Shown here: positions 1 through 64,000 of the stretch, one piece after another | How the letters are laid out: the number at the start of each line of letters is the position of its first letter | Numbering within the stretch: the stretch's first letter is position 1 | NCBI GenBank assembly: GCA_025058515.1 | Contig: JANXDW010000026.1 | Location: 18,332 to 82,331 of the forward strand | Length of the DNA stretch: 64,000 bases | Source: Aigarchaeota archaeon | GTDB lineage: Archaea; Thermoproteota; Nitrososphaeria_A; Caldarchaeales; Wolframiiraptoraceae | Reading direction: 5' to 3' | Translations under genes and position numbers: made by a program | Notes under the pieces: model-generated | What the model saw: only the letters and a program-made list of their open reading frames with translations | What the model was told of the DNA's origin: nothing | Databases searched by the model: none

Positions 1-1
1 A

Positions 2-742
<741 letters not shown>

Positions 743-920
743 TTTACTTCCCTCCTAATTTATAAGTAAAAACAGGTAAAAGATCATACTAAACTTCATT
801 ATCTCTATTCTTAAAAAAGTGATTCGTATATAGGAAACCCATATGCTCATATCTGGTAAAAGATCAATACATCTTATTGAGAATACACATTTAATCTCAC
901 TATTTCAATATAGTAAATAA

Positions 921-2120
921 TTAATCAAGTATTTTGATGTAGTAGTATAGTAGACCTGTTAAAAATCTTCCTATAGTTGAAGTGAGGTAAAGGTATAGTA
1001 ATGCTTCACTTAGTGAAAATGTAGAAGTTAAATGTTCTAGTAATAATCCTGATAAAATGGGGCCAGTGAAGAGGGCTGTACCTGTAGCAAAATTGTATAG
1101 TGCAGTGCATAGCCCCTTCTCCTTCATCGGCGTTTTCTCTAAAATGTATGAGAAGACCGATGTATCATATATTGAGCTCACTATACCACTAATCAAATGT
1201 ATTAAGAGTAGTGAGAGGAACTCTGGAGTTAAACCATAGAATAAAGGTATAATTGCAAGAGAAGAACTACTTATAATCAATAGTTTTTGAAGACCAATCT
1301 TACTTATCCATCTTAGGAGTAAGAAGAGGCAGATAGCTCCAGAGGCTCCTGAAGCAACCTCTAGTAAACTTATCTCAAAGAAGGTTAGCAAAGCTATCTT
1401 AGTCTGAGTTATTGTAAATAGAGGCCATGAAAGAGATAGAAATACACTAAAACTAGATGATGTGATTATAAATTGGATGAGATGATCATGGCTTTTTACT
1501 TCTACTAAAAGTGATCTCTGTCTATAGTCTCTCTTAACCCTAGGCGGATCTGATTCTACTTCTCGACAATTTATACTGAAGATTATAACTCCTATCAACC
1601 CAGATATGAGTGCGAGAATTAATCCTGCTACAAATCCATTCAATCCAATCTCAGATGTTATTCCAATGGTCAACGTAGCTGTAACCCAACCAATATACAT
1701 AAGTGAATTTATTCTACCTGAAAAAATACGTATCCTCTGCTCTTCTATAACTTCAGCAGAATAAGATATGAAAGTCGGTATAGTCATTGAGATTGCGATA
1801 GAGTGGAGTGTAACGAGAATTATCAAGATCGTTGGTGAACTTGTTAATAATATTGGAATTAGGAGAATTGATGACGAAATACTTCCCACGATTATAAATA
1901 GAGCTTTCTTTCCTATTCTATCACTAATGTACCCCCAGAAGATCTGGAATAAGTTTAGATTGAAGTTCGATAATGCGTAAATTAAACTTACTTGTAGAGG
2001 TGTAGCTCCTAACTGAACTGCATAAATAGGGATGAACGGTGAGCTTGCACCAATGTGAATAGAGTCTAGTAAGGCTTTTGAATACAACGCTTTCTCTACC
2101 TCTGTAGTTCTTACTCCCAT
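921..2120 (-). CDS. MFS-type transporter (multi-pass membrane protein)
   Basis: 399 aa with about 12 hydrophobic helices and an MFS-like loop charge pattern. No specific substrate can be inferred. Confidence 0.55.
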   Translation of the reverse strand: MGVRTTEVEKALYSKALLDSIHIGASSPFIPIYAVQLGATPLQVSLIYALSNFNLNLFQIFWGYISDRIGKKALFIIVGSISSSILLIPILLTSSPTILIILVTLHSIAISMTIPTFISYSAEVIEEQRIRIFSGRINSLMYIGWVTATLTIGITSEIGLNGFVAGLILALISGLIGVIIFSINCREVESDPPRVKRDYRQRSLLVEVKSHDHLIQFIITSSSFSVFLSLSWPLFTITQTKIALLTFFEISLLEVASGASGAICLFLLLRWISKIGLQKLLIISSSSLAIIPLFYGLTPEFLSLLLIHLISGIVSSIYDTSVFSYILEKTPMKEKGLCTALYNFATGTALFTGPILSGLLLEHLTSTFSLSEALLYLYLTSTIGRFLTGLLYYYIKILD

Positions 2121-2354
2121 TTAGCAACACCTCCTTTACACCCTCATGTGAGCCCAAGTATACTCCTAGAGTAGATCAGGAAATATTACAATAGTTTAGA
2201 TAACGTTATTGAAACCTACTTCTAATATTTAGATTATTTTTCCGATATTTAACTAATAATTCTAAATTGGAGTAATATTATTTATTTTCGTTATTATTGA
2301 ATATTTAAAGATATATTTTTCAGTGTAATTATCTTCTTGAAATATGTGTGAATA

Positions 2355-3110
2355 GTGATGAGCGGCTTAGTTGATCCCGTTAAGATTGCTGAGAAGCTTA
2401 AAGATTCTCTTCTTAAAAGAGAAGTCATAATACTTGTTGGATTATTCGAGGTTTCTTATGAAGGGAGAGCTTCATCTATACTTGGTCTAGGTGAAAGAGT
2501 CTTGATGATAAAATCTGATCATAGTATTATCATCCACCGACCAACTAGCTACGAACCCGTTAATTGGCAACCACCAAACTCGAAGATTGAAGTCAATATT
2601 GTTGATGGAAGACTCACGATTATAGCGAGAAGACCTAAACCTTCAGAGATACTTATAGTAAGATTCAATGAAGTCTATCATTATTCATCGTTTAAGTTAA
2701 GAGATGAAGCTGAGTTCTATATGTATGCAACTGAAGAAGATATGAAGCAAGCGATATTGATGCACCCATCTCTTATTGAAGAAGGATTTAAGCCTGTAGA
2801 AGATGAGAGAAAGATCCATCCATCTGGTTTCATAGATATCTTTGGTGTAGATGCTTCTGGAAGATTGGTAGTAGTTGAGATCAAGAGAAGAGAAGCATCA
2901 ATTGAAGATATACGCCAACTCGTCTACTATGTTGATAGCATAGAAAGAGAACTTGGTTCAAGACCGAGAGCAGTAATCGCAGCTCCAAGTATTCAGAAAT
3001 CAGCTACAAGAGAACTTACTTTACATAATGTAGAATACAAATGTATATCACCTAAAAAATGCTTGGAGATTTTGAAGAAGACTAAAGGATTAGATAGATT
3101 TACCTTCTAG
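2355..3110 (+). CDS. nucS: Endonuclease NucS (EndoMS), RecB-like nuclease fold
   Basis: 251 aa. The C-terminal motif IDIFGVDASGRLVVVEIKRR (D...E.K) has NucS-like length and architecture. Confidence 0.7.
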   Translation: MMSGLVDPVKIAEKLKDSLLKREVIILVGLFEVSYEGRASSILGLGERVLMIKSDHSIIIHRPTSYEPVNWQPPNSKIEVNIVDGRLTIIARRPKPSEILIVRFNEVYHYSSFKLRDEAEFYMYATEEDMKQAILMHPSLIEEGFKPVEDERKIHPSGFIDIFGVDASGRLVVVEIKRREASIEDIRQLVYYVDSIERELGSRPRAVIAAPSIQKSATRELTLHNVEYKCISPKKCLEILKKTKGLDRFTF

Positions 3111-4324
3111 AAGAGAGTTACTCTTTTCTGAAGTACCATTTCTTCAATCTTAGTTATATTCTCTAGTTCTTCTTTCACGATCTCGATTGCTTCTTTTACT
3201 ATACTCTGTTCATTTACATTATCTTCTGGAATGTATTGTAGAGATACTGCAAGAGGCTTATTTATTGGTCTACCTATCTGGCTTAAAAGTCTAACGTAAA
3301 TCTCTTTTATACCACCAATCTCTTGATATATTCTCTCAGACATGATCTTTGCTACCACATTATAGATCTTTCCTACATGAGATCTAGCATTCTTCCCAGC
3401 AGTAGCTTCTAAAGACATCTGCCTATTAGGTGTTATCAACCCATTAACTCTATTTCCTCTACCTGTATTTCCATCATCTCCACTCTCTGCAGACGTTCCC
3501 GTAACAGTCAAGTATACAGAGTTCTTACTAGGTATATCAGCTGTATTTACTTGTACGCTTACTTCTACATCTTTCTCTTCTGAAAGGATCTTGTAAGCTA
3601 ATTCTTCAACACTACTCTTTATCTGTTCTTTTACAGATAAGTAGTGGTCAAGGTCTGGTGTAAGAGAAGCTATTAAACTATCTGCTACTGTTATGAAGTA
3701 TTTATTCCCTATCCGTAGCCCCATAACTTTGCAATCTTCACCACTTTCAGGTATTCTCGATTTAAATTCTCTAGCGTTTATCATCCTCTCACTTTCATAA
3801 ACTATCTTCTCCAGCGGGGTGAGGGGTGAGTAACCAACTCCGAAAGAAGTATCATTAGCTAAAGGAGTCTCCTTATTTAGTTCAACCACAGTCTTCAAGT
3901 CAAGGCTTCCAGGTCTAATCTTCGTATCTATCACAACATGTTCTCCAGGATTTAAGAATCTGAAATTTTCTCGAATATATTCTTCAACTTCTCTTTTTAT
4001 CAATTCATGGTAAGGTATCTCTTCTTCTCCTACTTTTATCGTTGCTCTTCCAGCGATAAGGATATAGATAGGGGTCTCTACTACTCCACCTCCAAACCAT
4101 GTTCTAGAACTCCCACCCACCAATAGTCCTTTATCTAGATTGTGATGAAGCACCATCCCATATCTTTCTTTGTAATATCTTGATAATGCTCTACTTGCAG
4201 CTTCACATGCTGAATCTATGATATAGTCAGGGTGTCCAAGTCCTTTCCGTTCTACAAACTCTGTCTGCTGACGATGTACAGGCACTCTATCTAATCTCTC
4301 TACAATTATCTGAGATCTCCACAT
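3107..4324 (-). CDS. mat: Archaeal-type S-adenosylmethionine synthetase (methionine adenosyltransferase)
   Basis: 405 aa with an N-terminal GLGHPDYI motif and a Gly-rich TGTSAESGDDGNTGRGNR loop, both typical of archaeal MAT. Confidence 0.8.
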   Translation of the reverse strand: MWRSQIIVERLDRVPVHRQQTEFVERKGLGHPDYIIDSACEAASRALSRYYKERYGMVLHHNLDKGLLVGGSSRTWFGGGVVETPIYILIAGRATIKVGEEEIPYHELIKREVEEYIRENFRFLNPGEHVVIDTKIRPGSLDLKTVVELNKETPLANDTSFGVGYSPLTPLEKIVYESERMINAREFKSRIPESGEDCKVMGLRIGNKYFITVADSLIASLTPDLDHYLSVKEQIKSSVEELAYKILSEEKDVEVSVQVNTADIPSKNSVYLTVTGTSAESGDDGNTGRGNRVNGLITPNRQMSLEATAGKNARSHVGKIYNVVAKIMSERIYQEIGGIKEIYVRLLSQIGRPINKPLAVSLQYIPEDNVNEQSIVKEAIEIVKEELENITKIEEMVLQKRVTLF

Positions 4325-4553
4325 CTCAGAAGCCTAAAATTAGAATACTATAACACTATTTAACTCCTATTACACTATTCCTCAGACAATAAGTGGGTAG
4401 AGGTGAGGTATGAAGAAAACACTCCAAGTTATAGATTTTTACTCAATCATTATCTGAACTACGATATAGCGGGATTAAAGATTCTTGAAACGTCTTATAA
4501 CTTATAGTCTAATTTTGTATCTTTTCATCCAACCTCAACACTTAAGGAGTACC

Positions 4554-4817
4554 TTATTCACTCTCTCCAGGTATTAGCTGTATATACATTATGTTATTTC
4601 CTCTTATTAGTATTCTTGGGTACATGGCCTTCTTATTATTATCTTGATACTCTACCGCCTTCTCGATTACTAGGTTCATGTAGCTATCACACTCAACTAC
4701 AGTTCCTTCATACATTAAATCATTCTTTAAAGTTACTTTAATACTCCTATTGAGGTATTTTGTAATTAGTAGTAGAGGTTTTTTACCGGTCTCCATGGAA
4801 GACACCGAATTTTTCAA
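4554..4817 (-). CDS. Sm-like archaeal protein (SmAP/LSm)
   Basis: Sm1-like block KVTLKNDLMYEGTVVECDSYMNLVIEKAVE and Sm2-like block ILIRGNNIMYI. The true start may be the internal Met (METGKK...). Confidence 0.65.
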   Translation of the reverse strand: MKNSVSSMETGKKPLLLITKYLNRSIKVTLKNDLMYEGTVVECDSYMNLVIEKAVEYQDNNKKAMYPRILIRGNNIMYIQLIPGESE

Positions 4818-4977
4818 GAGTTCTTCTTTATTCTATACTTCTCAGATAGCTTTAAACATTTCGTTAGAAAAACTTGAAACCAAAGATCTAATTACGATCT
4901 ACTTTCCTACCCTATATTTAGTTAAGGAAGAGAATGATACATCGACCTGAGCAATTGATAGATTTACATATATGTAT

Positions 4978-5685
4978 CTATTTTAAGTTTAATACTTCTT
5001 GAAGTTTAGGTGGTATCCGAAGTTCTGAGAAGCATATCCCACAAACGAATAGGTCTCCTGAGATCTGCTGACTAAGTTTTAATGGAGCATTACATACAGG
5101 GCAAGACTTACTTGGAACATCTGGAGCAAATATTCTCTTACCACATGCTTCACATTTATTTGAACCAACTGGATTAAGCTTTCCACAATGTGGACATACA
5201 AGCTCTGAAGCTCTAGATACTACTTCTATAGTAGGTTCTTTCTCTACAGGTTTCTCCACCTTCTTTTCTACAGTAGGTTTCGCACCTGTCTCGATAATCT
5301 CCTCTATCTCTTTCTCTATCTCTTCAACAACGCTCTCTTTACTAAGTTCTACTGGACCGCTCACTCGTTCTGTAGTAAGTTTTTGAGGTTCTCTTCTAGG
5401 TGATGGTCTTCTAATAACTGGCGTAGGAGCTGGATACGCATAGCTTCCAGAAGTTATTGTTATACCTGTTCTTACAGCTCTAACATATAAGAGGAGCCCG
5501 ATACCACTTATTACTGCACCAATTATTATTGCATAAATTAAGTAGGAGAAGCCCATTACTGCTGTATCTAAGAATATTCTAATAGAGTTGTCTACGGGTA
5601 GAGATACGTAGTAAACTACTAGACCTAGGATCAATGCCACTCCAAGTAGACTTAAAGTCATGCCGATGATCATGAGCGGTGTCAT
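4978..5685 (-). CDS. Membrane-anchored protein with C-terminal tandem zinc ribbons (CPHCG..CEACG; CPVCN..CGIC)
   Basis: Two or three N-terminal TM helices, an acidic and Pro-rich linker, then four CxxC pairs. Its start overlaps the upstream Rio2 stop (ATGA). Confidence 0.4.
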   Translation of the reverse strand: MTPLMIIGMTLSLLGVALILGLVVYYVSLPVDNSIRIFLDTAVMGFSYLIYAIIIGAVISGIGLLLYVRAVRTGITITSGSYAYPAPTPVIRRPSPRREPQKLTTERVSGPVELSKESVVEEIEKEIEEIIETGAKPTVEKKVEKPVEKEPTIEVVSRASELVCPHCGKLNPVGSNKCEACGKRIFAPDVPSKSCPVCNAPLKLSQQISGDLFVCGICFSELRIPPKLQEVLNLK

Positions 5686-6617
5686 CCACTAACACCTTTT
5701 AATAGATTCTTATCTTTGGCCGTATTAAAAGTTTCCCCCAAGATCTTATCAATAAAATCTTGATATTCTCTCTGTATTATGTTTATCCTCCACCTCCGTC
5801 TAAAGTACTTTATCAAGTTAGTTAAATCTCTACTCAAATAAACATGAGCCATGGGATGATCTATCCTAACCCACTGAGGCCAATCAATAATAACTATCTC
5901 TTCAGATTGAGTAACTAAAATATTGTAGATGCTTAAATCGCTATGAACTATCCCCGAATTGTACATTCTGATAATGTTATCAAGAATCTTTGAGAATATC
6001 TTACTCGGATCTTTAATAAATTGAGCTGAAGAGATCTCTACTCCTCTAAATATCTTAGTTACTACTATGTGCTTTTCTCTAGCGATGGGCTCAGGTACAG
6101 CAACTCCTTCAGGGTGAAGGATTTTAAGAGCTTGGAATTCTCTTCTAGCAGCTTCCATTGATGCATGGAGATGTGAATGGATTAATGAGAGAGATGGTCT
6201 CTTCTTTCCATACCCTTTAAAACTTGTTCTACCTATCCTGAAAAATTTTAGAGCAATGTTCTCACCGCTAGGTGAGAGAGCCTCATAGACATCTGCTTCT
6301 TTTCCAACACCTAATGATTTCCCAATACTCTCTACTAAGTTCTTCTTGACCAGATTATTCAAAGCCAATAAATCTAATCCATTATAATTTAGTATGTAGC
6401 CTTTTGTTCTTCCTCTTGGAGACCATATAAGCTTATACAGGTTCAGTTTTTTAACTAGTTTTTCAATACTCGACTCATCGAGATTTGATTGCCTAACTAT
6501 TACTTCCTGAGGTACAACTTCATATTTTCTCATATTCTTCTCAAGTATCCTTAATATCTTGAAATGGTCTTCTTCTAGATCTTTAAATATCGTCTTGACG
6601 AGATAGTGTAGAGACAT
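5682..6617 (-). CDS. rio2: RIO-type serine kinase, Rio2-like (N-terminal wHTH plus RIO domain)
   Basis: Catalytic loop IVHSDLSIYNILV and metal-binding IIDWPQ. The 311-aa length with an N-terminal extension fits Rio2. Confidence 0.7.
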   Translation of the reverse strand: MSLHYLVKTIFKDLEEDHFKILRILEKNMRKYEVVPQEVIVRQSNLDESSIEKLVKKLNLYKLIWSPRGRTKGYILNYNGLDLLALNNLVKKNLVESIGKSLGVGKEADVYEALSPSGENIALKFFRIGRTSFKGYGKKRPSLSLIHSHLHASMEAARREFQALKILHPEGVAVPEPIAREKHIVVTKIFRGVEISSAQFIKDPSKIFSKILDNIIRMYNSGIVHSDLSIYNILVTQSEEIVIIDWPQWVRIDHPMAHVYLSRDLTNLIKYFRRRWRINIIQREYQDFIDKILGETFNTAKDKNLLKGVSG

Positions 6618-9600
6618 CTATACTTTCTTCACGCCTATCTTTATATTATCTCCATCTATCTCCCATTCTCTAACATATCCTTGAACTTCTCCTCGAATCT
6701 TTATATCAAGATGTGAGCATCTAGTCTCTTCTCTTATGAATTCTTTAACACTGTTTAGATTGTCGCTCCATTCTTCATCTGGAACAGATATATCCACAGA
6801 GATGTAGTCTAGTATGTGTAACCCCATATCTCTTCTCATGATCTGTATTCTTCTAATGACTTCTCTCCCAAGAGCTATTGCTACAAGTTCTTTTGTCTCT
6901 GTTACATCTAGATAGATCTTAGCAAATCTTCCATCTTCTCTTAATAAATTCTCTGGAAGCTTCTCTTCAAACTCTACTTCACCATTATTCAATCTAATAA
7001 TGCTTCCATCAGTAAGCATCAGTTCATAGAAACCTCTAGTTTCAAGAGCGTTCTTGAGATCTTCAACATCAACTGTAGATAGTCTTTCAACTATATCTTT
7101 CATCTTCTTTCCATATTTTGGTCCTAATATGCTGTAGACTGGTTTAACTAAATGTCTAGTCTCTGGATGATCGGCTCCAACACCTAGAATTTCCAATTCA
7201 AAAGTGTTTAACTGAATCTTGATAAATTCTCTTAGATCCTCAAAGGCTTTCTTGACTCTCATGGAGTTTGGAGAGAGTATGTATGCCTTAACTGGAGATC
7301 TTAATTTCTTTCCAGCTTTCTGACGAAGTGCTAATGCTTCCGTTAATGTTTGACGAGCTATCTCCATCATATCTTCTAGTTCATCGTTTATCCATTCTTC
7401 ATCAGCTTTTGGCCATCTAAGCATGTGCACACTCTCAGGGTCATCTTCTAGTTTAAGCTGTTGGTAGAGTTTCTCAGCTAGGTAAGGTATAATTGGAGAG
7501 ATTAATGTAACTAGTTTCTTGAGAGTATAGTAGAGGGTTGCGTAGACGCTTATCTTATCCCACGTCTGTTCTTCAATCCAGACTCTTCTCCTAATAGAGC
7601 GTACATACAATCTACTAAGGTCTTCTAATATGAATTCTCTTATTACCCTTGCAGCAGAATGTATCTCTAATTGCTCTAAAGACTTTGTAACAATCTTTAC
7701 TAAGTTATTTATTCTAGAGACTATCCATCTATCTTCTAGTCTAAGATGTTTCTCTACTTTTTGGAGTGTAAAATTATCTGGTTGGAATCGGTCTATCTCA
7801 AAGTAGGTGGATGCGAATGAGAATACATTCCATAGAATGTTGAGCTCTTGCATTATCTGTTCAACTTCTTTGTGAACGAAGTTCATGTTGTCCCATGGTG
7901 CCGACTTAGAGACCAGGTATAATCTTAGAGGGTCAGCTCCAAATCTTTCTATAGCTTCTATAGCCCACACTACGTTTCCCTTGCTCTTCGACATCTTCTT
8001 TCCTTCAGCATCCATTACGTGACCTTGGTTTAAGACTATTTTATACGGTGCCTCACCATAAAGTAGACATGATGTAAATAGTAGAGTGTAAAACCATCCT
8101 CTGGTCTGGTCTATTGCTTCTGTAATGAAATCGTATGGGAATAATTTTCTAAATAGTTCTCGATTTGATAATGCATCTATGCTCGCTGTATGAGCCATTC
8201 CAGAGTCAAGCCAAGTATCCATTACGAATACTTCTCTCATCATCAATTCACCACATCTAGAGCACTTGAACATAACCTGGTCAACCCAAGGTCTAAGTAG
8301 TCTTATCTGATCAGGCTTAACTTCTGCTTTAAGCAATTCTTCCTTACTTCCAACTACCTTCTTCTCTCCACATCTCCTACATTTCCAGATCGGTAACGGT
8401 GTACCCCAGATCTTCGTCCTACTAATACACCAATCTTCAGCATTCTCCAACCAATCTCCAAATCTATGATACCCAGCCCATGCAGGTTTCCATAATACTC
8501 TCTTATTCTCTTCAATCATTATCTTCTTTATTCTATCTACTTTTATGAACCATTGTCGACTTGAGAGGTATATTAGTGGTGAACCACATCTCCAGCAATG
8601 TGGATAGTTATGAAGTATCTTACCTTCCCAGATTAAGAGACCTCTATCTTTAAGGTATTCTACGATCTTCTTTCCTGCTTCACTGTATGTTAACCCAGAG
8701 TATTCTCCACCATCAATCGTAAAGTACCCATATGTAGATACTGGGTTGAAGATCGGTAGCCCAATCTTTACACCGACTTCAAAGTCTTCTGGACCATGGG
8801 CGGGAGCAGTATGAACACATCCAGTACCTTCCTCCATTGTCACGAATTCAGCGGCAATTACCGTGTGGGCTGGAGGACTGTGTTCTTTATGTCGAGGCAC
8901 CTTCTCGATTAATGGATGAATATACTTAAGTCCAGTGAGAGCTGAGCCTTTAAACCGTTCTAAGATCTCGAAAACTCTTACTCCAACTTCTTCAGTGAAT
9001 CTGTTAAGTAACTTCTCAGCTAAGATCCATTCTTCATTTCCTACTTTTATCTTGAGATAGTATTCATCTGGATGTACTGCTACTGCTTCATTCCCCGCTA
9101 GAGTCCAAGGGGTCGTAGTCCATATTAAAATGTATAGATTATTGCTACCCTCTATTGGAAACTTTACGTATATCGATGGATCTTCAACTTCTTCATATCC
9201 TTGAGCTACCTCATGACTGCTTAATGGTGTTTCACATCTTGGACAATATGGGACTACTTTAAAACTCTCAACTAAGTCGCCTTTCTCATAAGCTTGTTTT
9301 ATAAACCACCAAACATGCTCTATGTATCTCTCCCTTCTAGTTTCGTAAGCATTATCAAAGTCTAACCAGAGACCGAGCCTCTCCGATGCTTCTCTCCAAT
9401 GTTTTATATAGTAGTCTACCAACCTATCTGCTTCTTCAACAAACTTATCTAATCCATACAACTCTGCATCCCTCTTAGAGGTGAAGCCAAGTTTTTTCTC
9501 AACTTCTATCTCTGTAGGTAGTCCTAGGCAGTCCCATCCACCTCTCCTCCAAATATCTAGACCCTTCATTGTGTGAAATCTGAGAACGATGTCTTTGTAA

Positions 9601-9782
9601 ACTCTACCACGTGCATGACCGATATGCATGTATCCATTAGCTGTTGGAGGACCTTCAAGGAATGCGAAGATAGGTGCTCCACGATTCATATTGAATACTT
9701 TCTCTATTATATTATTCTCTTTCCACCATCGAGAGATCTCTTTTTCTACTTCTATCGGATTATACCTACCAGTTAGAACCAT
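6618..9782 (-). CDS. ileS: Isoleucyl-tRNA synthetase
   Basis: 1054 aa. HIGH motif (PPTANGYMHIGHARGR), KMSKS motif (KKMSKSKGN) and editing-domain length. Confidence 0.95.
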   Translation of the reverse strand: MVLTGRYNPIEVEKEISRWWKENNIIEKVFNMNRGAPIFAFLEGPPTANGYMHIGHARGRVYKDIVLRFHTMKGLDIWRRGGWDCLGLPTEIEVEKKLGFTSKRDAELYGLDKFVEEADRLVDYYIKHWREASERLGLWLDFDNAYETRRERYIEHVWWFIKQAYEKGDLVESFKVVPYCPRCETPLSSHEVAQGYEEVEDPSIYVKFPIEGSNNLYILIWTTTPWTLAGNEAVAVHPDEYYLKIKVGNEEWILAEKLLNRFTEEVGVRVFEILERFKGSALTGLKYIHPLIEKVPRHKEHSPPAHTVIAAEFVTMEEGTGCVHTAPAHGPEDFEVGVKIGLPIFNPVSTYGYFTIDGGEYSGLTYSEAGKKIVEYLKDRGLLIWEGKILHNYPHCWRCGSPLIYLSSRQWFIKVDRIKKIMIEENKRVLWKPAWAGYHRFGDWLENAEDWCISRTKIWGTPLPIWKCRRCGEKKVVGSKEELLKAEVKPDQIRLLRPWVDQVMFKCSRCGELMMREVFVMDTWLDSGMAHTASIDALSNRELFRKLFPYDFITEAIDQTRGWFYTLLFTSCLLYGEAPYKIVLNQGHVMDAEGKKMSKSKGNVVWAIEAIERFGADPLRLYLVSKSAPWDNMNFVHKEVEQIMQELNILWNVFSFASTYFEIDRFQPDNFTLQKVEKHLRLEDRWIVSRINNLVKIVTKSLEQLEIHSAARVIREFILEDLSRLYVRSIRRRVWIEEQTWDKISVYATLYYTLKKLVTLISPIIPYLAEKLYQQLKLEDDPESVHMLRWPKADEEWINDELEDMMEIARQTLTEALALRQKAGKKLRSPVKAYILSPNSMRVKKAFEDLREFIKIQLNTFELEILGVGADHPETRHLVKPVYSILGPKYGKKMKDIVERLSTVDVEDLKNALETRGFYELMLTDGSIIRLNNGEVEFEEKLPENLLREDGRFAKIYLDVTETKELVAIALGREVIRRIQIMRRDMGLHILDYISVDISVPDEEWSDNLNSVKEFIREETRCSHLDIKIRGEVQGYVREWEIDGDNIKIGVKKV

Positions 9783-10133
9783 AGCTTACACCCACCTTTA
9801 AATAACTATCCATCTTAACTACTTCTCCACGATTCTGACTACAAACATGGATTAATGAATTTGGTAGGACATCATCCACATCTACGTAAAATCTTAGAAG
9901 AATTTAAACCTTCAACCTAAATCGATAAGATAATCTAAGAGATGTTCGGTGGAACGAGAACTCTTCTCCACCTCTATTAAAGTATAGATATAGAATGATA
10001 GTATCGGTTTATCCAGAAGCTTATGAAGCTAATTATAATTAATAAGGATAAGAGTACTATGAGGTGATGATCATCGCTCATGTTAAATCTACGATTTTGA
10101 AAATACTAGAGATAGTATAGATCCAATAGAAAT

Positions 10134-10931
10134 CTACATTATTGCTTCATCTAGATATTTACCACATTGGCAGCTTCTCTCTTCAGGGATCTTCGGGATA
10201 GCTTTCTCTAATAACTTTCTAACCTTCTCAACATTCTCCTTCATAGTCCTTACAACTTCTTCTGCACTAACAGGTTTCTCAGCCCATACATCGTAGTCGG
10301 TTACCATGGCTATGGTTAGGTAGCACATCCTCGCTTCTCTAGCAAGGTTTACTTCAGGTACTAGAGTCATGCCTATTATATGTGCACCCCAACTTCGGTA
10401 AAGTCTAGATTCAGCTCTAGTTGAGAATCTAGGTCCTTGAATGCAGACATAGACTCCACCTCTATGTATTGGTAAGTTTAGAGATCTTGCAACATCGTAT
10501 ATTATGTCTGTTAGCTCTGGGCAGAATGGGTCGGCCATGCTAATATGAGCTACCTTCCCTCCATCGTAGAATGTTCCAGGTCTTCCCCAGGTCCTATCGA
10601 TATACTGGTCGGGAAGAACTAGTTCTCCCGGTTTATAATCTTCTTGTAGACTACCTACAGCACTCGGTGCGAGGATTCTCTCAACCTCTAATTCTTTTAG
10701 TGCCCAGATATTTGCACGATAGTTTATAGCGTGTGGAGGAATTGTGTGACCTTCTCCATGTCTTGGGATGAAGGCTACCGACCTATTCATATACTCTCCT
10801 ACAGTAACATAAGCACTAGGTGAACCGTATGGTGTATAGACTTTAATTTTCTCAACATTCTTTAGAAGACCTGGGTCGTATATTCCAGACCCGCCTATCA
10901 GCCCTATCTTACATTTCCTAATCCCAACCAT
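10134..10931 (-). CDS. mtnP: S-methyl-5'-thioadenosine phosphorylase / purine nucleoside phosphorylase (PNP family II)
   Basis: N-terminal [14 protein letters not shown]-fold residues, and a C-terminal Cys cluster (CQCGKY) as in archaeal MTAPs. Confidence 0.75.
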
Positions 10932-10972
10932 AAAACATCTAAACTTTAGAGATAATATCTTTAAGATAAATA

Positions 10973-11749
10973 TTATATTAGAGTGGCGAGTTCTCTAAAA
11001 GAAGTTTTCTTGAAACCCTTAATCTCTTCTCCTCTTGAAGTAACGTTATAGAGCTTTTTATCTGAAGTTGATGAATAGAGTTCTAGAAGAGTCTTACCGA
11101 TAGAGAGCTTCTTCTTTTTAATCTTAACCCATCTCTCGTCCATCATATTATAGTTTTTAGAGTACTGACCTATCTCTTCTCCAAAATCCATTCCCGCTAA
11201 CACTATCTTCTCGAAACCTAGTATATCAGATAAGAAGACTGCTCTATCTCCATCTGTGAATCCACCGAAGTTGTACATGTTTCCAAATGGTTCGCATTGT
11301 ACAGTCCCTAGTATTCTCCCATATAGACGTGGTAAAAGACTTCTTATCTTTATAATATTATCTCCATGAGCATGTACTATCATGGCAAGACATCTCCTCG
11401 AAGATTCTATCAATATATCATCACCTCCATCTAGATCTGTTACAATAAAATCCATTCTTAGTTTCTTGTCTAAGAATGCTCGTGAAGCTCCATCAGCTAC
11501 AAAGACGGTGACTTTATCAATTATATCTAACTCTATAAACTCCTGTATGTCTAATGTAAGCGATGGACCTGCACCGAAGATTATCGCTGTATCATTTTCC
11601 TTAATCATCTCTTTCAATTCATGAATTGTTAAAGCTCTACTAGCTAACATCTCATTCAATATATGAGCTGCTCTAAGATCTTCTTCAACTGAGTATCCCA
11701 TCTCTCTAACTATCTCAAGATATATCGGCTCCCACTCTTCCCATCTCAC
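10973..11749 (-). CDS. MptE-like protein (DUF115/PF01973 family; putative 6-hydroxymethyl-7,8-dihydropterin diphosphokinase)
   Basis: IIFGAGPSL Rossmann-like motif and about 250-aa size typical of the DUF115/MptE family. It sits next to an MptA-type GTP cyclohydrolase. Confidence 0.45.
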
Positions 11750-11760
11750 TAGATTACCAC

Positions 11761-12630
11761 CTACATATCTAGCAGTTTCTTCAGATCCCCTATCCTCACA
11801 TTAATTTTTGCTGCAATATCTTGAGAGTGCAAGCTTTCTTTACTCTGAACACATGCTAATATCTTCGACTCATCAGGGAGATCTGACCATTTATCAACAA
11901 TCTTTTTAACGATCTCTCTCAAGGTATCTTCTACGAATTTAGAATTCTTTAATGCATCAACCACTATTCTTGCTTCATCTATTCTCTTCAAGTAAGAATG
12001 TAGAGGAGAGCTGAAAGATGATTTAACTATCTCCAATAATTGTATGAGGTCAACCTCAAAGTCTCTGGGAACTTGGAGGAAGACTCTAGCTCTACTTCTC
12101 TGCATATGGGTTGTATCTATTCCATGGAAAGAGCTCTTAACTACTTCTCTTGCACATGGGCATGCGGTTAAACCTTCAACTTCAACTCCAACATACTTTA
12201 CGGTTGCTAGCTCTCTATGTGCTATTATTCTAACATGTATTTTAAAATGCTCATAAGACACCGATTTAGTAACAGGTGATTCCGATTTATAGTATGCGGG
12301 AGACTCTATATCAATGTAAACTTTACTTGAGTATGGATGAACACTTAGTAATCTCCTTGCAATCTCTTCTCCTACTTCTTCAAGTTTCACTTTCTCTCCT
12401 GAAAATTCTTTAACTATCTCTAAGATAACACCATATATTCTAGAAGCATGGATCCCTCGTTTATCTCGAGGCAAGTCTATAAATATGTTAAACTTTGGGA
12501 CGAGAATTATCTCTAACCCGTTAAGAATTATTCTACCAGTAGGTATCCTTATGTTTTTAAAACCTACCCGATTTATTGGGATCGGTACATCTGGCCTTAG
12601 ATCTTGAACATCTGGAATACTGCTCATCAA
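11761..12630 (-). CDS. mptA: GTP cyclohydrolase MptA/FolE2 family (type IB)
   Basis: N-terminal PDVQDLRPDVPIPINRVG and a conserved CPC motif (LTACPCAREV). Length 289 aa. Confidence 0.55.
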   Translation of the reverse strand: MMSSIPDVQDLRPDVPIPINRVGFKNIRIPTGRIILNGLEIILVPKFNIFIDLPRDKRGIHASRIYGVILEIVKEFSGEKVKLEEVGEEIARRLLSVHPYSSKVYIDIESPAYYKSESPVTKSVSYEHFKIHVRIIAHRELATVKYVGVEVEGLTACPCAREVVKSSFHGIDTTHMQRSRARVFLQVPRDFEVDLIQLLEIVKSSFSSPLHSYLKRIDEARIVVDALKNSKFVEDTLREIVKKIVDKWSDLPDESKILACVQSKESLHSQDIAAKINVRIGDLKKLLDM

Positions 12631-12719
12631 TATGCTCTAAAAGAGACTTGCTAATAAACTAACTTTAAATGATAAATTATGAGTTATCTATCTGAGGCGG
12701 TGGTCTAGGTGTTTGAGGT

Positions 12720-13646
12720 TTGAAGCTCAAGGTAGAAGCTGGTTCAAGAATCCATCTAGGATTCATCGATCCAATAGGTGTTCTCGGACGTAGATGGGGT
12801 TCAGTAGGATTATACTTAAATGAGCCAAAGCTATCTCTCACAATATCTAAATGTAATGATATTATTGTAGATGGTCCAAGATGGTTGAAGGATTTAGCAG
12901 AGAACATAGTTAAAAGACTTGGAATAGATGGGTTAATGATTGAGTGCTCTAACCATATCCCTAGACACGTAGGATTAGGCTCTGGAACTCAGACGATCCT
13001 CTCAATAGGGTTAGCAGTTTCTAAGATCTATAAGCTTGATTTAACACTTAGAGATATAGCTTTGATGTTTAATAGATGTAGAAAGTCTGGTGCAGGATTC
13101 TGGCTATTCCAAGTAGGCGGCATAGTCATAGATGGAGGAAATACATCTGAGGAAGAAATTCCACCATTACTAGCTAGGTTCGACCTCCCCGAGGAGTGGA
13201 TGATTCTTCTAGCTATTCCCTTAAATGAAGGTTTAGGTCTTCATGGAAGAATTGAAGAAGAGAAATTTAAGATGCTTAATGCGGCAGATCCTAAAGAAGC
13301 TTCATTGATAATCTTGATGAAGTTACTACCATCTATAGTGCAGAGGAATTTTGAGAGATTCTCAGAGGCTGTAGAAGAACTTGACCTAGTAACATCTAGA
13401 TTCTTTGAAACAGCTCAATCGGGTAGATATTTTAAAAGTTCTTCTAAAGTTGTTGAATTTTTGAAAAACATAGGAGTGAGGGGGGTGGGGCAAAGCTCTT
13501 GGGGTCCTACGATATATGGATTTTTAGAAAGCTCTGAAGTTGAAGAAGTGGGTAAGAAGCTTAAAAACATAGAGGGTTTTAGATTCATCTTTACAACTCC
13601 ACGTAATAAGGGTGCAGAGATCTCTCAACTCCAATCTAGTTTTTAG
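12720..13646 (+). CDS. GHMP-kinase-fold enzyme, beta-ribofuranosylaminobenzene 5'-phosphate (beta-RFAP) synthase-like
   Basis: N-terminal SRIHLGFIDPIG resembles the RIH(M/F)GLID start of beta-RFAP synthases. GHMP motif HVGLGSGTQ. Context is MptA and MptE-like genes. Confidence 0.5.
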   Translation: MKLKVEAGSRIHLGFIDPIGVLGRRWGSVGLYLNEPKLSLTISKCNDIIVDGPRWLKDLAENIVKRLGIDGLMIECSNHIPRHVGLGSGTQTILSIGLAVSKIYKLDLTLRDIALMFNRCRKSGAGFWLFQVGGIVIDGGNTSEEEIPPLLARFDLPEEWMILLAIPLNEGLGLHGRIEEEKFKMLNAADPKEASLIILMKLLPSIVQRNFERFSEAVEELDLVTSRFFETAQSGRYFKSSSKVVEFLKNIGVRGVGQSSWGPTIYGFLESSEVEEVGKKLKNIEGFRFIFTTPRNKGAEISQLQSSF

Positions 13647-13671
13647 AATTTAGGAGGAGTTAAGATTAGAT

Positions 13672-16371
13672 CTATTTTTTCTTTGATTCTTTATACAGTT
13701 TTCTTAGTACGTATTTTAAGATTCCTCCATGCTTGAAGTACTCAACCTCTATATTGGTATCTAGTCTAGCGATAACGTTGAATACTATCTCGGAACCATC
13801 TTCTCTTCTAGCTATAACTCTTAGCTTTTTCCTTGGATAAAGTCCTTCCTCGATCCCTTCTATATCATAAACCTCTCTACCAGTTAATCCAAGAGTTTTC
13901 CAATTCTTACCTTCTTCAAATTGTAGAGGCAGTATTCCCATGCCGACTAAGTTACTCCTATGTATACTCTCAAAGCTCTCTGCTAAAACTGCTTTAACCC
14001 CAAGTAGGTATGGTCCCTTAGCCGCCCAATCTCTTGAACTACCTGCACCATACTGTTTACCGGCTAAAACGATCGCGGATACTCCTTCCTTCATGTATAG
14101 TTGAGATGCATCATATATTCTTAATAATTCTCCACTCGGATGATGGATCGTCCAGCCTCCTTCCTTCTCTGGTGTTAATAGATTTCTTAACCTAAGATTA
14201 TCGAATGTACCTCTTATCATTACTTCATGATTCCCTCTTCTAGACCCATATGTATTAAAGTCTTCAGGCTTAACGCCTCTCTCTATAAGATATTTTCCAG
14301 CAAGACTATCTACAGGTATTGATCCAGCTGGAGAGATGTGGTCTGTAGTTATTCGGTCGCCTAACATTACGAGAACTCTAGCATTCTTAATATCTTTAAG
14401 TGGAGGTGGATCAAGTGTAATATCATCGAAGAATGGAGGCCTCCTGATATAAGTAGACTTTTCATCCCAAGGATATAGGTCGCTCTTCTCTATAGAGATC
14501 TCTCTCCACTTAGGACCACCTTCAAATATCTTACTGTACTTCTTTCTGAAGTCGGATGGTTTGATCACATTCTTCACGACTTCTTTCACTTCTTCACTTG
14601 ATGGCCAGATATCTCTAAGAAATACTGGATTATTATTCGGGTCTCTTCCAATAGGCTCGTTAAGTAGATCAATATCTATTCTTCCCGCAATAGCGTATGC
14701 AACTACTAGTAGAGGCGAGGCCAAGAAACTTCCTCTAGTCAGAGGATGAATTCTACCTGCAAAATTCCTATTACCACTCAGTATACTTACAACATATAAT
14801 TGGTGTGTCTTTATAGCGTTAGAGATATTTTGTTGGAGAGGTCCACTATTCCCGATACAAGTAGTACATCCAAATCCAACGACATGGAATCTAAGAGCTT
14901 CTAAGTATTGTAATAGACCAGCCTTCTTAAGATACTCTACTACGACTGGGCTTCCAGGTGCAAAGCTTGTCTTAACCCATGGTTTAGTAGATAAACCTCT
15001 TTCAACTGCTTTTTTAGCTAAGAGTGCTGCACCAATCATTAAGCTAGGGTTAGAGGTATTGACGCAGCTTGTTATAGCTGCTATGACTATATTTCCATGA
15101 GTTAACTCTGTCTTTACTCCATCGAATTCTACTAATGCTTTTGGAGAGGTCTCTATGCTTAAACCCCTCTTTCTAGCATCTTCTAGATACTCGTTTAAGA
15201 TTTGGATGAATCTCTCTTTCACATTTGATAAAGGTATCCTATCCTCTGGGTTGAGTGGTCCCGCTATTGTAGGCTCAACCTCTCCTAGATCTATCGTAAT
15301 TAATTCTACATAATCTGGTGTAGGAGATGATTCATCTCTAAATATCCCTATCTTCTTTGAATATCTCTCAACAAATCGTATATGCTCACGGCTTCTAGCT
15401 GTAATCTCAAGGTACCTGAGTACTTCTCTATCTATCGGGAAGTAGGCTGTCCTAGGTCCATACTCAGGGGACATATTAGAGATCGTAGCTCTATCTGGTG
15501 CAGATAGCTTCTCCACCCCAGGACCTATAAACTCAACTATCTTATCTACTAGATTCTTCTTTCTTAGAATCTCTGTAATCGTTAAGACTATGTCTGTTGC
15601 ATTTACTCCTTCTTTAGGTTCTCCTTCAAGCCTAACCCCTACAACTTCAGGTATCGAGATATAGTATGGTTGTCCAAGCATTACCGCCTCTGCTTCTATC
15701 CCTCCAACACCCCATCCGAGGACACCGATAGATGAGACCATAGTTGTATGTGAGTCTGTTCCTATAACGGTATCTGGAAATGCTACGAGACCTTCACGAA
15801 TTCTTTCAAGATGTACAACCTTTGCAAGATACTCAAGATTAACTTGATGTATTATCCCAAATCCTGGAGATGCCACCTTCAAGTTCTTGAATGCTTTCTC
15901 AGCCCACTTTAAGAAAGAATATCTTTCAATATTTCTCTCCATCTCTAGATTGATATTTTGATATAATGCGTAGCTTGTACCGTAGTAGTCTACTTGGACT
16001 GAGTGGTCGATTATTAAATGTACAGGTACAAGTGGGTTAACAATTTTAGGATCTCCACCTAGCTTCTTCATAGCATCCCTCATAGCGGCCAAGTCTACGA
16101 GTGCGGGAACGCCTGTAAAATCTTGTAATATCACTCTACTGGGTAGATAGGGGATCTCTCTACCAATGTTATTCCTCCAATCCAATATCGCTTTAACATC
16201 TTCTTCTGTAACTATCTTTCCATCATAATTTCTTAAAAGGTTCTCGATCAAGATTCTTATAGAGTATGGGATAGATTCTATGCTTACACCACTGATCTTA
16301 TTCAAGTTCCATATTGTAGCCCTCCCCTTATATGTCCTCAACACGTCTCTAACGGATGAGAAGTCTATCAT
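13672..16371 (-). CDS. acn: Aconitate hydratase (aconitase A family)
   Basis: 899 aa with Fe-S cluster Cys ligands (ITSCVNTSNP, GFGCTTCIGNSG) and a C-terminal swivel domain. Confidence 0.9.
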   Translation of the reverse strand: MIDFSSVRDVLRTYKGRATIWNLNKISGVSIESIPYSIRILIENLLRNYDGKIVTEEDVKAILDWRNNIGREIPYLPSRVILQDFTGVPALVDLAAMRDAMKKLGGDPKIVNPLVPVHLIIDHSVQVDYYGTSYALYQNINLEMERNIERYSFLKWAEKAFKNLKVASPGFGIIHQVNLEYLAKVVHLERIREGLVAFPDTVIGTDSHTTMVSSIGVLGWGVGGIEAEAVMLGQPYYISIPEVVGVRLEGEPKEGVNATDIVLTITEILRKKNLVDKIVEFIGPGVEKLSAPDRATISNMSPEYGPRTAYFPIDREVLRYLEITARSREHIRFVERYSKKIGIFRDESSPTPDYVELITIDLGEVEPTIAGPLNPEDRIPLSNVKERFIQILNEYLEDARKRGLSIETSPKALVEFDGVKTELTHGNIVIAAITSCVNTSNPSLMIGAALLAKKAVERGLSTKPWVKTSFAPGSPVVVEYLKKAGLLQYLEALRFHVVGFGCTTCIGNSGPLQQNISNAIKTHQLYVVSILSGNRNFAGRIHPLTRGSFLASPLLVVAYAIAGRIDIDLLNEPIGRDPNNNPVFLRDIWPSSEEVKEVVKNVIKPSDFRKKYSKIFEGGPKWREISIEKSDLYPWDEKSTYIRRPPFFDDITLDPPPLKDIKNARVLVMLGDRITTDHISPAGSIPVDSLAGKYLIERGVKPEDFNTYGSRRGNHEVMIRGTFDNLRLRNLLTPEKEGGWTIHHPSGELLRIYDASQLYMKEGVSAIVLAGKQYGAGSSRDWAAKGPYLLGVKAVLAESFESIHRSNLVGMGILPLQFEEGKNWKTLGLTGREVYDIEGIEEGLYPRKKLRVIARREDGSEIVFNVIARLDTNIEVEYFKHGGILKYVLRKLYKESKKK

Positions 16372-16507
16372 ATATCATCATCATCGATACTCTCTAAAAT
16401 ACTTTAATCTAGAACTCTGTGAAGATTTATTATAAGAATCTTAGGGTAAGAATGTTCTACTCAGCAACTTAAAACTTTAATTATCATCTAGTAAAAGTTA
16501 TCTTGGA

Positions 16508-18280
16508 ATGTTATTCTCTCAGCTTGTTGAGTACTACGAGAAGATAGAAGCTACGACAAGTAGGATAGAGATGACCAATCTACTCGTAGATCTCTTGAAG
16601 AAAAGCCCACCAGATATTATCGATAAGATTGTATATTTAACAGTTGGTGAGATATATCCTCCATTCATAGGCATCGAGCTAGGTGTAGCCGATAAACTAG
16701 CTCTTAGAACTATAAAGATTGCCTCAGGACGGTCTGAGAAGCTTATTAGAGAAGAGTATAGTAGACTTGGAGATGTAGGTCTAGTTGGAGAAAAATTGCT
16801 ACAGACCCGTAGCCAGATTACACTACATACAAGAGAGCTAACAGTATCCGATGTATATCATTCATTAGAAAAGATCGCTAAAACATCTGGAGAAGGAGCT
16901 ATGGAGACAAAAGTACAGATCTTGGTAGGATTATTATCTTCAGCTACTCCTAAAGAGGCTAAGTATATTTTAAGAATAGTTACAGGAAAGCTAAGATTAG
17001 GAGTTGCAGATATGACGATCCTCGATGCTCTTGCAATCTTGTATGGAGGTGGAAAAGAGACTAGAGAAATATTTGAGAGAGCATATAATATCACATCAGA
17101 TATAGGATATATTGCAAAGATCGCCGCTCTCGAAGGTCTTGAAGGAATTAAGAATATAAAGATCTCTATTGGAAGACCTGTAAGACCCATGCTCGCTGAA
17201 CGCCTCTCTTCAGCTGAAGAGATAATCTCAAAGATTGGTGGAAAATGTTTAGCAGAGTATAAGTACGATGGTGAAAGGATGCAGATCCACAAGAAAGATT
17301 TGGATGTTATGATCTTCTCTAGGAGGCAAGAGAACATCACTTCACAGTACCCCGATGTTGTCAAGCTTGTCCAAGAAAACATTCTAGCCGATGAAGCTAT
17401 CTTAGAATGTGAAGCTGTAGCAATAGATCCTGAGACTTATGAGACTTTACCATTCCAAGAACTGATGCATAGAAAGAGAAAGCATGAGATAGAGAAAGCA
17501 GTTGAAGAATATCCTGTGAATCTATACTTCTTCGATATACTCTATCTAGATGGTAGAGACTTAACATTAGAACCATTAGAAGAGAGAAGAAGAACACTAG
17601 AAAGAATAGTGAAGACAGGTGATAGAATATATCTAAGTAAAGCAATATCTACTGATAATCCATTAGAATTAGAGAAGTTCTTCCACGAAGCGATTGAGAA
17701 TGGATGTGAGGGATTGGTTGTAAAGAGTTTAGGAAAAGAAGCAATATATAGAGCAGGAGCAAGAGGGTGGCTCTGGATTAAATATAAACGAGATTATAAG
17801 AGTGAGATGATAGATACAGTAGATCTAGTCGTAGTAGGAGCATTCTATGGAAGAGGTAGGAGAAGTGGAAAATATGGAGCACTCTTGATGGCTGCATACG
17901 ATCCTGAGAAAGATGTCTTCCCATCTGTCTGTAAAGTTGGAAGCGGTTTCACCGATGAAGACCTTGAGAAGCTTCCAGCATTACTTGAACCATATAAGAT
18001 CCCTCATAGACATGCTAGAGTCATAACAGGGGTGGAGACAGATGTCTGGTTTGAGCCTAGGCTGGTATTAGAGATCATAGGTGCAGAGATAACTTTAAGC
18101 CCAATACACCGTGCAGGTTGGAATCTTATAAAAGAAGAATCAGGATTAGCGATTAGATTCCCGAGATTTACTGGAAGATATAGATTGGATAAATCTCCAG
18201 AAGATTGTACAACGGTAGATGAAATCATTAAGATGTATAGGTCACAGTTGAAGAAGATAATGGAAGCATCACCTACATAA
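16508..18280 (+). CDS. lig: ATP-dependent DNA ligase
   Basis: 590 aa. Adenylation motif I, AEYKYDGERMQIH (KxDG). Confidence 0.9.
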   Translation: MLFSQLVEYYEKIEATTSRIEMTNLLVDLLKKSPPDIIDKIVYLTVGEIYPPFIGIELGVADKLALRTIKIASGRSEKLIREEYSRLGDVGLVGEKLLQTRSQITLHTRELTVSDVYHSLEKIAKTSGEGAMETKVQILVGLLSSATPKEAKYILRIVTGKLRLGVADMTILDALAILYGGGKETREIFERAYNITSDIGYIAKIAALEGLEGIKNIKISIGRPVRPMLAERLSSAEEIISKIGGKCLAEYKYDGERMQIHKKDLDVMIFSRRQENITSQYPDVVKLVQENILADEAILECEAVAIDPETYETLPFQELMHRKRKHEIEKAVEEYPVNLYFFDILYLDGRDLTLEPLEERRRTLERIVKTGDRIYLSKAISTDNPLELEKFFHEAIENGCEGLVVKSLGKEAIYRAGARGWLWIKYKRDYKSEMIDTVDLVVVGAFYGRGRRSGKYGALLMAAYDPEKDVFPSVCKVGSGFTDEDLEKLPALLEPYKIPHRHARVITGVETDVWFEPRLVLEIIGAEITLSPIHRAGWNLIKEESGLAIRFPRFTGRYRLDKSPEDCTTVDEIIKMYRSQLKKIMEASPT

Positions 18281-18296
18281 TAGAGGTGTAGGAATA

Positions 18297-18899
18297 TTGA
18301 GTCAAGAAGAAAAAGAAAAACCTAAGATCTTAGCAGAGCTCAAAGAGTATCTTGAAAGAAGGATAAGCGATCTTGAGAAAGAGTTGGAGCTTCTTAGATT
18401 GATGGTAGAAGTAGTTGATGAGAAGCTTGTAGAAAAGAGTTTCAAGAAGCCGAGCTTAACCCCAGAAGTTAAAGAAGTTGTTAAAGAACCTCTTATGAAA
18501 GGTGAACCACAAGCCTCAATGACCTCAGAACTTGAAGAAGGAAAGATTAGAATTTTGAAAGCCAAGACAGGAGAGGTTTTAGCCAGAGTTATCATCTCTC
18601 CAAATGAGTTAAGGTTTATCATTGATCCTGAGGTAAAGGTTACAGTAGATACTAAGCCTTTCTCATCTTTCCTAGTTAAGAAAGTTCTCGAGGCCATGAG
18701 TAGGATGGATGGCGAGAGAGTTAAGAAGGGGGCGCTACCCCCTGGGCAAGAACTTAGTTACAATATAATCCAAGATGGAGATAGGGTTAAAGAGATAGTG
18801 GTAAGAAATTTCAGAGAAGAGTATAGGATTAGAGAGATAGTGAATGCTATTAGGTGGACTCTTGAGACTATATTTGAGAAACAGTCTACTCACCAATAA
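18297..18899 (+). CDS. Hypothetical protein with N-terminal coiled coil
   Basis: 200-aa uninterrupted ORF in AT-rich DNA with a TTG start and heptad-like EKELELLRLMVEVV. No family recognised. Confidence 0.3.
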   Translation: MSQEEKEKPKILAELKEYLERRISDLEKELELLRLMVEVVDEKLVEKSFKKPSLTPEVKEVVKEPLMKGEPQASMTSELEEGKIRILKAKTGEVLARVIISPNELRFIIDPEVKVTVDTKPFSSFLVKKVLEAMSRMDGERVKKGALPPGQELSYNIIQDGDRVKEIVVRNFREEYRIREIVNAIRWTLETIFEKQSTHQ

Positions 18900-19311
18900 T
18901 AGTTGTTACAATCTTTCTCGACCTAGGTCTAGTATCAAGCTCTACTAGGACTACCTGCTGCCAAGTGCCTAGTAATGGTCTACCATTCTCTACGGGGATA
19001 GATATGCTTGGACCAATTATCGATGCTCTTACATGACTATGACCATTATCATCTCCCCATCTAAGATGATGCTTGTATTCAGCATCTCTTGGAGCAATCC
19101 TCTCAAGAGAATTCATTAAATCTTCTCTAAGACCAGACTCATACTCTATGGTAGTTAAAGCAGCTGTAGACCCTGTAACAAATAGATGCAGTACGCCATT
19201 ATTGATACCAGACTTGGCTAAATGTTCTACTAAATATTTCTCGAGATTTACGATATCACCTTCTCTACTTGTCCTTACTTCTATCTCTCCCCGATAGATT
19301 TTGATAGCCAT
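18886..19311 (-). CDS. YjbQ/UPF0047 family protein (secondary thiamine-phosphate synthase-like)
   Basis: 141 aa with UPF0047-like blocks HLFVTGSTAALTTIEYE and HSHVRASIIGPS. Confidence 0.7.
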   Translation of the reverse strand: MAIKIYRGEIEVRTSREGDIVNLEKYLVEHLAKSGINNGVLHLFVTGSTAALTTIEYESGLREDLMNSLERIAPRDAEYKHHLRWGDDNGHSHVRASIIGPSISIPVENGRPLLGTWQQVVLVELDTRPRSRKIVTTIIGE

Positions 19312-19611
19312 ACCATCACAATTTTATTAAACTCAGTTAATAAACGTTACAAAAGATTAGCTTGATGATTTTCAATCGATCTACCATTTATAGTTAAAAA
19401 TCATTAAGATAACTTTAGGATAGTAATTTGCTATAAACGTACCTTATGTTTAAAATCATCTTTAATTAGATCGATAAGAACGGTTTGAGGATGGAGATAT
19501 GCAAGGTTAAAAAGCTCAATAAACTTTTTTATCTCGAGAGATCTCAAGAACCGATTTAAAAAAACTCTATAAATATCTCTGAAACTGTTATATCAGCAGT
19601 GGAATAGTCTT

Positions 19612-22332
19612 ATGAAAGAGATGTACTCTAAGATACTGTACATAAATATCATAATCACCATATTGATATTGTTTCCCCTCAGTATTTCAATTGTAGAAGC
19701 ATCATCAATAACTATAACGATAAAAACAGTTGATGGAGAAGTTCTCCCAAATGCTATAGTGAAGATATTCAACTCAACACACACATTTACTTCAAAAACA
19801 GGCTCAGATGGTAAAGCTACCTTGACAGGAGTTGATGGAAAAAAATTATACACTCTTGAAGTATATTATCCTTCTGGATTTTTAGTTAATAGAATCTCAG
19901 ATTTCAATTATAGCGCGTTGACTCCGAAAGAAGTTAAAGTTGGAGTATTAAGTAAATGGAGTATCACTTTTTGGGATAAGTATGGTAGAGACCGATTGTC
20001 AAATACTCTCATAGAAATAAAACATTCAGAGAATAATACATTAAGGTATTCTGGTAGAACAGATGGAAACGGTAAGGTGGAGTTCTCATATCTTCCTTTG
20101 AGTGAAGCTAACAGTATGGTCTATTTAATAAACGTCAGCTATGCTAATTTAAATTTTGAACTAGAATATGAGTGCTCTATTGATACTAAAAACATCGATA
20201 TCAAGCTAGATCTATATAGAGTGATAGTTAAAGTCTTGGATTTTATGAATAAACCTATTCAAGGAGTTATAGTGGAGCTTGTAGGAGAACTAGGTCAGAA
20301 GACCTATTTTAAAGAGAGCTCAAACTCTACAGGTTACTCAGTCTTGAAACTTGTTCCGAAAGGTGATTACTATCTAATTGCTAAACTCCAAGAATACGTA
20401 GTCTATAGTTCGAGCGCTAAGGTCATTAAAGTGAAAGATTCTGATGTAGAATATTCTATAACAGCTCAAGCCGTTCGACTTAATATAACAGTCTATGATT
20501 TTGATGGAGAAAAAATTGTCTCAGGATTCAACGTAGATCTCGTAGGAGAGATAAGAGATATGAATAATAAATTAGTAGCTAGGACTTCAACAAAAGATGG
20601 GAAGCTCAGGTTTGATCATGTTCCATTTGGAAAATTTAAGCTAAATCTCACAATAGCTGATACCACTGTCTTCTTTCAAGATTATGAAGTAAAATCGGAG
20701 ACAGTACAAGGCTCCATTAAAGCAGGATTCTACGATATTAAGATCAATGTTGATGGCGTCCATCTTGTGAACTCCATGATTGTAAAATATCTTAAAGGCT
20801 TACTTAAGAAAAATCTTCTAGAAATCCCTCTTGACTTCTCTCGAGGATATGCAACTTTAGAAAATGTTCCTACTTCAATTGGATATATATTGAAATTGTA
20901 TTTTGATAAAACAGAGATAGGAGAGCATAAAGTTAACATTACAAGAGATGAAGAAGAAATAACGATACAGATTAGAGGTAAGAACATTACTGTAAATACT
21001 CTAAATCTAAACGATAAACCTATAGTAGCTGAGATACAAGCATATATTCGAGGTAATGAACCATATTTTTCATTCAAGACGGATCCTTCAGGCGTGGCTA
21101 GAATTGGTGAGTTACTTCCGATAACCTATCTATTGAAAGGACATGTTATGGGAGTAGATTGTGGTCAGCTGGAGATCAATCCTCAAGTATCTGAAGAGTA
21201 TACTCTTAAACTTAATGTAAAGAACGCGTTTGTAAGAGTATACGATAAAGATAAAGAATCGATGATCCAAGATGCTACCGTAGAATTATACGTAGGTAAA
21301 TCGAAGATCTCAAGTACTACTAATTCATCTGGAGTAGCATCTTTCGAGAACATCCCATTAACAAAGTACTCTTATAAAACCTACTTCTACGGGTTCAAAG
21401 TTGCTGAAGGTGAATTAACCCTAACTCTTGATAGCGAAGTATCAGAGATAGTTGCTCCTGGGATCTTAGATGTAAGATTAGCTATAGTAGATGGTGAACG
21501 ACAACCCATAGATGGTGGAAGAATAATACTCTCGATCGGAGATAAACAGATCGAGGCTAAGATAGATGATAATGGTTTTGCTAGAATTAGAGAACTACCA
21601 AATTCAACAATCTATATCGAGAGACTTCACTATAAAGGTGTAAACGTAAACGTAGAACCATCTGAGATAAATCTAGTTAGAGATGAGATGTTAGTAGTTT
21701 TAAGCACAAGTGTGTACACTCTTCAAGGATCAGTGATATTGAAGAATGAGAAACCTATGAATTTCGGTGAAGTAAACATATATGTTAACGGAGAAAAAAT
21801 CTCTACGATAAGTCTATCTGAAAGTAATTCTTTCTCTGAAAGATTACCGAGTGGAGAGGTGAAGATAGATGTCATCTTTAAGAAATCTAGGGTTGCCTCG
21901 AAAACTTTAACTCTCGATTCTCCTAAGCAAATAATATTAACCGCTGAAGTCTACAAACTTAATAGCATATTCTATGATACGCTTAATAAACCACTTGAAG
22001 GTTTAAACATTGAAGTGAGATCTGATAAAGATTTTCTAGAAGAACTAGAAACAAATGAGAAGGGGGTTGTTGAGGTATATCTACCTTCAGGATCATACCT
22101 TCTAAAGATAAATTATGATAATAGAACTTATGATTCTTCAATAAAGTTGAGAGAAGATACCGAGTTAGTATTTATGCTTCCTATAGAAATCTCCAATCCA
22201 GTAATCTTAATCTTGCTACCATTCATAAATATTGCCATAGTATCCCTCTGCTTCTCAAAGATAATCTCTATAAGAAAAGTTAAAGTAAAGAAGACGCGTA
22301 GAAAGTTACCGAGTAGATTACCTAGGGTTTGA
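19612..22332 (+). CDS. Large cell-surface protein: N-terminal signal/TM, repeated beta-sandwich (carboxypeptidase-regulatory-like) modules, C-terminal TM anchor with basic tail
   Basis: 906 aa. A module like V.V.D..G..I.G..V.L.GE recurs at least five times. A C-terminal hydrophobic helix is followed by KVKVKKTRRKLPSRLPRV. Confidence 0.5.
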   Translation: MKEMYSKILYINIIITILILFPLSISIVEASSITITIKTVDGEVLPNAIVKIFNSTHTFTSKTGSDGKATLTGVDGKKLYTLEVYYPSGFLVNRISDFNYSALTPKEVKVGVLSKWSITFWDKYGRDRLSNTLIEIKHSENNTLRYSGRTDGNGKVEFSYLPLSEANSMVYLINVSYANLNFELEYECSIDTKNIDIKLDLYRVIVKVLDFMNKPIQGVIVELVGELGQKTYFKESSNSTGYSVLKLVPKGDYYLIAKLQEYVVYSSSAKVIKVKDSDVEYSITAQAVRLNITVYDFDGEKIVSGFNVDLVGEIRDMNNKLVARTSTKDGKLRFDHVPFGKFKLNLTIADTTVFFQDYEVKSETVQGSIKAGFYDIKINVDGVHLVNSMIVKYLKGLLKKNLLEIPLDFSRGYATLENVPTSIGYILKLYFDKTEIGEHKVNITRDEEEITIQIRGKNITVNTLNLNDKPIVAEIQAYIRGNEPYFSFKTDPSGVARIGELLPITYLLKGHVMGVDCGQLEINPQVSEEYTLKLNVKNAFVRVYDKDKESMIQDATVELYVGKSKISSTTNSSGVASFENIPLTKYSYKTYFYGFKVAEGELTLTLDSEVSEIVAPGILDVRLAIVDGERQPIDGGRIILSIGDKQIEAKIDDNGFARIRELPNSTIYIERLHYKGVNVNVEPSEINLVRDEMLVVLSTSVYTLQGSVILKNEKPMNFGEVNIYVNGEKISTISLSESNSFSERLPSGEVKIDVIFKKSRVASKTLTLDSPKQIILTAEVYKLNSIFYDTLNKPLEGLNIEVRSDKDFLEELETNEKGVVEVYLPSGSYLLKINYDNRTYDSSIKLREDTELVFMLPIEISNPVILILLPFINIAIVSLCFSKIISIRKVKVKKTRRKLPSRLPRV

Positions 22333-22333
22333 G

Positions 22334-22903
22334 GTGGATAGATTGAGCAAGATAAAGAAAGCTTTAAACTTTCTAGTCTTCATCACCTTATTCATACTCT
22401 TAGGATTATTGGTCATAGCTGCTTTATACAATCTTTCAGGAGAGGTCTTCCCACTACTAGTTGTAAAAAGTGGAAGTATGGAGCCAGTTCTAAGTAGAGG
22501 GGATATAATATTGATAGAGAAAGTAAGTCCTGATGAAATTAGAGCAGATATCGTGAATGGGGATATTATAGTTTTCTATAAACCTGGAACAAATATACTC
22601 ATAGTTCATAGAGCTATAAGAAAAGTTGATGGAGGTTTTATAACTAAAGGAGATGCGAATACTGGTTCAGACTATTTTTCACCTGTACCTCCAGAGAACA
22701 TCGTCGGTAGGTGGACGGGTATGAAGATACCTTCATGGTCTGGGCTAGGATATTTATCGCTATTCTTAAGAGGAGAGCTCTATCCACCTTATGGTAAGAT
22801 AGTCTTGATAGTGCTCCTAGTTATAAACGTGGTTTTCATAGTGAAAGATATTCTTTCAAGAGGGAAGAAGAACGCTCAGGAAGAGAAGAAAGTAGAGTCT
22901 TAA
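22334..22903 (+). CDS. Signal peptidase I, archaeal/Sec11 type
   Basis: N-terminal TM, catalytic SGSMEP box, and a GDAN-like box (KGDANTGSD). Confidence 0.7.
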   Translation: MDRLSKIKKALNFLVFITLFILLGLLVIAALYNLSGEVFPLLVVKSGSMEPVLSRGDIILIEKVSPDEIRADIVNGDIIVFYKPGTNILIVHRAIRKVDGGFITKGDANTGSDYFSPVPPENIVGRWTGMKIPSWSGLGYLSLFLRGELYPPYGKIVLIVLLVINVVFIVKDILSRGKKNAQEEKKVES

Positions 22904-23507
22904 GATATTCTTCAAATATCTTTCCAGACGCAGTCTTCTTAACTATATCTATACTGTATGAGATAGACTTTAACAATCTTTCAATACTGATCCCTTGGTC
23001 AAGATAAGGCTCAATCCTACTCATATTTACTGCACACTCTACTAACGCATATACAGCTCTACTATATGGTTCGATTATTCCTACACCTTCATAAACTACT
23101 ACAACTTTACATATGAAATCTCTTCTAGAAATCTTATCAATTACTTCTTCTACATTAAACTCGATGTAAGCCTCCATATTCTTTAATCTTGGAACATCAA
23201 CTATCTCCGCATCCTCGATCTCTTCATGTAAGTATCTTTCTTTATCTTTAGCTAGGTACTTGATAAATAAGATAGGGTTACGAGTTACATTTACAACACC
23301 TCGTCCACTCTCTATGAGATTACTATGTGTCTTTGTATCTTTATAGACGGAGAGAAGGAAGCTAGAGAGATTATCAAGAAACTTTATACCCATTGGTGCT
23401 GCATTTATCTCTCCATCTCTAGATTTTGTTGTTAGTATAACTTCATAGATGAGGTCTGGGGAAACTGTTGGCAGAATATCTCTTATAGACTTAGAGATCT
23501 TCTTCAT
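22836..23507 (-). CDS. Hypothetical protein, DUF447-like (FMN-binding split-barrel?), H4MPT-associated family
   Basis: 223 aa. The family assignment comes from remembered DUF447 features and adjacency to a CitG-like gene, and was not verified. Confidence 0.3.
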   Translation of the reverse strand: MKKISKSIRDILPTVSPDLIYEVILTTKSRDGEINAAPMGIKFLDNLSSFLLSVYKDTKTHSNLIESGRGVVNVTRNPILFIKYLAKDKERYLHEEIEDAEIVDVPRLKNMEAYIEFNVEEVIDKISRRDFICKVVVVYEGVGIIEPYSRAVYALVECAVNMSRIEPYLDQGISIERLLKSISYSIDIVKKTASGKIFEEYLKTLLSSLPERSSSLLKEYLSL

Positions 23508-23583
23508 CTTCCTTGATTAAAGATTTATACCTCTTATAGAAATATTTTTACAAGATACATTTTACTGGAAAAGTCTAAATATG

Positions 23584-24492
23584 CTAGAAAGTGTATCCTG
23601 ATAATAAGACTACTGCTATAGATGAAGCCAGTAAGTCGGCGGTTGCACCAGGTCTTGTTCTCCAGCTTTTCCTCATTGAGAGATCTAGTTCTCTCAACAT
23701 TTTAAGTCCTTCCCTATTGTTTACTCCTCCTAATTCTAGAATCTTAGATGCCATGTAGGATACTCTTTCTGCTAATGGTTTTCCACCTCTCTTTAAGATG
23801 TGTGTATCTAGATATTTTGAGAGAAGTTGGAGGAAGGTTTGAGCTAAAGCATTTCTCATAGACATCTTCTCTATATTCTTTATTAACTGTGAAGCTCCAT
23901 ACATAGTCCTTGAATACAATCTAACCCATTCATGTGCTACAACCTCTATATTTACAAAAGGTTTAAGAGCATCTACAGGTTTCAATCTTAGTCTCTTTAT
24001 CTCATCGTATGTTTCATCACTGAAAATATCCATGAATGGTATTCTACGTAGACCTCTAGGTCCAACTATCTTGAGAGCATTAAATATATGTATTGTATCT
24101 TTCCAATCCATTCTCGATAGAATTATCTTTAAGTTCTTCCTAAGACCTCCCATACTTAAAGGTTTAGATCTAGATAGTGCTGATGCACAAGCTAGAGGAG
24201 AGATTAAAAGTAGTGCTCCTAGATGGGTATTGCCTCCTCTCTGAGATGTGATCATGTTTCGAGCTCCTCTATAGACTACTTCTCCAAGACCTCTACCAAG
24301 TTTCTTGTAACCAATCTCTGCAGACTCTCTAAAACATGAGTAAAGTGAAGAAGAGGATATTAAGAAGTGCTCAAATAAAGTTTCATGAAAATCGCTGTAT
24401 CTATCTACTAATCCAGGTTTAGGTGTTGTAGCTACTTCTAGTAAGAGAGCTGAAACACATCTAGAAGCTATCCAATCAAAATCTATATCCAA
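23584..24492 (-). CDS. Triphosphoribosyl-dephospho-CoA synthase (CitG/MdcB)-like protein
   Basis: N-terminal ATTPKPGLVDR motif, diagnostic of the CitG family. 302 aa. Confidence 0.65.
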   Translation of the reverse strand: MDIDFDWIASRCVSALLLEVATTPKPGLVDRYSDFHETLFEHFLISSSSLYSCFRESAEIGYKKLGRGLGEVVYRGARNMITSQRGGNTHLGALLLISPLACASALSRSKPLSMGGLRKNLKIILSRMDWKDTIHIFNALKIVGPRGLRRIPFMDIFSDETYDEIKRLRLKPVDALKPFVNIEVVAHEWVRLYSRTMYGASQLIKNIEKMSMRNALAQTFLQLLSKYLDTHILKRGGKPLAERVSYMASKILELGGVNNREGLKMLRELDLSMRKSWRTRPGATADLLASSIAVVLLSGYTF

Positions 24493-24494
24493 CT

Positions 24495-24914
24495 CTATTT
24501 CACCAATCTATCTAGAATATTTGATAGAGACTCAACAGCGGTGAGCCCGATGCTCTTAAACTTCTTCAACTCATTCCAGTAAGTTAAGTCTACCTTCTCT
24601 ACTAAACCTTCTAGAAACTTTTTTAGATAGATAGTTTTCTTACTCCCTTCTTCATCGATATCTAGTAGGAGGACTACATGATCAACACCCATCGACCTTA
24701 GCTTCTGAACGAGATCTCTAGGAGATCTATATATGATGATCTCTCCTTTAACCCCTATTCCTCTCAGAGCTTCAAAATCTCTCTTTCCTTCAACTATTAT
24801 TGGAGAACCATCTTCAGATTCTTCAATAAGTTTTCTAATCCATTCTTTAAGTTCTTCATACTCTTTAAGATTTCTACATCTCTTCTTTATTCTCGATCCA
24901 CCAATTAAAAATAT
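24495..24914 (-). CDS. Small Toprim-domain protein (COG1658-like); start codon uncertain
   Basis: Toprim Glu box IIVEGKRDFEAL and DxD box LLLDIDEEG. The ORF is open from a stop at 24921-24923 and has no in-frame ATG/GTG/TTG upstream of the E box. Confidence 0.5.
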   Translation of the reverse strand: MFLIGGSRIKKRCRNLKEYEELKEWIRKLIEESEDGSPIIVEGKRDFEALRGIGVKGEIIIYRSPRDLVQKLRSMGVDHVVLLLDIDEEGSKKTIYLKKFLEGLVEKVDLTYWNELKKFKSIGLTAVESLSNILDRLVK

Positions 24915-25153
24915 CTTATACTAATCTTTATTTTTAGCTTTCTCAAATTCTATGAAGGATTTAAGGGAGAATATAATCTAGAGGTTTAACATCTAGGAAT
25001 AAGTGAGTATTGAAATGAGTGTTTTTATCATTTTTTGACTTCTTATTCAAGTGGAGAAGAGCTTTAGTACATCTATTGGTTATACCAGTGTATTACAAAA
25101 TTATTTTTACATCTACATTTTCTAGTAACCCTAGAGTTGGAGGTGAGAGATAA

Positions 25154-25300
25154 GTGAAAGTAGTTACAGTTCATCTCCCTGAACCTTACATAGAGGCTAT
25201 AGATGAACTTGTAAAGAAGAGGATATACCCCAATAGAGCTGAGGCCATAAGAATGGCCGTAAGAGATTTTATCCAATCGGAGGCAAACATAAGTGAATGA
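25154..25300 (+). CDS. Ribbon-helix-helix (CopG/Arc/MetJ-like) small DNA-binding protein, 48 aa
   Basis: Not in the ORF track. GTG start preceded by AGGTGAGAG. Sequence VKVVTVHLPEPYIEAIDELVKKRIYPNRAEAIRMAVRDFIQ gives a beta-strand plus two helices. It overlaps the ftsZ start by 8 nt. Confidence 0.45.
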   Translation: MKVVTVHLPEPYIEAIDELVKKRIYPNRAEAIRMAVRDFIQSEANISE

Positions 25301-26351
25301 AGAAATCTTGATTGATGCAGAGATTTTGAATGATGTTAGAATTACGGTGATCGGCGTAGGAGGAGCTGGATGTAATACCGTCAACCGACTGACGAACCCC
25401 AACCTTAACAAGATAAAATTAATAGCAGCAAATACAGATGCGCAACATCTAGAACTCATAAAGACTAAGAATAAGATAGTTTTAGGGAAGTCTGTTACAA
25501 AGTTTAGAGGTGCTGGAGGAGACCCGGCGAAAGGCAGAGAAGCTGCTGAAGAATCTATAGAAGAGATTAGAGAAGCTATAGAAGACTCTGATATAGTTTT
25601 CATCTCAGCTGGGCTAGGTGGGGGAACAGGTACTGGTGCTGCACCTCTAATAGCTGAAGTCGCAAAAGAAGTTGGAGCAGTAGCAATAGGTTTCGTCACC
25701 TTACCATTCAAGTTTGAGGGAAGTATTAGGAAGAGGATAGCTTTACAAGGTCTAGAAGAGATGAAGAGAAGCTGCCATACAGTTATCGCAATAGATAATA
25801 ATAAATTATTAGAACTATATCCTCAATATAGTTTAAAGAGCGCTTTAGCATTAGCAGATGAAGTAATAAGTAACATGATATTGAGTATAATGGAGTCTAT
25901 TGTTAAGCCTAGCTTAATAAACATAGATTACGCAGATTTTCGAACGATTATGATGAGAGGGAATCTCGCAGCCCTCGGGATAGGGGTCTCATCTACTCCA
26001 AATAGAGCTGAAGAAGCAGCATTCAATGCTTTAGAATGCCCATTACTAGATGTTTCATACGATGGTCTAACAGGAGCGATAATACATGTTACAGGTGGAG
26101 AAGATATGAAGATCAGTGAAGCTGCTAGACCTGCAGAAATAGTCTCAGAACTTATGGATAAAGAAGCTCTAATAATCTGGGGTGCTAGAATAGATAGTTC
26201 TTTCGATTCAAAACTCCAAGTATCTTTAATATTGACAGGTGTAAAAGATAAAGAAGTTGATATTTCTTTATCTCAGAATAAAACGTCTGAGATATTATAT
26301 GAAGAAGAATTAGAGAAGATCATGGAAGAACTAGGAGTTAAGGCATTATAA
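25293..26351 (+). CDS. ftsZ: Cell division GTPase FtsZ
   Basis: Tubulin/FtsZ signature GGGTGTGAAP and N-terminal ITVIGVGGAGCNTVNRL. 352 aa with a GTG start. Confidence 0.85.
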   Translation: MNEEILIDAEILNDVRITVIGVGGAGCNTVNRLTNPNLNKIKLIAANTDAQHLELIKTKNKIVLGKSVTKFRGAGGDPAKGREAAEESIEEIREAIEDSDIVFISAGLGGGTGTGAAPLIAEVAKEVGAVAIGFVTLPFKFEGSIRKRIALQGLEEMKRSCHTVIAIDNNKLLELYPQYSLKSALALADEVISNMILSIMESIVKPSLINIDYADFRTIMMRGNLAALGIGVSSTPNRAEEAAFNALECPLLDVSYDGLTGAIIHVTGGEDMKISEAARPAEIVSELMDKEALIIWGARIDSSFDSKLQVSLILTGVKDKEVDISLSQNKTSEILYEEELEKIMEELGVKAL

Positions 26352-26573
26352 TAATGAGAATGAGGATCTAGATAAAGAAGACAACGAAATAAATATATCC
26401 TGTTTTTCACATCCTCATCATCTTTCTTTTTATAAGTATCTCTCACTAATCTAACGTTTAATCTATTCATTCCAAAACTTCCACGATAATAATTTTCATA
26501 TTCCCATATTAACGTAACCTAACAGATGAGTCTTAATATTAAAGTGAAGAATCATTCATATTTCTTATCAGGA

Positions 26574-26652
26574 TCATTAAAAATTCTTCTATTACACTTG
26601 AAGTCTTAGAATATTATTTTAATAAACGTCGAGTTCATTAAAAATTCTTCTA
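26574..26652. repeat. Two perfect copies of the 18-nt direct repeat TCATTAAAAATTCTTCTA (26574-26591 and 26635-26652), 61 nt apart, upstream of carbamate kinase
   Basis: Read directly in the intergenic sequence. Confidence 0.6.
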
Positions 26653-26736
26653 GAAGTTGATATTCATCTTAGTTAGTAATTAGGATGGTCAGATGCTTTA
26701 GAAAGGTTCTTTAAATGACTTTTTATAAAAAATTGT

Positions 26737-27699
26737 GTGAATCGTAGAGAAGAGAAATTAGTTGTTATAGCTTTAGGAGGCAACGCTCTATTAAGAAGAG
26801 GTCAGAATGGAACTTTTGAAGAACAGTATGAGAACGTAAAGCAGACATGTAAGATCTTAGCTGACCTTATTGAGAATGGATATAAGCTAGCAATAACACA
26901 TGGTAATGGTCCACAGGTAGGAGCTACTATACTTAGGCATGACGCTGGTTTCAGAGTTTATGGAGTTCCTCCATTCCCCATGGATGTATGCGGGGCTGAG
27001 ACACAAGGTTTCATAGGATATATGATCCAGCAAGCATTAACAAACGAGTTACTAATGAGAGGAATCAAGAAGAACGTCATCACAATTATTACAAGAGTAG
27101 TTGTAGATAAAAATGACCCAGATTTTTCTAATCCAAGTAAACCAGTTGGAGCATTTTACACAGAGAAGGAGATGATGGAGATCAAGAAGATTCATCCTGA
27201 ATACATCTTTAAAGAAGATAAAGCTAGAGGAGGTTGGAGAAGGGTTGTCCCATCTCCTGATCCGAAATACTTGGTGGAGATGCCTGGGATAAAAGCGTTA
27301 GTAGATGCAGGGTACATAGTGATCTCAAGTGGTGGAGGAGGAATCCCAGTAATAGAAGAGAATTCTGAGATGAGAGGTGTTGAAGCAGTTATAGATAAAG
27401 ACTTAGCTGGAGAAAGACTCGCAACATCTCTAGGTGCAAGTAAATTCATAATTCTAACGGATGTTGATGGAATATACGTAGACTACGATAAGTCTACCCG
27501 AAGGAAGATAGACGTTATAAGAGTTGAAGAATTGAAGAAGCTTTACGATGAGGGGCATTTCCCACCAGGTAGCATGGGTCCAAAAGTTAAAGCAGCTATA
27601 AGATTCATTGAATCTGGAGGAGATGAAGCTATAATTGCTGACTTAAAAGACTTGATGAATGCGATAAGAGGTAAGGCGGGAACACATATAATCCGATAA
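26737..27699 (+). CDS. arcC: Carbamate kinase
   Basis: N-terminal KLVVIALGGNALL, amino-acid kinase fold, 320 aa. A GTG start with a TTTAAAT element about 25 nt upstream suggests a leaderless mRNA. Confidence 0.8.
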   Translation: MNRREEKLVVIALGGNALLRRGQNGTFEEQYENVKQTCKILADLIENGYKLAITHGNGPQVGATILRHDAGFRVYGVPPFPMDVCGAETQGFIGYMIQQALTNELLMRGIKKNVITIITRVVVDKNDPDFSNPSKPVGAFYTEKEMMEIKKIHPEYIFKEDKARGGWRRVVPSPDPKYLVEMPGIKALVDAGYIVISSGGGGIPVIEENSEMRGVEAVIDKDLAGERLATSLGASKFIILTDVDGIYVDYDKSTRRKIDVIRVEELKKLYDEGHFPPGSMGPKVKAAIRFIESGGDEAIIADLKDLMNAIRGKAGTHIIR

Positions 27700-27783
27700 T
27701 AAATAGATCAATATATTACATACTTTACTGACATTAATGATAAAATCTATTTATTTTCAATTTTTACAATCTAGTAGACAGTA

Positions 27784-28434
27784 ATGTTGATTAAAGCAGT
27801 AGTATTCGATCTAGATGGCACCTTACTAGTTCATAAACTAAGATTGAGAGAAGCAAAAGAGAAGTTTCTAGAGAAGTTAGAAGAATTAGGCTTGAAAGGC
27901 TCATGGATCTCTACTGATATGCCATTAGCACATATCTTGAGTGGACTAGATGAAAAAGATAGAGCACTAGCCTTTAATATATTAGATAATGTATTCGAGC
28001 AGTTTGAGACTAAAGCTGTAGAAGAAGCTGAGTTAAGAGAAGATGTAAGAGAAGTCCTCACCTTCTTAAAGAAGTTGAAGATTAAGATGGCTATTGCTAC
28101 AAATAATGGTAGAAAGAGTGTTGAATCGATTTTAAGAAAGATGTTGTTAGAAGAGTTTTTCGATGTAGTAGTGACGAGAAATGATGTTCAAGACCTTAAG
28201 CCTAATGGTAAAATGTTACTCGAGACCGTGAAGAAGCTAGGTGTAAATATAGAAGAAGTAATTCACATAGGAGATACTACTTATGATGTCTTGGCTGCAC
28301 ATGAAAATGGTATAAAGTGTATAGCTATTACAGGAGGAGCACATAGTAGAGAACTACTTCTATCTTCAAACCCTGAATTTATAGTGGATAGTTTTAAGGA
28401 GATACCTGCGATAATAATGAATTTACAGAAATAA
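27784..28434 (+). CDS. HAD-superfamily hydrolase (phosphatase)
   Basis: Motif I VVFDLDGTL, and motifs III and IV (K...GDTTYD). Confidence 0.7.
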   Translation: MLIKAVVFDLDGTLLVHKLRLREAKEKFLEKLEELGLKGSWISTDMPLAHILSGLDEKDRALAFNILDNVFEQFETKAVEEAELREDVREVLTFLKKLKIKMAIATNNGRKSVESILRKMLLEEFFDVVVTRNDVQDLKPNGKMLLETVKKLGVNIEEVIHIGDTTYDVLAAHENGIKCIAITGGAHSRELLLSSNPEFIVDSFKEIPAIIMNLQK

Positions 28435-28500
28435 CAAAAATTGTAGTGTTTCTTAACCTTAATATGTTTCTGGAAATGTTATAATAGATTAGGGATAATA

Positions 28501-29274
28501 ATGTGGAAGAAGTACGCGGTGCTCATCGTCGTGGCCATTCTTCTCGCGACTGCATACTTACTATTCACCATAAATATTCTATCTATCCCAGATATAGTAG
28601 GTCAAATACTTCAAGAATTTAGGAATATAATTTTAACAGAGGTAGAACCTGAATATGTAAGATTGATCATTAATGTATTAGAAGTAGATTTAAATCATTC
28701 TTTAAATTACGTTGGTAATGAGACGGGTACTCCCTATCCTCTTATGAACACTTACGTTGTACTAAGTGGAGAATTTAGATCAACTGATAGATATGGTAGA
28801 GCATCATTCATTGTGCCGAAAGGTATCCATTCACTAATGGTAGTAAGATATGGTAGAACATGGACTACAAATATAGATGTCAAATCAGATGGTGAGATAA
28901 AGATCATATTCTACTTGTTCAGAGTTGAGGCTTCAAGTATAGAAGTTAATCCTAAACCATTTGAAGGATTAAGTAGGGTGAAGATGTTATTCAATCTCCC
29001 CAGCTTTGGAGAATATTATGTAGGTAAACCTACAATAACGTATTATACTCCTTGGGGTCAATTGAGAATATATTATGGAGATGCGGAAGTCATTATCGGG
29101 ACAGATATAGAAGAAGTATGGAAAATTGTTGATATAAGTTTCTTGAGGAAAGAGATAGGTGGAACAAGAATCGAGTTTATAGAAGATGTTAAAGGTTTTC
29201 CTACATACGTTTTACCATGGTATACATTTCTCCCTGTAGTTAGAGTAGAGGTAGAAGAAGAATGGTACCAGTGA
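28501..29274 (+). CDS. Membrane-anchored extracellular protein (N-terminal TM, beta-rich domain)
   Basis: N-terminal hydrophobic helix. The segment VVLSGEFRSTDRYGRASFIVPKG resembles CarboxypepD_reg-like modules. It is the first gene of a co-oriented cluster. Confidence 0.35.
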   Translation: MWKKYAVLIVVAILLATAYLLFTINILSIPDIVGQILQEFRNIILTEVEPEYVRLIINVLEVDLNHSLNYVGNETGTPYPLMNTYVVLSGEFRSTDRYGRASFIVPKGIHSLMVVRYGRTWTTNIDVKSDGEIKIIFYLFRVEASSIEVNPKPFEGLSRVKMLFNLPSFGEYYVGKPTITYYTPWGQLRIYYGDAEVIIGTDIEEVWKIVDISFLRKEIGGTRIEFIEDVKGFPTYVLPWYTFLPVVRVEVEEEWYQ

Positions 29275-29732
29275 TAGATCTTGAAACTGCATTCTGGATA
29301 ACTTTTGATACAGCTCTAGCTTCTATAGCAATTTATCTACTGATTAAGTATACCAAGCTAAAGAAGAATACGGGAACTACTAAATCCGATGCACAAGCCA
29401 ATCCTCTCTATAAGAGTCTAGATATTAGATCCTACTTCTCTACATATGATAAGAAAAGAGCAGTTGCAACATTATTCAATGATATAATCTCAGAGATAAC
29501 TAGAGTCAACGGGTTAACTATACCTAAAAGTTCAACTATGAAAGAAGTCTTAATAAGGCTTGATAATACGATTCCAAGATACACGTATGTCTTACTCCAA
29601 GACATGTACGAGCTTTATGAACGTATCAGGTTTGGAAATCATGATCCAACTGATGAAGAAATCAATGAATTCGTAAATAAAATAGAATTATTTACTGAGT
29701 CTTTCAGACGACCAGTAGGTGTAGAGAATTGA
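29262..29732 (+). CDS. DUF4129-like membrane-anchored protein (MoxR-operon associated)
   Basis: N-terminal TM helix, then a C-terminal block KEVLIRLDNTIPRYTYVLLQDMYELYERIRFG resembling the DUF4129 conserved region. It lies upstream of MoxR and DUF58. Confidence 0.4.
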   Translation: MVPVIDLETAFWITFDTALASIAIYLLIKYTKLKKNTGTTKSDAQANPLYKSLDIRSYFSTYDKKRAVATLFNDIISEITRVNGLTIPKSSTMKEVLIRLDNTIPRYTYVLLQDMYELYERIRFGNHDPTDEEINEFVNKIELFTESFRRPVGVEN

Positions 29733-29904
29733 ACATAACTCTAACTACTTTGATCATCGCTATAATAACGATTGCTTTATCAATTCTCTTACCTAGGTTA
29801 CCGAAGTCTGTAGATAAATATAGAGAAGAACATGTTGCAAAAAAGAAGGATAAAAGAAAGATGGGGAGAGACGTAATTCTAGATGAGTTGCGTAAGAGTA
29901 GAAG

Positions 29905-30870
29905 GTGAGAATATTGGTTAACGATTATCTTTTCATTAAAAATATTGCTGAGAAGCTTGAGTCGAATATACATGAAATAATAGTTGGGATGGGGGAAGCT
30001 ATTAGAAGCTTACTCATAGGATTATTATCCGAGGGGCATATACTAATTGAAGGACCTCCTGGGACGGCTAAAACATATCTTGGACGAGTTTTCGCAAACT
30101 CTCTAGGACTTGAATATAGAAGAATACAGTTTACCATAGACCTCATGCCCAGCGATATTACTGGATCTCTAATCTATAATAGAGCGACTGGGACTCTAGA
30201 GTTTAGACCTGGCCCTATATTTGCTAATGTCGTTTTAGCAGATGAGATAAACCGGGCTTCCCCTCGTTCTCAATCAGCTCTTCTTGAATGTATGCAAGAG
30301 AAGCAAGTAACTATCGAGGGCGTAGCCTATCCGCTTCCAAGACCATTTTTAATTATCGCTACCCAAAACCCTATAGAACTTGAAGGGACGTACCCTCTAC
30401 CAGAAGCTGAGCTCGATAGATTCTTGATAAGAGTCTTCATAGACTATCTGGATGCTTCATCAGAATTAGAGATACTTAGTAAGAAACAGCTACATGGTGA
30501 GAAGATCGATGTTGAAAAGATTGCAAGTTTAGAAGAGATACTTAAAGCAATAGATTTAACTAGCAAAGTATATGTTGATAGATCTATTCTCGAGTATATT
30601 GTTAAGTTAGGTAATGCGACTAGAAAACGTGAAGACATCTTACTGGGGGTGAGCCCTAGAGGTGAAGTATATCTTCTATACGCTTCAAAGGCCGCAGCTG
30701 CAATCGATGGCAAGTCTTATGTTACTCCAGACCATATCAAATCAGTAGTTAAATTAGTATTCAATCATAGAATCATCTTGAAGAGTAGAAGTGTCAACCC
30801 TATGACTTTACGTCGTGAAATTCTTAAGATATTGGATGAGATCGTTGAAGAGGTAGAGCCCCCTAGATGA
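29905..30870 (+). CDS. MoxR-family AAA+ ATPase
   Basis: Walker A GPPGTAKT, Walker B VVLADEINRA, and a length of about 320 aa typical of MoxR. Confidence 0.85.
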   Translation: MRILVNDYLFIKNIAEKLESNIHEIIVGMGEAIRSLLIGLLSEGHILIEGPPGTAKTYLGRVFANSLGLEYRRIQFTIDLMPSDITGSLIYNRATGTLEFRPGPIFANVVLADEINRASPRSQSALLECMQEKQVTIEGVAYPLPRPFLIIATQNPIELEGTYPLPEAELDRFLIRVFIDYLDASSELEILSKKQLHGEKIDVEKIASLEEILKAIDLTSKVYVDRSILEYIVKLGNATRKREDILLGVSPRGEVYLLYASKAAAAIDGKSYVTPDHIKSVVKLVFNHRIILKSRSVNPMTLRREILKILDEIVEEVEPPR

Positions 30871-32072
30871 AGTTAACAGTTCAAGCTGTAAGAATATATC
30901 AGTATTCTGCAATATTCTTCTCAGCAACATCCTTGTTGTTAATTAACCATCCCGCAATCATCTTAACACCTATATTTATAGTACTCACATTAACACTCTA
31001 CGTAACCAGAAGCTTAAAAAAACTTAAAAGAATAGATGAGAACTATTTCAAATCATCTCTAACCATCTCTCCCAATATTCTACTTGTTGGTGAGAAAGCA
31101 ACAGTAAGAGTACACGTCAAATGTAATGTCTCAGATAAGTATAGAGGAGAAGTTCAAGTAATTCTTGATGAAGGAGTAAAAATAGATGATGGAAGAAGTA
31201 GCTGGACTGGAATCATAGATTCTAATCAAGAGATCTTATTAGAATTCATCGTTAAGATTGGAAGAGCAGGATTAATTAAGATTGGACCGATAATACTAGT
31301 GGTTAAAGATGATCTTGATTTTGTAGCTAAAACTATTAAATTGGATAATGTAGGGATAATATTCTCATTCCAAGAACCTTTAAGAACAAGAGGAGTATTA
31401 ACAACATCTGCGATAAGAGGTTCTATTCAGCCTGGTTACACACTTAATCCATTCATAGGTATCGATGAAGAATATAGAGAAAGTGTAGAGAGTCTACAAT
31501 CATCTTTAAAAAAAGTTGATTGGAGGAGGACAGCTAGAATAGGAGGAGAGGAGGTTTATGTTAAAGATTACGCTAAGAGAAGATCTTCAGACATCATTAT
31601 AGGAGTCGGGAGTGGACTAGACCTAGACATACCTTCTATTGGAAATATCAAAACATGGGTAATGCAGATAATAATCTCTTATGCTTTACATTATCTGAGA
31701 GAAGGCTCAAGAATGTGGATCCTAGAATATGATGAAGAAAAGCCAATTTACATTCAATTAAAACATACTTATGGAGAGTTAATCTTAAAAGATGAGGTGG
31801 AGCCTTCAGGAGGAATAATCATATACATTTCTAGATTAATAATGCTAAAAGAATTAGATTTCTTAAATAAGAATATTGATCTTCAGAGGTTTAAACTGGA
31901 AGTACTTATATTGGATATCTCAGATGAAGTCATAGAAATTGTAAAAGAGGATGCGATAAACTATGAGGTTGAGAGATTGAGAAAACTTAAGACAGAATTA
32001 AGAGATTCTGTTAAGATAGTGAAGCTTAAAGATCTTTTAGAAGGCCTCCGAAGGAGTCTCGCTTCTAGGTGA
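30867..32072 (+). CDS. DUF58-family protein (MoxR partner, vWA-like fold) with N-terminal TM helices
   Basis: Block KKVDWRRTARIGGEEVYVKDY matches the DUF58 IDWK.SAR.G.L.VRE core. Its start overlaps the MoxR stop. Confidence 0.6.
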   Translation: MKLTVQAVRIYQYSAIFFSATSLLLINHPAIILTPIFIVLTLTLYVTRSLKKLKRIDENYFKSSLTISPNILLVGEKATVRVHVKCNVSDKYRGEVQVILDEGVKIDDGRSSWTGIIDSNQEILLEFIVKIGRAGLIKIGPIILVVKDDLDFVAKTIKLDNVGIIFSFQEPLRTRGVLTTSAIRGSIQPGYTLNPFIGIDEEYRESVESLQSSLKKVDWRRTARIGGEEVYVKDYAKRRSSDIIIGVGSGLDLDIPSIGNIKTWVMQIIISYALHYLREGSRMWILEYDEEKPIYIQLKHTYGELILKDEVEPSGGIIIYISRLIMLKELDFLNKNIDLQRFKLEVLILDISDEVIEIVKEDAINYEVERLRKLKTELRDSVKIVKLKDLLEGLRRSLASR

Positions 32073-32080
32073 ACTCATGA

Positions 32081-32794
32081 ATGAATACTTCAACGATGAT
32101 CTTAACTTTAATCTTGTTGTCACCTTACATCTACACTCTACTCTATATATTGTCTAAGTTTACCCAGATAGATTACTTTACATTAATTGGGCTATTCTCT
32201 CTCATATCTTTAGCTATCTCGAAATATTCTTCAATAATACTCTTTTCTTTTACGATAGTTCCCTCCATTACTTGTTTCGGATTACTCGTAAGCGGATATC
32301 CTCTCCCACTGATAGGGTTAGCCACAGGCTTCCTCATGGCCTTCCCCCTCTTCACACTATTAGGAGCTCTATATGAGAATCGATCTGAGAACATTGTATT
32401 AAGCTACCTCATCGCTTTAATCCTGAACATCTCTCTCTTAATCAGTTCTGAGGTAGAGAAGCCTTCTCCCACAAATTTTATTTCAACCTTAATATCGAGA
32501 GTTCCTAGAACCATACTTCAAGGAGAAGGCTATACACTAACTGAATATGTGAACAGCATCTTCACAATCTTAACCGCTTTATCTTGTCTATCGTTAATCT
32601 TCATTATTATTAAGAGAATTGAGCCTAGCTTCCCCAAAAGCTTAAGAGACCTGAATCCCTTGATACTCTCTACTCTCATAACCTTAACTCTATCTTTACT
32701 AACATATTTCTGGGTCTATAGCAACTTCATAGTAATCTCTTCAATATTGATTATAATGGTATACGTTATCATATCTTTAAAGATGGCGAAATAA
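32081..32794 (+). CDS. Polytopic integral membrane protein, function unknown
   Basis: 237 aa with 6-7 hydrophobic helices. Confidence 0.4.
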   Translation: MNTSTMILTLILLSPYIYTLLYILSKFTQIDYFTLIGLFSLISLAISKYSSIILFSFTIVPSITCFGLLVSGYPLPLIGLATGFLMAFPLFTLLGALYENRSENIVLSYLIALILNISLLISSEVEKPSPTNFISTLISRVPRTILQGEGYTLTEYVNSIFTILTALSCLSLIFIIIKRIEPSFPKSLRDLNPLILSTLITLTLSLLTYFWVYSNFIVISSILIIMVYVIISLKMAK

Positions 32795-32795
32795 T

Positions 32796-34433
32796 ATGGA
32801 GATGAAGATTTACAAGTCCTTCTTAATAATTCTGATAATCTCCTCAACACTATTTTTACATACTTCTCTTGCAGAACCTCAAGCTAAAGATCCATCGGTA
32901 ATGATTGGTTTCAGTAGAAATTATTTATTTCCACTACTCGATGGTGGAATACTATATTTTGAGAAGGGAGAACAGCTCTGGGCAATGGTTATAGAAGAGA
33001 AAACTACATTGAGTTTAATCTCTCCTTCAAAAGATATTAAAACATATGATCTCTCTCCTCTTCAACCAACTTTAATCAAAACTTTTAACGATGATGACCC
33101 AGTTGGAGAATGGATTCTAAATAATAATGGAAGAAACTTAACTATTATCCTATCTGAGAGAGCTCAACTATCTAATTTTGTCCAACTAAATTATAGACTA
33201 CAAAAAGGAATGCTTCTGATCGATATAGCTAATGGTAACCAGAGTGCATTCATTATCACAGATGTAGGGGGAAGGGTACTCATCCCAGCTGGAACTGAAT
33301 TAACGATCATGCTTAAAGATCTCAACTTAGTAGAGGGTGAATATGATGGAGAGATCGTTGTAGACCTAGTTTATCGGGATGAGTTTAATTATTCAGGAAG
33401 ATTGAATGGTCGCCCATACCTAGTTAAGATGGAGTCAATTGCTGGTAGAGTTATCGGTAAGATTGAGGGAGATACCGTGAAATTATCTATTCCTAATCTA
33501 CACACAGTAGGGTCTGGAGGCATAATACCTGTTAGGATGGGAGAAGCAATATTGAAAGTTAAACATCCCTTGAGCGTTGAGCCTAGAAGTTTAGAGAAGA
33601 ACAATTCATCAAGTCTCGATCTTCAAAGAATTGAGATATACGTTGTTGATAAGAGCTTCATGAGATGGGCTGGTGTGAGAACTGCGAAATCAGTTATGAT
33701 AAATGTTAGAGAAGCATTAAACAAGACTTTAAGAATTCTCTCATCTAATGGAAGCAGTTCGGGAATCTCTTACTCTACAGTTCCTATATCATCAGTTCTT
33801 TTTTATGAGCCTAGACTTAATAGAATTATTGAGAATATATCTGTAGTGGTGGATGGGCGGCAATCAGTAGTTGTAGATGATATAGCGTATATTCTTTTAT
33901 CTGATAGTGAAACCGCAGTCCCTAACTTGGTTTCAGATGGTGGTGAAGAGATCTCAGTACATGCTTATTTAAATCAATTCAAAATCTATAGTGGTAAATT
34001 TAAGATCAGTAGAGGAGAATTAAAAACTATTCCTGTCCAGCTACATTCTATCAATATACAAGCATTTCTCCCAAATAATGAGAGAGCTCTTAGTGGAGAG
34101 CTCAAAATAAATGGTTCTAGATTAAACTATTTGAATGGTTCTGGTTCAGCTCTTTTACCAACTGGAACCTACAGGATCGAATTCATTATTGATGATTGGT
34201 ATGGAGGATCTGTTTTAAAGATCTCGGGAGATACCACTATAAGAATTACATTAGTAAGAAAGCTTACTATATTGGATGTTCTCAGAATAATAGCTGGATT
34301 AGAGGTTGCCATAGTATTATCCACTGTAATCTTTATTATTAGATATAAGAAGAAGATCCAGAAGAACATAGCTGTAACGAGATCTCCAAATCTTTCCAAC
34401 CATATTATAAGCTTCTCCTCTATACCGAGCTAA
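32796..34433 (+). CDS. Secreted or surface protein with N-terminal signal peptide and C-terminal TM anchor
   Basis: 545 aa. N-terminal hydrophobic segment, beta-rich body, C-terminal helix LEVAIVLSTVIFII followed by RYKKKIQK. Confidence 0.4.
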   Translation: MEMKIYKSFLIILIISSTLFLHTSLAEPQAKDPSVMIGFSRNYLFPLLDGGILYFEKGEQLWAMVIEEKTTLSLISPSKDIKTYDLSPLQPTLIKTFNDDDPVGEWILNNNGRNLTIILSERAQLSNFVQLNYRLQKGMLLIDIANGNQSAFIITDVGGRVLIPAGTELTIMLKDLNLVEGEYDGEIVVDLVYRDEFNYSGRLNGRPYLVKMESIAGRVIGKIEGDTVKLSIPNLHTVGSGGIIPVRMGEAILKVKHPLSVEPRSLEKNNSSSLDLQRIEIYVVDKSFMRWAGVRTAKSVMINVREALNKTLRILSSNGSSSGISYSTVPISSVLFYEPRLNRIIENISVVVDGRQSVVVDDIAYILLSDSETAVPNLVSDGGEEISVHAYLNQFKIYSGKFKISRGELKTIPVQLHSINIQAFLPNNERALSGELKINGSRLNYLNGSGSALLPTGTYRIEFIIDDWYGGSVLKISGDTTIRITLVRKLTILDVLRIIAGLEVAIVLSTVIFIIRYKKKIQKNIAVTRSPNLSNHIISFSSIPS

Positions 34434-34472
34434 ATTTTTTATCTAGTGATGATAGCTAGTAGATGATAGAAT

Positions 34473-35867
34473 GTGTCTGAATTCAGAAAAATAGTCCCTG
34501 ATACTAGTATAATAATAAATGGTAAACTTCTAGAATTACTTGAAAAAGAAGATTTAATGAACTGTGAAATAATATTTCCAGTAGCTGTAATTGATGAGCT
34601 TCAGGCTCAGGCATCTAAGGGGAAAGAGATAGGTTTTAGAGGATTAGAACAAGTGAAGAGGATTAGAGAGTTAGCTGAGCGGAAGGGTTATGTAATTAGA
34701 TTCGCTGGAGAGAGACCAACTTTAGAAGATATCAAACTTGCACGTAGTGGGAGAATAGATGCGATAATTAGAGATTTTGCTAAAGGTGAGCACGCTGTAC
34801 TATATACATCGGATTACGTTCAAGCACTTGTAGCAGAAGCTGAAGGAGTACAAGTCAATTATATAGAAGCTTATGAGAAGAAGCCTAAGCTAATATTCGA
34901 AGATTACTTTACAGCAGATACAGTAAGTGTACATCTAAAAGCAAATCTATCTCCATTGGCCAAGAGAGGAAAACCAGGAAGATTCATATTAGTTAAGCTT
35001 AGAGAAGAACCTCTCACAGAAGAAGAGTTAAACAATATGATAAATGAGATACTTGAGACGGCTAGAATAGGAGGAGAGGGAAGCATAGAGTTATTGAAAA
35101 GTAATGCTATGGTAGTTCAGCTTGGTCGGTATCGAGCTGTTATCACTAAACCACCCTTCTCAGATAGTCTAGAGATTACGATATCTAGACCTATGACTAA
35201 GCTCACTCTCCAAGATTACAAATTATCAGAAAGGTTTGTGAAAAGATTAATGGAGAGAGCTGAAGGAATACTGATTACTGGTTCACATGGATCAGGGAAA
35301 ACTACTTTCGCAAGTAGTTTAGCAGAATTCTATGTTTCACAAGGGAAGATCGTTAAAACATTTGAGTCTCCAAGAGATCTACAAGTCGGTCTTGAGGTTA
35401 CTCGTTATGGACCTCTAGAAGGAGATTTTGAAAAGACTGCAGAGTTAATGCTACTAGTTAGACCTGACTACATAATATTCGATGAGATGAAGAAATTGAA
35501 AGATTTCCAGATTTTCGCAGATCTGAGGTTGGCCGGTATAGGTATGGTTGGAGTAATCCATTCAAGCGACCCAATCGATGCCATAGAGAGATTTATCAAT
35601 AGATTAGAACTTGGATCTATACCGAAGATAATAGATACAGTAATCTTTCTCAAAGATGGAGAAGTTAAGAAGGTGTATGAACTCGATCTAGTTTTAAAAG
35701 TTCCAACAGGGATGCCCTCATCAAATCTAGTTAGAAGTGTAATAGAAGTAAGGGATTTTGAGACAGGTAAATTAGAGTACGAGATATACACATATGGAGA
35801 GAGACATATTATAGTCTCTCTTGAAAAAAGTAGTAGTAATGAAGAGTTAGAGAACACCGGCACTTGA
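34473..35867 (+). CDS. PIN-domain / PilT-like ATPase (COG1855-like; PIN plus P-loop NTPase plus C-terminal KH-like region)
   Basis: N-terminal PIN-like acidic residues (IVPDTSIII), Walker A ILITGSHGSGKTT, Walker B IIFDEM. Confidence 0.6.
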   Translation: MSEFRKIVPDTSIIINGKLLELLEKEDLMNCEIIFPVAVIDELQAQASKGKEIGFRGLEQVKRIRELAERKGYVIRFAGERPTLEDIKLARSGRIDAIIRDFAKGEHAVLYTSDYVQALVAEAEGVQVNYIEAYEKKPKLIFEDYFTADTVSVHLKANLSPLAKRGKPGRFILVKLREEPLTEEELNNMINEILETARIGGEGSIELLKSNAMVVQLGRYRAVITKPPFSDSLEITISRPMTKLTLQDYKLSERFVKRLMERAEGILITGSHGSGKTTFASSLAEFYVSQGKIVKTFESPRDLQVGLEVTRYGPLEGDFEKTAELMLLVRPDYIIFDEMKKLKDFQIFADLRLAGIGMVGVIHSSDPIDAIERFINRLELGSIPKIIDTVIFLKDGEVKKVYELDLVLKVPTGMPSSNLVRSVIEVRDFETGKLEYEIYTYGERHIIVSLEKSSSNEELENTGT

Positions 35868-35946
35868 ATTATTCTTGTTGCGATTTCTACCTAGGTTAGA
35901 AGATTGTAAGTTTTTAAGATGCTTCTACATCTCATCCATGTAGAAT

Positions 35947-36363
35947 ATGGTGAGGGCTGGAAAGACTTCTATAATAGAGTACTTAAAAGAAAAGGCTAGT
36001 AGCTTAAGAACTGAGACAGCTATAACTATATACTCAATATTCTTAATATTCTTCATCATATTTCTTCTAAGTGGTTTGATTTATTCTCTTACTACTGAGG
36101 AACCTATACCGATAGCTTTTCTACCAACTGGATCGATCAGAGTATTTCTCTGGAGTATTAATGCACAGAGCCATGCAGAGACTATCGTTATAGCTCTATA
36201 CTATTTAATGGGTGGAGGGGGAGTCTTACTGTACGTAAATGCTATTACCAAACTACGTAATCCTAGGACTACCAAGTACATGCTCTTCTTTAGCTTCTTA
36301 CTCATACTACTAGCTGGAATAGGGATCTATTCAGCATATATCTCTAAGTTTACTCCACCTTAG
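35947..36363 (+). CDS. Small polytopic membrane protein, unknown function
   Basis: 138 aa with 3-4 TM helices. Its 3' end overlaps the convergent KaiC/RadB-like gene by 14 nt. Confidence 0.35.
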   Translation: MVRAGKTSIIEYLKEKASSLRTETAITIYSIFLIFFIIFLLSGLIYSLTTEEPIPIAFLPTGSIRVFLWSINAQSHAETIVIALYYLMGGGGVLLYVNAITKLRNPRTTKYMLFFSFLLILLAGIGIYSAYISKFTPP

Positions 36364-37036
36364 AACTAGGTTCACCTACACCACTTTCATTAATGATGAA
36401 ATACGCTGGACCAGTTTTTTCAGGCTTCTCTAAAAATAATTCTCTAAAACCTTTAGAGCCTATTGTCAACTTGATAATCCATCTTGCCCAGTGGCTCAAT
36501 ATTCTGTATGCTACAGCTTTTCTATTTTCTTGCTCAGGTAGATCGTGTACTTGACCTATCAATACTACAAGAGATTTATCTCTTGTAGTTAGCTCAGATA
36601 ACATAGCAACTTGCATGGCCAATCTCTTATAGATTGGTAGATCAGACCTCACTTCTCCATACATCTCTATCCTATGTTGATGTGTAAAATCGTCTAATAC
36701 TATTATGTCGAATAGTTTCTCTGAATTGTAGAGATGTAGGATAAAGTCTTCTTGATCTTGGAAATCTTGAATCATTCTTATTGATAGCTTTGAAGGATCT
36801 AGTGACCAAGATTCTAAGATTTGTAGAACTCTTTGAGGATGAAGTCTTATAGAACAATCTAGGAAGAGTGGTCTTAAACCATTTCTTATAGCTGAAGCAC
36901 ATAGGGTTAAAGCTAAACTCGTCTTTCCAGACTTCTCTTCACCGTATATGAAGTAGAGTTCTCCTAGTTTGAATCCTCCGAACAATAATCTATCGATTCC
37001 TTTAACATAGGTTGGTACAAGATCTAAGGTTGACAC
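36350..37036 (-). CDS. RecA-superfamily ATPase, KaiC/RadB-like single domain
   Basis: GIDRLLFGGFKLGELYFIYGEEKSGKTSLAL (Walker A) and Walker B IIVLDD. 228 aa. Confidence 0.55.
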   Translation of the reverse strand: MSTLDLVPTYVKGIDRLLFGGFKLGELYFIYGEEKSGKTSLALTLCASAIRNGLRPLFLDCSIRLHPQRVLQILESWSLDPSKLSIRMIQDFQDQEDFILHLYNSEKLFDIIVLDDFTHQHRIEMYGEVRSDLPIYKRLAMQVAMLSELTTRDKSLVVLIGQVHDLPEQENRKAVAYRILSHWARWIIKLTIGSKGFRELFLEKPEKTGPAYFIINESGVGEPSSKVE

Positions 37037-37176
37037 CGATGCTATCCCATCTAGAATAGTTTAAGCAGAGATAATAAGTTAACTTAAACTATGTTTAGAA
37101 GTAGTACACCAATCGTAGTAAACTCTATAGTTAATTCCATAATATCTTTAAGTTATTTATTCCAGAATCTGGATTG

Positions 37177-37767
37177 TTATGAAAGCATATCTAGACCATC
37201 TAGCCAAACCTCTTCACATATCTTAGTCTCTGGACCATGACCTGGATAAACAATAGTATCTGGAGATAAACTCCTAGAGATATTCTTTAGGCTTACCACC
37301 ATCTTACCCATAGAATGAGGATTTGATATTCTTCCATAACCTCCTTTTAGAAGAGTATCTCCTGAAAATAGAATCTTCAATTCTCTTACTGTAAAACATG
37401 TAGACCCATCTGTGTGTCCAGGTGTGTGGAGTACCACGATACTAAGATTTCCTACTTTAACCTTCTGCATATGTTTATGTAAGATGTCAGGCTTAGTTTC
37501 ACTGTACTGTTCATTAAGAAGAATAAGGTCATCTCTGTGAATTGAGATCTCTCCACTAAATCTTGATTTGACCTCTTTTAGAAATTTAACATGTCTTGGA
37601 TGCACATGAGTTATCAAGATATACTTAACATCAACATCTTTCAATACATCTTCTAATAGGTAGGTGGGAGCTGCTGCATCTATTATACACGCTTCACCAT
37701 CATCTATCAATAAGTAAGAATTCGTATCATTAAATGTAATTTTAAATAGATTCTTCAACCTACTCAT
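37177..37767 (-). CDS. Metallo-beta-lactamase-fold hydrolase
   Basis: ILITHVHPRHV (HxHxxH variant), downstream HTPGHTDGS, and a C-terminal His. Confidence 0.6.
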   Translation of the reverse strand: MSRLKNLFKITFNDTNSYLLIDDGEACIIDAAAPTYLLEDVLKDVDVKYILITHVHPRHVKFLKEVKSRFSGEISIHRDDLILLNEQYSETKPDILHKHMQKVKVGNLSIVVLHTPGHTDGSTCFTVRELKILFSGDTLLKGGYGRISNPHSMGKMVVSLKNISRSLSPDTIVYPGHGPETKICEEVWLDGLDMLS

Positions 37768-37776
37768 CTAATATAG

Positions 37777-37810
37777 ATGAACATATCTACTATTGGATAA
37801 ACATATCTAT
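37777..37810. repeat. Tandem imperfect direct repeat GAT(G/A)AACATATCTA(C/T) (37777-37791 and 37797-37811), immediately upstream of the MBL-hydrolase start on the minus strand
   Basis: Read directly in the sequence; 14 of 15 positions match. It lies in the putative promoter region. Confidence 0.5.
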
Positions 37811-37987
37811 AAGCTATCTTAAGATTGATGAGTTTTATTATTTTATGTATATGTGAGTTACAGAAATAATCCTATAAGCTTAACCGAGGTTATATTTTGT
37901 AGAAGTCGGGGGTTAATCTGATGAAGGAGGCTGGAAAGAATGTCTACTGACTATAAGATAAAGCTGTAGTTCTTCTCGATGTATTAT

Positions 37988-39190
37988 CTATAAATATTTA
38001 TCTCTTGATAAATTCCTATTGAGAAAACAGGAGGGGTCAGAAGAGAGCGGATCTCCAGAGTATGCGTATGATCTTGCACGGCAGCCTCCACATACTTCTC
38101 TTAAATTACATTCTCTACAAAATCCTTTCAAGTTTCTTCTATCTCTAAAAATATTGAATACCTCTCCTCTCCATATTTCTTCCGCATTCTTTTCTAAGAG
38201 ATTTCCAGTATTAATTGGTAGGAAGGGGCATGGCCATACATCTCCATTTGGTTTAATATAGAACATTCCCCTTCCAGCTATACATCCTTTAAAGATTAGT
38301 GAGGCGAGCCTCGGATTTAAATTCTTCTTTAGAGCTAAGTATGCGAAGAATTCAGGTAGGCCTACAGGTATTATGATAGGCTTAACCGTGCTCTGGATAT
38401 TTTCTAAAGTTTTTATTACGTAATAAAATTCACTTATGGATAATGCTTCATTGATGAGCTGTTCTCCTCTTCCAGAAGGCATTAACTGATATAGTAGTGT
38501 TACATGTGCTTCAAGCTTATCTGAAATCTCCAGTAATTGCTTAAGCTGGTTTAAGTTTCTCCTCGATAACGTTATATTTATCTGAGTGTACATTTTTTCT
38601 CTGCGAGCATTTATTATTCCTTTAATGGCTGATCGCAATGCCCCCCTGACCCCTCTATAATCATCATGCTGGTCGGGAGAGGTAAAGTCTATGCTTACCG
38701 CAACGCCTTCAACACCATTCTCAACCATCTTCCTAACCACATCTCTAGTGATTAGTACACCGTTAGTAGCAATTACTATGCTAAACCCCATATTTCGAGC
38801 ATACCTGACAAGGTCGAGTAGATCATTCCTTATAAGAGGTTCTCCACCTGTAAAGACGAGCATACGGAAATCATCAACATGTGCAAGGTTCTCTATAATC
38901 TTCTTTGCTTCTTCTGTACGTAATTCTCTATCCCCTTTTTCGCCACCTCTTGCATGGCAGTGGACGCATCTTAAATTGCAGTTAGATGTGACTTCGTAAA
39001 CTGGGTGTACTGGGTATCCGAAGCATCCTAGACCAATGGCCCCAGCTGCAACGTTTAAGAGAGTCTTAATGTATCTGAGCCAGTATCCTAAACCTCTCCA
39101 TCCCGTTATCTCTTTAAACGTTGTAAGTGTCATTGCTTGTCGCATTATAAGTGAGGGCGGAATATATGGAGGTAAAACAAACCTATTCAT
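37988..39190 (-). CDS. Radical SAM enzyme with C-terminal SPASM domain (AhbD/PqqE-like architecture)
   Basis: CNLRCVHCHARG (Cx3Cx2C) preceded by VYEVTS, TIM-barrel core, and a C-terminal Cys-rich tail CPFLP...CRECNLREVCGGCRARS. Confidence 0.7.
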   Translation of the reverse strand: MNRFVLPPYIPPSLIMRQAMTLTTFKEITGWRGLGYWLRYIKTLLNVAAGAIGLGCFGYPVHPVYEVTSNCNLRCVHCHARGGEKGDRELRTEEAKKIIENLAHVDDFRMLVFTGGEPLIRNDLLDLVRYARNMGFSIVIATNGVLITRDVVRKMVENGVEGVAVSIDFTSPDQHDDYRGVRGALRSAIKGIINARREKMYTQINITLSRRNLNQLKQLLEISDKLEAHVTLLYQLMPSGRGEQLINEALSISEFYYVIKTLENIQSTVKPIIIPVGLPEFFAYLALKKNLNPRLASLIFKGCIAGRGMFYIKPNGDVWPCPFLPINTGNLLEKNAEEIWRGEVFNIFRDRRNLKGFCRECNLREVCGGCRARSYAYSGDPLSSDPSCFLNRNLSRDKYL

Positions 39191-39201
39191 AACCGTAATC
39201 T

Positions 39202-40131
39202 TTACATTACACTTCCGATTACGTATGAAATTGACAATAGCATCGTCGTTAAAGCATATGTTATGATTGTGCCAGCCATTGCTGGTTTCAGTTTCTGGGG
39301 ATACTCGTAATATCTAATACAAGTAGATATACTTCTAACTGTTAATGGGATTGTTGCAAGAGCGATAAGACCTATCAATGGAATAATCTCCATAAAGACT
39401 CCTAATAATATGGAGATATAGCTAAATACCATTAAGAAAATGTAGAAACTTCTAGAATTTTCTCTACCTAGCCTAACTACAAGGTTATTCTTTCCGATGG
39501 ACTTGTCCGCTCGATAATCTGGGAACTCGTTAATCCATATTACAGCAGTTATCAGAGCTGCTGGTACTAGTGAAGGGATTAGAAAGCTGGTTGATGGAAG
39601 ACTGCCCGTTTGAACATAATAACTACCGAAAGGTATTAGTATACCATAGTTTAACCCTATCATCACTTCTCCTAGTCCTCTGTAAGCCCACATCAGTGGA
39701 GGCGCAGTGTAGAATGCACCTGCGAGGAATCCAATAATAGTCAGAGGGATAATGTATAGACCCACTGTCACTGTAAAGTACACCGCTATAGTGGAAGCGA
39801 TTATCCATGAAACTAACCCCATCTTAAAAACACTTGAAGGCTCAAGTAGCTTTCTTGGAAGTATACGGCTCCCCGCATTAAACGGTGTAATATCTTCTTC
39901 CATAATCACAACATCTACACCACTCCTATAGTCAAAGAACTCATTAAAGGTATATGTCCCGATCATTACAAATATGATTCCCGCTAATGTTAATAGAAAG
40001 TTGAGCATATTAAATACTCCTAGATCATAGAATGCTATGCACGTACCTAGGATAACTGGCGGAATACCAGCTAAAAAGAACTTGACTCTAATGGCCTCAA
40101 GCCAGACTCGTATCTTGAAGACCATAGACAT
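39202..40131 (-). CDS. UbiA-family aromatic prenyltransferase, MenA-like (1,4-dihydroxy-2-naphthoate polyprenyltransferase-like)
   Basis: Polytopic, 309 aa. Asp-rich motif NEFFDYRSGVD matches the MenA-type N(D/E)xxDxxxGxD spacing. A second Asp-rich region is DYRADKSIGKNN. Confidence 0.55.
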   Translation of the reverse strand: MSMVFKIRVWLEAIRVKFFLAGIPPVILGTCIAFYDLGVFNMLNFLLTLAGIIFVMIGTYTFNEFFDYRSGVDVVIMEEDITPFNAGSRILPRKLLEPSSVFKMGLVSWIIASTIAVYFTVTVGLYIIPLTIIGFLAGAFYTAPPLMWAYRGLGEVMIGLNYGILIPFGSYYVQTGSLPSTSFLIPSLVPAALITAVIWINEFPDYRADKSIGKNNLVVRLGRENSRSFYIFLMVFSYISILLGVFMEIIPLIGLIALATIPLTVRSISTCIRYYEYPQKLKPAMAGTIITYALTTMLLSISYVIGSVM

Positions 40132-40399
40132 CTAGCACTCAGTACCTTCCCGGAGAATTTATCCTTAACTCTGAAACCAAATTTTAAACTTTTAAATTAC
40201 TGAATCTCCGTTATGTTGGATCTTGTTAAATCTCAGATTAACGATGATTATCTATTCTCTACCAATTTTACTATATTTTCAATTGAAGGCAATTTATCAG
40301 TTCATAATCTTCTACTACTTAAAGAACCATGTATTTAAAATTCGCCAATTCGATTGTCCATTACCTTCTTCACCCTTTCTAGAGTGGCCTAGATATAGT

Positions 40400-40520
40400 T
40401 GCGGGGGGTGGGATTTGAACCCACGAACCCCTACGGGATTCCCCACTTTAATTCAGGGGTTCTCATCTCTTATTTGAGAACCTGAACCCTGCGCCGTTGA
40501 CCAGGCTTGGCTACCCCCGC
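40400..40520 (-). tRNA. tRNA-Leu (anticodon CAG) with two predicted introns
   Basis: Minus-strand sequence GCGGGGG-TA-GCCAAGCCTGGTCAACGGC-G-CAGGG-TTCAGG[about 21-nt insert]CCCTG-[about 15-nt insert]-TCCCGTAGGGGTTC-GTGGGTTCAAATCCCAC-CCCCCGC-A. The acceptor and T arms are perfect, the D arm is Leu-type, the variable arm is long, and the discriminator is A. Confidence 0.8.
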
Positions 40521-40622
40521 TTATCTAATTTAATTATCCTCTAAGAGTATTAAAGATAGTTTTTAATTATAAATCTTAATTGATGTGGTTGGTCTCTTTT
40601 CCATAACCTAGTTTTATATCTC

Positions 40623-41594
40623 TTATTCTTCAACCTCCTTCCTTACTTCTCCTCTTATTATTGAGAGGATTATTGCTGAGCCTAGAACTGTGAAGACAAC
40701 TCCGATTGATAGCCATAAGGGTATCTCCATTATTGATGCTATGAAGATCTTTATTCCAAGGAATACTAAGATTCCTGATAGAGCTGGTCCAACATACTTG
40801 AATCTGAATATTGTTATTGCTATTAGAGAATATAATGCTCTTAACCCTAGAATTGCAGATATATTCGATGTGTATGCTAGGAAGAAGTCCATGGTAATCG
40901 CTATCACAGCTGGCACAGAGTCGAATGCGAAAACTACGTCTGTAGTCTCTATAGCTAAGAGAGCCAATAGCAATGGTGTAAACATCAGTTTACTGCTCTG
41001 CTTTGATCTAATTAGGAACTTTGCACCATCGTATAGGTCAGTTATCGGGAAGAACTTTTTAGCAAATTTTATTACAGGGTTTCTAGAAGGATCTACTTTT
41101 ACTTCTCCTGCTTTAAGTAGCTTTATTCCTGAATAGATTAATACTGCGCCAAAGACGTATACAGTCCAGTGGAATTGTTCTATGAGCCATATTCCTCCAG
41201 CAATAAAGACCGCTCTAAGCATTATAGCTGTGATTATTCCAGCGTAGAGAACTATAGGCTGTACTCTAAGCGGTACATTAAAATATCCAAAGATTACTGC
41301 GAAAACGAAGAGATTATCCATACTTAAACTCTTTTCTGTGACGAAAGCTGCATAATATAGAGCTAAAGCTTCTGGACCTCCAAACCAGTATGCGAATAAA
41401 CCCCACGCAAGTCCTATGATAATCCACAATGCTGACCAAGCACCTGCTTCCCTATAGGTCATTGAATGTTTTCTTCTCACACCTACAAACAGGTCTATCG
41501 CTATGAAGATTATTATCACGATATGATATAACTCCCAAAACCACATCGGAACCTCTATCTTGATAGGATGTGATCCAGAAACCGCTTCAACCAT
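40623..41594 (-). CDS. TerC-family integral membrane protein
   Basis: TEKSLSMDNLFVFAVIFGYF matches the TerC EKSLSVDN motif. About 9 TM helices. Confidence 0.7.
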   Translation of the reverse strand: MVEAVSGSHPIKIEVPMWFWELYHIVIIIFIAIDLFVGVRRKHSMTYREAGAWSALWIIIGLAWGLFAYWFGGPEALALYYAAFVTEKSLSMDNLFVFAVIFGYFNVPLRVQPIVLYAGIITAIMLRAVFIAGGIWLIEQFHWTVYVFGAVLIYSGIKLLKAGEVKVDPSRNPVIKFAKKFFPITDLYDGAKFLIRSKQSSKLMFTPLLLALLAIETTDVVFAFDSVPAVIAITMDFFLAYTSNISAILGLRALYSLIAITIFRFKYVGPALSGILVFLGIKIFIASIMEIPLWLSIGVVFTVLGSAIILSIIRGEVRKEVEE

Positions 41595-41925
41595 GTGTAC
41601 TTCGAGAGAGATCGAGAAGAGCCGTTAAAAAATATTATTCTTGAAAAGTTTAGTAAAAACATTCTAAGAATTTAACTTTATGGATCCATCTTATAGGAAC
41701 ATTGAGAACTAGTTACTGAGAAGATTCATTATTCTTATTATCTAGGACTATGTTTGTTACTCTACCATGCTTACTAGAACATATAAGATTTAATCATCCA
41801 TCCAATTCATAATTTATTTTATCAAGAGATGTTAAGAAAATCTTGAAACTATGTCATCGTGATGAGAGATTAAAAGACAATAGTGGTTAAAGGTTTAGAA
41901 GAATAATAGGATTGGTAAGGTTTGA

Positions 41926-44652
41926 TTATTTTAATACATTAGGGTTAGTTGAGGAAAGTTTATTGTAACGGCTTATCGATACTAGTTTTAATAATTCGAT
42001 TGAGAGGAATGTCGCCATGCCTCCAAAGCCCATCCACATAAAATCTTCGATTGTGGGGAGACTAAGATGCAGTGCCTCTCTTGTTACTGGGAACCATATA
42101 AGTAGTCCTATTAACACAGACTCCCAGAAAACTGCTAGGATAAGCCATTTGTGCGGTCTCACCTTGAAGACCGTATGCCTCAATGACCTGCAACTTATAG
42201 CTACAACTAGCTCTATTGCGACAAAGAGTAGGAAAAGTCTTGTTCTTGCGGCATCGATTCCATATGGTAGTGCACTGTAGAATGCAAATATCATCACCGG
42301 TGGCTCAACTATTAAGGCTCTTATCAAGAAGCTAACAACTTCTTTTGAGAAGACGCTCTCACCACGTTTTATTGGTGGTCTATTCATTAAGTCTGGGTCG
42401 GGAGGACTTAAGCCTAGGGCAAGAGCTGGTAATCCATCTGTCGCCAAGTTTATGTAAAGTATGTGTACAGGTAGTAATGCTAAAGCTTCTTCACCTGTAA
42501 ATCCTAAGTATCTTAAGAGGAAGAGTGTTGTAAAAGATAAGACTACGATCTCTACTAGATTCGCTTGGAGAAGGTATGCTAAGTATCTCTTGATGTTGTC
42601 TAGTATCCACCTCCCAAGCTCTATTGCCTTCACTAGCGTGGCTAGACTATCGTCTGTTAGTATAAGGTCTGAAGACTCTTTTGCTACTGCTGTTCCCCTG
42701 ATCCCCATGGCCACTCCTACATCAGCTCTCTTCAGTGCAGGAGCATCATTGACTCCATCTCCAGTCATCGCGACAGATGCTCCCCTTGCTTTACATGCCT
42801 CTACAATCTTCAGCTTCTGGATAGGAGTAGTCCTAGCGTAGACTGTTACTTTCTCTACATCTCTTGCAAGTTCCTTAGCATCCATCGCCTCTAGCTCTTG
42901 ACCTGTTATAACATAGTCTGCATCTATTCCACATTCTTTAGCGACAGCTATAGCTGTAAGTTTGTGATCTCCAGTTATCATAACTGGCTTGACTCCTGCA
43001 GACTTAGCTACCTCTATCGCCTTAATTGATTCAGGTCTCGGAGGATCTATTAATCCGACGAGACCTAGGAAGGTGAGCTCATTCTCAGAGGCAGATACAT
43101 CAGGGTTCTCCATCTCTCTATATCCGAAACCTAAAACTCTCAGTCCATGGGATGCTAACTGTTCATTGATCTCCAGTAGCTTAGTTCTTGTAGTATCATC
43201 AAGCGGTCTCTCTTCACCGTTGACCAAGATCTTAGTACAACGTTGGATAACTACCTCAGGCGCTCCCTTTACAAATGAGAACGGCTTTCCATCCACTATG
43301 TTTATCGTCGACATCATCTTCCTCTCACTAGTGAATGGATTCTCAGCTACTCGAGGATAGGAGTTGGAGACCTTCGAAGGGTCGATTCCTGCCTTGATGG
43401 CCATGAAGAGTAGTGCTACTTCAGTCGGGTCTCCTGAATGTTTCCACTTACCATCAGAGTAGGAGACAGATGCATCATTACATAGAATAGAAGATTTAAG
43501 GAGTAGATCGAAGGTTTTCGAATTTTTCGGAATGTCTTCAACTACTCCATCAGCGTTGAAACCTGTCCCTGTAACATTTAAGAGCTTTGAATCTACGTAG
43601 ATTGCTCTAACAGTCTGCTCTCCTTTTGTGAGAGTGCCAGTCTTATCGAAACACATAACTTGCGTAGATCCTAGGCTCTCCACGGCCGCTAATTTTCTAA
43701 CTAAGGCTCCATGCTTTGCCAAAGTCCAAGCACCTATCGCTAATGATGCTGTAACTATGGCTGGTAGTGCTTCAGGAACTGCTGCTACTGCTAGAGCTAC
43801 GCTGAACATAAAGACCTCCATCATGAACTCGAGGGTTAGTCCTCCTAACAATAGTGATTCGATTAACTCTATAATGATGAGTGCGACTATGATCGTGATC
43901 GCTAGGATGCCGAATTTCTTCCCCAACTCATTCATCCTAACTTCTAATGGAGTCTTCTCTTCACTTACCGCTACAGTATATGTCGCCACTTTTCCAAACT
44001 CTGTAGACTTACCCGTCGCAATGACTACGGCTTTTCCTCTACCAGAGGTCACTAAGGTTCCTGCGTAGACTAGGTTTAATCGATCTGCGAGAGGGACATC
44101 AGCAGAGAGTTTAGATGTCACCTTCTCTACTGGTACCGACTCACCGGTGAGAGCTGATTCATCTACTTTGAGTCCCCAGGAATCTATAAGTCTACCATCG
44201 GCGGCCACGATATCGCCTTCACCGAGTATGAGTATATCTCCAGGGACTACTTGCTCAGTTGGTATTGTAACGATATTACCATCTCTTAAGACTTTACAAG
44301 TGGGAGCGGTTAGTTCTTTAAGCTTCTCTAATGCTTTCTCCGCTCTATATTCTTGAACGAATCCGAGAATACCGATGAAGACTATTATGACAGATATAAC
44401 GATGGCCTCTACGGTCTCTCCAAGTATTGCTGTGATGACTGTGGCGGCGAGGAGTATGAGGATCAGTGCATTCGTGAATTGTCTCAAGAAGATAAATATA
44501 GGACTTATCCTTTTCTCCTCAACCAAGATATTCGCTCCATACTTTTTTAATCTATTTTGAGCTTCTGTAGAACTTAATCCACTATCAGGGTTCGTTCCAA
44601 GAACTTTCACAACATCTTCAACTTCCATTGCATGGAACTCATACTGCGACAT
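41926..44652 (-). CDS. P-type cation-transporting ATPase (P2-like)
   Basis: 908 aa with TGES, phosphorylation site CFDKTGTLT, hinge MTGDGVNDAPALK, and 10 TM helices. Confidence 0.9.
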   Translation of the reverse strand: MSQYEFHAMEVEDVVKVLGTNPDSGLSSTEAQNRLKKYGANILVEEKRISPIFIFLRQFTNALILILLAATVITAILGETVEAIVISVIIVFIGILGFVQEYRAEKALEKLKELTAPTCKVLRDGNIVTIPTEQVVPGDILILGEGDIVAADGRLIDSWGLKVDESALTGESVPVEKVTSKLSADVPLADRLNLVYAGTLVTSGRGKAVVIATGKSTEFGKVATYTVAVSEEKTPLEVRMNELGKKFGILAITIIVALIIIELIESLLLGGLTLEFMMEVFMFSVALAVAAVPEALPAIVTASLAIGAWTLAKHGALVRKLAAVESLGSTQVMCFDKTGTLTKGEQTVRAIYVDSKLLNVTGTGFNADGVVEDIPKNSKTFDLLLKSSILCNDASVSYSDGKWKHSGDPTEVALLFMAIKAGIDPSKVSNSYPRVAENPFTSERKMMSTINIVDGKPFSFVKGAPEVVIQRCTKILVNGEERPLDDTTRTKLLEINEQLASHGLRVLGFGYREMENPDVSASENELTFLGLVGLIDPPRPESIKAIEVAKSAGVKPVMITGDHKLTAIAVAKECGIDADYVITGQELEAMDAKELARDVEKVTVYARTTPIQKLKIVEACKARGASVAMTGDGVNDAPALKRADVGVAMGIRGTAVAKESSDLILTDDSLATLVKAIELGRWILDNIKRYLAYLLQANLVEIVVLSFTTLFLLRYLGFTGEEALALLPVHILYINLATDGLPALALGLSPPDPDLMNRPPIKRGESVFSKEVVSFLIRALIVEPPVMIFAFYSALPYGIDAARTRLFLLFVAIELVVAISCRSLRHTVFKVRPHKWLILAVFWESVLIGLLIWFPVTREALHLSLPTIEDFMWMGFGGMATFLSIELLKLVSISRYNKLSSTNPNVLK

Positions 44653-44819
44653 ACCTAAAGTCCCTTTAAGAAAAGAGATTTTAGTCTAATATAATCATTT
44701 TCATGTATTAAATCTGAAAGCTCTTTTACGTGTCTCAGTAGGAGATATTGTCAGCCCTAATCTCCATCTACATTCATCATTAGAGAACAATTTTTCCTTC
44801 TAATAATTGTGGTTAGAAA

Positions 44820-45617
44820 TTGAGTTTTAGAGAAAAATATAATTCTTACTATCTAAAATCTAATATTGAAATGAAGATTCATAGTAATGCTTTGCTGGTA
44901 TCTTTGTGGCTCTCTCCAATAATTGTTATGTTGTGTATTAGAGTTCCATGGCTTGTGGTAGCTGGTGCTGAGAGATTCTTCGTACCATTTAGCGAGCTTG
45001 AATTCTACTTAGGTCAGTCGACAAAATATCTCTCTATTCTATCTATTATGCTATTTATCATGTTTAAGTTTAGTATAAGTTTTAGAGATATAGGAATATG
45101 GACAACTTTCAGACTTGCTCTTGGCGATATTCTCCACGGTGGAGTCTTCGCACTCTTTTACATATTGATAACATGGGTTGCATCTATCTTCTTTATACCC
45201 TTTATTCCAGAAAGAGCTGAAACAGTCTTCTTTAACTTATTCTATGGTTACGTTATACCTGTTGATAAAATGTTGGAGCTAATCTCCATCCTCAATCCAT
45301 GGATATATGCAGTCTACATGACTACTATTCCAGCGATTGTAGAAGAGATGTATTTTAGGGGATACTCGATAAACCTTCTAAGAAACTTCTCAGGCAACTT
45401 ATGGATAGTAAACTTGCTTCAAGCATCATTATTCTCTGCTCTTCACTGGTATAGAGGGTTGCTCGCAGGGATACTTCCCATGTTTATCTTCGGAATCCTC
45501 TTCGGCTTCTTAACGATAAAAAACAATTTTAGATTAACCTCAGCTATAACGGGACACTTGATAGTTAACATGCTTAGCATCTCTCTATATCTACGAGGAT
45601 TAGAGATGATTCAATAG
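44820..45617 (+). CDS. CPBP-family intramembrane metalloprotease (CAAX protease/Abi domain)
   Basis: EExxFRG motif (IVEEMYFRGYS) and downstream His (FSALHWY) in a polytopic membrane protein. Confidence 0.65.
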   Translation: MSFREKYNSYYLKSNIEMKIHSNALLVSLWLSPIIVMLCIRVPWLVVAGAERFFVPFSELEFYLGQSTKYLSILSIMLFIMFKFSISFRDIGIWTTFRLALGDILHGGVFALFYILITWVASIFFIPFIPERAETVFFNLFYGYVIPVDKMLELISILNPWIYAVYMTTIPAIVEEMYFRGYSINLLRNFSGNLWIVNLLQASLFSALHWYRGLLAGILPMFIFGILFGFLTIKNNFRLTSAITGHLIVNMLSISLYLRGLEMIQ

Positions 45618-45672
45618 ATTAGTCTACTTAGATTATTCAAAAATAAAAATAAGTGGAGTAGAACTAGTTGAT

Positions 45673-47058
45673 TTATTCTGCGAGTGGTGGTGTGAAGAAT
45701 ATTCCTCCCCACAGTAGCCATACTAGGAATAGGGCGAAGATTACGTTTACTATCTGAGCTATAACATATGCTGCAGCTGGTCTACCTCTACCTATCGCTA
45801 TAAGTTCTTTGAATCTTGTATCTAGTCCGATGCCGACGAAGGCTAGTGGGAAGAAGATGACACTCCTGAATTTATCTACTGGTGTTGCCCAGAACTTTGC
45901 GACAAAGTCAGATTTAGCTTTCGCAAGGCTAACCCCCATGGTTTCTGCTACGTTCACCATGATGATCGAGAGCAGTATGCTAGCAACGATGAATCCTAGA
46001 ATGAACTTGGGGAATCTGTACCATACCTCCATCGGGCTTACTCTTTCTTCAGGTTTCTTCTCTACTCTAAATATCCAGACTACAGCTAGTAGGAATGCCA
46101 CGAAACCTATTAAGACGTTCTGAGCCATTTTAACAATCGCTGCTACATCCATTGCTCTTCCACCTAGGAAACCTCCGGCAGCAACTACAGCTGGCGTAGT
46201 ATCTATTGTTGCCCCAATCCATGCACCTGCGACGTGCATCCAGTATTTACCTATTACAGGTGCGAGAGCTTTTGATAGATATGGTAGACCAACTAGCAAT
46301 GGTATAGATGTAATCAGTACGAGCGATATTGTGTAGCTAACGTACTTGGGATTTCCCTTAACTGCACCTCCAGCTGCGATAGCAGCAGATACACCGCAGA
46401 TAGATACACCGCTTGCCATTATCGATGAGAACTCTCTATCGAGCCCAAATCCTCTACAGATGTAGAATGCTGCATACCATATTACTAATACGTTTATTAT
46501 TGCTTGAACTACGGCCAGTCCACCAGCAACGACTAAGTCTGTGAAGAATATGTTGAGACCTAAGATTACTAGACCGATCTTGATAAAGAGCTCTGTTCTA
46601 ACTGCAGGCTTAAGCCATTTCGGTACACCTACAGTATTGCTGATCAATAATCCTATTACTAGAGCCCATAGTGGATACTCTAGACCCCAAGTCCTCGCAA
46701 ACTCTGTAGCTCCAATTATTATTGCAAGCCATGCAAGTATAAACATCACTATGAACCCTGGAATGTATTGTTTGACAAATCTTTTCTCGATAATGGATAC
46801 AGCTATTAGCGTTAATATCATTGTGTAGATTAGTACTAAGACCCATCCTGTAAAGTGGTCTGCGGATGCCCATGCAGGTGGTGTTGGAAGCCATTTTGTC
46901 TCTGCTTTCAAGTACCATCCTATCCATGGTTGATAGAATGGTTGAGCTTTCCAACCTGTCACTGCAGCAGCTACTAAGCCTATTAGGATTATTATGAAGC
47001 CTACCCAGACAGCCCACCAATCTTCTTTTTTCCATAAACTAGACCAATCTATCGGCAT
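45673..47058 (-). CDS. Polytopic membrane transporter-like protein, family unresolved (possibly YeiH/UPF0324-like)
   Basis: 461 aa with 10 or more TM helices and a Gly/Ala-rich re-entrant-like segment CGVSAAIAAGGAVKG. Confidence 0.3.
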   Translation of the reverse strand: MPIDWSSLWKKEDWWAVWVGFIIILIGLVAAAVTGWKAQPFYQPWIGWYLKAETKWLPTPPAWASADHFTGWVLVLIYTMILTLIAVSIIEKRFVKQYIPGFIVMFILAWLAIIIGATEFARTWGLEYPLWALVIGLLISNTVGVPKWLKPAVRTELFIKIGLVILGLNIFFTDLVVAGGLAVVQAIINVLVIWYAAFYICRGFGLDREFSSIMASGVSICGVSAAIAAGGAVKGNPKYVSYTISLVLITSIPLLVGLPYLSKALAPVIGKYWMHVAGAWIGATIDTTPAVVAAGGFLGGRAMDVAAIVKMAQNVLIGFVAFLLAVVWIFRVEKKPEERVSPMEVWYRFPKFILGFIVASILLSIIMVNVAETMGVSLAKAKSDFVAKFWATPVDKFRSVIFFPLAFVGIGLDTRFKELIAIGRGRPAAAYVIAQIVNVIFALFLVWLLWGGIFFTPPLAE

Positions 47059-47171
47059 ATGTACTCATTTACGTCTTGGTAATAAAACTTTATATCTTTT
47101 TACATGGAAAAATTAGTTCTTTAAATTTTTAAGCTGAGTATAGTATATATCGTTAGATTTAGATATATTTT

Positions 47172-48233
47172 TTGAAGATTGTGAAGATAATCCAGATCGA
47201 GGTCTCTTCAAGATGTAACGCAGACTGCTTGATGTGTCCTAAATCTAGTTATAAAGATCTATGGAGTTTTGGAGATATGGATCTTGAAGATTATACTAAG
47301 ATAAGTAGTTGTTTCGATGAATGCGATATCGTATGGTTGCAAGGATGGGGGGAGCCATTGCTCTCTAAAAATATTTACGAGATGGTTAGATTGGCTGGGA
47401 GAAGAGATACTACAGTAGGTCTTACAACAAATGCTATGCTATTAAATAGTGAACGATCGAGGAGATTGATAGAGAATGGTGTTAAAGTCTTATCTATATC
47501 GATTGCAGGTGGAACGAGAGAGACTCATGAGAGTATTAGGAGGGGGACCAGCTTTAATAAAATTATTGAGAATGTTAAAGCATTGACACAGTTGAGGAGA
47601 AATGTAAATGCAAGAGATTTAAAGGTGATCTTCACATTCTTGAGAATTAAACAGAATATTGCTGAGCTTCCAAGAGTTGTCGAGCTTGCATCTGAGCTAG
47701 ATGTAGACCAAGTTATCGGAACGAACATAGACTATATACCGACTAAAGAACACTACGATATGAAGATCTTTTCAGAGGGTAAAGCTTCTAAAGAGTATTT
47801 AGAGATAATAAGATCGAGTGAAGAAAGAGCAAGAGAGTTAGGGGTCTCTATCTTCAACTATCCTATAGAGATGGAGGAAGTCATAGTATGCCCTGAAGAC
47901 CCTACTAGAGGATTATTCATCTCTCACGATGGAAGCGTCTCACCATGTGTTTACTTAAATGTACCTTTAAGATCTCATACAATTCCAAGATATTTCAAGA
48001 ATACTCAATACGATGTTCCTAAACTAATTTACGGGAACATAAAGGTAGAGAGGTTAGAAGAGATTTGGAGAAAAAAAGAATATATGGAATTTAGGGATGT
48101 TTATAATGAGAGAGTAAAGTCTTCGAAACCTACTGTGAGCTTCATTCAATCTTTACTTGAAGTTAGAGAGGTACATAGGATTCCCCAGATACCTGAACCG
48201 TGCAGAACTTGTTATAAAGCTTATGGAGTTTAA
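47172..48233 (+). CDS. Radical SAM enzyme with C-terminal Cys-containing (twitch/SPASM-like) extension
   Basis: CNADCLMCPK (Cx3Cx2C), GGEPLL-like WGEPLL, and C-terminal Cys residues (CPEDP...SPCVY...CRTC). A TTG or GTG start. Confidence 0.55.
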   Translation: MKIVKIIQIEVSSRCNADCLMCPKSSYKDLWSFGDMDLEDYTKISSCFDECDIVWLQGWGEPLLSKNIYEMVRLAGRRDTTVGLTTNAMLLNSERSRRLIENGVKVLSISIAGGTRETHESIRRGTSFNKIIENVKALTQLRRNVNARDLKVIFTFLRIKQNIAELPRVVELASELDVDQVIGTNIDYIPTKEHYDMKIFSEGKASKEYLEIIRSSEERARELGVSIFNYPIEMEEVIVCPEDPTRGLFISHDGSVSPCVYLNVPLRSHTIPRYFKNTQYDVPKLIYGNIKVERLEEIWRKKEYMEFRDVYNERVKSSKPTVSFIQSLLEVREVHRIPQIPEPCRTCYKAYGV

Positions 48234-48235
48234 GG

Positions 48236-48424
48236 TTACATCTCGGTAACCGTTATCGCTCCAGATGGGCAGACCGCTTCACATGATCTACATCCTAGAC
48301 ATTGATCTTGATTGACTGGTACAGCTTTACCATTTTGAAGTTCGAAGACGCTCACTGGACATATGGTTACGCATTCCCCATCACCAGTACATTTTTCTTT
48401 ATCTACTGATACTATCCATGTCAT
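48236..48424 (-). CDS. 2x[4Fe-4S] ferredoxin
   Basis: 62 aa with CTGDGECVTICP and CLGCRSCEAVCP. Confidence 0.7.
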   Translation of the reverse strand: MTWIVSVDKEKCTGDGECVTICPVSVFELQNGKAVPVNQDQCLGCRSCEAVCPSGAITVTEM

Positions 48425-48520
48425 GATCAGTTCACCATATTTAGAAAGATACTCTGCAATTTAAGTATGATTTAATTTAAAAAATTTTTGTCGAAGGTGA
48501 AAAGTTGGAGAGAGTGAGAA

Positions 48521-48733
48521 CTATTCGGTTGCCTCTGGAACTTTTACTCTTGTTTCGCCTCCAAAAGATACCCACTCGATCTTTCCCTCATTGACAAGCA
48601 CATTTACCGCTTTATCTACAATCTTCTTATCTAATTTCAATGTTTTAGCTATATCTCTACTCGTAACAGATCTTTTAACCTTCTTCAAGTATTCTAGAAT
48701 CTGCTGTTTAACTTCTTCTGTTACCTCGGACAT
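48521..48733 (-). CDS. dsrD: DsrD-like small winged-helix protein
   Basis: 70 aa, located downstream of dsrAB. Pattern KQQILEYLKK...LVNEGKIEWVSFGGETRV resembles the DsrD LVNDE.LEYWSSGST core. Confidence 0.55.
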   Translation of the reverse strand: MSEVTEEVKQQILEYLKKVKRSVTSRDIAKTLKLDKKIVDKAVNVLVNEGKIEWVSFGGETRVKVPEATE

Positions 48734-48966
48734 CTTACCTCATCTAATATAGATTAATTCTACTTGAAAAGCATTATCCTTACTTAATGAAATATTGATG
48801 GATACAATCATTCTAGCTTTAGCTAGGGCTTTTACCCATCTTTTCAGAACATTTACCTTTAAGGCTTTAAACAAAGACAATTTGATCCTGGATAAAATAT
48901 ATAATAGGGGATTTAAAGTTTGTAGATTTTGTTTCTACTAACTTATCTCTTGACTCTCTCGTTAGT

Positions 48967-50040
48967 CTATCTCCATTTAAATTGTGTAGTAGTTCTAAAT
49001 GTTGGTAGAGAGAAGATGAAATCATCAATATGCTTATCTGTGAAAGGTATCTCTGTTAAGGTGAAGAATCTCTCCCACCCAATCCTCTTTATCCAATCTC
49101 CTATCCTCTCACCCTTCTTAGCGTTCTTAATCCATGCATCTATAACTTTTTTAGCTGCTTGAACACATTCTGGCCATCTAGGAGGATTATTTGGAAGATA
49201 TGGTATTGCAAGTCTAGAGAATTCTGGAGGACCTCCAGCTACAGCGTTCCCTCCAACCCACATAGATAAGCAGTCATATTTTGGATTGTGTATAAACATC
49301 CCTGGGCAGACTGTGTAGCAGTTTCCACAATACATGCACCTCTCCTCATTAACTATTACTGATTTCTTTTCTGGTGCAGGTCTGATAGCTGCTGTAGGAC
49401 AGCTGGCGACAAGAGTAGGTATCTCGCAAAGCCTACTAACTATATCATCATTAACTACTGGAGGCTTTCTATGCATTCCAACAAATGCAAGGTCTGAACA
49501 GTGTACTGCTCCACACATATTTAAGCAGCATGCAATAGCTATCTTTAGTTTACCTGGTAGATCATCTCTAACAAAGTAATCGTATAGTTCATCGTAGAGA
49601 GCCTTGGCAAGTCCTGGAGCATCTATTATGGCCGTATGGCAGTGAACCCATCCTTGAGTATGTATTATAGCTTTCAAGGATCGACCAGTTCCTCCCACAG
49701 GCCAACCTCTCTCTCTTAATTCTCTTAGTAATCCATCCAGTTTATTCTTATCGGTAACTATGAACTCTACATTATGTCTACTCGTAAACTTCACGTATCC
49801 ATCAGAATATTTATCAGCGATATCGCATAGCTCTCTAACGAAGTAGACGCTAACTATCTTTGGTATCGCTGCTCTAACCATGTAGACTTCATCACCATTC
49901 ATAGAGACGTGTTTTATTATACCTGGAGCAACATATTCGTGGTATCTCCATTTACCGTAATTCTTCATTAATACTGGGTGGACCATCTCTCTATAATGCG
50001 GAGGACCAATATCTGTTATGTACTTCTTCTCTCCAGACAT
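48967..50040 (-). CDS. dsrB: Dissimilatory sulfite reductase beta subunit
   Basis: N-terminal TDIGPPHYREMVHPVLMKNYGKWRYHE, siroheme/Fe-S Cys residues, and an inserted ferredoxin domain (CMYCGNCYTVCP). Confidence 0.85.
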   Translation of the reverse strand: MSGEKKYITDIGPPHYREMVHPVLMKNYGKWRYHEYVAPGIIKHVSMNGDEVYMVRAAIPKIVSVYFVRELCDIADKYSDGYVKFTSRHNVEFIVTDKNKLDGLLRELRERGWPVGGTGRSLKAIIHTQGWVHCHTAIIDAPGLAKALYDELYDYFVRDDLPGKLKIAIACCLNMCGAVHCSDLAFVGMHRKPPVVNDDIVSRLCEIPTLVASCPTAAIRPAPEKKSVIVNEERCMYCGNCYTVCPGMFIHNPKYDCLSMWVGGNAVAGGPPEFSRLAIPYLPNNPPRWPECVQAAKKVIDAWIKNAKKGERIGDWIKRIGWERFFTLTEIPFTDKHIDDFIFSLPTFRTTTQFKWR

Positions 50041-50044
50041 CTTC

Positions 50045-51223
50045 TTACTTCACCTCCTCAAGTTCTTCAGGACTCCAGAAGTAGTATGGATTAGCTCTAG
50101 GAGCATAAACCATCTGAGGAGCCGGTGGTTGACCGATAGCTTTCAAGAAATTCCTCATACCAACCCTATATACTAATTCTCCTACCCTCTCTCTAGTTTT
50201 AGCATTCTCATCCCACCAGTCGAGAATCTTTCTAGTCAACTCCTTTAATTCTCTATATGGTTTGTCAGCCTTCATAAATGGTACGATAACCCATCCGAGA
50301 AATGCTCCCTGCAGTATAGTTGCCTTCCCTCCTAAGAGTATTGATACACCTCTATCATCTCCTGGGAGAATGGCCTTGGGTAAAGCTGATAGACATTTCA
50401 TACATCTTGTACAATCTTCTGGTATGACTCTGAGTTCTTTACCATCCCATTCAAGAGCTTGTGGTGGACATCTAGCAGCTACAGCCGCTATATTCACACC
50501 CTTCTTAGCATATTCTCTTACAGCCTCTTGATCTATCTTTATAGAATCTCTCCATGTTCCAATTATTGCTAAATCTGCACGGGCTAGTGCTGCTACACAA
50601 TCGTTAGGACATCCAGCTATCTTAATCTTGAATTTGTATGGGAATCTAGGTCTATGTATCTCATCTTGAAGTTCCATGGTTAACTCATGGTAGATGTCTA
50701 GAGTATCGATACATGACCATTGGCAGAAAGCTGGTCCACCACAACAACTGAGAGTTCTCACATCACCTCCAGAGCCTCCTAGATCGAATCCTATTGAAAT
50801 CAAGTCTTCAAAACAAGGTTGGAGGCTCGCTGTCTGAGCTCCTAGTAAGATTATGTCTCCTGTAGAACCGTGTAGATTTATGAATCCGGAGCCATGCTTC
50901 TCCCATACATCACAAAGCTTTCTTAATGCTTTGGTTGAGTAAAACCACCCAGCGGGCTGTGCTACTCTAAGTGTATGAACTTCAGGGGTTTGCATAACTT
51001 CAGGTGGAAGATCACTATATCTGCCGATTACGCCTCCACCATACCCTCTTACACCAACTATACCTCCATGCTTCCAGTGGGTTACTCTCTCTACATAAGA
51101 TCTCTCCAATTGTAGTAAGATATTCTTCGAGTAAGGTTTTACCGCCGCCATCCGCTTCATCTCTGTTACGAAACTAGGCCATCGACCTTTCTCTAATTCA
51201 TCTAAGAGAGGTGTCTCAGACAT
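50045..51223 (-). CDS. dsrA: Dissimilatory sulfite reductase alpha subunit
   Basis: N-terminal [16 protein letters not shown], nitrite/sulfite reductase Cys residues, and a ferredoxin-like CTRCMKC. Confidence 0.85.
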
Positions 51224-51474
51224 TTTCTACTCGACTACATTTATTTCGTTAGTCGTATATATTCTTTCTTATTGAAAAATTTCTTTCTAATTGAAAAATC
51301 CTTCCATCTAAAGAATAACGTAGTTATAGAAGAAGAGCAATCACATATATAGATTGAAGGTAAAAACCACACCACAAATGTAAATTATCAATCTAGTCCA
51401 TGAATAGTATAATGGGATTTAATATTTTCTCTTCTCTCAGTTTACCTATCTCAAATCATCCATAATCATCTATC

Positions 51475-52869
51475 CTAGTATACTAGTGAGTTGGCTAGTA
51501 TCTCGCTTAACCCTGAAACATTTATGCTAGAGTTGTAGTAGCTAACCGTATCTAGAAACTGTCTTTTACAGTTTGCACATATCGTTACCAAAGTTGAGGC
51601 ACCGGTATTTTTAACCTGCTCCATCTTCAATCTTCCATAAGTCTTCATCCTGAACTCTGGGAAATTGTACTTATTCATTAAAGCAAATCCACCTCCACCT
51701 CCACAACAGTAATTGTACTCTCTATTCGGAAACATCTCTCTAAAATCTTTACATGAAGCAGCTAATACTCTTCGAGGCTCATCATATATCCCACCGCATC
51801 TTCCAATCTTACATGAATCATGAAAAGTAACGGGTGCGGGATTCTTATCTTTATCAAGTCTCAATCTTCCTTCTCTTAAAAACTTATCGTATAATTCTAC
51901 TATATGGATTACCTTGAATGGTCTCTCTTCAGGGGGGATTAAGTCTTTTATCAAGTGTCCGAGAACATCGTAAGAATGTCCACATTCTCCGACGACTACA
52001 TATTCTGGTTTAAGTTTCTTGAAAGTTTCTAAATGAGCTTTAATTACACGTAATAAGTCTTTATCACTATAGAATAGACCGTAGTTTACGTTATCAAATA
52101 CTCCGGTTTTCGGAGAGTTAAATGTCCAATCTTCATTCACGTAATTCATTATCTCAACGATACCTCTTATCGTATCGAGAAAAGATAGATAATCTCCAGC
52201 ATTGTTTATTATTAGATATTTTGCACCAACTTTATCGACTGGAATCTCTACGTTAACATTTTTTCTATTCTCCTCAATCTCACTCTTCACGAAATCTAAT
52301 ATATTGATTAAAGCATCATACGGTATCTTTGGAGCACTGCCAAAATTAATCTGATTCTCCACTCCTTCTTCTTTTAACTCATCTGGAACAATTCCTAACT
52401 CAGCTAATATCTTCCTCGCCTCCCTCATTATCAATCCATTATCTAAACCGAATGGACAAGCCAATACACATCTTCTACAGATTGTACACCTGTAGGCAGC
52501 CTCAGATAATGCATTGATATCTTGTTCAGTGGCTTCTTTAGCACCTACTAGTCTTCCGAATAGTTTCCCACTCCACGTAAAATGTTTCTTGTAAATCTTT
52601 CTTAGAAGGTCGGCTCTGTAGAGTGGACTATAGATCTTTTGTCTTCCACTTCCCACATATACTGGGCAGGCCTCAGCACATGTTCCACAATGAGTACATG
52701 CTTCAAGGCTTAATTTTAATGGTAGGAGGAATGCCCAGTTATTCTCTTTACTCAATATTTCTCTAAATGCTTTGAGGAATCTATCAACCTTAGGTTCTTG
52801 TGGACGGACCTTTGCATCTGAGAGACCTCTATACTCATCAAATAATTTTTCTAAATTCATAGGCTTCAC
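51475..52869 (-). CDS. dsrK: DsrK/HdrD-like Fe-S oxidoreductase (two [4Fe-4S] motifs plus CCG domains)
   Basis: CTHCGTCAEACP, CTICRRCVLACP, and a CCG-type Cys cluster YNYCCGGGGGFAL. Confidence 0.75.
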   Translation of the reverse strand: MKPMNLEKLFDEYRGLSDAKVRPQEPKVDRFLKAFREILSKENNWAFLLPLKLSLEACTHCGTCAEACPVYVGSGRQKIYSPLYRADLLRKIYKKHFTWSGKLFGRLVGAKEATEQDINALSEAAYRCTICRRCVLACPFGLDNGLIMREARKILAELGIVPDELKEEGVENQINFGSAPKIPYDALINILDFVKSEIEENRKNVNVEIPVDKVGAKYLIINNAGDYLSFLDTIRGIVEIMNYVNEDWTFNSPKTGVFDNVNYGLFYSDKDLLRVIKAHLETFKKLKPEYVVVGECGHSYDVLGHLIKDLIPPEERPFKVIHIVELYDKFLREGRLRLDKDKNPAPVTFHDSCKIGRCGGIYDEPRRVLAASCKDFREMFPNREYNYCCGGGGGFALMNKYNFPEFRMKTYGRLKMEQVKNTGASTLVTICANCKRQFLDTVSYYNSSINVSGLSEILANSLVY

Positions 52870-53549
52870 CTCCTAATATGTCTTTGATCAAGAATTATTT
52901 TTTGTCCATAGAATATTGCTATCGGATGTATGAGGGTTTTAAAAGGTAGGTACATCATGTAAACTTGTGCAAATAGTATGTGGATTAAGAATAATGTATC
53001 TGCAGGTGGGAGTACAGGGTTCAAGGTTATAATGCCTTGGATCCAGCTCCATACTTGAATAGAGTCTATCAACTTGAACATCCGAATATATTGTCCTAGA
53101 AGTAATGTGACTATAAGTAATCCTAGAGCTAGATAATCTGAAAAATAGGATTCTGTTTTCTTATCGTAGATCCTTCTTATGAGAAAACCGAAAGAGCCGA
53201 TTGCTGCGAACATTCCTGCCGCACTTCCTATCTCGTATTCGAGAGGAAGATGAGGCATGAAGATATACTTAGCGTGGAGTGAGAGGCTTACGATTAATCC
53301 TATGTGAAACATCCATGCTAGAGTGAATATAAGTTTATCAAATTTTCTTGGACCAGGTAAGGAGAAGATCCTCTTTCCAATAGTGATGAATATGCTTGCG
53401 AGGTTTTTCTTTGCAGGGAATATAGCCCACATCACTGGTCTAGGGAGGAACATGAATTTGAAGAAGTTGTATCCTAATGCGATTCCAAAGGTCGCCATCA
53501 TGATGTAAGGCAAGACTACCCCAATTATAAACAACGTAAAATCATACAT
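52866..53549 (-). CDS. dsrM: DsrM/HdrE/NarI-like membrane b-type cytochrome subunit
   Basis: 227 aa with 5 TM helices and conserved His in helices. Its stop overlaps the dsrK start. Confidence 0.55.
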   Translation of the reverse strand: MYDFTLFIIGVVLPYIMMATFGIALGYNFFKFMFLPRPVMWAIFPAKKNLASIFITIGKRIFSLPGPRKFDKLIFTLAWMFHIGLIVSLSLHAKYIFMPHLPLEYEIGSAAGMFAAIGSFGFLIRRIYDKKTESYFSDYLALGLLIVTLLLGQYIRMFKLIDSIQVWSWIQGIITLNPVLPPADTLFLIHILFAQVYMMYLPFKTLIHPIAIFYGQKIILDQRHIRR

Positions 53550-53776
53550 CTAGAGATCACCCTTATACTTAAATCTGCAATATGCAAATCTAGTTGACAC
53601 TTTTATTAAGCTTTTATCTTTTCTAAGCATAGTTCATATGGAGGATAAAGAGTCACATATTTAAATTTATGTTTATTACAATGGTTATTGTAATGTGTTA
53701 GACCGCAGATCTCCAGCATTCAGAATGATTATTATCTATCTAAAGAATAGCAATTCATGAATCGTGATCATCATTA

Positions 53777-54511
53777 TTATTCCAACCATCTCAACTTCTC
53801 CCTTAATGTTACTACTTCTCCTAGAATTATGACAGCTGGAGGTTTAACTTGATATCTCTGAGAAATCTCTACAATATTCTGTAAGTCTCCAGTTAGTACT
53901 CTTTGTTCTCTTAAAGTTGCATTCTCTACTATAGCGATAGGAGTAGTTGGAGGAAGACTTGAAGATGCTATTTTTACGATCTTCTCTAGGTTAGAGACGC
54001 CCATTAATATTATCGTAGTATCAACTGATGAGAATATCTTCTTTAAGTAATCTAATTCATCTACGCATCCCTCCTTTCTATGCCCCGTGACAATAGCTAT
54101 AGAAGATGAATATTCTCTATGGGTTACCGGTATCCCGGCATAGGTTGGACCAGCTAACGCTGAAGAGATACCGGGAATTATCTCGTAGGATATACCTGCT
54201 TCTTTAAGTACTTCACATTCCTCTCCACCTCTACCAAATAACATTGGATCACCATTCTTCAACCTTACAACATTATCGTATTTTCTAGCCTTCTCGACTA
54301 ATAGTTTATTTATCTCTTCCTGCTTCCAACTTTCACCTACTTCTTTCCCAACACAGATAAACTCTTTAGCATTAACAGCATATTCTAATATCTTCTCATT
54401 GACTAATCTATCATATATCACGACATCAGACTTCTGTAAGATCTTTAATCCTTTAAGTGTTATCAACTCAGGGTCTCCTGGACCTGCACCAACTAGATAG
54501 ACTTTACCCAA
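53777..54511 (-). CDS. cobA: Uroporphyrinogen-III C-methyltransferase (SUMT)
   Basis: VYLVGAGPGDPELITLKG and a tetrapyrrole methylase fold. 244 aa. Confidence 0.85.
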   Translation of the reverse strand: MGKVYLVGAGPGDPELITLKGLKILQKSDVVIYDRLVNEKILEYAVNAKEFICVGKEVGESWKQEEINKLLVEKARKYDNVVRLKNGDPMLFGRGGEECEVLKEAGISYEIIPGISSALAGPTYAGIPVTHREYSSSIAIVTGHRKEGCVDELDYLKKIFSSVDTTIILMGVSNLEKIVKIASSSLPPTTPIAIVENATLREQRVLTGDLQNIVEISQRYQVKPPAVIILGEVVTLREKLRWLE

Positions 54512-54703
54512 TGATTCTCTCCTCTATACTATGGTTTTAATTCATCTATATTAATAGTCTTAGTTCTTCTCCTCTCTTGATAAGAGAAGTCTATACGATT
54601 AGATTGAAGAATGTGAGGAAAACTAATGTCTACTTACTTATTCTCTACTTCAACATTTTATAAAATTATTGTTCATCTAAGAGTTTAAGCTGAATCTTTT
54701 TAA

Positions 54704-55417
54704 ATGTTTTGTTCAAGCTACTATTGTGGAAGTAGGATGAGGATGCCATTCTTTATTGAGATGTCCCAGAAGAAGATACTGATAATTGGTGGAGGATATA
54801 AGGGGTTGAAAAGAGTTGAAAAGTATCTTAAGACAGGCGCAGAGATAATAGTATATAGTAAAAGTTTTGATGAGAAATTGACTGAGTTAGCAGATGGAAA
54901 TCAAGTAAAATTGGTGAAAGGGGATGTTGAAGATTATGAGAGATTAGAAGAGTTGATAGAAGAATCTGATATCGTTATGGTTGCGCTTGAGAAAAAAGAT
55001 TACAATGAAAAGATTAAGAAGATTACTAAAAAGTATCGTAGACTTCTCAACTTAGCTAATGATGCAGAAGAGACAGATCTAGTAGTACCTATTGACTCCA
55101 CCGTAGGTCCATTAAGGATAGCTATTACAACTGAAGGGAAGAGTAGTATAATTGCAAGAGAAGCTTTGCACAAGATAGTAAAATTATTAGAAGAAGATAT
55201 AGAGTTGAGAGAATTTACAGAGTTAATGTACTCTGTAAAGAAAATAGTTAAAAAGACTCATTTTGATTCTAAGAAGAAGTTAGAGATATATTACAAAATT
55301 TATAACAATAGTTTATTGAGAGAAGCTATCAAGATTGGAGATTATGGAAAAGCTAGAGAGATTGTTTTCAATATATTAAGAGAAGAAGGTTTAAGAGTTG
55401 AAGAAGGCGAATTATGA
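54704..55417 (+). CDS. sirC: Precorrin-2 dehydrogenase / sirohydrochlorin ferrochelatase (SirC/Met8-like Rossmann domain)
   Basis: KKILIIGGGYKGLKRVEKYLKTGAEIIVYS. The true start is probably the internal Met near 54737-54743. Confidence 0.65.
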   Translation: MFCSSYYCGSRMRMPFFIEMSQKKILIIGGGYKGLKRVEKYLKTGAEIIVYSKSFDEKLTELADGNQVKLVKGDVEDYERLEELIEESDIVMVALEKKDYNEKIKKITKKYRRLLNLANDAEETDLVVPIDSTVGPLRIAITTEGKSSIIAREALHKIVKLLEEDIELREFTELMYSVKKIVKKTHFDSKKKLEIYYKIYNNSLLREAIKIGDYGKAREIVFNILREEGLRVEEGEL

Positions 55418-56787
55418 TGAAAGCTAAGAGAATAATCATCTCTAGCGTAAGCGGGAAAACTGGTAAAACAATAATAACTACAGCCATAGTAAAGAAACTT
55501 GTAGAACTTGGATATAGAGTACAGTCATTTAAGATCGGGCCAGATTTTATCGACCCTTCATATCATAACTTATTCTCAAGTAGACCTTCACGTAATCTAG
55601 ATTCTATCATGATGAAGAAAGATGTTCTCTTATCTTCTTTTACACGTGCAATGAGAGATGCGGATATCGGTGTAATTGAAGGAGTTTTTGGATTATATGA
55701 TAGTATTGATGGAGTATCAGAAGAAGGTAGCACAGCTCAAGTCTCCAAGATCCTTAAAGCCCCAGTCATCTTAATTATTAATGCAGAGAGAATTAATCGA
55801 GGAGTATTAGCTTTGATAAAGGGTTTTAGAGAATTTGACGAAGAAGTTCTTCTCAAAGGTATCATTATAAACAATATTGGAAGTGAGAACCAGAAGAGAA
55901 AGTTGCTTAAAACAATCTATGAGAATTTTAAAGATTTGGAGATTGTTGGAGCTGTCTTTAGAAGCGACCTCGTAGAAGAGAAGATGATATACAGACATCT
56001 TGGTTTAATACCGGTTGTTGAAAGATCTCGAGAGATAAGTGAGATAAGAGAAGCTGTAAATCAAGTGGCTGAACAGATAGATATAGAGAAGATAATTAGT
56101 CTAGCATCTGAAGTTGATGAACTTCCAGAGCCTACCGAAGATATGACAAGCTATCACTTTAAGACGAAGGTAGGCATTTTGAAAGATAGTATATTCTCAT
56201 TCTACTATCCTGAAAATCTAGAATACCTTCAAAAATTTGCAGATAGAACATATTACATAAATTCAATGGTGGATGAGGCTCTTCCAGATATAGATCTACT
56301 ATATATTGGCGGTGGGTTTCCAGAAGTTTATGCAAGTTTACTTGAGAAGAATAATCCATTAAAGAATGAGATAAGGAGAAAGGTTGAGAAAGGATTAAAG
56401 ATATATGCTGAATGTGGTGGGTTAATGTATCTTTCTAATAAGATCAAGACATTGAATGGAGAAGAGTATGATATGATAGGATTAATTGATGGAATCACGG
56501 AGATGAGTAAGAGACCTGTAGGACATGGGTATGTTTATCTTAAAGCATTAAGAGATAACCCGTTAATAGGAGTTAATGAGTATCTCGTTGGACATGAATT
56601 TCACTATTCTCGATTGATCTTAAGAGAGAAAGTGGATTTTGCTTTCAAAGTTGAGAGAGGATATGGTATCGATGGAGTTCATGATGGATTACTTAAAGAA
56701 AACATCTTAACAATGTACACTCATTTACATGTTCTACATAATAAAAACATGTTCCTAAAGATACTTAAGTGGGCTGAGAGAGATTAA
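55414..56787 (+). CDS. dsrN: CbiA/CobB-family amidotransferase, DsrN-like (putative siroheme amidase)
   Basis: N-terminal P-loop SGKTGKT and FKIGPDFIDPSYH, plus a C-terminal glutamine amidotransferase Cys (AECGGLMYL). It lies beside siroheme and dsr genes. Confidence 0.7.
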   Translation: MMKAKRIIISSVSGKTGKTIITTAIVKKLVELGYRVQSFKIGPDFIDPSYHNLFSSRPSRNLDSIMMKKDVLLSSFTRAMRDADIGVIEGVFGLYDSIDGVSEEGSTAQVSKILKAPVILIINAERINRGVLALIKGFREFDEEVLLKGIIINNIGSENQKRKLLKTIYENFKDLEIVGAVFRSDLVEEKMIYRHLGLIPVVERSREISEIREAVNQVAEQIDIEKIISLASEVDELPEPTEDMTSYHFKTKVGILKDSIFSFYYPENLEYLQKFADRTYYINSMVDEALPDIDLLYIGGGFPEVYASLLEKNNPLKNEIRRKVEKGLKIYAECGGLMYLSNKIKTLNGEEYDMIGLIDGITEMSKRPVGHGYVYLKALRDNPLIGVNEYLVGHEFHYSRLILREKVDFAFKVERGYGIDGVHDGLLKENILTMYTHLHVLHNKNMFLKILKWAERD

Positions 56788-57602
56788 TAGTAACCAATGT
56801 TTTTAAGGAATTCTAAGATCTCTTTATTCACTATTTCTGGAACCTCTAAGAGGAAATAGTGTCCATATCCTTCAAGTATTATCAACTTCGAGTTCGGTAT
56901 CATCTCCTTAGCTCTCCTAACGTAGTCTAATGGTACTCGATCATCTTTATCACCAGCCATTATAAGAGTAGGAACTTTTATTTCTCTCAACTTTTTCGAT
57001 GCATCATATTTACTAAGAGTCTTGACTAAATTCAAGTACTCTCTCCTTCTATTCTCAGTTAAGTCTTTTATGGCCCATTCTTTAACTTCTTGTGGAGTAT
57101 TTGGATGGAATGTTTTTTCTATCTCTCTTCTTACAAGGTCTTCATATCTAGAAGACTCGAATCCTTCAAAATCTGCAAAATCCATAAACATCGTTAACAT
57201 CTCTCTCCAAACTCTTAGATAGGCTTCCATAAGCATCTTAGGTCTCTTGAATAATCTGCTGGCTAACATTATGAGAGCTTTTACCTTCTCTGGATGCATA
57301 AAATAATACTGGGTAGCTATCATGCCTCCCATAGACCATCCAGCGAGAGCTACTTCTTCTATGTTTAGATGTTTGAGAAGAAGATCTAAGTCTTCTGCAA
57401 GTTTTTCAACTGTAGTAGGTTTCTCTAACTTAACAGATTTTCCATGTCCTCTAACATCTAAAGCTATTACTTTATAATATTTAGAGAATTCAGGGATCTG
57501 CATCCTCCACCATTCATGGGAAGCCCAAGCTCCATGGATTAAGATTAACGCTCTACCTTCTCCAAATACTTCATAATAGATCTCATTGTTTATATACGGC
57601 AT
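56784..57602 (-). CDS. Alpha/beta-fold hydrolase
   Basis: Nucleophile elbow GWSMGG and HGAWASHEWW (HG oxyanion). 272 aa. Confidence 0.65.
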   Translation of the reverse strand: MPYINNEIYYEVFGEGRALILIHGAWASHEWWRMQIPEFSKYYKVIALDVRGHGKSVKLEKPTTVEKLAEDLDLLLKHLNIEEVALAGWSMGGMIATQYYFMHPEKVKALIMLASRLFKRPKMLMEAYLRVWREMLTMFMDFADFEGFESSRYEDLVRREIEKTFHPNTPQEVKEWAIKDLTENRRREYLNLVKTLSKYDASKKLREIKVPTLIMAGDKDDRVPLDYVRRAKEMIPNSKLIILEGYGHYFLLEVPEIVNKEILEFLKNIGYY

Positions 57603-57907
57603 CTATTAGAATAATAAAAAGGTTGAATTAAAACATAACCTAGCTAATGACAATGTTGTAAGCATAACTTATTATCTTACTCTAGATCAAGTATATATCC
57701 TTTTTCATATTAATCTCTCCAACGCTAATCTATAAGCTCAAGTCTATATCAGTAGATACTCTATACTTCCAGTGAGTCGGGATGATGAAATAGAATAAAA
57801 TCTTATCTAATGTTTATTTGAACCCATGTATCTTGAATGCTCTGATTTTTACGCCTAAAGAAATATATATCAGTATCTTGACTCTCATATAATGAAGGTG
57901 AAAGATA

Positions 57908-58228
57908 ATGCCCTATGTAGATTTTAAAGGTCAGAAACTCGAAGTTGATGAAGATGGTTTTCTACAAGAACCTGAGAAGTGGAGCCCAGAGGTGGCAGAA
58001 TTCTTTGCTAAACACTTTGAAAATGTTGAAAAACTCACTGATGATCATTGGAAAGTGATAAACTATCTAAGAGAGTATTGGCAGAAATATGGGGTAGCAC
58101 CTCCTATAAGGATGCTTCTTAAACAGACTGGATTCACTCTCCAGAAGATCTATGAACTATTCCCCTCCGGACCTGCTAAAGGTGCATGTAAAGTCGCTGG
58201 ACTACCGAAGCCGACAGGCTGCGTTTAA
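57908..58228 (+). CDS. dsrC: DsrC (TusE/DsrC family) with both conserved C-terminal cysteines
   Basis: 106 aa. The C-terminus is ACKVAGLPKPTGCV (Cys-x10-Cys, penultimate Cys). Confidence 0.8.
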   Translation: MPYVDFKGQKLEVDEDGFLQEPEKWSPEVAEFFAKHFENVEKLTDDHWKVINYLREYWQKYGVAPPIRMLLKQTGFTLQKIYELFPSGPAKGACKVAGLPKPTGCV

Positions 58229-58273
58229 GATCGATTCTTTGAAGATCTTCACAACATCCTTACATAGTCAAGG

Positions 58274-58978
58274 GTGATCGGGTTGAGCCATGAGTCTAAA
58301 GGCGAAGATAAAGTATCTAAAGAAAGAAGAACTACTTTAAAATTTATTACATCTCTATCTTTTGTAATGGGTTTAGGTAGTGTAGCTTCTCTTCTTAAAT
58401 CTGTTACTCCTCCTGTTTTAGAGATTCCCGAATGGCCTAGGATTAAGATCGCAAATATAAATAATATTAAACCTTTAACATGGTATCTCTTCACATATCC
58501 TACTAGTGAGATACCATGTATATTGGTAAAAACAGGGAAGAGCACTCCCTACGGTATCGGCCCCGATAAAGATATAGTTGCTTATGTTATGATATGTCAG
58601 CATGCAAGATATTATGGGACGATTTATATTCCTCCAAGGGAGAAAAGGGATCCAGCAAAGTTAACGTACTTAAAGACTGTGCCTCCAAATGTTTTAGAGC
58701 TATATCCAGATAAAAACCTACTATACTGTCCAGCACATGCTGCTATATACGATCTTGAAGATGGTGGGAGTGTCTTAAGCGGACCACCATTCTGTAGTCT
58801 ATGTAAAGTAGTTCTCGAATATGATGATACAACTAGAGATATATATGTAGTTGGTTTAGCTCCTCCAGCCCCTGCTGTACCTGGAGTTACATTATGTTCT
58901 AAAGATGCTGAAGAATTGAAGAGGATCATGTTGGGGAAGAAACTCTTATCTGAAGTTACTTTAGAAGAGAAGATATAG
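58274..58978 (+). CDS. Rieske-type [2Fe-2S] protein, atypical (no disulfide cysteines, long inter-box spacer), twin-arginine-like N-terminus
   Basis: Box I CQH and Box II CPAH, about 43 residues apart. N-terminus KERRTTLKF plus a hydrophobic stretch. It lies directly upstream of cytochrome b. Confidence 0.5.
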   Translation: MIGLSHESKGEDKVSKERRTTLKFITSLSFVMGLGSVASLLKSVTPPVLEIPEWPRIKIANINNIKPLTWYLFTYPTSEIPCILVKTGKSTPYGIGPDKDIVAYVMICQHARYYGTIYIPPREKRDPAKLTYLKTVPPNVLELYPDKNLLYCPAHAAIYDLEDGGSVLSGPPFCSLCKVVLEYDDTTRDIYVVGLAPPAPAVPGVTLCSKDAEELKRIMLGKKLLSEVTLEEKI

Positions 58979-58989
58979 GAGGATGAAGT

Positions 58990-60468
58990 ATGAGTAAGAG
59001 TTTTTTAAAGAAGTTTGTAGACTGGCTAGATGAAAACTTTGGATTTACCAGGACCATACTACGCCCTGCTCCTGAGTATTCTCTTCGAAATCCATCTTAC
59101 TGGCTTGGAGCTATAGCCGTGGTAGCTTTCTTCACAGCTGGAGCCGCAGGCATAATCTTATTACAATATTATGATCCACATCCTGATAATGCATGGGAGT
59201 CTGTGAGTAGAATCATGATCGAGGTCCCCTTTGGAAACCTCATAAGAAACATCCACATATACTCAGCCTTCTCAATGATCTTCATCGCCTTTTTACATTT
59301 TATGAGAAATTATTTTACTCTAGCTTATAGGAGACCTAGAGAGTTGATGTGGATAGTCGGGATGCTTATGGGTTTAGCTACTTTAATGATGGGGTTCACG
59401 GGATATCTTCTCCCATGGTATGCTCTCTCCTACGCAGCTGTAGGATTCGGGATAACGATAATAAAACAGTTACCACAACCTATAAGCGGTTTCCTAGAAT
59501 ACCTTATATCAGGATATGGAACAGACATGGAATTACTTAGACGGTTCTATACATTCCACACAGTCCTACTACCAGCATTAATAATAATCTTATTAGCAAT
59601 TAAGTTACATATTTTTGAAGTCCACGGTATAACTGAACCTCTAAGAAGAGATCTTCCAGAAGAAGAGAGGAAGCTCGTACCTTGGTTCCCGAACGTATTC
59701 CTATACTTTGTAATCATTGTTACTACATTTATTACAATAATATTGACTGCATCAATAATATATCCATTTGGACTACATGAGAAATATACTCCAGGCGTAG
59801 TTACGATACCGATGCCTGAATGGTATTTTATGTGGACTTACGCTATCGCTAAGACAGAGTTTATCGAAGCTTTTGGAGAGACAGGCTTCAAGCTATTCGT
59901 AGCAACTTTAACAATAATAACACTGATCTTCATATTCTTACCATTCTTAGATAGGTGGAAAGATAAACATCCTTCAGAGAGACCATTCTTCATCGCTATA
60001 GGAGTATGGATGATAGTTGAGCTAGTTCTAATGACATATCTTGCATGGATAACTGCAGGCACATACATTCCATCAGAAATCGCTATCCTCAGCATAACTA
60101 TTCCAGCAATCATCATCTTCTTAGCAGCATATGTATACTCGAGAAAGATTGTAAAACCACCTGAGCTAGTCTGGGAGAAATTCAGCAAGCTTAAAGTATC
60201 AAGATTCAGCGAGGGCTCGATTAATTCAAAGAGATATGTTTGGAATATTGTAAGATTTATGATAAGTATTATGTGTGCAGGGTTATCGTTTAGGATAATA
60301 TATGGATGGCTTACAGAGGGGATCGGTTCTGCATGGATGATCTTCGGTCTAGTTCTCCTCTCCATCTCCACCCTCGAATCTCTTAGAATAATTTACATCG
60401 CAGACCTATCCTCTCAAAATATTAAGAATAGGTCAAGATCGTTAGAGAGGTGGTGGGGAATTGGTTGA
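58990..60468 (+). CDS. Cytochrome b (bc-complex type) with C-terminal extension
   Basis: Helix B His pair H-x13-H (NIHIYSAFSMIFIAFLHF), PRELMWIVGMLMG, and GYLLPW. 492 aa. Confidence 0.7.
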   Translation: MSKSFLKKFVDWLDENFGFTRTILRPAPEYSLRNPSYWLGAIAVVAFFTAGAAGIILLQYYDPHPDNAWESVSRIMIEVPFGNLIRNIHIYSAFSMIFIAFLHFMRNYFTLAYRRPRELMWIVGMLMGLATLMMGFTGYLLPWYALSYAAVGFGITIIKQLPQPISGFLEYLISGYGTDMELLRRFYTFHTVLLPALIIILLAIKLHIFEVHGITEPLRRDLPEEERKLVPWFPNVFLYFVIIVTTFITIILTASIIYPFGLHEKYTPGVVTIPMPEWYFMWTYAIAKTEFIEAFGETGFKLFVATLTIITLIFIFLPFLDRWKDKHPSERPFFIAIGVWMIVELVLMTYLAWITAGTYIPSEIAILSITIPAIIIFLAAYVYSRKIVKPPELVWEKFSKLKVSRFSEGSINSKRYVWNIVRFMISIMCAGLSFRIIYGWLTEGIGSAWMIFGLVLLSISTLESLRIIYIADLSSQNIKNRSRSLERWWGIG

Positions 60469-60721
60469 GAGAACATACATAGTTCTCTTAGTACTTTTAA
60501 TTGTTCAAGCAATCTTAACAGGGCTCGTCTGGATGGTGAACCCTATACTAGTTACCCATCAAGTAGCTGCAGCAGGATATATCGCCTCAAGTTTACTCAT
60601 TCTTGCGATGATCGTTTATGTTTATTACCGCGGTGATGATTATGATCAAGAATGGATAGCTGCGGGAGTAGGGATGATCGTCCTAATCCTCTTGTTAACA
60701 TATATAAAGGGAGGTTTCTAG
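60461..60721 (+). CDS. Small two-helix membrane protein
   Basis: 86 aa with two hydrophobic helices. It overlaps the cytochrome b stop and abuts the next gene. Confidence 0.3.
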   Translation: MVERTYIVLLVLLIVQAILTGLVWMVNPILVTHQVAAAGYIASSLLILAMIVYVYYRGDDYDQEWIAAGVGMIVLILLLTYIKGGF

Positions 60722-61531
60722 ATGGATGTCCTGTTATTCATCATAGGTTCTATAACTCCGTACATAGCTTTCTTCGTACTAATACTAGGGTTGATCTATA
60801 GAGTAGCTCGATGGCTATCTATACCTGTACCAATTAGATTTCCAGTAGCTCCTGCACCAATAACATATACAGGAGTTCTGAAGAGGATGTCTATAGATCT
60901 CTTCGCATTCGGTAGCTTGATAAAAGGGAATAAGAAGCTTTGGCTAGGAGGATATGCTTTCCACATAGCGCTCGCTGTAACATTAATATCTCATATAATA
61001 AATGTCTACTTCCACAATTTATGGGAAGTCATAGGATATGGATGGTATGAGGCAGTACTATACTCAGGGTTCTTCTTCCTCGCTGCACTCTCTTTCCTAC
61101 TTGTAAGAAGGATAGTTCTACCGAATGTAAGATATATCTCAAAAATTAGTGATTACTTGATCTTGATCCTACTTTTCGCAATAGTCTTCTTAGGAGTCTA
61201 TATGAGAAGCTTTGGATTAGTAGATGTATCATCTGTTAGCAATTATATGTACAGCCTATTGACGTTTAACCCGATACCTCCACCAAGTAACATATGGTTC
61301 CTCACCCATTATGTCCTTGCTCAAATATTATTCATCTACGTCCCCTTCAGCAAAGTATCTCATCTAATAGGCTGGATGCTCTCGACCACGAGGAATATGA
61401 GAAATATCACTAGGTGGAGGAGGCATGTAAACCCATGGGACTACCCTGTAGAAGTACTCACATGGGAAGAATATTATGAGAAATTCAAAGATGAGTTAGA
61501 GTCCATCGGTCCAGGAGGTGAGAGAAGATGA
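60722..61531 (+). CDS. HdrE/DsrM/NarI-like membrane b-cytochrome subunit (paralog of 52866-53549)
   Basis: 269 aa. Its N-terminal topology is similar to the DsrM-like protein and it has conserved His in TM helices. It overlaps the next gene by 4 nt. Confidence 0.5.
   Translation: MDVLLFIIGSITPYIAFFVLILGLIYRVARWLSIPVPIRFPVAPAPITYTGVLKRMSIDLFAFGSLIKGNKKLWLGGYAFHIALAVTLISHIINVYFHNLWEVIGYGWYEAVLYSGFFFLAALSFLLVRRIVLPNVRYISKISDYLILILLFAIVFLGVYMRSFGLVDVSSVSNYMYSLLTFNPIPPPSNIWFLTHYVLAQILFIYVPFSKVSHLIGWMLSTTRNMRNITRWRRHVNPWDYPVEVLTWEEYYEKFKDELESIGPGGERR

Positions 61532-64000: not shown

Follow-up and report, generated by a model that had tools for sequence, protein, structure and literature searches.

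Predicted entry genes of a methanopterin-type pterin pathway in a dsrAB-bearing Caldarchaeales archaeon

Results

Three adjacent genes are assigned to the entry steps of methanopterin-type pterin synthesis

We analyzed a DNA stretch of 64 kb (hereafter the window) and found three adjacent genes that very probably (about 0.85 in our estimate) encode the entry enzymes for methanopterin-type pterin synthesis. The source is a thermophilic hot-spring archaeon of the Caldarchaeales ("Aigarchaeota") near Ca. Geocrenenecus, and one protein of an NCBI 'Aigarchaeota archaeon' MAG matches its GHMP protein with 100% identity. The evidence consists of family membership, conservation of substrate-binding residues and gene linkage, and the enzyme activities discussed below are predicted from it. 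The original prediction had read these genes as a methanopterin-type trio; all three gene identities hold, and searches for a better-fitting GHMP family and for a Maf-type identity of the DUF115 protein were both negative. The features concerned are as follows.

10973-11749, minus strand: mptE, 258 aa, co-oriented with mptA and starting 11 bp downstream of it
11761-12630, minus strand: mptA, 289 aa, first gene of the minus-strand unit
12631-12719: AT-rich intergenic region of 89 bp between the divergent mptA-mptE unit and the GHMP gene
12720-13646, plus strand: mptG-like GHMP-fold gene of the beta-RFAP synthase family, 308 aa
22836-23507, minus strand: DUF447 gene, split-barrel, flavin-reductase-like (PF04289 and PF20766)
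23584-24492, minus strand: CitG-family gene, Orf7-type 'H4MPT-linked C1 transfer pathway protein' (PF01874)
48967-50040: dsrB, profile score 489 bits (cutoff 341.5)
50045-51223: dsrA, profile score 528 bits (cutoff 393)

Positions 10973-13646, where three adjacent pterin genes had been proposed, hold exactly three ORFs with coinciding boundaries; the NCBI call of mptA is one codon shorter. The intergenic region carries TATA-like elements on both strands (TTTATTA on the minus strand and TTTAAAT on the plus strand), and from its sequence it is presumed to be a shared promoter of the mptA-mptE unit and the GHMP gene. The second module, expected at 22.8-24.5 kb, is present as the DUF447 and CitG-family genes, and the claim that the archaeon also carries dsr genes is borne out by dsrA and dsrB, both of which scored above their profile cutoffs.

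The minus-strand unit encodes predicted MptA and MptE

The 289-aa protein had been read as MptA/FolE2 from its CPC motif, which lies in TACPCAREV. Profile searches showed that it passed the TIGR00294 equivalog cutoff with a full-length match (243.2 bits, cutoff 220, E = 3.2e-72) and matched PF02649 (190.7 bits, E = 4.6e-56), while the FolE2 and GTP cyclohydrolase IV models scored 136 bits each, under their cutoffs (215 for FolE2). Its best solved relative was FolE2 3d2o (E = 1.9e-16), and in the alignment the CPC motifs coincided and the conserved CPC and H...QRS region was visible. MptA (MJ0775) is an Fe(II)-dependent archaeal GTP cyclohydrolase; the window protein is like it in passing the equivalog cutoff at full length with the CPC motif, although the margin over the TIGR00294 cutoff is modest (243 vs 220 bits). 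These results identify the protein as a predicted archaeal GTP cyclohydrolase MptA.

The 258-aa protein, proposed as DUF115/MptE-like for its GAGPSL motif (found in FGAGPSLT), passed PF01973, the MptE-like family (89.8 bits, cutoff 34.6, E = 2.2e-25). PF01973 covers Maf proteins too, and the sole NCBIfam match of this protein, which passed no NCBIfam model, was the flagellin-modification protein PseD; it could accordingly be suspected of being a Maf-type (PseD-like) surface-protein glycosyltransferase whose adjacency to mptA is coincidental. The PseD score was, however, 18.7 bits against a 670-bit cutoff and covered 70 of 640 model positions, whereas PDB 8sd5, which is deposited under the name '6-hydroxymethyl-7,8-dihydropterin pyrophosphokinase' (HPPK), aligned nearly end to end (E = 3.5e-42; query residues 3-224 on chain residues 3-230 of 241). 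No Maf-type chain was found among the PDB matches at E up to 10, the length of 258 aa is that of MptE, and the mptA-mptE adjacency is kept in Geocrenenecus, Wolframiiraptor and Asgard loci. By the 8sd5 alignment, the size and the conserved adjacency, the Maf-type identity is effectively refuted, and we consider it extremely improbable. Compared with MptE (MJ1634; 8sd5; PF01973), the window protein has the same size, the GAGPS motif and a near full-length alignment, and sequence-level differences were not detected between them. It is thus assigned as the predicted MptE, the archaeal 6-hydroxymethyl-7,8-dihydropterin pyrophosphokinase.

The plus-strand gene encodes a protein of the beta-RFAP synthase family

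The N-terminus SRIHLGFIDP had been likened to beta-RFAP synthase, and it is found as GSRIHLGFIDP in the 308-aa protein. This protein matched both Pfam GHMP domains and passed TIGR00144 over model positions 1-324 of 325 (152.4 bits, cutoff 113.5, E = 1.7e-44), while with NF040726, the strict beta-RFAP synthase equivalog, it reached 171.2 bits and missed the cutoff of 328. The next GHMP families, archaeal shikimate kinase and mevalonate kinase, scored about 19 bits against the 152-171 bits of the beta-RFAP models, and pantoate kinase was not among the NCBIfam matches, so that neither it nor another GHMP family fits better.

A score at about half the NF040726 cutoff might suggest a function different from that of the beta-RFAP synthases recognized by this model. 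We rejected this reading because the mptG of a methanotroph (Methylococcales) island, an mch/fae locus, scored alike (163.7 bits with NF040726 and 152.0 bits with TIGR00144), and the homologs of Methylovirgula (191.9 bits), Methanocellales (246.5 bits) and Pyrococcus (181.1 bits) were all below 328 as well; the model is narrow, and the failure to reach its cutoff is therefore non-discriminating.

Homologs outside Caldarchaeales were all about 35% identical to the GHMP protein. In a neighbour-joining tree of homologs other than the characterised RFAP synthases MJ1427, AF2089 and MTH0830, it fell in a Caldarchaeales clade within the family, and ForT branched far off as the outgroup. Among the homologs recovered, those of Archaeoglobaceae and Methanocellales may be paralogous to the characterised 'group 1' enzymes, and the window protein probably lies outside the 'group 1' methanogen/Sulfolobus set of PMC6787355. 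With beta-RFAP synthase/MptG (MJ1427, AF2089, MTH0830; Methylobacterium extorquens; EC 2.4.2.54) it shares the GHMP fold, a passed TIGR00144 cutoff, the R-x-H-x-G-x-x-D...G-R N-terminal motif, the phosphate loop and R119, and its gene, like mptG of other archaea and methylotrophs, is linked to pterin-branch, DUF447 and CitG-like genes. We assign the protein on these grounds to the beta-RFAP synthase family as mptG-like, with a predicted activity of PRPP-dependent decarboxylative C-ribosylation. Close relatives of this protein already carry a beta-RFAP synthase annotation.

Active-site residues separate the GHMP protein from ForT

The best solved relative of the GHMP protein was the formycin C-glycoside synthase ForT (6yqq, E = 1.3e-17), at 27% identity. 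ForT residues R19, H99, G101, G103, S104, T106, R135 and S139 correspond to R10, H83, G85, G87, S88, T90, R119 and S123 of the window protein, in which the GHMP loop H-x-G-x-G-S is intact. The mapped PRPP residues were invariant or nearly so among 121 aligned homologs (R10 in 119/121, T90 and R119 in 121/121). In ForT, R19, T106 and R135 were reported to be essential for PRPP binding by ITC and mutagenesis (PMC8183095). Having every PRPP-contacting residue in common with ForT, the window protein presumably uses the same SN1-like decarboxylative C-C bond-forming mechanism.

The two proteins differ in other positions. His12 (118/121) and Asp17 (119/121) of the window protein are both Ser in ForT, so that it bears the RFAP-synthase signature and not that of ForT. 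Its D17 and R24 are the equivalents of MTH0830 D19 and R26, the latter through ForT R33 = MTH0830 R26 (PMC8183095) and the former from the 7-residue spacing. D19 and R26 of MTH0830 affect the Km for pABA (PMC6787355); in the ForT crystal structure, the R26-equivalent lies about 18 Å from PRPP (PMC8183095), which puts its proposed acceptor-binding role in question. ForT also has longer loops, and its gene belongs to an antibiotic gene cluster, whereas the window gene lies beside mptA and mptE.

MptA and MptE are common to the folate and methanopterin routes in archaea, as the title of de Crecy-Lagard et al. 2012 states (cited in PMC12506659). These two proteins alone therefore cannot separate methanopterin from folate, and the case rests on the GHMP, DUF447 and CitG-like genes. 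It is conceivable that MptA and MptE feed an ordinary folate pathway and that the GHMP protein, as a PRPP-dependent C-glycoside synthase, uses another aromatic acid and stands outside cofactor synthesis. Such a role would resemble that of ForT and PyfQ, which act in C-nucleoside antibiotic synthesis. ForT being the closest solved structure, the missed strict equivalog cutoff, the sharing of MptA and MptE by both routes and an acceptor specificity that is unpredictable from sequence all speak for this reading, but ForT is remote (27% identity on a long outgroup branch), and H12 and D17 are as in RFAP-synthase-type homologs. Moreover, the divergent pairing with mptA-mptE is kept across Caldarchaeales genera, the window has DUF447 and CitG-like genes, the companions of mptG in methylotrophs and others, and the neighbours of the GHMP gene are aconitase, DNA ligase and MTAP, with secondary-metabolite genes absent from the flanks. 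We consider a folate pathway with a separate C-glycoside synthase improbable, and retain the methanopterin-type reading.

Proposed order of the steps

In the methanopterin-type pathway, MptA would convert GTP to 7,8-dihydroneopterin 2',3'-cyclic phosphate. Ring opening by MptB and aldol cleavage by MptD, whose genes lie outside the window, would come next, and MptE would then pyrophosphorylate 6-hydroxymethyl-7,8-dihydropterin. The other half of the cofactor would be made by the GHMP enzyme: with PRPP held in the GHMP phosphate loop, pyrophosphate would depart to leave an oxocarbenium-like ribosyl species, which would bond to C-1 of an aromatic acid as CO2 is lost, to form beta-RFAP. The aromatic acid may be p-aminobenzoate (pABA) or 4-hydroxybenzoate, between which sequence gives no choice; the latter is the acceptor reported for Methanocaldococcus. 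The beta-RFAP step would commit the pathway to methanopterin and away from folate. As final product we infer tetrahydromethanopterin or a variant of it peculiar to the lineage, which would serve the cell as a one-carbon carrier. Genes of H4MPT-dependent enzymes are absent from the window.

Gene linkage is conserved across genomes

The order MTAP-MptE-MptA / GHMP-aconitase-ligase is kept in Geocrenenecus loci (63% and 57% identity), and the order MptE-MptA / GHMP-ligase in Wolframiiraptor (45% identity). Its maintenance between genera at 45-63% protein identity implies purifying selection. A small ORF (112 aa, without a Pfam match) downstream of MptE in Wolframiiraptor was weighed as a candidate MptD and set aside, its homolog being absent from the window and from the Geocrenenecus loci.

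We also collected GHMP loci from one genome scan with the motif G[VA]GQSSWGP and kept the best 80. A DUF447 and/or CitG-like gene was found near the GHMP gene in 51 of these best 80 loci (named genomes), which supports the predicted tie between the second module and the trio. In 29 of the best 80, a DUF447 gene was no more than 300 bp from the GHMP gene, and a CitG-like gene was likewise present in 29. MptE and MptA are near DUF447-GHMP in Asgard loci, together with MptD in the sole annotated one (L013), and a Chloroflexi locus has CitG, DUF447, GHMP and MptA consecutively on one strand. The order in a Methylococcales locus (L061) is GHMP, ATP-grasp, mch, RimK-like, CitG-like, fae, matching the published methylotroph island mch-orf5-orf7-fae (PMC3615186).

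The DUF447 protein matched PF04289 (79.5 bits), PF20766 (32.2 bits) and, weakly, Flavin_Reduct, and its relatives among solved structures, MTH_863 for example, are uncharacterised. The CitG-like protein scored 196.4 bits with PF01874 and fell under every CitG/MdcB equivalog cutoff (best 93.7 bits vs cutoffs of 272-477). Neither citrate lyase nor malonate decarboxylase genes were found near its gene. An authentic CitG (triphosphoribosyl-dephospho-CoA synthase) was rejected on the missed cutoffs and the missing lyase context, and by gene context the protein fits the Orf7-type methanopterin-linked subgroup. Compared with the methylotroph H4MPT islands (mch-orf5-orf7-fae-orf17; orf19-orf22; pcbD-mptG), the CitG-like protein shares its Pfam family with the gene at the orf7 position of a Methylococcales island, whereas the window genes stand in two groups 9 kb apart and lack mch, fae, ATP-grasp and hydantoinase-like partners.

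The DUF447 and CitG-like genes most likely act later in the pathway, on the ribosyl/ribitol side chain. Authentic CitG catalyzes inversion at C-1' with release of adenine. As a tentative scheme, which we hold to be possible though less likely than not, the pair, found beside mptG in dozens of archaeal and bacterial genomes, might carry out two steps of side-chain assembly. The DUF447 protein would reductively open the ribofuranosyl ring of RFAP to the ribityl form, and the CitG-like protein would use ATP, invert C-1', release adenine and equip the ribitol with an alpha-linked 5-(tri)phosphoribosyl group; the phosphodiester bond to hydroxyglutarate would next be formed at the expense of the triphosphate. 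If this scheme is true, Caldarchaeales such as Geocrenenecus would be capable of complete methanopterin-type cofactor synthesis although they are sulfite-reducing heterotrophs. The very tight linkage of both genes to mptG makes them candidates for steps of methanopterin biosynthesis, a lead of wider value.

Pathway genes sought elsewhere in the window

Scanning those window ORFs that reach 110 aa and are not nested in longer ORFs (the aminoacyl-tRNA synthetase and aconitase ORFs being assigned by sequence or comparison), we found none of mcr, mtr, fwd, ftr, mch, mtd and mer. Using phmmer on window ORFs of at least 40 aa, we found no match at E up to 1 to MptD, Mch, Fae, two ATP-grasp, Orf9/Orf17-type or DUF1464 queries, nor to two small neighbours from other loci. 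These Pfam/NCBIfam and phmmer results agree with the original prediction that no methanogenesis genes are visible in the window. Also absent from the 64 kb were MptB, MptD, an MJ0301-type (dihydropteroate-synthase-like) coupling enzyme, ATP-grasp/side-chain ligases, a methylase and dihydromethanopterin reductase, as were the H4MPT-dependent Ftr, Mch, Mtd, Mer, Fae and H4MPT-type GlyA.

The lack of downstream biosynthetic and H4MPT-dependent genes in 64 kb, together with the silence of the Aigarchaeota genome papers compared on methanopterin and folate, would fit a relic pathway with intact genes. The cell would then form a truncated pterin only, or the GHMP, DUF447 and CitG-like products would serve another ribosylated aromatic cofactor, and a methanopterin-like C1 carrier would be missing. 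Yet an absence from 64 kb says little when the genome measures about 1-2 Mb, the five ORFs are all of full length and retain conserved functional residues, and the gene order is maintained between genera at the protein identities given above. A relic thus appears quite unlikely, and we favor a working methanopterin-type pathway.

Significance for non-methanogenic archaea

Archaeoglobus is the textbook case of a non-methanogenic sulfate/sulfite reducer with a methanopterin-type pterin. According to a summary in PMC6787355, RFAP synthase homologs of non-methanogens, Sulfolobus among them, were described in 2002; most Archaea are said to have MptE (PMC12506659). Such a pterin in a non-methanogenic sulfite/sulfate reducer is therefore unsurprising; the observation is correct yet ordinary, genes of this kind being common in archaea that do not produce methane, and it leaves knowledge of the enzymes and the pathway unchanged. 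It indicates that the C1 cofactor built by a dsrAB-bearing lineage is of the methanopterin type and not purely of the folate type, a point undiscussed in the Aigarchaeota genome papers compared, and it is of some help in reconstructing the metabolism of these thermophiles and in tracing how H4MPT biosynthesis has spread among TACK and Asgard archaea. Genes of a Caldarchaeales MAG that bear the label "hypothetical protein" also receive predicted functions. An annotation-propagation gap has been described for MptE (PMC12506659), and the NCBI label 'hypothetical protein' on the GHMP gene beside mptE in this MAG illustrates it.

Composition and layout of the trio

The interval 10973-13646, predicted to hold a methanopterin-type pterin biosynthesis trio, coincided exactly with three ORFs, and the CPC, GAGPSL and SRIHLGFIDP motifs ascribed to them were all found in the ORF translations.

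11761-12630, minus strand: mptA, 289 aa
10973-11749, minus strand: mptE, 258 aa, separated by 11 bp from the end of mptA, which precedes it on the same strand
12720-13646, plus strand: GHMP gene, 308 aa, divergent from mptA-mptE

An AT-rich spacer of 89 bp separates the mptA-mptE unit from the GHMP gene. In assembly GCA_026413845.1 (contig JAOAKF010000003.1), the GHMP protein has a counterpart of 100% identity, annotated as "hypothetical protein NZ929_03685 [Aigarchaeota archaeon]". Among species representatives, Ca. Geocrenenecus arthurdayi comes closest (63% identity), with Ca. G. dongiae at 57%. Geocrenenecus, formerly known as AigG5, belongs to the family Wolframiiraptoraceae, order Caldarchaeales (PMC9246946). 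Downstream of mptE, the minus strand carries, at a distance of 41 bp, a methylthioadenosine phosphorylase (MTAP) gene (10134-10931; 426 bits on the equivalog), whose position is kept in Geocrenenecus loci and not in Wolframiiraptor.

MptA and MptE

The 289-aa protein scored 243.2 bits against the TIGR00294 MptA equivalog (cutoff 220); the equivalogs for FolE2 and for GTP cyclohydrolase IV both gave only 136 bits, under their cutoffs. PF02649 spans it end to end. Among solved structures, bacterial FolE2 comes nearest (3d2o, E = 1.9e-16), in an alignment that includes the CPC motif. MptA is distinguished biochemically from FolE2 by Fe(II) dependence and a cyclic-phosphate product. The protein is MptA by family, with both of these properties putative.

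The 258-aa protein matched PF01973 with 89.8 bits (cutoff 34.6), and its residues 3-224 aligned with 8sd5, a 241-residue chain deposited as 6-hydroxymethyl-7,8-dihydropterin pyrophosphokinase (HPPK; E = 3.5e-42). The alternative, that this DUF115 protein is a Maf-type glycosyltransferase, was rejected: no Maf structure appeared among its solved-structure matches at E up to 10, and its sole NCBIfam match was the PseD flagellin-modification model, at 18.7 bits against a cutoff of 670. The MptE-like assignment thus held. PMC12506659 names MptE as the HPPK "in most Archaea" and remarks that this annotation fails to be propagated.

The GHMP protein belongs to the beta-RFAP synthase family

The GHMP protein carries both Pfam GHMP domains. 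With the beta-RFAP synthase family model TIGR00144 it reached 152.4 bits (cutoff 113.5); with the NF040726 equivalog it reached 171.2 bits, under the cutoff of 328. Pantoate kinase or another GHMP family could have accounted for the protein better; because the next GHMP families reached only about 19 bits, the predicted assignment to beta-RFAP synthase was upheld. The nearest solved structure is ForT (E = 1.3e-17); homoserine kinase reached just E = 0.01. ForT is a PRPP-dependent C-glycoside synthase of formycin biosynthesis, whose PRPP contacts are R19, H99-S104, T106, R135, S139 and S142; R19, T106 and R135 were essential by ITC and mutagenesis (PMC8183095).

By alignment, these contacts correspond to R10, H83-S88 (H-V-G-L-G-S), T90, R119, S123 and G126 of the window protein. 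H83, G85, G87, S88, T90 and R119 are invariant across all 121 aligned homologs, and R10 is present in 119. In the RFAP synthase MTH0830, substitutions of D19 and R26 raised the Km for pABA 3-fold and 10-fold, respectively (PMC6787355). The counterparts here are D17, matched by spacing only, and R24, the latter because ForT R33 has been equated with RFAP synthase R26 (PMC8183095). H12 and D17 are conserved in 118/121 and 119/121 aligned sequences, whereas ForT has Ser at both positions; the GHMP protein therefore bears the signature of RFAP synthase rather than that of ForT.

We scored GHMP genes from informative genomic contexts on the two models.

Scores (bits) of GHMP proteins on NF040726 (cutoff 328) and TIGR00144 (cutoff 113.5)
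Window protein: NF040726 171.2; TIGR00144 152.4
Methylococcales (locus L061): NF040726 163.7; TIGR00144 152.0
Methylovirgula: NF040726 191.9; TIGR00144 162.3
Pyrococcus: NF040726 181.1; TIGR00144 175.5
Methanocellales: NF040726 246.5; TIGR00144 208.5

In the Methylococcales locus, the gene series is GHMP, ATP-grasp, Mch, RimK-like ATP-grasp, CitG-like and Fae, an order in agreement with the mch-orf5-orf7-fae methanopterin island described in PMC3615186. The NF040726 equivalog evidently derives from a limited range of sequences, presumably the methanogen "group 1" defined in PMC6787355. Falling below its cutoff is no argument against beta-RFAP synthase function. JGI and NCBI already annotate proteins closely related to that of the window as beta-RFAP synthase (family protein). 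M. extorquens mptG mutants are reportedly without H4MPT (Rasche et al. 2004, as cited in PMC3615186).

Conservation of gene order and the DUF447/CitG-like module

The order MTAP, MptE, MptA / GHMP, aconitase, DNA ligase was repeated in the Geocrenenecus-like contigs L001, L002, L006 and L007, where genes for DUF447 and a CitG-like protein follow at a distance of about 9 kb. In Wolframiiraptor, at 45% identity, the order MptE, MptA / GHMP, ligase is kept; in Pyrococcus, no clustering of the trio genes was found. An unsupported neighbour-joining tree placed the GHMP protein in a clade with Geocrenenecus and Wolframiiraptor, among other archaeal sequences and with ForT as a long outgroup branch, a placement consistent with vertical inheritance.

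22836-23507, minus strand: DUF447 protein, with both DUF447 domains and a weak flavin-reductase match
23584-24492, minus strand: CitG-like protein, in the Pfam CitG family and under every CitG and MdcB equivalog cutoff

Linkage was counted around the GHMP genes of 80 named genomes (the best 80 loci of the scan). A DUF447 homolog occurred in 32/80 loci (within 300 bp of the GHMP gene in 29/80) and a CitG-like homolog in 29/80; at least one of the two was present in 51/80 and both in 10/80. The prediction was justified in citing this module in support of the pterin reading. In the Asgard loci L013, L031 and L040, MptE and MptA adjoin DUF447 and GHMP, and in L013 an archaeal dihydroneopterin aldolase (PF04038, MptD) adjoins MptE. 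In the Chloroflexi locus L057, CitG, DUF447, GHMP and MptA stand in a row on one strand. The solved relatives, MTH_863 for DUF447 and a "putative triphosphoribosyl-dephospho-CoA synthase" for the CitG-like protein, are both uncharacterised structural-genomics entries. The linkage is strong, and the two proteins may be the missing side-chain enzymes; the specific chemistry proposed for them is modelled on the reaction of authentic CitG.

Compact clusters of the methanopterin type thus occur beyond the classical users of H4MPT, in L057 (3849-7793, a Chloroflexi MAG) and L013 (4528-8972, Atabeyarchaeia). In L013, MptD, MptE and MptA are divergent from an unknown 125-aa ORF, DUF447 and GHMP, and a DUF1464 gene lies just downstream on the opposite strand. 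In the window, 68 bp (22836-22903) are shared by the 3' ends of the DUF447 ORF and of an archaeal signal peptidase I ORF that converges on it; Geocrenenecus-like L001 shows a similar overlap of 86 bp (20053-20138).

Proposed pathway

What is observed here is membership of the families, conservation of the substrate-binding residues and conserved linkage; beside these, the following route is proposed. By the established archaeal pathway, MptA would convert GTP to dihydroneopterin cyclic phosphate and MptE would form 6-hydroxymethyl-dihydropterin diphosphate, with MptB and MptD, encoded elsewhere, acting between them. In the GHMP enzyme, PRPP would be held by the GHMP loop, R10, T90 and R119 and would lose pyrophosphate to give an oxocarbenium-like species, which the aromatic acid would attack with irreversible loss of CO2; this oxocarbenium, decarboxylative mechanism is that proposed for ForT (PMC8183095). 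The product would be beta-RFAP, or its hydroxybenzene analogue if the substrate were 4-hydroxybenzoate; in the ForT paper, which refers to White 2011 on this point, the enzyme of methanogens goes by the name "RHP synthase" (PMC8183095). An MJ0301-type enzyme would join the pterin and beta-RFAP halves, and DUF447 and the CitG-like protein would probably act on the side chain after coupling. MptB, MptD, a coupling enzyme and an ATP-grasp ligase were not found within the 64-kb window.

Archaeoglobus is a sulfate reducer and a classical methanopterin user. Since 2002, homologs of RFAP synthase have been known from Sulfolobus, other non-methanogenic archaea and Methylobacterium (PMC6787355). The Aigarchaeota/Caldarchaeales genome papers examined (including PMC9246946 and PMC6053391) make no mention of methanopterin or folate. 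Methanopterin-type synthesis in a Geocrenenecus-type lineage is unremarked so far, yet not surprising.

The dsr locus and other features of the window

The dsr genes of the original prediction proved genuine, with dsrA at 528 bits (cutoff 393) and dsrB at 489 bits (cutoff 341.5). Its statement that no methanogenesis genes are visible in the window also stood: neither these nor H4MPT-dependent enzymes were found within the 64 kb. The region 48967-56787 is a complete-looking dissimilatory sulfite reductase locus comprising dsrB, dsrA, DsrK-like and DsrM-like genes, uroporphyrinogen-III methyltransferase, a sirohaem synthase N-terminal domain protein and a CobB/DsrN-like amidase. Only two Aigarchaeota, JGI 0000106-J15 among them, have been reported to carry dsrAB, and acquisition from Firmicutes was suggested (Hua et al. 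2018, PMC6053391); JGI 0000106-J15 belongs to the later Geocrenenecus lineage (PMC9246946). At 58990-62994 (plus strand), a cytochrome b gene and, 253 bp further on, a second pair of NarI-like membrane protein and Fe-S/CCG protein are encoded; this pair resembles DsrMK or HdrDE and is separate from that beside dsrAB.

Two radical SAM/SPASM proteins were observed. That at 47172-48233 (plus strand) most resembles a tungsten-cofactor oxidoreductase maturase (179 bits, cutoff 380), a likeness of note because tungsten dependence is a known trait of the Wolframiiraptoraceae. That at 37988-39190 (minus strand) most resembles the haem b synthase AhbD (274 bits, cutoff 500) and adjoins a MenA-like prenyltransferase gene (39202-40131). 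ARAGORN reported no tRNA across the whole window; Rfam gave one at 40400-40520 (minus strand, 43.6 bits), and since 71 model positions span 121 nt, this suggests an intron-containing archaeal tRNA. At 29905-34433 (plus strand), a MoxR-type AAA ATPase precedes three consecutive ORFs (401, 237 and 545 aa) for which no Pfam match was found. A bona fide FtsZ (TIGR00065, 363 bits, cutoff 295), which accounts for the euryarchaeal look of the window at first sight, is encoded at 25293-26351 (plus strand) in this Caldarchaeales genome.

Follow-up and report, generated by a model that had tools for sequence, protein, structure and literature searches.

H4MPT and related cofactors are the one-carbon carriers of methanogenesis, of anaerobic methane and alkane oxidation and of bacterial methylotrophy, and modified forms are found in many non-methanogenic archaea. 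MptG (beta-RFAP synthase) catalyses the first committed step of the arylamine branch. To our knowledge, several steps of side-chain synthesis have lacked an assigned enzyme from the first outline of the pathway, in the 1990s, onwards; those we know of are the ribofuranosyl-to-ribityl reduction, a dephosphorylation, the addition of ribosyl phosphate and the coupling of hydroxyglutarate. Methanopterin has a 5-phospho-alpha-D-ribofuranosyl-(1-5)-ribitol linkage. In the CitG reaction, ATP supplies the ribosyl group for an alpha(1''-2') linkage and adenine is released. Methylotrophs are reported to carry the CitG-like gene (orf7) in mch-orf5-orf7-fae clusters, where it is not paired with DUF447 (PMC3615186, PMC11533326). 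Among the methylotroph genes, Orf5, OrfY, Orf9, Orf17, Orf21 and Orf22 now count as methylofuran biosynthesis genes (PMC8141765), so that membership of a methylotroph "archaeal-like" cluster no longer implies a role in H4MPT. No functional assignment for DUF447 or the CitG-like family was found in the literature searched for a methanopterin connection, consistent with the initial annotation, which had called their roles unassigned. A link of both families to H4MPT has been suspected before, and the proteins described here are new members of known families.

The window, that is the whole 64-kb stretch of DNA analysed, comes from a MAG of Aigarchaeota/Caldarchaeales, a hot-spring archaeon. It contains a CitG-like gene and a DUF447 gene (Table 1), which are present exactly as initially annotated and match their families far above chance. 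NCBI already has proteins 100% identical to both, from a MAG, and the identical copy of the 302-aa CitG-like protein is named triphosphoribosyl-dephospho-CoA synthase. The spacer between the two genes is 76 nt, and a TATA-like TATAAAT is located about 20 nt upstream of the DUF447 ATG; the genes may be transcribed together or separately. The neighbouring MptE, MptA and beta-RFAP synthase module proved to be real by its matches to PF01973, TIGR00294 and TIGR00144, and the distance of about 9 kb given for it was accurate (9.2 kb from the end of MptG to DUF447). The MptG homolog scored 171 bits against NF040726, for which the equivalog cut-off is 328, and the final cofactor may therefore be other than authentic H4MPT. 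A methanopterin-like modified folate, not necessarily H4MPT itself, is the probable product in this organism.

Table 1. Features of the window discussed in the text
Feature	Position	Strand	Evidence
MptE-like 6-hydroxymethylpterin diphosphokinase	10973..11749	(-)	PF01973, 89.8 bits vs cut-off 34.6
GTP cyclohydrolase MptA	11761..12630	(-)	TIGR00294, 243 bits vs cut-off 220; Pfam GCHY-1
beta-RFAP synthase (MptG) family protein	12720..13646	(+)	TIGR00144, 152 bits vs cut-off 113.5
DUF447 protein, 223 aa	22836..23507	(-)	Pfam DUF447_N + DUF447_C
CitG-like protein, 302 aa, TTG start	23584..24492	(-)	Full-length Pfam CitG
AA-kinase (carbamate kinase)	26737..27699		TIGR00746, 416 bits vs cut-off 358

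The 302-aa protein carries EVATTPKPGLVDRYS and matches the Pfam CitG profile (PF01874) from end to end, with residues 10-294 aligned to profile positions 2-283 of 284 (196.4 bits, cut-off 27, E = 1e-57). Motif and profile together confirm the CitG-family identity first proposed for it. Residues common to this protein and 25 canonical CitGs are E19, P24-K25-P26-G27-L28-V29, R31, G86/N88/T89/H90/G92, E188, D229, G255-G256 and P281/A285/D286, and 24 columns with at least 85% conservation hold the same residue in 56 archaeal and 25 bacterial CitG-family sequences. Archaeal CitG-like proteins differ consistently from canonical CitG at positions 84, 91, 95, 96, 186 and 193; at position 91 the K of bacterial CitG is replaced by L, and at position 186 R is replaced by A. 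In a midpoint-rooted NJ tree the archaeal CitG-like clade, including the window protein, was placed apart from canonical bacterial CitG. The CitG-like protein also missed the CitG/MdcB equivalog cut-offs of NCBIfam NF002315 (93.7 versus 280 bits), TIGR03132 (90.1 versus 282.35) and TIGR03125 (63.6 versus 272.3). No CitD/E/F, CitX or Mdc gene turned up when every window ORF of 90 aa or more was scanned with Pfam, and no citrate lyase or malonate decarboxylase genes were found in the Pfam-annotated flanks of eight related loci (L001-L008). A bacterial control locus (L084), taken from the neighbourhood survey described below, has the arrangement CitE-CitF-CitG-citrate transporter (CitMHS).

The 223-aa ORF, initially described as DUF447-like, scored above the gathering thresholds of both domain models, with 79.5 bits for DUF447_N (PF04289; cut-off 24, E = 2e-22) and 32.2 bits for DUF447_C (PF20766; cut-off 24.8). 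Pfam Flavin_Reduct gave a weak match of 22.7 bits, under its 27-bit cut-off. An AF2 model of the protein had a pLDDT of 94.4 and a pTM of 0.90, and its best PDB matches by Foldseek were the DUF447 structures 3B5M, 2PTF, 2NR4 and 2IML (E 4e-13 to 2e-10, target-normalised TM-score 0.59-0.78); flavin reductases were matched as well. FMN is bound in three of the four solved DUF447 structures (2PTF, 2NR4 and 2IML). From the model, the window protein is predicted to be an FMN-binding split-barrel. The MfnF homolog among the methylotroph orfs is Orf9, not a DUF447-named orf (PMC8141765). The identification of DUF447 with MfnF, a possibility considered in view of that report, found no support and was set aside: none of 150 DUF447 family members matched an Mfn-named NCBIfam model, and the window DUF447 protein had no NCBIfam match.

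Gene neighbourhoods were surveyed in 20-kb loci obtained by a genome scan with a tight CitG alignment, and were thus anchored on CitG and not on DUF447. The set consisted of 55 archaeal species loci and 25 bacterial loci, and is biased to CitG relatives that keep QxGGNTHLG or PKPGL. DUF447 was found directly adjoining the CitG-like gene on the same strand in 21 of the 55 archaeal loci (gaps of -78 to +308 nt) and a DHPS-like Pterin_bind gene in six, as well as in locus L006; these counts are not independent events, as much of the signal comes from one monophyletic Aigarchaeota clade. Neither gene was found beside CitG in any bacterial locus. The CitG-like gene had neither partner within 10 kb in 28 of the 55 archaeal loci (Caldarchaeum, Thermoplasmata), and that of Alkanophaga is likewise without a DUF447 or DHPS-like partner nearby. 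Counted by separate lineages, adjacency to DUF447 was found in at least three and adjacency to the DHPS-like gene in at least two.

Of the 21 archaeal species loci with adjacent DUF447, 12 have MptG no more than 10 kb away, as does the window. In a Nezhaarchaeales locus (L062), a Flavoprotein+Fer4 (DmrX-like)-MptD-MptE-MptA cluster is divergent from DUF447-CitG, and in another locus (L058) CitG is overlapped by a DUF6513/Pterin_bind/DUF4346 gene. Locus L009 has the arrangement DHPS-like / DUF447::MptG / MfnB / SHMT, and in L090 MptA is divergent from DUF447 followed by MptG. Context was obtained from the DUF447 side for four loci, two of them on contigs of less than 1 kb; the MptA / DUF447-MptG order of L090 came from one of these, and CofE-like and RimK neighbours from another. 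DUF447::MptG fusions form more than 100 clusters at 90% identity, and the named ones belong to Planctomycetota, including Tautonia isolates; DHPS-like::DUF447 and PabB-like::DUF447::MptG fusions were also found. Across lineages, members of the CitG-like and DUF447 families are thus neighbours of bona fide Mpt genes or, for DUF447, fused with them, and the partners (MptG, the DHPS-like gene, MptA, MptD and MptE) indicate the pterin branch specifically. These adjacencies and fusions support the link of both families to H4MPT made in the initial annotation; the CitG-DUF447 pairing it ascribed to methylotrophs is not what is reported, orf7 being located there with orf5 and fae (PMC3615186, PMC11533326). 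Tight CitG-DUF447 pairing is an archaeal feature, found in Aigarchaeota genera and Nezhaarchaeales; Planctomycetota have a DUF447::MptG fusion instead.

We propose that the pair very probably encodes two side-chain enzymes of methanopterin-type pterin cofactor biosynthesis. The assignment of either protein to a particular step is tentative, each at even odds or slightly below, and for the explanation as a whole we estimate a probability of about 0.55. DUF447 would be an FMN-dependent reductase acting right after MptG and the DHPS-like coupling enzyme, and would reductively open the beta-ribofuranosyl ring in pterin-RFAP (or RFAP) to give the 1-(4-aminophenyl)-1-deoxyribitol moiety. The basis of this step is FMN binding and the position in the fusions, with which other redox roles fit equally well. 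The CitG-like protein would keep CitG chemistry, in which adenine is displaced from ATP and an alpha-glycosidic bond results by inversion, and would use as acceptor the ribitol 5-OH of the DUF447-made intermediate instead of dephospho-CoA. Methanopterin would in this way receive its alpha-ribofuranosyl 5-(tri)phosphate unit, and the triphosphate might then be spent on hydroxyglutarate coupling or be hydrolysed. The textbook donor of the second ribose is reportedly PRPP and not ATP, from work with cell extracts, which counts against the proposal. A more ambitious version, which we consider possible but doubtful, is that the archaeal CitG-like clade is the missing alpha-ribosyl-phosphate enzyme, using ATP rather than PRPP and with the triphosphate driving a CitX-like hydroxyglutarate coupling, and that DUF447 is the missing FMN-dependent C-riboside-opening reductase.

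The most credible alternative, although itself somewhat unlikely, is that both proteins act in the pterin pathway at other steps. DUF447 would then be a second type of dihydromethanopterin reductase, or a partner in electron transfer or flavin delivery, and the CitG-like protein a kinase/nucleotidyl-type activator for hydroxyglutarate coupling or a user of PRPP. The context evidence fixes the pathway and not the step, and the PRPP donor reported from extract studies also suits this explanation. DmrX and DmrB, both known as dihydromethanopterin reductases, are FMN proteins (PMC6193120), and FMN is also bound in DUF447 structures. However, a DmrX-like flavoprotein gene lies beside DUF447 in the Nezhaarchaeales locus, which argues against simple redundancy and suggests that the two types are not simply interchangeable. 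The fusion partners of DUF447, MptG and the DHPS-like protein, are early side-chain enzymes and have no part in terminal reduction, and the fully kept core motifs of the CitG-like protein favour a CitG-type glycosyl transfer.

That the pair serves a methanofuran- or methylofuran-type cofactor, and not the pterin branch, appears improbable. We know of no ribose in methanofuran or methylofuran, and a ribosyl transferase would therefore have no obvious furan step. A furan role is allowed by the position of methylotroph orf7 beside orf5, which is MyfB (methylofuran glutamate ligase), and by the reassignment of several orfs (PMC8141765, PMC3615186), and MfnB follows the DUF447::MptG fusion in L009. 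Against it, the fusion partners MptG, DHPS-like and PabB all belong to the pterin/arylamine branch, and L062 and L058 carry pterin genes only. No Mfn homolog was found in the window; its AA-kinase, considered as a candidate MfnE/Orf21, was ruled out as carbamate kinase (Table 1).

It is very unlikely that the two genes lie side by side only through inherited synteny, with unrelated functions and no coupling between them. Most DUF447-adjacent loci do belong to one Aigarchaeota clade, in which the shared synteny is wider and includes FtsZ, a Toprim-like gene, a signal peptidase and a large Ig-like protein. However, the pair is also present in Pelearchaeum, in Nezhaarchaeales, where the two genes stand in the opposite order, and in locus L008 with different flanks, and each gene is independently tied to pterin genes elsewhere.

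Least likely of all, despite the full-length Pfam match, the kept core motifs and the NCBI name, is a canonical CitG/MdcB role, in which the 302-aa protein would make 2'-(5''-triphosphoribosyl)-3'-dephospho-CoA for the ACP of citrate lyase or malonate decarboxylase and DUF447 would be an unrelated neighbour: the lyase and decarboxylase genes that the initial annotation had regarded as the sign of such a role are absent among window ORFs of at least 90 aa and from the related flanks, the equivalog scores are low, the clade is separate with K91 and R186 replaced, and the recurrent adjacency to DUF447 and pterin genes is absent from canonical CitG loci.

The kind of system found at this locus is not new. 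A general "linked to H4MPT" label is turned into two specific, testable reactions by the widespread DUF447::MptG fusions, the compact Nezhaarchaeales Mpt cluster and the adjacency of CitG-like and DHPS-like genes. If the more ambitious version of the proposal is true, two of roughly four remaining enzymatic gaps in H4MPT synthesis would be filled, and the donor chemistry in pathway databases would have to be revised. A systematic mis-annotation is also indicated, since archaeal "triphosphoribosyl-dephospho-CoA synthases" of organisms with neither citrate lyase nor malonate decarboxylase probably act in pterin-cofactor synthesis.

Among proteins already described, MTH_863 (2PTF), MM1853 (2NR4), an A. 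fulgidus protein (2IML) and an R. baltica protein (3B5M) have the same family and fold as the window DUF447, with only 19-24% identity in structural alignments. All four come from H4MPT-using organisms. The flavin reductase-like split-barrel proteins HpaC, PheA2, SgcE6 and flavoredoxin would, on the model, share the core FMN-binding beta-barrel fold; DUF447 differs from them in having its own C-terminal helical domain (PF20766), and in its context of cofactor biosynthesis as against two-component monooxygenases. DmrX, DmrB and AfpA are presumably members of the Pfam Flavoprotein family (PF02441), different from DUF447. These dihydromethanopterin reductases resemble what is proposed for DUF447 in being FMN-dependent and in belonging to the same pathway (PMC6193120). 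Orf7 of the methylotroph H4MPT/methylofuran islands is similar to the CitG-like protein at the level of the CitG family and is encoded among methanopterin-linked C1 genes, but its neighbours are MyfB and fae, not DUF447 (PMC3615186, PMC11533326). CitG/MdcB (EC 2.4.2.52) belongs to the same full-length Pfam family and has the same motifs (E19, PKPGLVxR, GxNTHxG, E188, D229, GG and PxxxAD), which suggests that the chemistry is likely the same, with ATP as ribosyl-triphosphate donor, adenine release and an alpha-glycosidic product. The CitG-like protein differs in scoring about one third of the equivalog cut-offs, in its separate clade and in having no citrate/malonate or CitX partners; the acceptor of CitG/MdcB is dephospho-CoA, whereas that proposed for the CitG-like protein is a pterin-arylamine ribitol.

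Both ORFs proposed for the pair in the initial annotation were recovered, on a shared strand and 76 nt apart. EVATTPKPGLVDRYS is present within the CitG-like ORF, and the Pfam search of the shorter ORF returned both DUF447 domains, together with a sub-threshold Flavin_Reduct match. The MptA/MptE/beta-RFAP synthase module reported nearby was likewise borne out by family-model matches, with 9.2 kb between the beta-RFAP synthase family gene and DUF447.

Features of the pair, its surroundings and the rest of the window
Feature	Position	Strand	Remarks
MptE-like	10973-11749	-	first module
MptA	11761-12630	-	above TIGR00294 equivalog cut-off
Beta-RFAP synthase family protein	12720-13646	+	above subfamily cut-off, below equivalog cut-off
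DUF447 protein, 223 aa	22836-23507	-	DUF447_N 79.5 bits, DUF447_C 32.2 bits
Overlap of DUF447 (-) and signal peptidase I (+)	22836-22903		68 nt, 3' ends
CitG-like protein, 302 aa	23584-24492	-	TTG start; Pfam CitG, whole length, 196.4 bits, E=1e-57
Toprim-like small protein	24498-24920	-	NCBIfam PRK04017 family; PDB 1T6T match, E=1e-7
AA-kinase	26737-27699		tried as MfnE/Orf21 and rejected: carbamate kinase
Radical SAM/SPASM proteins	37988-39190; 47172-48233	-; +	one adjoins a UbiA prenyltransferase
tRNA, 121 nt	40400-40520	-	Rfam
Dissimilatory sulfite-reductase-type module	48967-53549 (-); 53777-56787, 57908-58228 (+); 58990-62994 (+)		

The 3' overlap between DUF447 and the convergent archaeal signal peptidase I gene is conserved in most related Aigarchaeota loci, as are a downstream 906-aa Ig-like/CarboxypepD_reg protein, YjbQ and DNA ligase. 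The Toprim-like gene immediately precedes the CitG-like gene, 2 nt from its start. Its N-terminal half, which is conserved and contains IIVEGKRD, is uninterrupted and in frame, and codon 76 is not preceded by ATG, GTG or TTG, while close relatives have canonical starts; an ATA/ATT start or loss of the start codon is likely. Further away, the Dsr-type module, noteworthy in an Aigarchaeote, encodes two NIR_SIR (DsrAB-like) proteins, CCG/Fer4 and Nitrate_red_gam (DsrK/DsrM-like) proteins, DsrC, sirohaem-type genes (TP_methylase, NAD_binding_7, CobB/CobQ-like), a second DsrMK-like pair and cytochrome b. ARAGORN found no tRNA in the window; the 121-nt span of the Rfam match suggests an intron-containing tRNA.

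One genome per GTDB species was scanned with the CitG-like alignment, and the best 80 of 435 confirmed stretches were kept, among which the nearest species-level relatives were Candidatus Geocrenenecus and Caldarchaeales at about 70% identity. Gene context was searched at all loci with home-built HMMs against stop-to-stop ORFs in six frames. DUF447 adjoins the CitG-like gene on the same strand in 21 of the 55 archaeal species loci (gaps -78 to +308 nt; adjacency counts are not independent events), immediately downstream in every one but L062, a Nezhaarchaeales MAG locus. A DHPS-like Pterin_bind gene directly adjoins it in six of the 55 and also at locus L006. Neither gene was found within 10 kb in 28 of the 55, mostly Caldarchaeum and Thermoplasmata, and neither is present in any of the 25 bacterial loci. 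On the tree, DUF447 adjacency occurs in the Geocrenenecus/Terraquivivens/Benthortus clade, separately in Pelearchaeum, and in Nezhaarchaeales with the order reversed; DHPS-like adjacency occurs in Calditenuaceae and one Bathyarchaeia genome. Several lineages have thus either acquired or retained the association. The most informative single locus is L062 (4287-8869, ~4.6 kb), a putative compact methanopterin cluster: a Flavoprotein+4Fe-4S (DmrX-like) gene, MptD (PF04038), MptE and MptA share one strand, with DUF447 and the CitG-like gene divergent on the other. A 346-aa ORF that comes after this cluster and has no Pfam match may be a further pathway gene. At another locus, L058, the CitG-like gene begins within a DUF6513/Pterin_bind/DUF4346 gene, and MptG-MptA-MptE lie 4-10 kb from the pair in Terraquivivens, Pelearchaeum and the window.

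DUF447 is a small family, with 361 representative clusters (E<=1e-3) among 1.84 billion proteins. One of its top 150 members matched beta-RFAP synthase: a 517-aa DUF447_N-DUF447_C-GHMP fusion. Its gene, on a 6.9-Mb bacterial contig, has a DUF6513/Pterin_bind/DUF4346 gene on one side and MfnB and then SHMT on the other. Used as the query of a homology search, this fusion found over 100 distinct clusters (90% identity, 500-545 aa) that share its DUF447::MptG architecture; those with names belong to Planctomycetota (Pirellulales, Planctomycetaceae), and the cultured Tautonia rosea and Tautonia sp. JC769 are among them. Pterin_bind-DUF4346 precedes DUF447 in P0328 and P0336 (single clusters on single contigs), and a PabB-like chorismate-binding domain precedes DUF447-MptG in P0339 (a single contig); all three could be read-through gene calls. 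Unfused, DUF447 and MptG follow each other at locus L090, divergent from MptA, with overlapping genes. At locus L091 (1076-3725), genes for an F420_ligase (CofE-like) and a RimK-type ATP-grasp protein come after DUF447, which suggests a cofactor-tailoring cluster, possibly one that adds glutamate to a pterin or F420 cofactor.

Both families can be placed with good support in the methanopterin-type pathway: in several lineages their genes adjoin those for enzymes that make and join its arylamine and pterin halves (MptG, DHPS-like, MptA/D/E), and DUF447 is also abundantly fused to such enzymes. These data support the pterin-pathway interpretation of the initial annotation. Both genes are already in public databases, and for about twenty years their families have reportedly figured on lists of H4MPT-linked genes of unknown function.

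We know of no enzymes for four reactions that follow the DHPS-like coupling: (i) reductive conversion of the beta-ribofuranosyl group to a 1-deoxyribityl chain, (ii) dephosphorylation, (iii) attachment of a ribose 5-phosphate, in alpha linkage, to the 5-OH of ribitol, and (iv) hydroxyglutarate coupling. DUF447 is the natural candidate for step (i), as a predicted FMN protein whose fusions place it between the DHPS-like domain and MptG. Its AlphaFold2 model is confident (pLDDT 94.4, pTM 0.90), and the best PDB matches, also found by sequence, were four structural-genomics DUF447 proteins (R. baltica 3B5M, MTH_863 2PTF, MM1853 2NR4 and A. fulgidus 2IML), three of them deposited with FMN and all from organisms known to use H4MPT-type cofactors. 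Flavin reductases of two-component monooxygenases and flavoredoxins came next. CitG-type enzymes displace adenine from ATP with inversion, giving an alpha-glycosidic bond; the product of step (iii) is alpha-configured, and an inverting PRPP-dependent transferase would yield the beta anomer. The CitG-like protein would therefore fit step (iii), with ATP as ribosyl donor, and the retained 5''-triphosphate could then be used in step (iv), as in the analogous CitX reaction. Against these step assignments, which we infer, count the half of archaeal loci without linkage and, for the ATP donor, extract experiments on second-ribose addition that were reportedly interpreted with PRPP. That the pair acts in the same pathway at different steps is a serious, if rather unlikely, alternative.

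The pair might instead serve furan-cofactor biosynthesis, a reading worth noting since several genes from the 'archaeal-like' island of methylotrophs have been reassigned to methylofuran (Orf5 as MyfB, OrfY as MyfA, Orf9, Orf21 and Orf22 likened to MfnF, MfnE and MfnB, and Orf17; PMC8141765) and the CitG-family gene orf7 adjoins orf5 (PMC3615186, PMC11533326). This role is improbable, however, as the fusion partners seen here are pterin-branch enzymes. Methanofuran and methylofuran also contain, to our knowledge, no ribose. Synteny alone, without functional coupling, is very improbable.

No functional assignment of either family was found in the literature searched, in which subscription journals were thinly covered. 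The pair will not surprise specialists, yet it gives useful access to steps of a major cofactor pathway that are still open. What is added here is fourfold: archaeal CitG-like proteins form a clade cleanly split from canonical CitG, the adjacency of their genes to DUF447 and to DHPS-like genes has been counted, the extent of DUF447::MptG fusion has been gauged, and two explicit, testable reaction assignments are proposed.

A canonical CitG role is very improbable, although 'triphosphoribosyl-dephospho-CoA synthase' is the NCBI name of the 100% identical protein in an 'Aigarchaeota archaeon' MAG; the other protein of the pair, likewise 100% identical there, is named 'DUF447 family protein'. Citrate or malonate lyase genes nearby, which the initial annotation held would indicate that role, are absent: a Pfam scan of every window ORF of at least 90 aa found no CitD/E/F, CitX or Mdc genes, and the surrounding genes have housekeeping or other unconnected functions (DNA ligase, aconitase, FtsZ, carbamate kinase, MoxR ATPase, Dsr-type sulfite reductase, respiratory genes). 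NCBIfam scores were 94, 90 and 64 bits against equivalog cut-offs of 280, 282 and 272, about one third. In a neighbour-joining tree of the best 80 of 435 stretches, without bootstrap values, the midpoint root sets the 55 archaeal sequences and that of the window apart, as a clade, from the 25 bacterial sequences. In Centipeda periodontii (L084), a bacterial control that the same scan supplied, the genes stand in the classical order CitE-CitF-CitG-citrate transporter, which was absent from every archaeal locus inspected by Pfam. By scores, tree and gene context, the window homolog is not canonical CitG, and neither family is tied to citrate or malonate metabolism. Alignment A3 also holds P0079, a strongly acidic, haloarchaeon-like CitG homolog with PKPGNVDR; haloarchaea are held to use tetrahydrofolate, not methanopterin (PMC8305020). 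Compared with canonical CitG, 24 alignment columns, at least 85% conserved, carry the same residue in the archaeal and bacterial groups, including E19, P24-K25-P26-G27-L28-V29, R31, G86/N88/T89/H90/G92, E188, D229, G255-G256 and P281/A285/D286, and the catalytic core is intact. Six columns are conserved but differ between archaea and bacteria (Q/T84, L/K91, L/F95, L/S96, A/R186, Y/F193). The archaeal proteins would thus share the chemistry of CitG and act on another acceptor, and the two basic residues lost in their clade would fit one without the CoA diphosphate.

Follow-up and report, generated by a model that had tools for sequence, protein, structure and literature searches.

Two ribbon-helix-helix (RHH) proteins, CdrS of haloarchaea and aCcr1 of Sulfolobales, are the only archaeal cell-cycle regulators of this kind known, and both come from lineages with a single division machinery. 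CdrS is a 61-aa RHH protein whose gene precedes ftsZ2 by 3 nt (PMC8406309). The cdrS gene is co-transcribed with ftsZ2, and CdrS is needed for normal division (PMC7439475, PMC8406309). In vivo, CdrS occupies a symmetric motif located 41-110 nt upstream of the transcription starts of its target genes, which include ftsZ1 (PMC8406309). The cdrS-ftsZ2 pair was reported for all major archaeal groups except DPANN (Darnell 2020, PMC7439475), and it was also reported that ftsZ2, not ftsZ1, often lies beside a gene called 'parD' (Pende 2021, PMC8178401), which is the name that automated pipelines give to such RHH proteins. For aCcr1, the box bound by the protein has been defined experimentally; its seed is GTATTA (AGTATTA), and a likeness between this box and the core of the CdrS motif was noted (PMC9976892, PMC9976878).

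The cdrS-ftsZ arrangement itself is therefore already published (Darnell 2020, Liao 2021, Pende 2021), with the gene generically annotated and the present lineage unstudied. Caldarchaeales have been reported to possess FtsZ2 together with CdvBC (PMC9723716). Here I describe the counterpart gene in Aigarchaeota, which are thus reported to have both FtsZ2 and CdvBC. What is added to the published picture is an ftsZ Shine-Dalgarno (SD) sequence embedded in the RHH gene, a GTATTA-type palindrome linking the CdrS-like and aCcr1-like systems, and a set of viral homologues.

The RHH gene and its conservation

The window, that is, the whole stretch of 64,000 nucleotides of Aigarchaeota archaeon DNA that was analysed, carries the following features around the RHH gene.

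24495..24893, minus strand: small Toprim-domain gene, a divergent neighbour outside the operon (tblastn, Pfam Toprim)
25139..25146, plus strand: SD sequence of the RHH gene, GGAGGTGA, 10 nt 5' of its GTG
25154..25300, plus strand: cdrS-like gene for a 48-aa RHH protein (ORF, RHH_1 match, CdrS as best NCBIfam match)
25279..25283, plus strand: SD sequence of ftsZ, GGAGG, inside RHH codons 42-44 and 9 nt before the ftsZ GTG
25293..26351, plus strand: ftsZ, encoding 352 aa from a GTG start, its first 8 nt (25293-25300) shared with the RHH gene

The product of the RHH ORF is MKVVTVHLPEPYIEAIDELVKKRIYPNRAEAIRMAVRDFIQSEANISE, read from a GTG start to a TGA stop at 25298-25300. There is no earlier start, because an in-frame TAA lies at 25151-25153. 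In an alignment of 12 upstream regions, the GGAGGTG of the SD sequence is invariant. A previous sequence-only reading of this DNA had claimed a 48-aa GTG-initiated ORF at 25154-25300, a good ribosome-binding site in front of it, and an end 8 nt inside ftsZ; the coordinates, the SD sequence 10 nt before the GTG, and the TGA lying beyond the ftsZ GTG at 25293 all agree with this. The same reading had called the ORF unannotated, which is not the case. An identical NCBI protein exists under the name 'ribbon-helix-helix domain-containing protein [Aigarchaeota archaeon]'. GenBank has a call for this gene in GCA_026413845.1, contig JAOAKF010000003.1, to which the stretch maps.

Is this short ORF conserved as a protein? 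A scan with one genome per species found relatives encoded in 465 species-representative stretches. The best 80 of these 465 loci were analysed; they come from Caldarchaeales/Aigarchaeota, other Nitrososphaeria, and Bathyarchaeia. In a set of 26 homologues, which are 69-100% identical, 23 of the 48 columns are invariant, including the beta-strand VTVHL and the stretch YPNRAEAIR. The C-terminal residues 41-48 are variable and are dictated in part by the overlap with ftsZ. Over the 80 loci, pN is 0.151 and pS is 0.815 with synonymous sites saturated (pN/pS 0.19), and the entropy by codon position is 0.56/0.21/1.45, the third position having 7 times the value of the second. The protein is kept while the GC content of the ORF ranges from 29% to 63% in the same 80 loci, and the remaining frames are laden with stop codons. 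The low pN/pS and the retention of the protein across such a wide GC range indicate selection at the protein level. Thus, conservation of the ORF and not just of the nucleotides, which the sequence-only reading had named as a check, was found across 80 species loci.

The short length of the ORF and its GTG start would also suit an untranslated sequence, a conserved 5' leader of ftsZ or a regulatory RNA that stays open by chance. However, this reading does not account for a pN/pS of 0.19 at saturated synonymous sites over a GC range of 29%-63%, for the stops in the other frames, for the conserved start position, SD sequence, and length, or for the confident prediction of an RHH fold (see below). 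No Rfam match was found at the ORF, and no conserved RNA structure was found at the RHH-ftsZ junction (MFE z-score +0.88, no covariation). The chance that the ORF is untranslated is therefore considered negligible, the non-coding reading being effectively refuted by the substitution pattern. The RHH ORF is a genuine, strongly conserved gene, and its conservation, as judged from the aligned homologues, is far beyond chance.

Family and fold of the RHH protein

Pfam RHH_1 (PF01402) matches residues 4-40 of the 48-aa protein (E 1.7e-10, 40.9 bits against a cutoff of 20.5). AlphaFold2, supplied with 26 homologues, predicted an extended N-terminus followed by helices at residues 10-21 and 28-47, with a mean pLDDT of 86.8; the model is of a single chain, and the strand of an RHH protein pairs only in the dimer. 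The sequence-only reading had described a beta-strand followed by two helices and had suggested structure prediction. The Pfam match above cutoff and the predicted strand-helix-helix layout are both in line with that description.

By Foldseek, the best matches of the model are RHH antitoxins (ParD/PrpA) and the RHH domains of NikR (TM 0.78-0.85, rmsd 1.0-1.5 A); the E-values are weak (>=0.3) owing to the very small size of the domain. Sequence comparison gives NikR RHH domains as the closest solved structures (1q5v and 2bj1, E 2.4e-6), and YPNRAEAIR of the 48-aa protein aligns with YNNRSEAIR of the NikR RHH domain in 1q5v. NikR was considered as an identity for the protein and rejected, as the protein ends at residue 48 and lacks the C-terminal metal-binding (ACT-like) domain.

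The best of 18,950 NCBIfam models for the protein is that of CdrS, NF058555 (E 1.2e-11, profile positions 1-44 of 61). The score of 44.4 bits lies below the curated cutoff of 100 for this model, which was built for Halobacteria, and by the NCBI criterion the protein is not an equivalog of haloarchaeal CdrS. NikR models rank after CdrS, cover about the first 45 positions, and score far under their cutoffs. The aCcr1 model NF053762 gives a weak match below its cutoff (20.8 bits against 60, E 2.6e-4), and Pfam VapB_antitoxin and the NCBIfam ParD-family antitoxin model TIGR02606 also match weakly. An exhaustive profile search collected 2,182 clusters at E <= 0.001. When ten representatives of this wider family were drawn from the top 150, CdrS was the best match for all ten, at 34-50 bits, and none of them reached the CdrS cutoff. 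The window protein is therefore a member of a large archaeal family, in which the characterised CdrS is a divergent haloarchaeal branch. The tie to CdrS rests on the profile match, synteny, and the literature.

Is the protein, then, the antitoxin of a type II toxin-antitoxin module (ParD/VapB/CopG-like) that came to lie beside ftsZ by accident? JGI labels many of the homologues 'antitoxin ParD1/3/4', ParD/PrpA antitoxins head the Foldseek matches at TM 0.78-0.85, the VapB_antitoxin and TIGR02606 matches point the same way, and the neighbour of ftsZ2 was called 'parD' by Pende et al. (PMC8178401). On the other hand, no toxin gene is adjacent; ftsZ lies downstream (in 79 of the 80 loci) and the divergent Toprim gene upstream. 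Its 48 residues make up the RHH core alone, without the C-terminal toxin-binding tail of ParD and VapB, and its vertical conservation together with ftsZ across classes is unlike the behaviour of mobile toxin-antitoxin modules. Moreover, the best curated family is CdrS and not an antitoxin model. An antitoxin is therefore considered very improbable.

The divergent Toprim gene deserves a short description. A 133-aa homologue in another locus (L004) covers 24893..24504 in a tblastn alignment with 63% identity, and a Toprim homologue is found at the same position in 43 of the 80 loci. The Toprim frame of 132 codons scores 25.1 bits against a cutoff of 23.1 and passes in its long form only. Upstream of 24692 the frame lacks ATG, GTG, and TTG alike, and for this reason the gene call is limited to a 65-aa fragment; the true start may be a rare codon, or it may have been lost. 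Elsewhere in the window, an Rfam scan gave one tRNA match and nothing else. The match, at 40400-40520 on the minus strand, stretches the 71 positions of the model over 121 nt, and ARAGORN called no tRNA at this place; an archaeal tRNA with an intron is the probable explanation.

Pairing with ftsZ and the embedded SD sequence

The identity of the downstream gene is clear from Pfam Tubulin (E 4.6e-49) and FtsZ_C (E 3.7e-26) and from TIGR00065 (363 bits against a cutoff of 295). The best PDB match of this FtsZ is M. jannaschii FtsZ1, and no FtsZ2 structure is among the matches listed for comparison. An ftsZ start upstream of 25293, which would turn the region into FtsZ coding sequence and which the sequence-only reading had named as the result that would overturn it, is excluded by an in-frame TAA at 25290-25292.

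Among the best 80 of the 465 loci, ftsZ lies directly 3' of the RHH gene on the same strand in 79. The lone exception (L065) is a second, longer paralogue, and the same genome has an ftsZ-linked copy (L028). The identical 8-nt overlap was found in 52 of the 80 loci; in Bathyarchaeia, the stop codon of the RHH gene abuts the ATG of ftsZ. Since the flanking genes vary between lineages, it is the RHH-ftsZ pair itself that is retained.

The SD sequence of ftsZ falls within the RHH reading frame and has left a trace in codon usage. All 51 loci of the 48-aa class have GAG at codon 43 and none has GAA, against 139 GAG to 90 GAA in the rest of the ORF. In these loci, the third base of codon 42 is always G, its amino acid being E, S, T, or V, and 50 of the 51 ftsZ genes start with GTG. 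The codon bias and the fixed start together reveal a constraint at the nucleotide level, namely that the ribosome-binding site of ftsZ lies inside the RHH coding sequence. FtsZ translation can probably be started directly at this site, besides by ribosomes that terminate 8 nt downstream. A hairpin over the ftsZ SD sequence was considered as a coupling mechanism and rejected; when 15 loci were folded to a consensus, 4 pairs formed, none of them backed by a compensatory change.

The overlap leaves no room for a promoter or a terminator between the two genes, and from this geometry I infer that the RHH gene is co-transcribed with ftsZ. The sequence-only reading had proposed a dedicated small DNA-binding protein accompanying ftsZ, possibly an autoregulator or a division-associated factor. 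This proposal is supported by the occurrence of the pair in 79 of 80 loci, the 8-nt overlap in 52, the invariant SD sequence, and CdrS as the best match, with the regulation itself being presumptive.

The same tight translational linkage, with nearly equal SD/GTG contexts that suggest a fixed stoichiometry, could also be explained by a protein that acts mainly by contact with FtsZ, as a stoichiometric assembly modulator or a chaperone made in a fixed ratio. Residues 41-48, which vary and are partly set by the overlap, may be counted in favour of such a role, and DNA binding is presumed here from homology and the upstream sequence. However, the invariant VTVHL and NRAEAIR are residues typical of DNA-binding RHH domains and align with the RHH domain of NikR, and the characterised relative CdrS occupies defined sites on DNA in vivo (PMC8406309). 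The operon's own promoter has a conserved palindrome, and paralogues and viral homologues exist without ftsZ (both described below). Direct action on FtsZ as the main function thus seems unlikely, less so than an antitoxin.

Promoter and candidate operator

In an alignment of 12 relatives, two conserved non-coding blocks stand amid an otherwise diverged upstream sequence. The features of this region are as follows.

25027..25039, no strand assigned: the other conserved block, ATCATTTTTTGAC, with almost no variation among the 12 aligned sequences
25079..25096, no strand assigned: imperfect palindrome GTTATAC-CAGT-GTATTAC, candidate operator, with the core ATAC-N4-GTATTAC at 25082-25096
25101..25109, plus strand: TATA-like box of the RHH-ftsZ promoter, TTATTTTTA, with a T-W-T core at fixed spacing

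The columns of the palindrome are invariant in the 12-sequence alignment, and the palindrome lies directly upstream of BRE/TATA. When 56 loci were anchored on it, the consensus aTAC-nnnc-GTATTACcAA-nnn-tTwTa was obtained, in which the T-W-T core is invariant at +14..+16 from the GTATTA seed. I take this core to be an archaeal TATA box, in keeping with what is generally established for archaeal promoters, and transcription would then start near 25130. On the plus strand, GTATTAY was found between -85 and -50 in 49 loci, where the background density of the same loci would predict 0.34.

Within the 64-kb window, the full palindrome occurs once, which is no more than expected by chance for the window alone, and no regulon is visible there. 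The heptamer GTATTAC occurs three times against 8.4 expected. One of these copies, at 25372-25378 on the minus strand, falls within the part of ftsZ that encodes the conserved GCNTV segment, 280 nt 3' of the copy in the promoter, and recurs at the same position in seven other loci. It is probably due to coding constraint and could be a second site. The ATCATTTTTTGAC block lies 115-127 nt 5' of the RHH start and is present in 26 of the 80 loci, 23 of which carry CATTTWTTG at -120..-135. The block may be a second promoter, may bind some other factor, or may serve as a signal for the divergent gene.

The palindrome contains the seed recognised by aCcr1. In the Sulfolobales system, the seed GTATTA belongs to the ccr-2 box, TGTATTAT; in the present locus, it lies within the conserved element TGTATTAC upstream of the operon. 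Furthermore, the beta-strand KVVTVHL goes with the palindrome, while the Bathyarchaeia have KLITLYL and different tandem repeats. In the Bathyarchaeia loci (L068-L093), the region from about -110 to -50 mostly holds two or three tandem repeats of about 11 nt resembling ACATATTTAAA and no palindrome. This pattern fits a protein and an operator that changed together, few independent changes being represented among these sequences, and kinship among the loci inflates all of these upstream-element counts. The palindrome is the best candidate for a site of the RHH protein, which presumably binds it.

It is also possible, though I regard it as rather unlikely, that the protein is a transcription factor whose site is not this palindrome; the palindrome would then belong to the core promoter or serve a different regulator, and the targets of the RHH protein would all lie at other loci, as those of CdrS do in H. 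volcanii. The 18 sites found by ChIP-seq of H. volcanii CdrS include ftsZ1, and the cdrS-ftsZ2 promoter is absent from them (Table 1, PMC8406309). Autoregulation is therefore without precedent in the characterised system. In Hbt. salinarum, the cdrS-ftsZ2 promoter is bound by a different RHH protein, CdrL (PMC7439475), and the present element abuts BRE/TATA. Against this, CdrL is reported to be restricted to Halobacteria (PMC7439475), an inverted repeat is the kind of site that RHH dimers read, the GTATTA seed of aCcr1 is present (PMC9976892, PMC9976878), and the element covaries with the beta-strand between Caldarchaeales and Bathyarchaeia.

Viral homologues and paralogues

Homologues of the 48-aa protein were also found on IMG/VR viral contigs and on a contig of a 'Thermofilaceae' MAG (L095 3396-3644, L094 6001-6255, L096-L098, and L011 641-805). 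The viral homologues are 51-68% identical to the window protein and keep the signature HLPExY...YPNRAEAIR. One of them lies 1.8 kb upstream of a gene for the terminase large subunit (phrog_2, E 2e-39), and another lies between two DNA methyltransferase genes. On the 'Thermofilaceae' MAG contig, a 78%-identical copy is part of a tightly packed cluster without ftsZ. A parallel exists in Sulfolobales, whose division is manipulated by viral homologues of aCcr1.

Two paralogues have an RHH core followed by a Cys/His-rich, zinc-finger-like C-terminal tail. They are 98 aa (L065 3001-3297, containing …FRCFLCNKIFLKPADLARHLSWC…) and 139 aa (P0190) in length, and the former is not beside ftsZ. Their architecture recalls that of CdrL, which was reported as restricted to Halobacteria.

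Proposed function

On balance, the gene probably encodes a CdrS-like RHH regulator that forms a two-gene operon with ftsZ and is a candidate for autoregulation through the palindrome at its own promoter. One promoter, with the TATA-like box at 25101-25109, would give a single mRNA for the RHH gene and ftsZ, on which ribosomes would load at two near-identical GGAGG-N9/10-GTG sites. As the regulator and the division GTPase would be made from one mRNA, their amounts would be linked. By analogy with CdrS and other RHH proteins, the product would most likely dimerise, and its two-stranded beta-sheet, formed by the invariant VTVHL, would enter the major groove at short repeated sites. A dimer on ATAC-N4-GTATTAC beside BRE/TATA may then autoregulate the operon, with either a negative or a positive sign, and tune the supply of FtsZ. 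Similar sites elsewhere would probably be bound as well, and other division genes might possibly be tuned in this way. A role as a transcription factor for division genes is suggested by the analogy with CdrS and aCcr1. No division gene besides ftsZ (cdv, sepF) was found among the called genes about 25 kb to either side (about 1-48,000), and a look-up of the gene at 54704-55417 gave no record.

A wider proposal can be made, which is speculative and which I hold to be unlikely rather than likely. The ftsZ-linked RHH clade of Caldarchaeales, Nitrososphaeria, and Bathyarchaeia may bridge the euryarchaeal CdrS and the crenarchaeal aCcr1, which would then be one ancestral regulator. This would have had a GTATTA-type box at its own promoter and would have kept autoregulation of the ftsZ operon in lineages with both machineries, and viruses would have captured it to manipulate the division of the host. 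The near-invariant protein, the fixed ribosome-binding site of ftsZ, and the palindrome bear on the dosage of FtsZ and on a possible common descent of CdrS and aCcr1. For annotation, genes of this kind should be named CdrS-like regulators, not 'ParD antitoxin' or generic RHH proteins.

Comparison with known systems

NikR shares the beta-strand and the start of the helix, NR(S/A)EAIR; the window protein has neither the nickel domain nor a link to nickel uptake. ParD/CopG antitoxins share the fold (TM about 0.8) and the name given by pipelines, whereas the window gene has no toxin partner, its product has no extension, and it has been inherited vertically with ftsZ, unlike such antitoxins.

aCcr1 is likewise a small RHH protein, and it controls division genes, a role that is presumptive for the window protein. 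Its homologues occur on viral contigs, as do those of the window protein. However, aCcr1 is not linked to ftsZ, which is absent from Sulfolobales, whereas the window gene is ftsZ-linked. The element of the window lies upstream of the TATA box, unlike in the aCcr1 system. The window protein is clearly more similar to CdrS than to aCcr1, for which it scores 20.8 bits against a cutoff of 60.

CdrS (Hbt. salinarum VNG0194H and its H. volcanii counterpart) is likewise an RHH protein with one domain and about 50-60 aa, and its gene lies directly 5' of ftsZ in the same orientation. The window protein has 48 aa against 61 for CdrS, and its 44 bits compare with a cutoff of 100 bits that is specific for haloarchaea. 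Its host belongs to the Thermoproteota/TACK lineage, which is reported to have CdvBC and FtsZ, unlike the hosts of CdrS. No gene for a CdrL partner lies upstream in the window, where the divergent Toprim gene is found instead. The spacing to ftsZ is minimal in both systems, 3 nt for CdrS of H. volcanii and an 8-nt overlap in the window; the overlap and the embedding of the ftsZ SD sequence in coding sequence set the window genes apart from the CdrS system. The window has a palindrome at its own promoter, whereas CdrS has not been reported on its own promoter. The centre of this candidate operator lies about 40-45 nt 5' of the putative transcription start, which corresponds to the proximal end of the -41..-110 range of CdrS sites.

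Follow-up and report, generated by a model that had tools for sequence, protein, structure and literature searches.

A conserved seven-gene MoxR module of membrane and surface proteins in a hot-spring archaeon of the Caldarchaeales

Analysis of a 64,000-nucleotide stretch of DNA (here referred to as the window) from a hot-spring archaeon of the Caldarchaeales revealed that seven consecutive genes, g1 to g7 (positions 28501 to 34433), are a real unit. We propose, with a probability of about 0.6, that they encode a membrane-embedded MoxR unit that assembles or remodels a dedicated surface complex, and that the next gene, encoding the ATPase PINA, stands apart from this unit. The cassette joins MoxR, DUF58, and DUF4129 proteins to three undescribed membrane or surface proteins, and its parent system is widespread and uncharacterized. 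Gene content, homology, gene order, domain folds, and predicted topologies were computed for the window and for homologous loci (designated by L numbers), the source organisms being uncultured MAGs.

Gene order and conservation of the module

The interval from 28501 to 35867 contains eight genes, all on the plus strand, as proposed in the initial annotation of this DNA. The open reading frames that it had listed were all recovered, and the count of eight is completed by g3, a conserved 59-aa ORF missing from its list. Recomputed pair by pair from g1 to g8, the spacing was -13, -4, -4, -4, +8, +1, and +39 nt, in agreement with the overlaps and gaps of 1 to 39 nt described previously. Within g1 to g7, there are four start/stop overlaps and the other gaps are of 8 and 1 nt, the gap of 39 nt being located in front of the PINA gene. 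A TATA-like element, TTAATA (28459 to 28464, plus strand), located within AACCTTAATATG at ~40 nt 5′ of the g1 start, is a candidate promoter for the module, and motif comparison revealed a CTTAATAT box at an equal distance from g1 in L001. A T6 tract, or TTTTTTAT box (34435 to 34442, plus strand), immediately follows the g7 stop codon, 31 to 38 nt 5′ of the PINA start. Only five runs of at least five T residues are present on the plus strand of 8 kb, including two in the two intergenic gaps, and ATTTTTAT is found at an equal distance 5′ of the PINA gene in both L001 and L002. The TTTTTTAT box is likely to combine the end of the module transcript with the TATA box of the next gene. Based on spacing and motifs, g1 to g7 appear operon-like.

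All seven genes of the module recur, their order unchanged, in four flanking contexts that are unrelated to each other, Bathyarchaeia included. In the first context, the module lies between carbamate kinase-HAD genes and PINA (window, L001, and L007 to L009) or between HAD and PINA (L010). ThiC and PIN genes are located upstream and MntP downstream in the second context (L011), hypothetical genes upstream and purM downstream in the third (L012 and L017, from Bathyarchaeia), and a rhomboid gene downstream in the fourth (L019). Across these contexts, pairwise E values of the g1 to g7 homologues ranged from 1e-5 to 1e-70, and the MoxR proteins were 56 to 70% identical. Since it has been kept across lineages, the gene arrangement goes far beyond what chance would give. 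Of the eight-gene order initially put forward, the part comprising g1 to g7 was maintained in the four contexts and g8 was missing from most of the others; the association of the flanking membrane and exported genes with MoxR, DUF58, and DUF4129 withstood this comparison. The core MoxR-DUF58-g6-g7, with an exported protein of ~510 aa, recurs in the type-II loci L013 to L016, a second Caldarchaeales variant, where genes for a permease of the ABC type (BPD_transp_1) and for an exported protein with a PPC domain are additionally present.

Components of the module

The initial identification of g4 (29905 to 30870) as an unambiguous MoxR-family AAA+ ATPase was borne out by Pfam matches to AAA_3 (200.9 bits; E = 8e-60) and AAA_lid_2 (65 bits) and by a match to PDB entry 2r44 (E = 1e-75). 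The Walker A and B motifs correspond to G50-T57 (GPPGTAKT) and D113-E114, respectively, and the start of the gene is located 3 codons downstream in the NCBI annotation (P0021, 318 aa).

The next gene, g5 (30867 to 32072), encodes a divergent DUF58 protein of 401 aa that scored below the Pfam threshold (12.5 bits versus a cutoff of 23.4). The family was therefore correctly named at the outset, but calling the assignment unambiguous was an overstatement at the sequence level. The same weak DUF58 match was detected in 11 of 11 g5 homologues, and full-length homologues from L014 and L019 are above the threshold (39.9 bits). In an AF2 model of moderate quality (pLDDT of 64.5, with an ill-defined linker), the N terminus of g5 forms a transmembrane (TM) hairpin, and two further domains are visible: a β sandwich of the Ig-like, DUF11/BatD-like type and an α/β domain that resembles vWA but whose MIDAS is degenerate. 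Uniform weak matches, above-threshold intermediates, and the Ig-plus-vWA fold confirm the DUF58 assignment. The DUF58 signature DWRRTAR...VKDY is present in g5, two of its homologues match the BatD DUF11-like model, and its fold matches the VWA domain of NorD in the NorQ-NorD complex and the MIDAS domains of Rea1. The MIDAS has been lost from all type-I copies of g5, DxSxS being aligned with GVGSGL in the window. Thus, the canonical substrate-binding mode of MoxR-vWA pairs does not apply unchanged. Sequon density and predicted topology place g5 in the cytoplasm.

Two small membrane proteins are encoded upstream of MoxR. The first, g2 (29262 to 29732; 156 aa), is predicted to consist of one N-terminal TM helix, followed by basic residues and a cytoplasmic DUF4129-like helical domain. 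Its DUF4129 score in the window is below the Pfam cutoff (20.6 versus 24.8 bits), DUF4129 is matched by 8 of 8 type-I homologues (best E = 1e-6), and g2 resembles the post-TM C terminus of the L018 transglutaminase protein (33% identity; E = 5e-4). Uniform weak matches together with above-threshold intermediates confirm the assignment, as anticipated by the initial description of a DUF4129-like membrane protein preceding MoxR. The second, g3 (29729 to 29908; TTG start), is a 59-aa microprotein that begins with a TM helix and continues into a strongly basic tail (15 of 38 residues being K/R); its gene overlaps g2 and the MoxR gene by 4 nt each. Similar ORFs of 51 to 77 aa, with the same architecture and position, are present in L001, L002, L008, L010, L011, L012, and L019.

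Topology prediction agreed with the initial view of the three remaining products as an anchored β-rich protein, a polytopic protein, and an exported protein with a C-terminal anchor. For g1 (28501 to 29274; 257 aa), an N-terminal TM segment (residues 6 to 24) and an extracytoplasmic β-rich domain are predicted. Homologues from L010, L011, L012, and L019 are 27 to 33% identical (E = 1e-11 to 1e-33), and a Pfam search with eight homologues gave no match. The polytopic protein g6 (32081 to 32794; 237 aa) contains ~7 TM segments and a conserved P..(L/I)I.LA.GY motif; profile searches matched it to no known family, and homologues are present in all type-I and type-II loci. For g7 (32796 to 34433; 545 aa), the prediction comprises a signal peptide, an ectodomain of ~475 aa, and a TM helix near the C terminus, followed by a short basic tail. 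The ectodomain is all β, with about five β-sandwich domains, the C-terminal one being transthyretin/CarboxypepD_reg-like (AF2 model of moderate quality, pLDDT of 58.6, with an ill-defined middle region). Neither a vWA domain nor a MIDAS motif, a test for which had been suggested initially, was found in this protein, nor did profile searches detect a transglutaminase in the module. Residues 78 to 137 of g1 resemble the transthyretin-like domain of g7 (hhalign to residues 428 to 486, probability of 58%, E = 1e-4). The density of N-glycosylation sequons is 8 to 18 per 1,000 aa for g1 and 20 for g7, i.e., 8 to 20 for the two proteins versus 0 to 3 in cytoplasmic proteins. The g7 family is tiny (42 cluster representatives among the 1.84 billion searched) and has no Pfam match, and g7 comes after MoxR-DUF58-g6 in every locus examined.

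Proposed function and alternatives

The module, which contains neither the transglutaminase nor DUF4350, probably derives from the widespread transglutaminase/DUF4129-DUF4350-MoxR-DUF58 cluster. According to the predicted topologies, a MoxR hexamer would act at the cytoplasmic face with g5 as a membrane-tethered Ig-vWA adaptor, together with the cytoplasmic parts of g2 (DUF4129 domain), g3, and g7 (basic tails). The polytopic g6 would form the membrane core, and g1 and g7 would expose glycosylated β-sandwich ectodomains outside the cell. By analogy with NorQ/NorD, RavA/ViaA, and Rea1-MIDAS, ATP hydrolysis by MoxR would be transmitted through the vWA-like adaptor to assemble or remodel a dedicated cell-surface complex, with g7, and probably g1, as the client or output. 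We infer the physical complex, the direction of action, and the client from these comparisons. Since the membrane and exported genes are conserved with the MoxR triad, a dedicated surface-protein role, as initially suggested, is plausible, although without PINA as a member.

Alternatively, the complex could be a secretion or translocation apparatus for a cargo encoded elsewhere, in which case g1 and g7 would be outer structural elements and not clients. The components are mostly located in the membrane or outside the cytoplasm, type-II relatives carry the permease and the PPC-domain protein, and a secretion or membrane-remodeling complex was predicted by Makarova et al. for related, arCOG01314 neighborhoods (PMC5898192). 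However, profile searches found no channel-forming or known translocase family, g6 is small, the module has no linked cargo candidate, and the GldG-like DUF4350 protein that motivated the secretion idea is missing, making this explanation unlikely.

The initial annotation included g8 (34473 to 35867; 464 aa) in the system, implying that this PIN- and PilT-like ATPase powers surface-protein maturation with MoxR. The gene is co-oriented, begins 39 nt downstream of g7, and adjoins the module in the window, L001, L002, and L006 to L010. However, database matches (NCBIfam PRK13764, 646 bits; PDB 5f4h, E = 2.5e-110) identify g8 as an orthologue of PINA, a Holliday-junction branch-migration ATPase of S. 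islandicus (PMC6061704, PMC8775617). The two proteins share the PIN domain and the PilT-like ATPase core, and a RadB-like recombinase gene accompanies PINA wherever it adjoins the module; g8 lacks the C-terminal Hjm-binding KH domain of the S. islandicus protein (464 versus 505 aa; PMC6061704). PINA is not beside the module in L011, L012, L017, L019, or the type-II loci L013 to L016, and the conserved T6/TATA-like element precedes it. Absent from most other contexts and preceded by its own promoter-like element, PINA is therefore not part of the system but a neighboring, probably separately promoted DNA-repair gene, and the eight-gene reading, now highly improbable, is largely refuted.

Biological-conflict systems of the MoxR-vWA ternary type have reportedly been described by Kaur et al. 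in 2020. A defensive role of this kind is hardly credible here: g4 does pass the Pfam bpMoxR threshold (46.6 bits), but its AAA_3 score is far higher, no β-propeller, effector, or vWA-MIDAS partner is present, PADLOC models yielded only subthreshold P-loop noise, the flanking genes are housekeeping ones, base composition is uniform, and, within Caldarchaeales, the vertical conservation of the module extends to its position. Finally, the long-range synteny among close relatives, which extends to carbamate kinase, HAD, PINA, and RadB, might suggest that the accessory genes are unrelated neighbors of the MoxR-DUF58 pair, but this is contradicted by the seven ordered genes with overlapping stop and start codons, kept together while all flanks differ across four contexts and the accessory proteins are only 22 to 33% identical.

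Comparison with known systems

The context of MoxR is hardly noncanonical, as had been suggested initially, since archaeal neighborhoods combining MoxR, Ig-vWA, and membrane or Ig-like exported proteins were described by Makarova et al. in 2015 (PMC5898192); g5 is placed in the cytoplasm, in contrast to the secreted DUF58 of the 2015 model. The closest relative of the cassette is the classical transglutaminase-DUF4350-MoxR-DUF58 membrane system, exemplified by L018, whose cluster, with a polytopic protein after DUF58, contains the next-nearest MoxR (AAA_3 type, 53% identical). In both, MoxR is directly followed by a DUF58 protein that combines a TM hairpin with Ig and vWA domains, a TM segment with a cytoplasmic DUF4129 part is encoded upstream and a polytopic membrane protein downstream, and exported β-sandwich (CarboxypepD_reg/Ig-like) domains have single TM anchors. 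Unlike the classical cluster, g1 to g7 include neither a transglutaminase core nor a DUF4350/GldG-like protein, DUF4129 forms a separate protein of 156 aa instead of ending a 1,158-aa transglutaminase, Pfam has no models for the families of g1, g6, and g7, DUF58 lacks the MIDAS, and the conserved microprotein g3 is added.

The Bat (aerotolerance) operon of Bacteroides, Leptospira, and Borrelia has the order MoxR-DUF58-BatA-BatB-BatC-BatD-BatE. It shares with the cassette the MoxR-DUF58 pair followed by membrane proteins, and g7 has an analogue in its exported protein, which carries DUF11/BatD-like β sandwiches and an anchor at the C terminus, although the Pfam model of BatD gave no match to g7. 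The BatA/BatB vWA membrane proteins and the TPR proteins have no counterpart in the cassette, which is archaeal and associated with a single membrane. In Borrelia, VWFA proteins are encoded next to MoxR (PMC5700661). In the PFNA cluster of Bifidobacterium (pkb2-fn3-MoxR-DUF58-transglutaminase; PMC8430577, PMC12067865), the MoxR-DUF58 pair is likewise tied to a surface-exposed β-sandwich protein (FN3), but this lineage differs, no sequence relationship links the surface proteins, and the cassette lacks the kinase and the transglutaminase. Models of MoxR proteins acting with vWA partners are provided by NorQ/NorD, RavA/ViaA, CbbQ/CbbO, and Rea1-MIDAS (PMC9976466, PMC9489729, PMC6987120). In contrast to these pairs, the adaptor g5 is membrane tethered and devoid of MIDAS residues, and the clients would be predicted envelope proteins instead of metalloenzymes.

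Components of the module

The window comes from the chromosome of a thermophilic, uncultured archaeon of the Caldarchaeales (Aigarchaeota-type), and its GC content is uniform (0.34 to 0.36) across the region. The initial annotation had described eight closely packed, co-oriented genes, and the open reading frames at positions 28501-35867 bear this out. On the + strand, they are g1 (28501-29274; 257 aa, membrane-anchored and beta-rich), g2 (29262-29732; 156 aa, DUF4129-like), g3 (29729-29908; 59 aa, a micro-protein), g4 (29905-30870; MoxR), g5 (30867-32072; 401 aa, DUF58-like), g6 (32081-32794; 237 aa, polytopic), g7 (32796-34433; 545 aa, exported), and g8 (34473-35867; 464 aa, PINA), with successive distances of -13, -4, -4, -4, +8, +1, and +39 nt. 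The apparent 172-nt gap upstream of the MoxR gene is occupied by g3, which encodes a TM helix followed by a very basic tail. BLAST did not detect g3 outside close relatives; we consider the gene to be real because its position, size, and architecture are conserved, position and architecture being kept in at least seven other loci.

The product of g4 matched the Pfam models AAA_3 (200.9 bits; cut-off, 27) and AAA_lid_2 (65.4 bits; cut-off, 22.7) and PDB entry 2r44 (E = 1e-75). The Walker A (GPPGTAKT, residues 50 to 57) and Walker B (VVLADE, residues 109 to 114) motifs, as read from the translation, are intact. The MoxR AAA+ ATPase call thus holds and is certain. Membership of the MRP subfamily, by the criterion of Snider and Houry (cited in PMC12067865), calls for an adjacent DUF58/vWA partner gene; such a partner is found here, the start of g5 overlapping the stop of g4 by 4 nt.

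Assignment of g5 to DUF58, previously presented as unambiguous, stands through its homologues, signature, and fold but not through the score of the window protein itself, which remained at 12.5 bits against Pfam DUF58 (PF01882; gathering score, 23.4). A weak DUF58 match was common to all 11 close g5 homologues (best E = 0.0099), and the model was passed by distant full-length homologues, namely, L014_e (39.9 bits) and L019_e, which also has a Pfam DUF58 match. BLAST related g5 to L019_e (E = 8.5e-10) and to L013_e (E = 1e-5). The DUF58 signature is present in g5 (DWRRTAR...VKDY, aligned to IDWKAMAR...IKRFE), and a TM hairpin, an Ig-like sandwich, and a vWA-like fold all appear in the predicted model. 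A functional MIDAS (DxSxS...T...D) is absent from g5, the aligned residues being GVGSGL in the window clade and LRGNPL in locus L019; DxSxS is retained in loci L013 (VDCSSS) and L018 (LDASYS). A pattern scan of genome contigs with the DUF58-like alignment reached five close species only, and wider gene contexts were gathered via MoxR homologues. The closest genomes by g5 (49 to 61% identity) belong to Caldarchaeales, including Candidatus Geocrenenecus, or to MAGs labelled Nitrososphaeria or Nitrososphaerales.

The g2 protein, which has a TM helix and a DUF4129-like domain, scored 20.6 bits (E = 4.7e-4) against Pfam DUF4129 (PF13559; gathering score, 24.8), and this model was matched in eight of eight g2 orthologues from type I loci, which carry all seven genes (best E = 1e-6). 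BLAST also aligned g2 with the cytoplasmic tail that follows the TM segment, at the DUF4129 position, of a transglutaminase from the outgroup locus L018 (33% identity; E = 5e-4).

No Pfam or NCBIfam family was found for g1, g6, or g7 when the window proteins and 29 homologues were scanned, and profile searches of PDB sequences with g1, g5, g6, and g7 gave no match. The g7 family comprises 42 clusters among 1.84 billion representatives (profile search), nearly all of 480 to 545 aa. The window protein is 100% identical to a Nitrososphaerota MAG protein, and its next relative occurs in a Candidatus Caldarchaeales MAG. A MIDAS motif had been proposed as a feature to look for in this 545-aa protein; the confident parts of its model are all-beta, and there is no vWA fold whatever. 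Residues 78 to 137 of g1 aligned with the C-terminal sandwich of g7 (hhalign E = 1e-4; probability, 58%). Only two of eight homologues showed the weak match of g1 to Cyclophil_like2 (E = 0.06 in the window and 0.0014 in L011). N-glycosylation sequons number 8 to 20 per 1,000 aa in g1 and g7 versus 0 to 3 in MoxR, g5, g2, and other cytoplasmic proteins. This difference in density fits a placement of g1 and g7 outside the cell and of the DUF58 and DUF4129 domains inside it.

Proposed function

The MoxR-class motors NorQ/NorD, RavA/ViaA, and Rea1 work via vWA adaptors (PMC9976466, PMC9489729, PMC6987120). By analogy, a MoxR hexamer would dock on membrane-tethered g5, and this pair would be joined in its action by g2, through its cytoplasmic DUF4129 domain, and by g3 and g7, through their basic tails. 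Since the MIDAS has been lost, binding would occur via another surface. ATP use would then assemble or remodel a membrane complex with g6 as its core and g1 and g7 as its external parts. The boldest reading, with a probability of roughly 0.2, is that g1 to g7 form an unrecognized archaeal envelope machine in which a cytoplasmic MoxR motor, via a MIDAS-less, membrane-tethered vWA adaptor and a single-pass DUF4129 partner, may cause extracellular beta-sandwich proteins on the other side of the membrane to change conformation or to assemble. If so, the module would be an "inside-out" ATP-powered device for surface remodelling or secretion, built of three families without described relatives, and the MoxR-DUF58-DUF4129 triad would gain its first defined client set.

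Alternatively, though this is doubtful, the module might secrete cargo other than its own surface proteins. For archaeal arCOG01314 neighbourhoods, Makarova, Galperin, and Koonin (2015) put forward a complex serving in secretion or in the remodelling of membranes (PMC5898192). The window variant matters because, of the prokaryotic gene pairs that lack an agreed function or client, MoxR-DUF58 is one of the most widespread. It is such a system reduced to a compact, strictly co-inherited set, in which the small lineage-specific surface family g7, plus g1, is the obvious candidate client. For the MoxR-DUF58-DUF4129 triad it supplies a short list of candidate clients, though in uncultured organisms, and it narrows the hypotheses on MoxR-DUF58 and points to individual proteins that could be used in modelling of interactions or in heterologous reconstitution.

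Module boundary and conservation across loci

The g8 protein, counted in the initial annotation as a PIN/PilT ATPase of the eight-gene block, combines an N-terminal PIN domain with a PilT-like ATPase and is orthologous to SisPINA. It matched NCBIfam PRK13764 (645.7 bits; cut-off, 340), the PINA equivalog (423.5 bits, under the cut-off of 800), and the crystal structure of PINA from S. islandicus (PDB 5f4h; E = 2.5e-110). PINA is a Holliday-junction branch-migration ATPase with Hjc and Hjm as partners (PMC6061704, PMC8775617). Outside the window-type lineage and L010, PINA is absent from the surroundings of the module; in those two settings it lies next to the module and is accompanied by a RadB-like gene and the gene for a small membrane protein. 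Recognizing this neighbour as a recombination protein removes a false lead, and an eight-gene system including PINA, as the layout had suggested, is very unlikely.

The 39-nt spacer between g7 and the PINA gene opens with a T6 tract/TTTTTTAT box, and in L001 and L002 an ATTTTTAT box is found at an equal distance from the start of the PINA gene. Runs of at least five T residues on the + strand number five in all over 8 kb, two of them within the two intergenic gaps. TATA hexamers were counted for 14 of 36 genes whose upstream gap is long and for 2 of 15 whose gap is short. Because this count discriminates weakly, promoter statements are tentative: the motifs suggest g7 as the last gene of the module and a separate promoter for PINA.

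In S. islandicus PINA, Hjm is bound via a C-terminal KH domain (PMC6061704). That domain is missing from g8: the reading frame ends at 464 aa, and tblastn with the 605-aa protein of L002 covers residues 1 to 450 only, with no KH remnant elsewhere in the window. PINA has the short form of the window in L001, 605 aa with a KH_1 match in L002, and 515 aa in L010. A 138-aa three-TM protein (35947-36363, +) matched the OST3/OST6 membrane region (E about 6e-6; 25.9 bits; cut-off, 27), and this likeness to a family of eukaryotic oligosaccharyltransferase subunits is common to the protein and six orthologues. The RadB-like gene (36350-37036, -) always lies beside the gene for the 138-aa protein, in convergent overlap. 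A 121-nt tRNA at 40400-40520 (-), matched by Rfam (43.6 bits) and missed by ARAGORN, is probably an intron-containing archaeal tRNA.

Conservation of gene order in relatives, which had been named as a check, was the decisive test, and g1 to g7 do recur in order across changing flanks, Bathyarchaeia included. Among close relatives, the seven genes, with the full carbamate kinase-HAD ... PINA-g9-RadB synteny, occur in L001/L005, L008, and L009, and L002 to L004, L006, and L007 show the same synteny as far as their contigs reach. In L010, from a more distant Caldarchaeales-type MAG, the order is kept with MoxR 70% identical and accessory proteins 25 to 31% identical. The order is also kept in L011, with wholly different flanks and no PINA; in L012 and L017 (Bathyarchaeia MAGs), between upstream hypothetical genes and downstream purM; and in L019, with MoxR 56% identical, a g7 match (E = 7e-26 by BLAST; 2.5e-74 by HMM), and a rhomboid gene downstream.

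An AA_kinase (carbamate-kinase-like) gene and a HAD hydrolase gene lie upstream of the module (26737-28434, +). This pair is syntenic with the module in L001 and L007 to L009, HAD alone is present in L010, and neither occurs in L011, L012, or L019; both genes are neighbours of the module, not parts of it.

Type II loci (L013 to L016) keep MoxR-DUF58-g6-g7, and one 111- to 131-aa TM protein replaces the upstream genes. Directly 3' of the g7 homologue, they add an ABC-type permease and an exported PPC-domain protein (L013, 12557-14723; L014, 10998-13150; equivalents in L015 and L016). The permease (BPD_transp_1; 469 to 482 aa) has a large N-terminal extracytoplasmic part, with no ATPase or binding protein adjoining it, and the PPC-domain protein has a C-terminal TM anchor.

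Because the flanking genes all change around the kept module, the accessory proteins are co-inherited with MoxR, and accidental synteny is highly improbable. A defence system is equally hard to credit, as PADLOC gave no defence model.

Relation to known systems

To our knowledge, none of the arCOG01314 neighbourhoods, the Bat operon, and the PFNA cluster has a defined mechanism. The arCOG01314 (DUF4350) neighbourhoods combine this family with MoxR, Ig-vWA, Ig-like/S-layer-like, and TM proteins (PMC5898192). The module shares with them the MoxR and Ig-vWA pair with TM proteins and Ig-like exported proteins (Table 2 of PMC5898192) but lacks the exported DUF4350 (GldG-like, flavodoxin-fold) protein: neither DUF4350 nor ABC_transp_aux was matched in the module proteins or in 29 homologues of g1, g6, and g7. 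A transglutaminase had also been suggested for HMM searches, and Transglut_core had no match in the same set, whereas it is present in L018. Further analogues are the bacterial Bat operon and the bifidobacterial PFNA cluster (PMC8430577, PMC12067865). Unlike the Bat aerotolerance operon, the module has no VWA, TPR, or BatD match in g1, g2, g6, or g7; the BatD model (DUF11-like Ig) was matched solely by the Ig domain of 2 of the 11 close g5 homologues. With bpMoxR ternary conflict systems, the module shares only a match to the generic bpMoxR ATPase model (46.6 bits), and no beta-propeller or vWA-effector partners occur in it. We found no literature treating DUF4129, DUF58, and MoxR together.

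The context had been called non-canonical, and precedents exist in the archaeal MoxR neighbourhoods of 2015 and in the classical cluster of L018. What stands of the earlier interpretation is a real MoxR-centred unit of membrane and surface proteins; its PIN/PilT ATPase falls outside, its 545-aa protein has no vWA domain, and its context is precedented.

The L018 cluster (3223-11463 of an archaeal metagenome contig; MoxR 53% identical) represents the next tier of MoxR relatives and is a useful outgroup for the parts lost in the window variant. It encodes, in order, a 1,158-aa exported transglutaminase, a DUF4350/GldG-like protein, MoxR, a DUF58/VWA protein with an intact MIDAS, and a polytopic protein; the transglutaminase carries Big_1 and CarboxypepD_reg repeats, a TM segment, and a DUF4129-like tail. 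Because this tail matches g2, the window cassette resembles a derived form in which a gene of its own would have arisen from the DUF4129 tail and non-catalytic beta-sandwich proteins would have replaced the transglutaminase and DUF4350 ectodomains. The system can do without the catalytic transglutaminase and without the MIDAS site, and the conserved core consists of MoxR, the DUF58 scaffold, a cytoplasmic DUF4129 domain on a TM helix, and the polytopic protein. The module is a new form, restricted to its lineage, of a kind of system that was already known.
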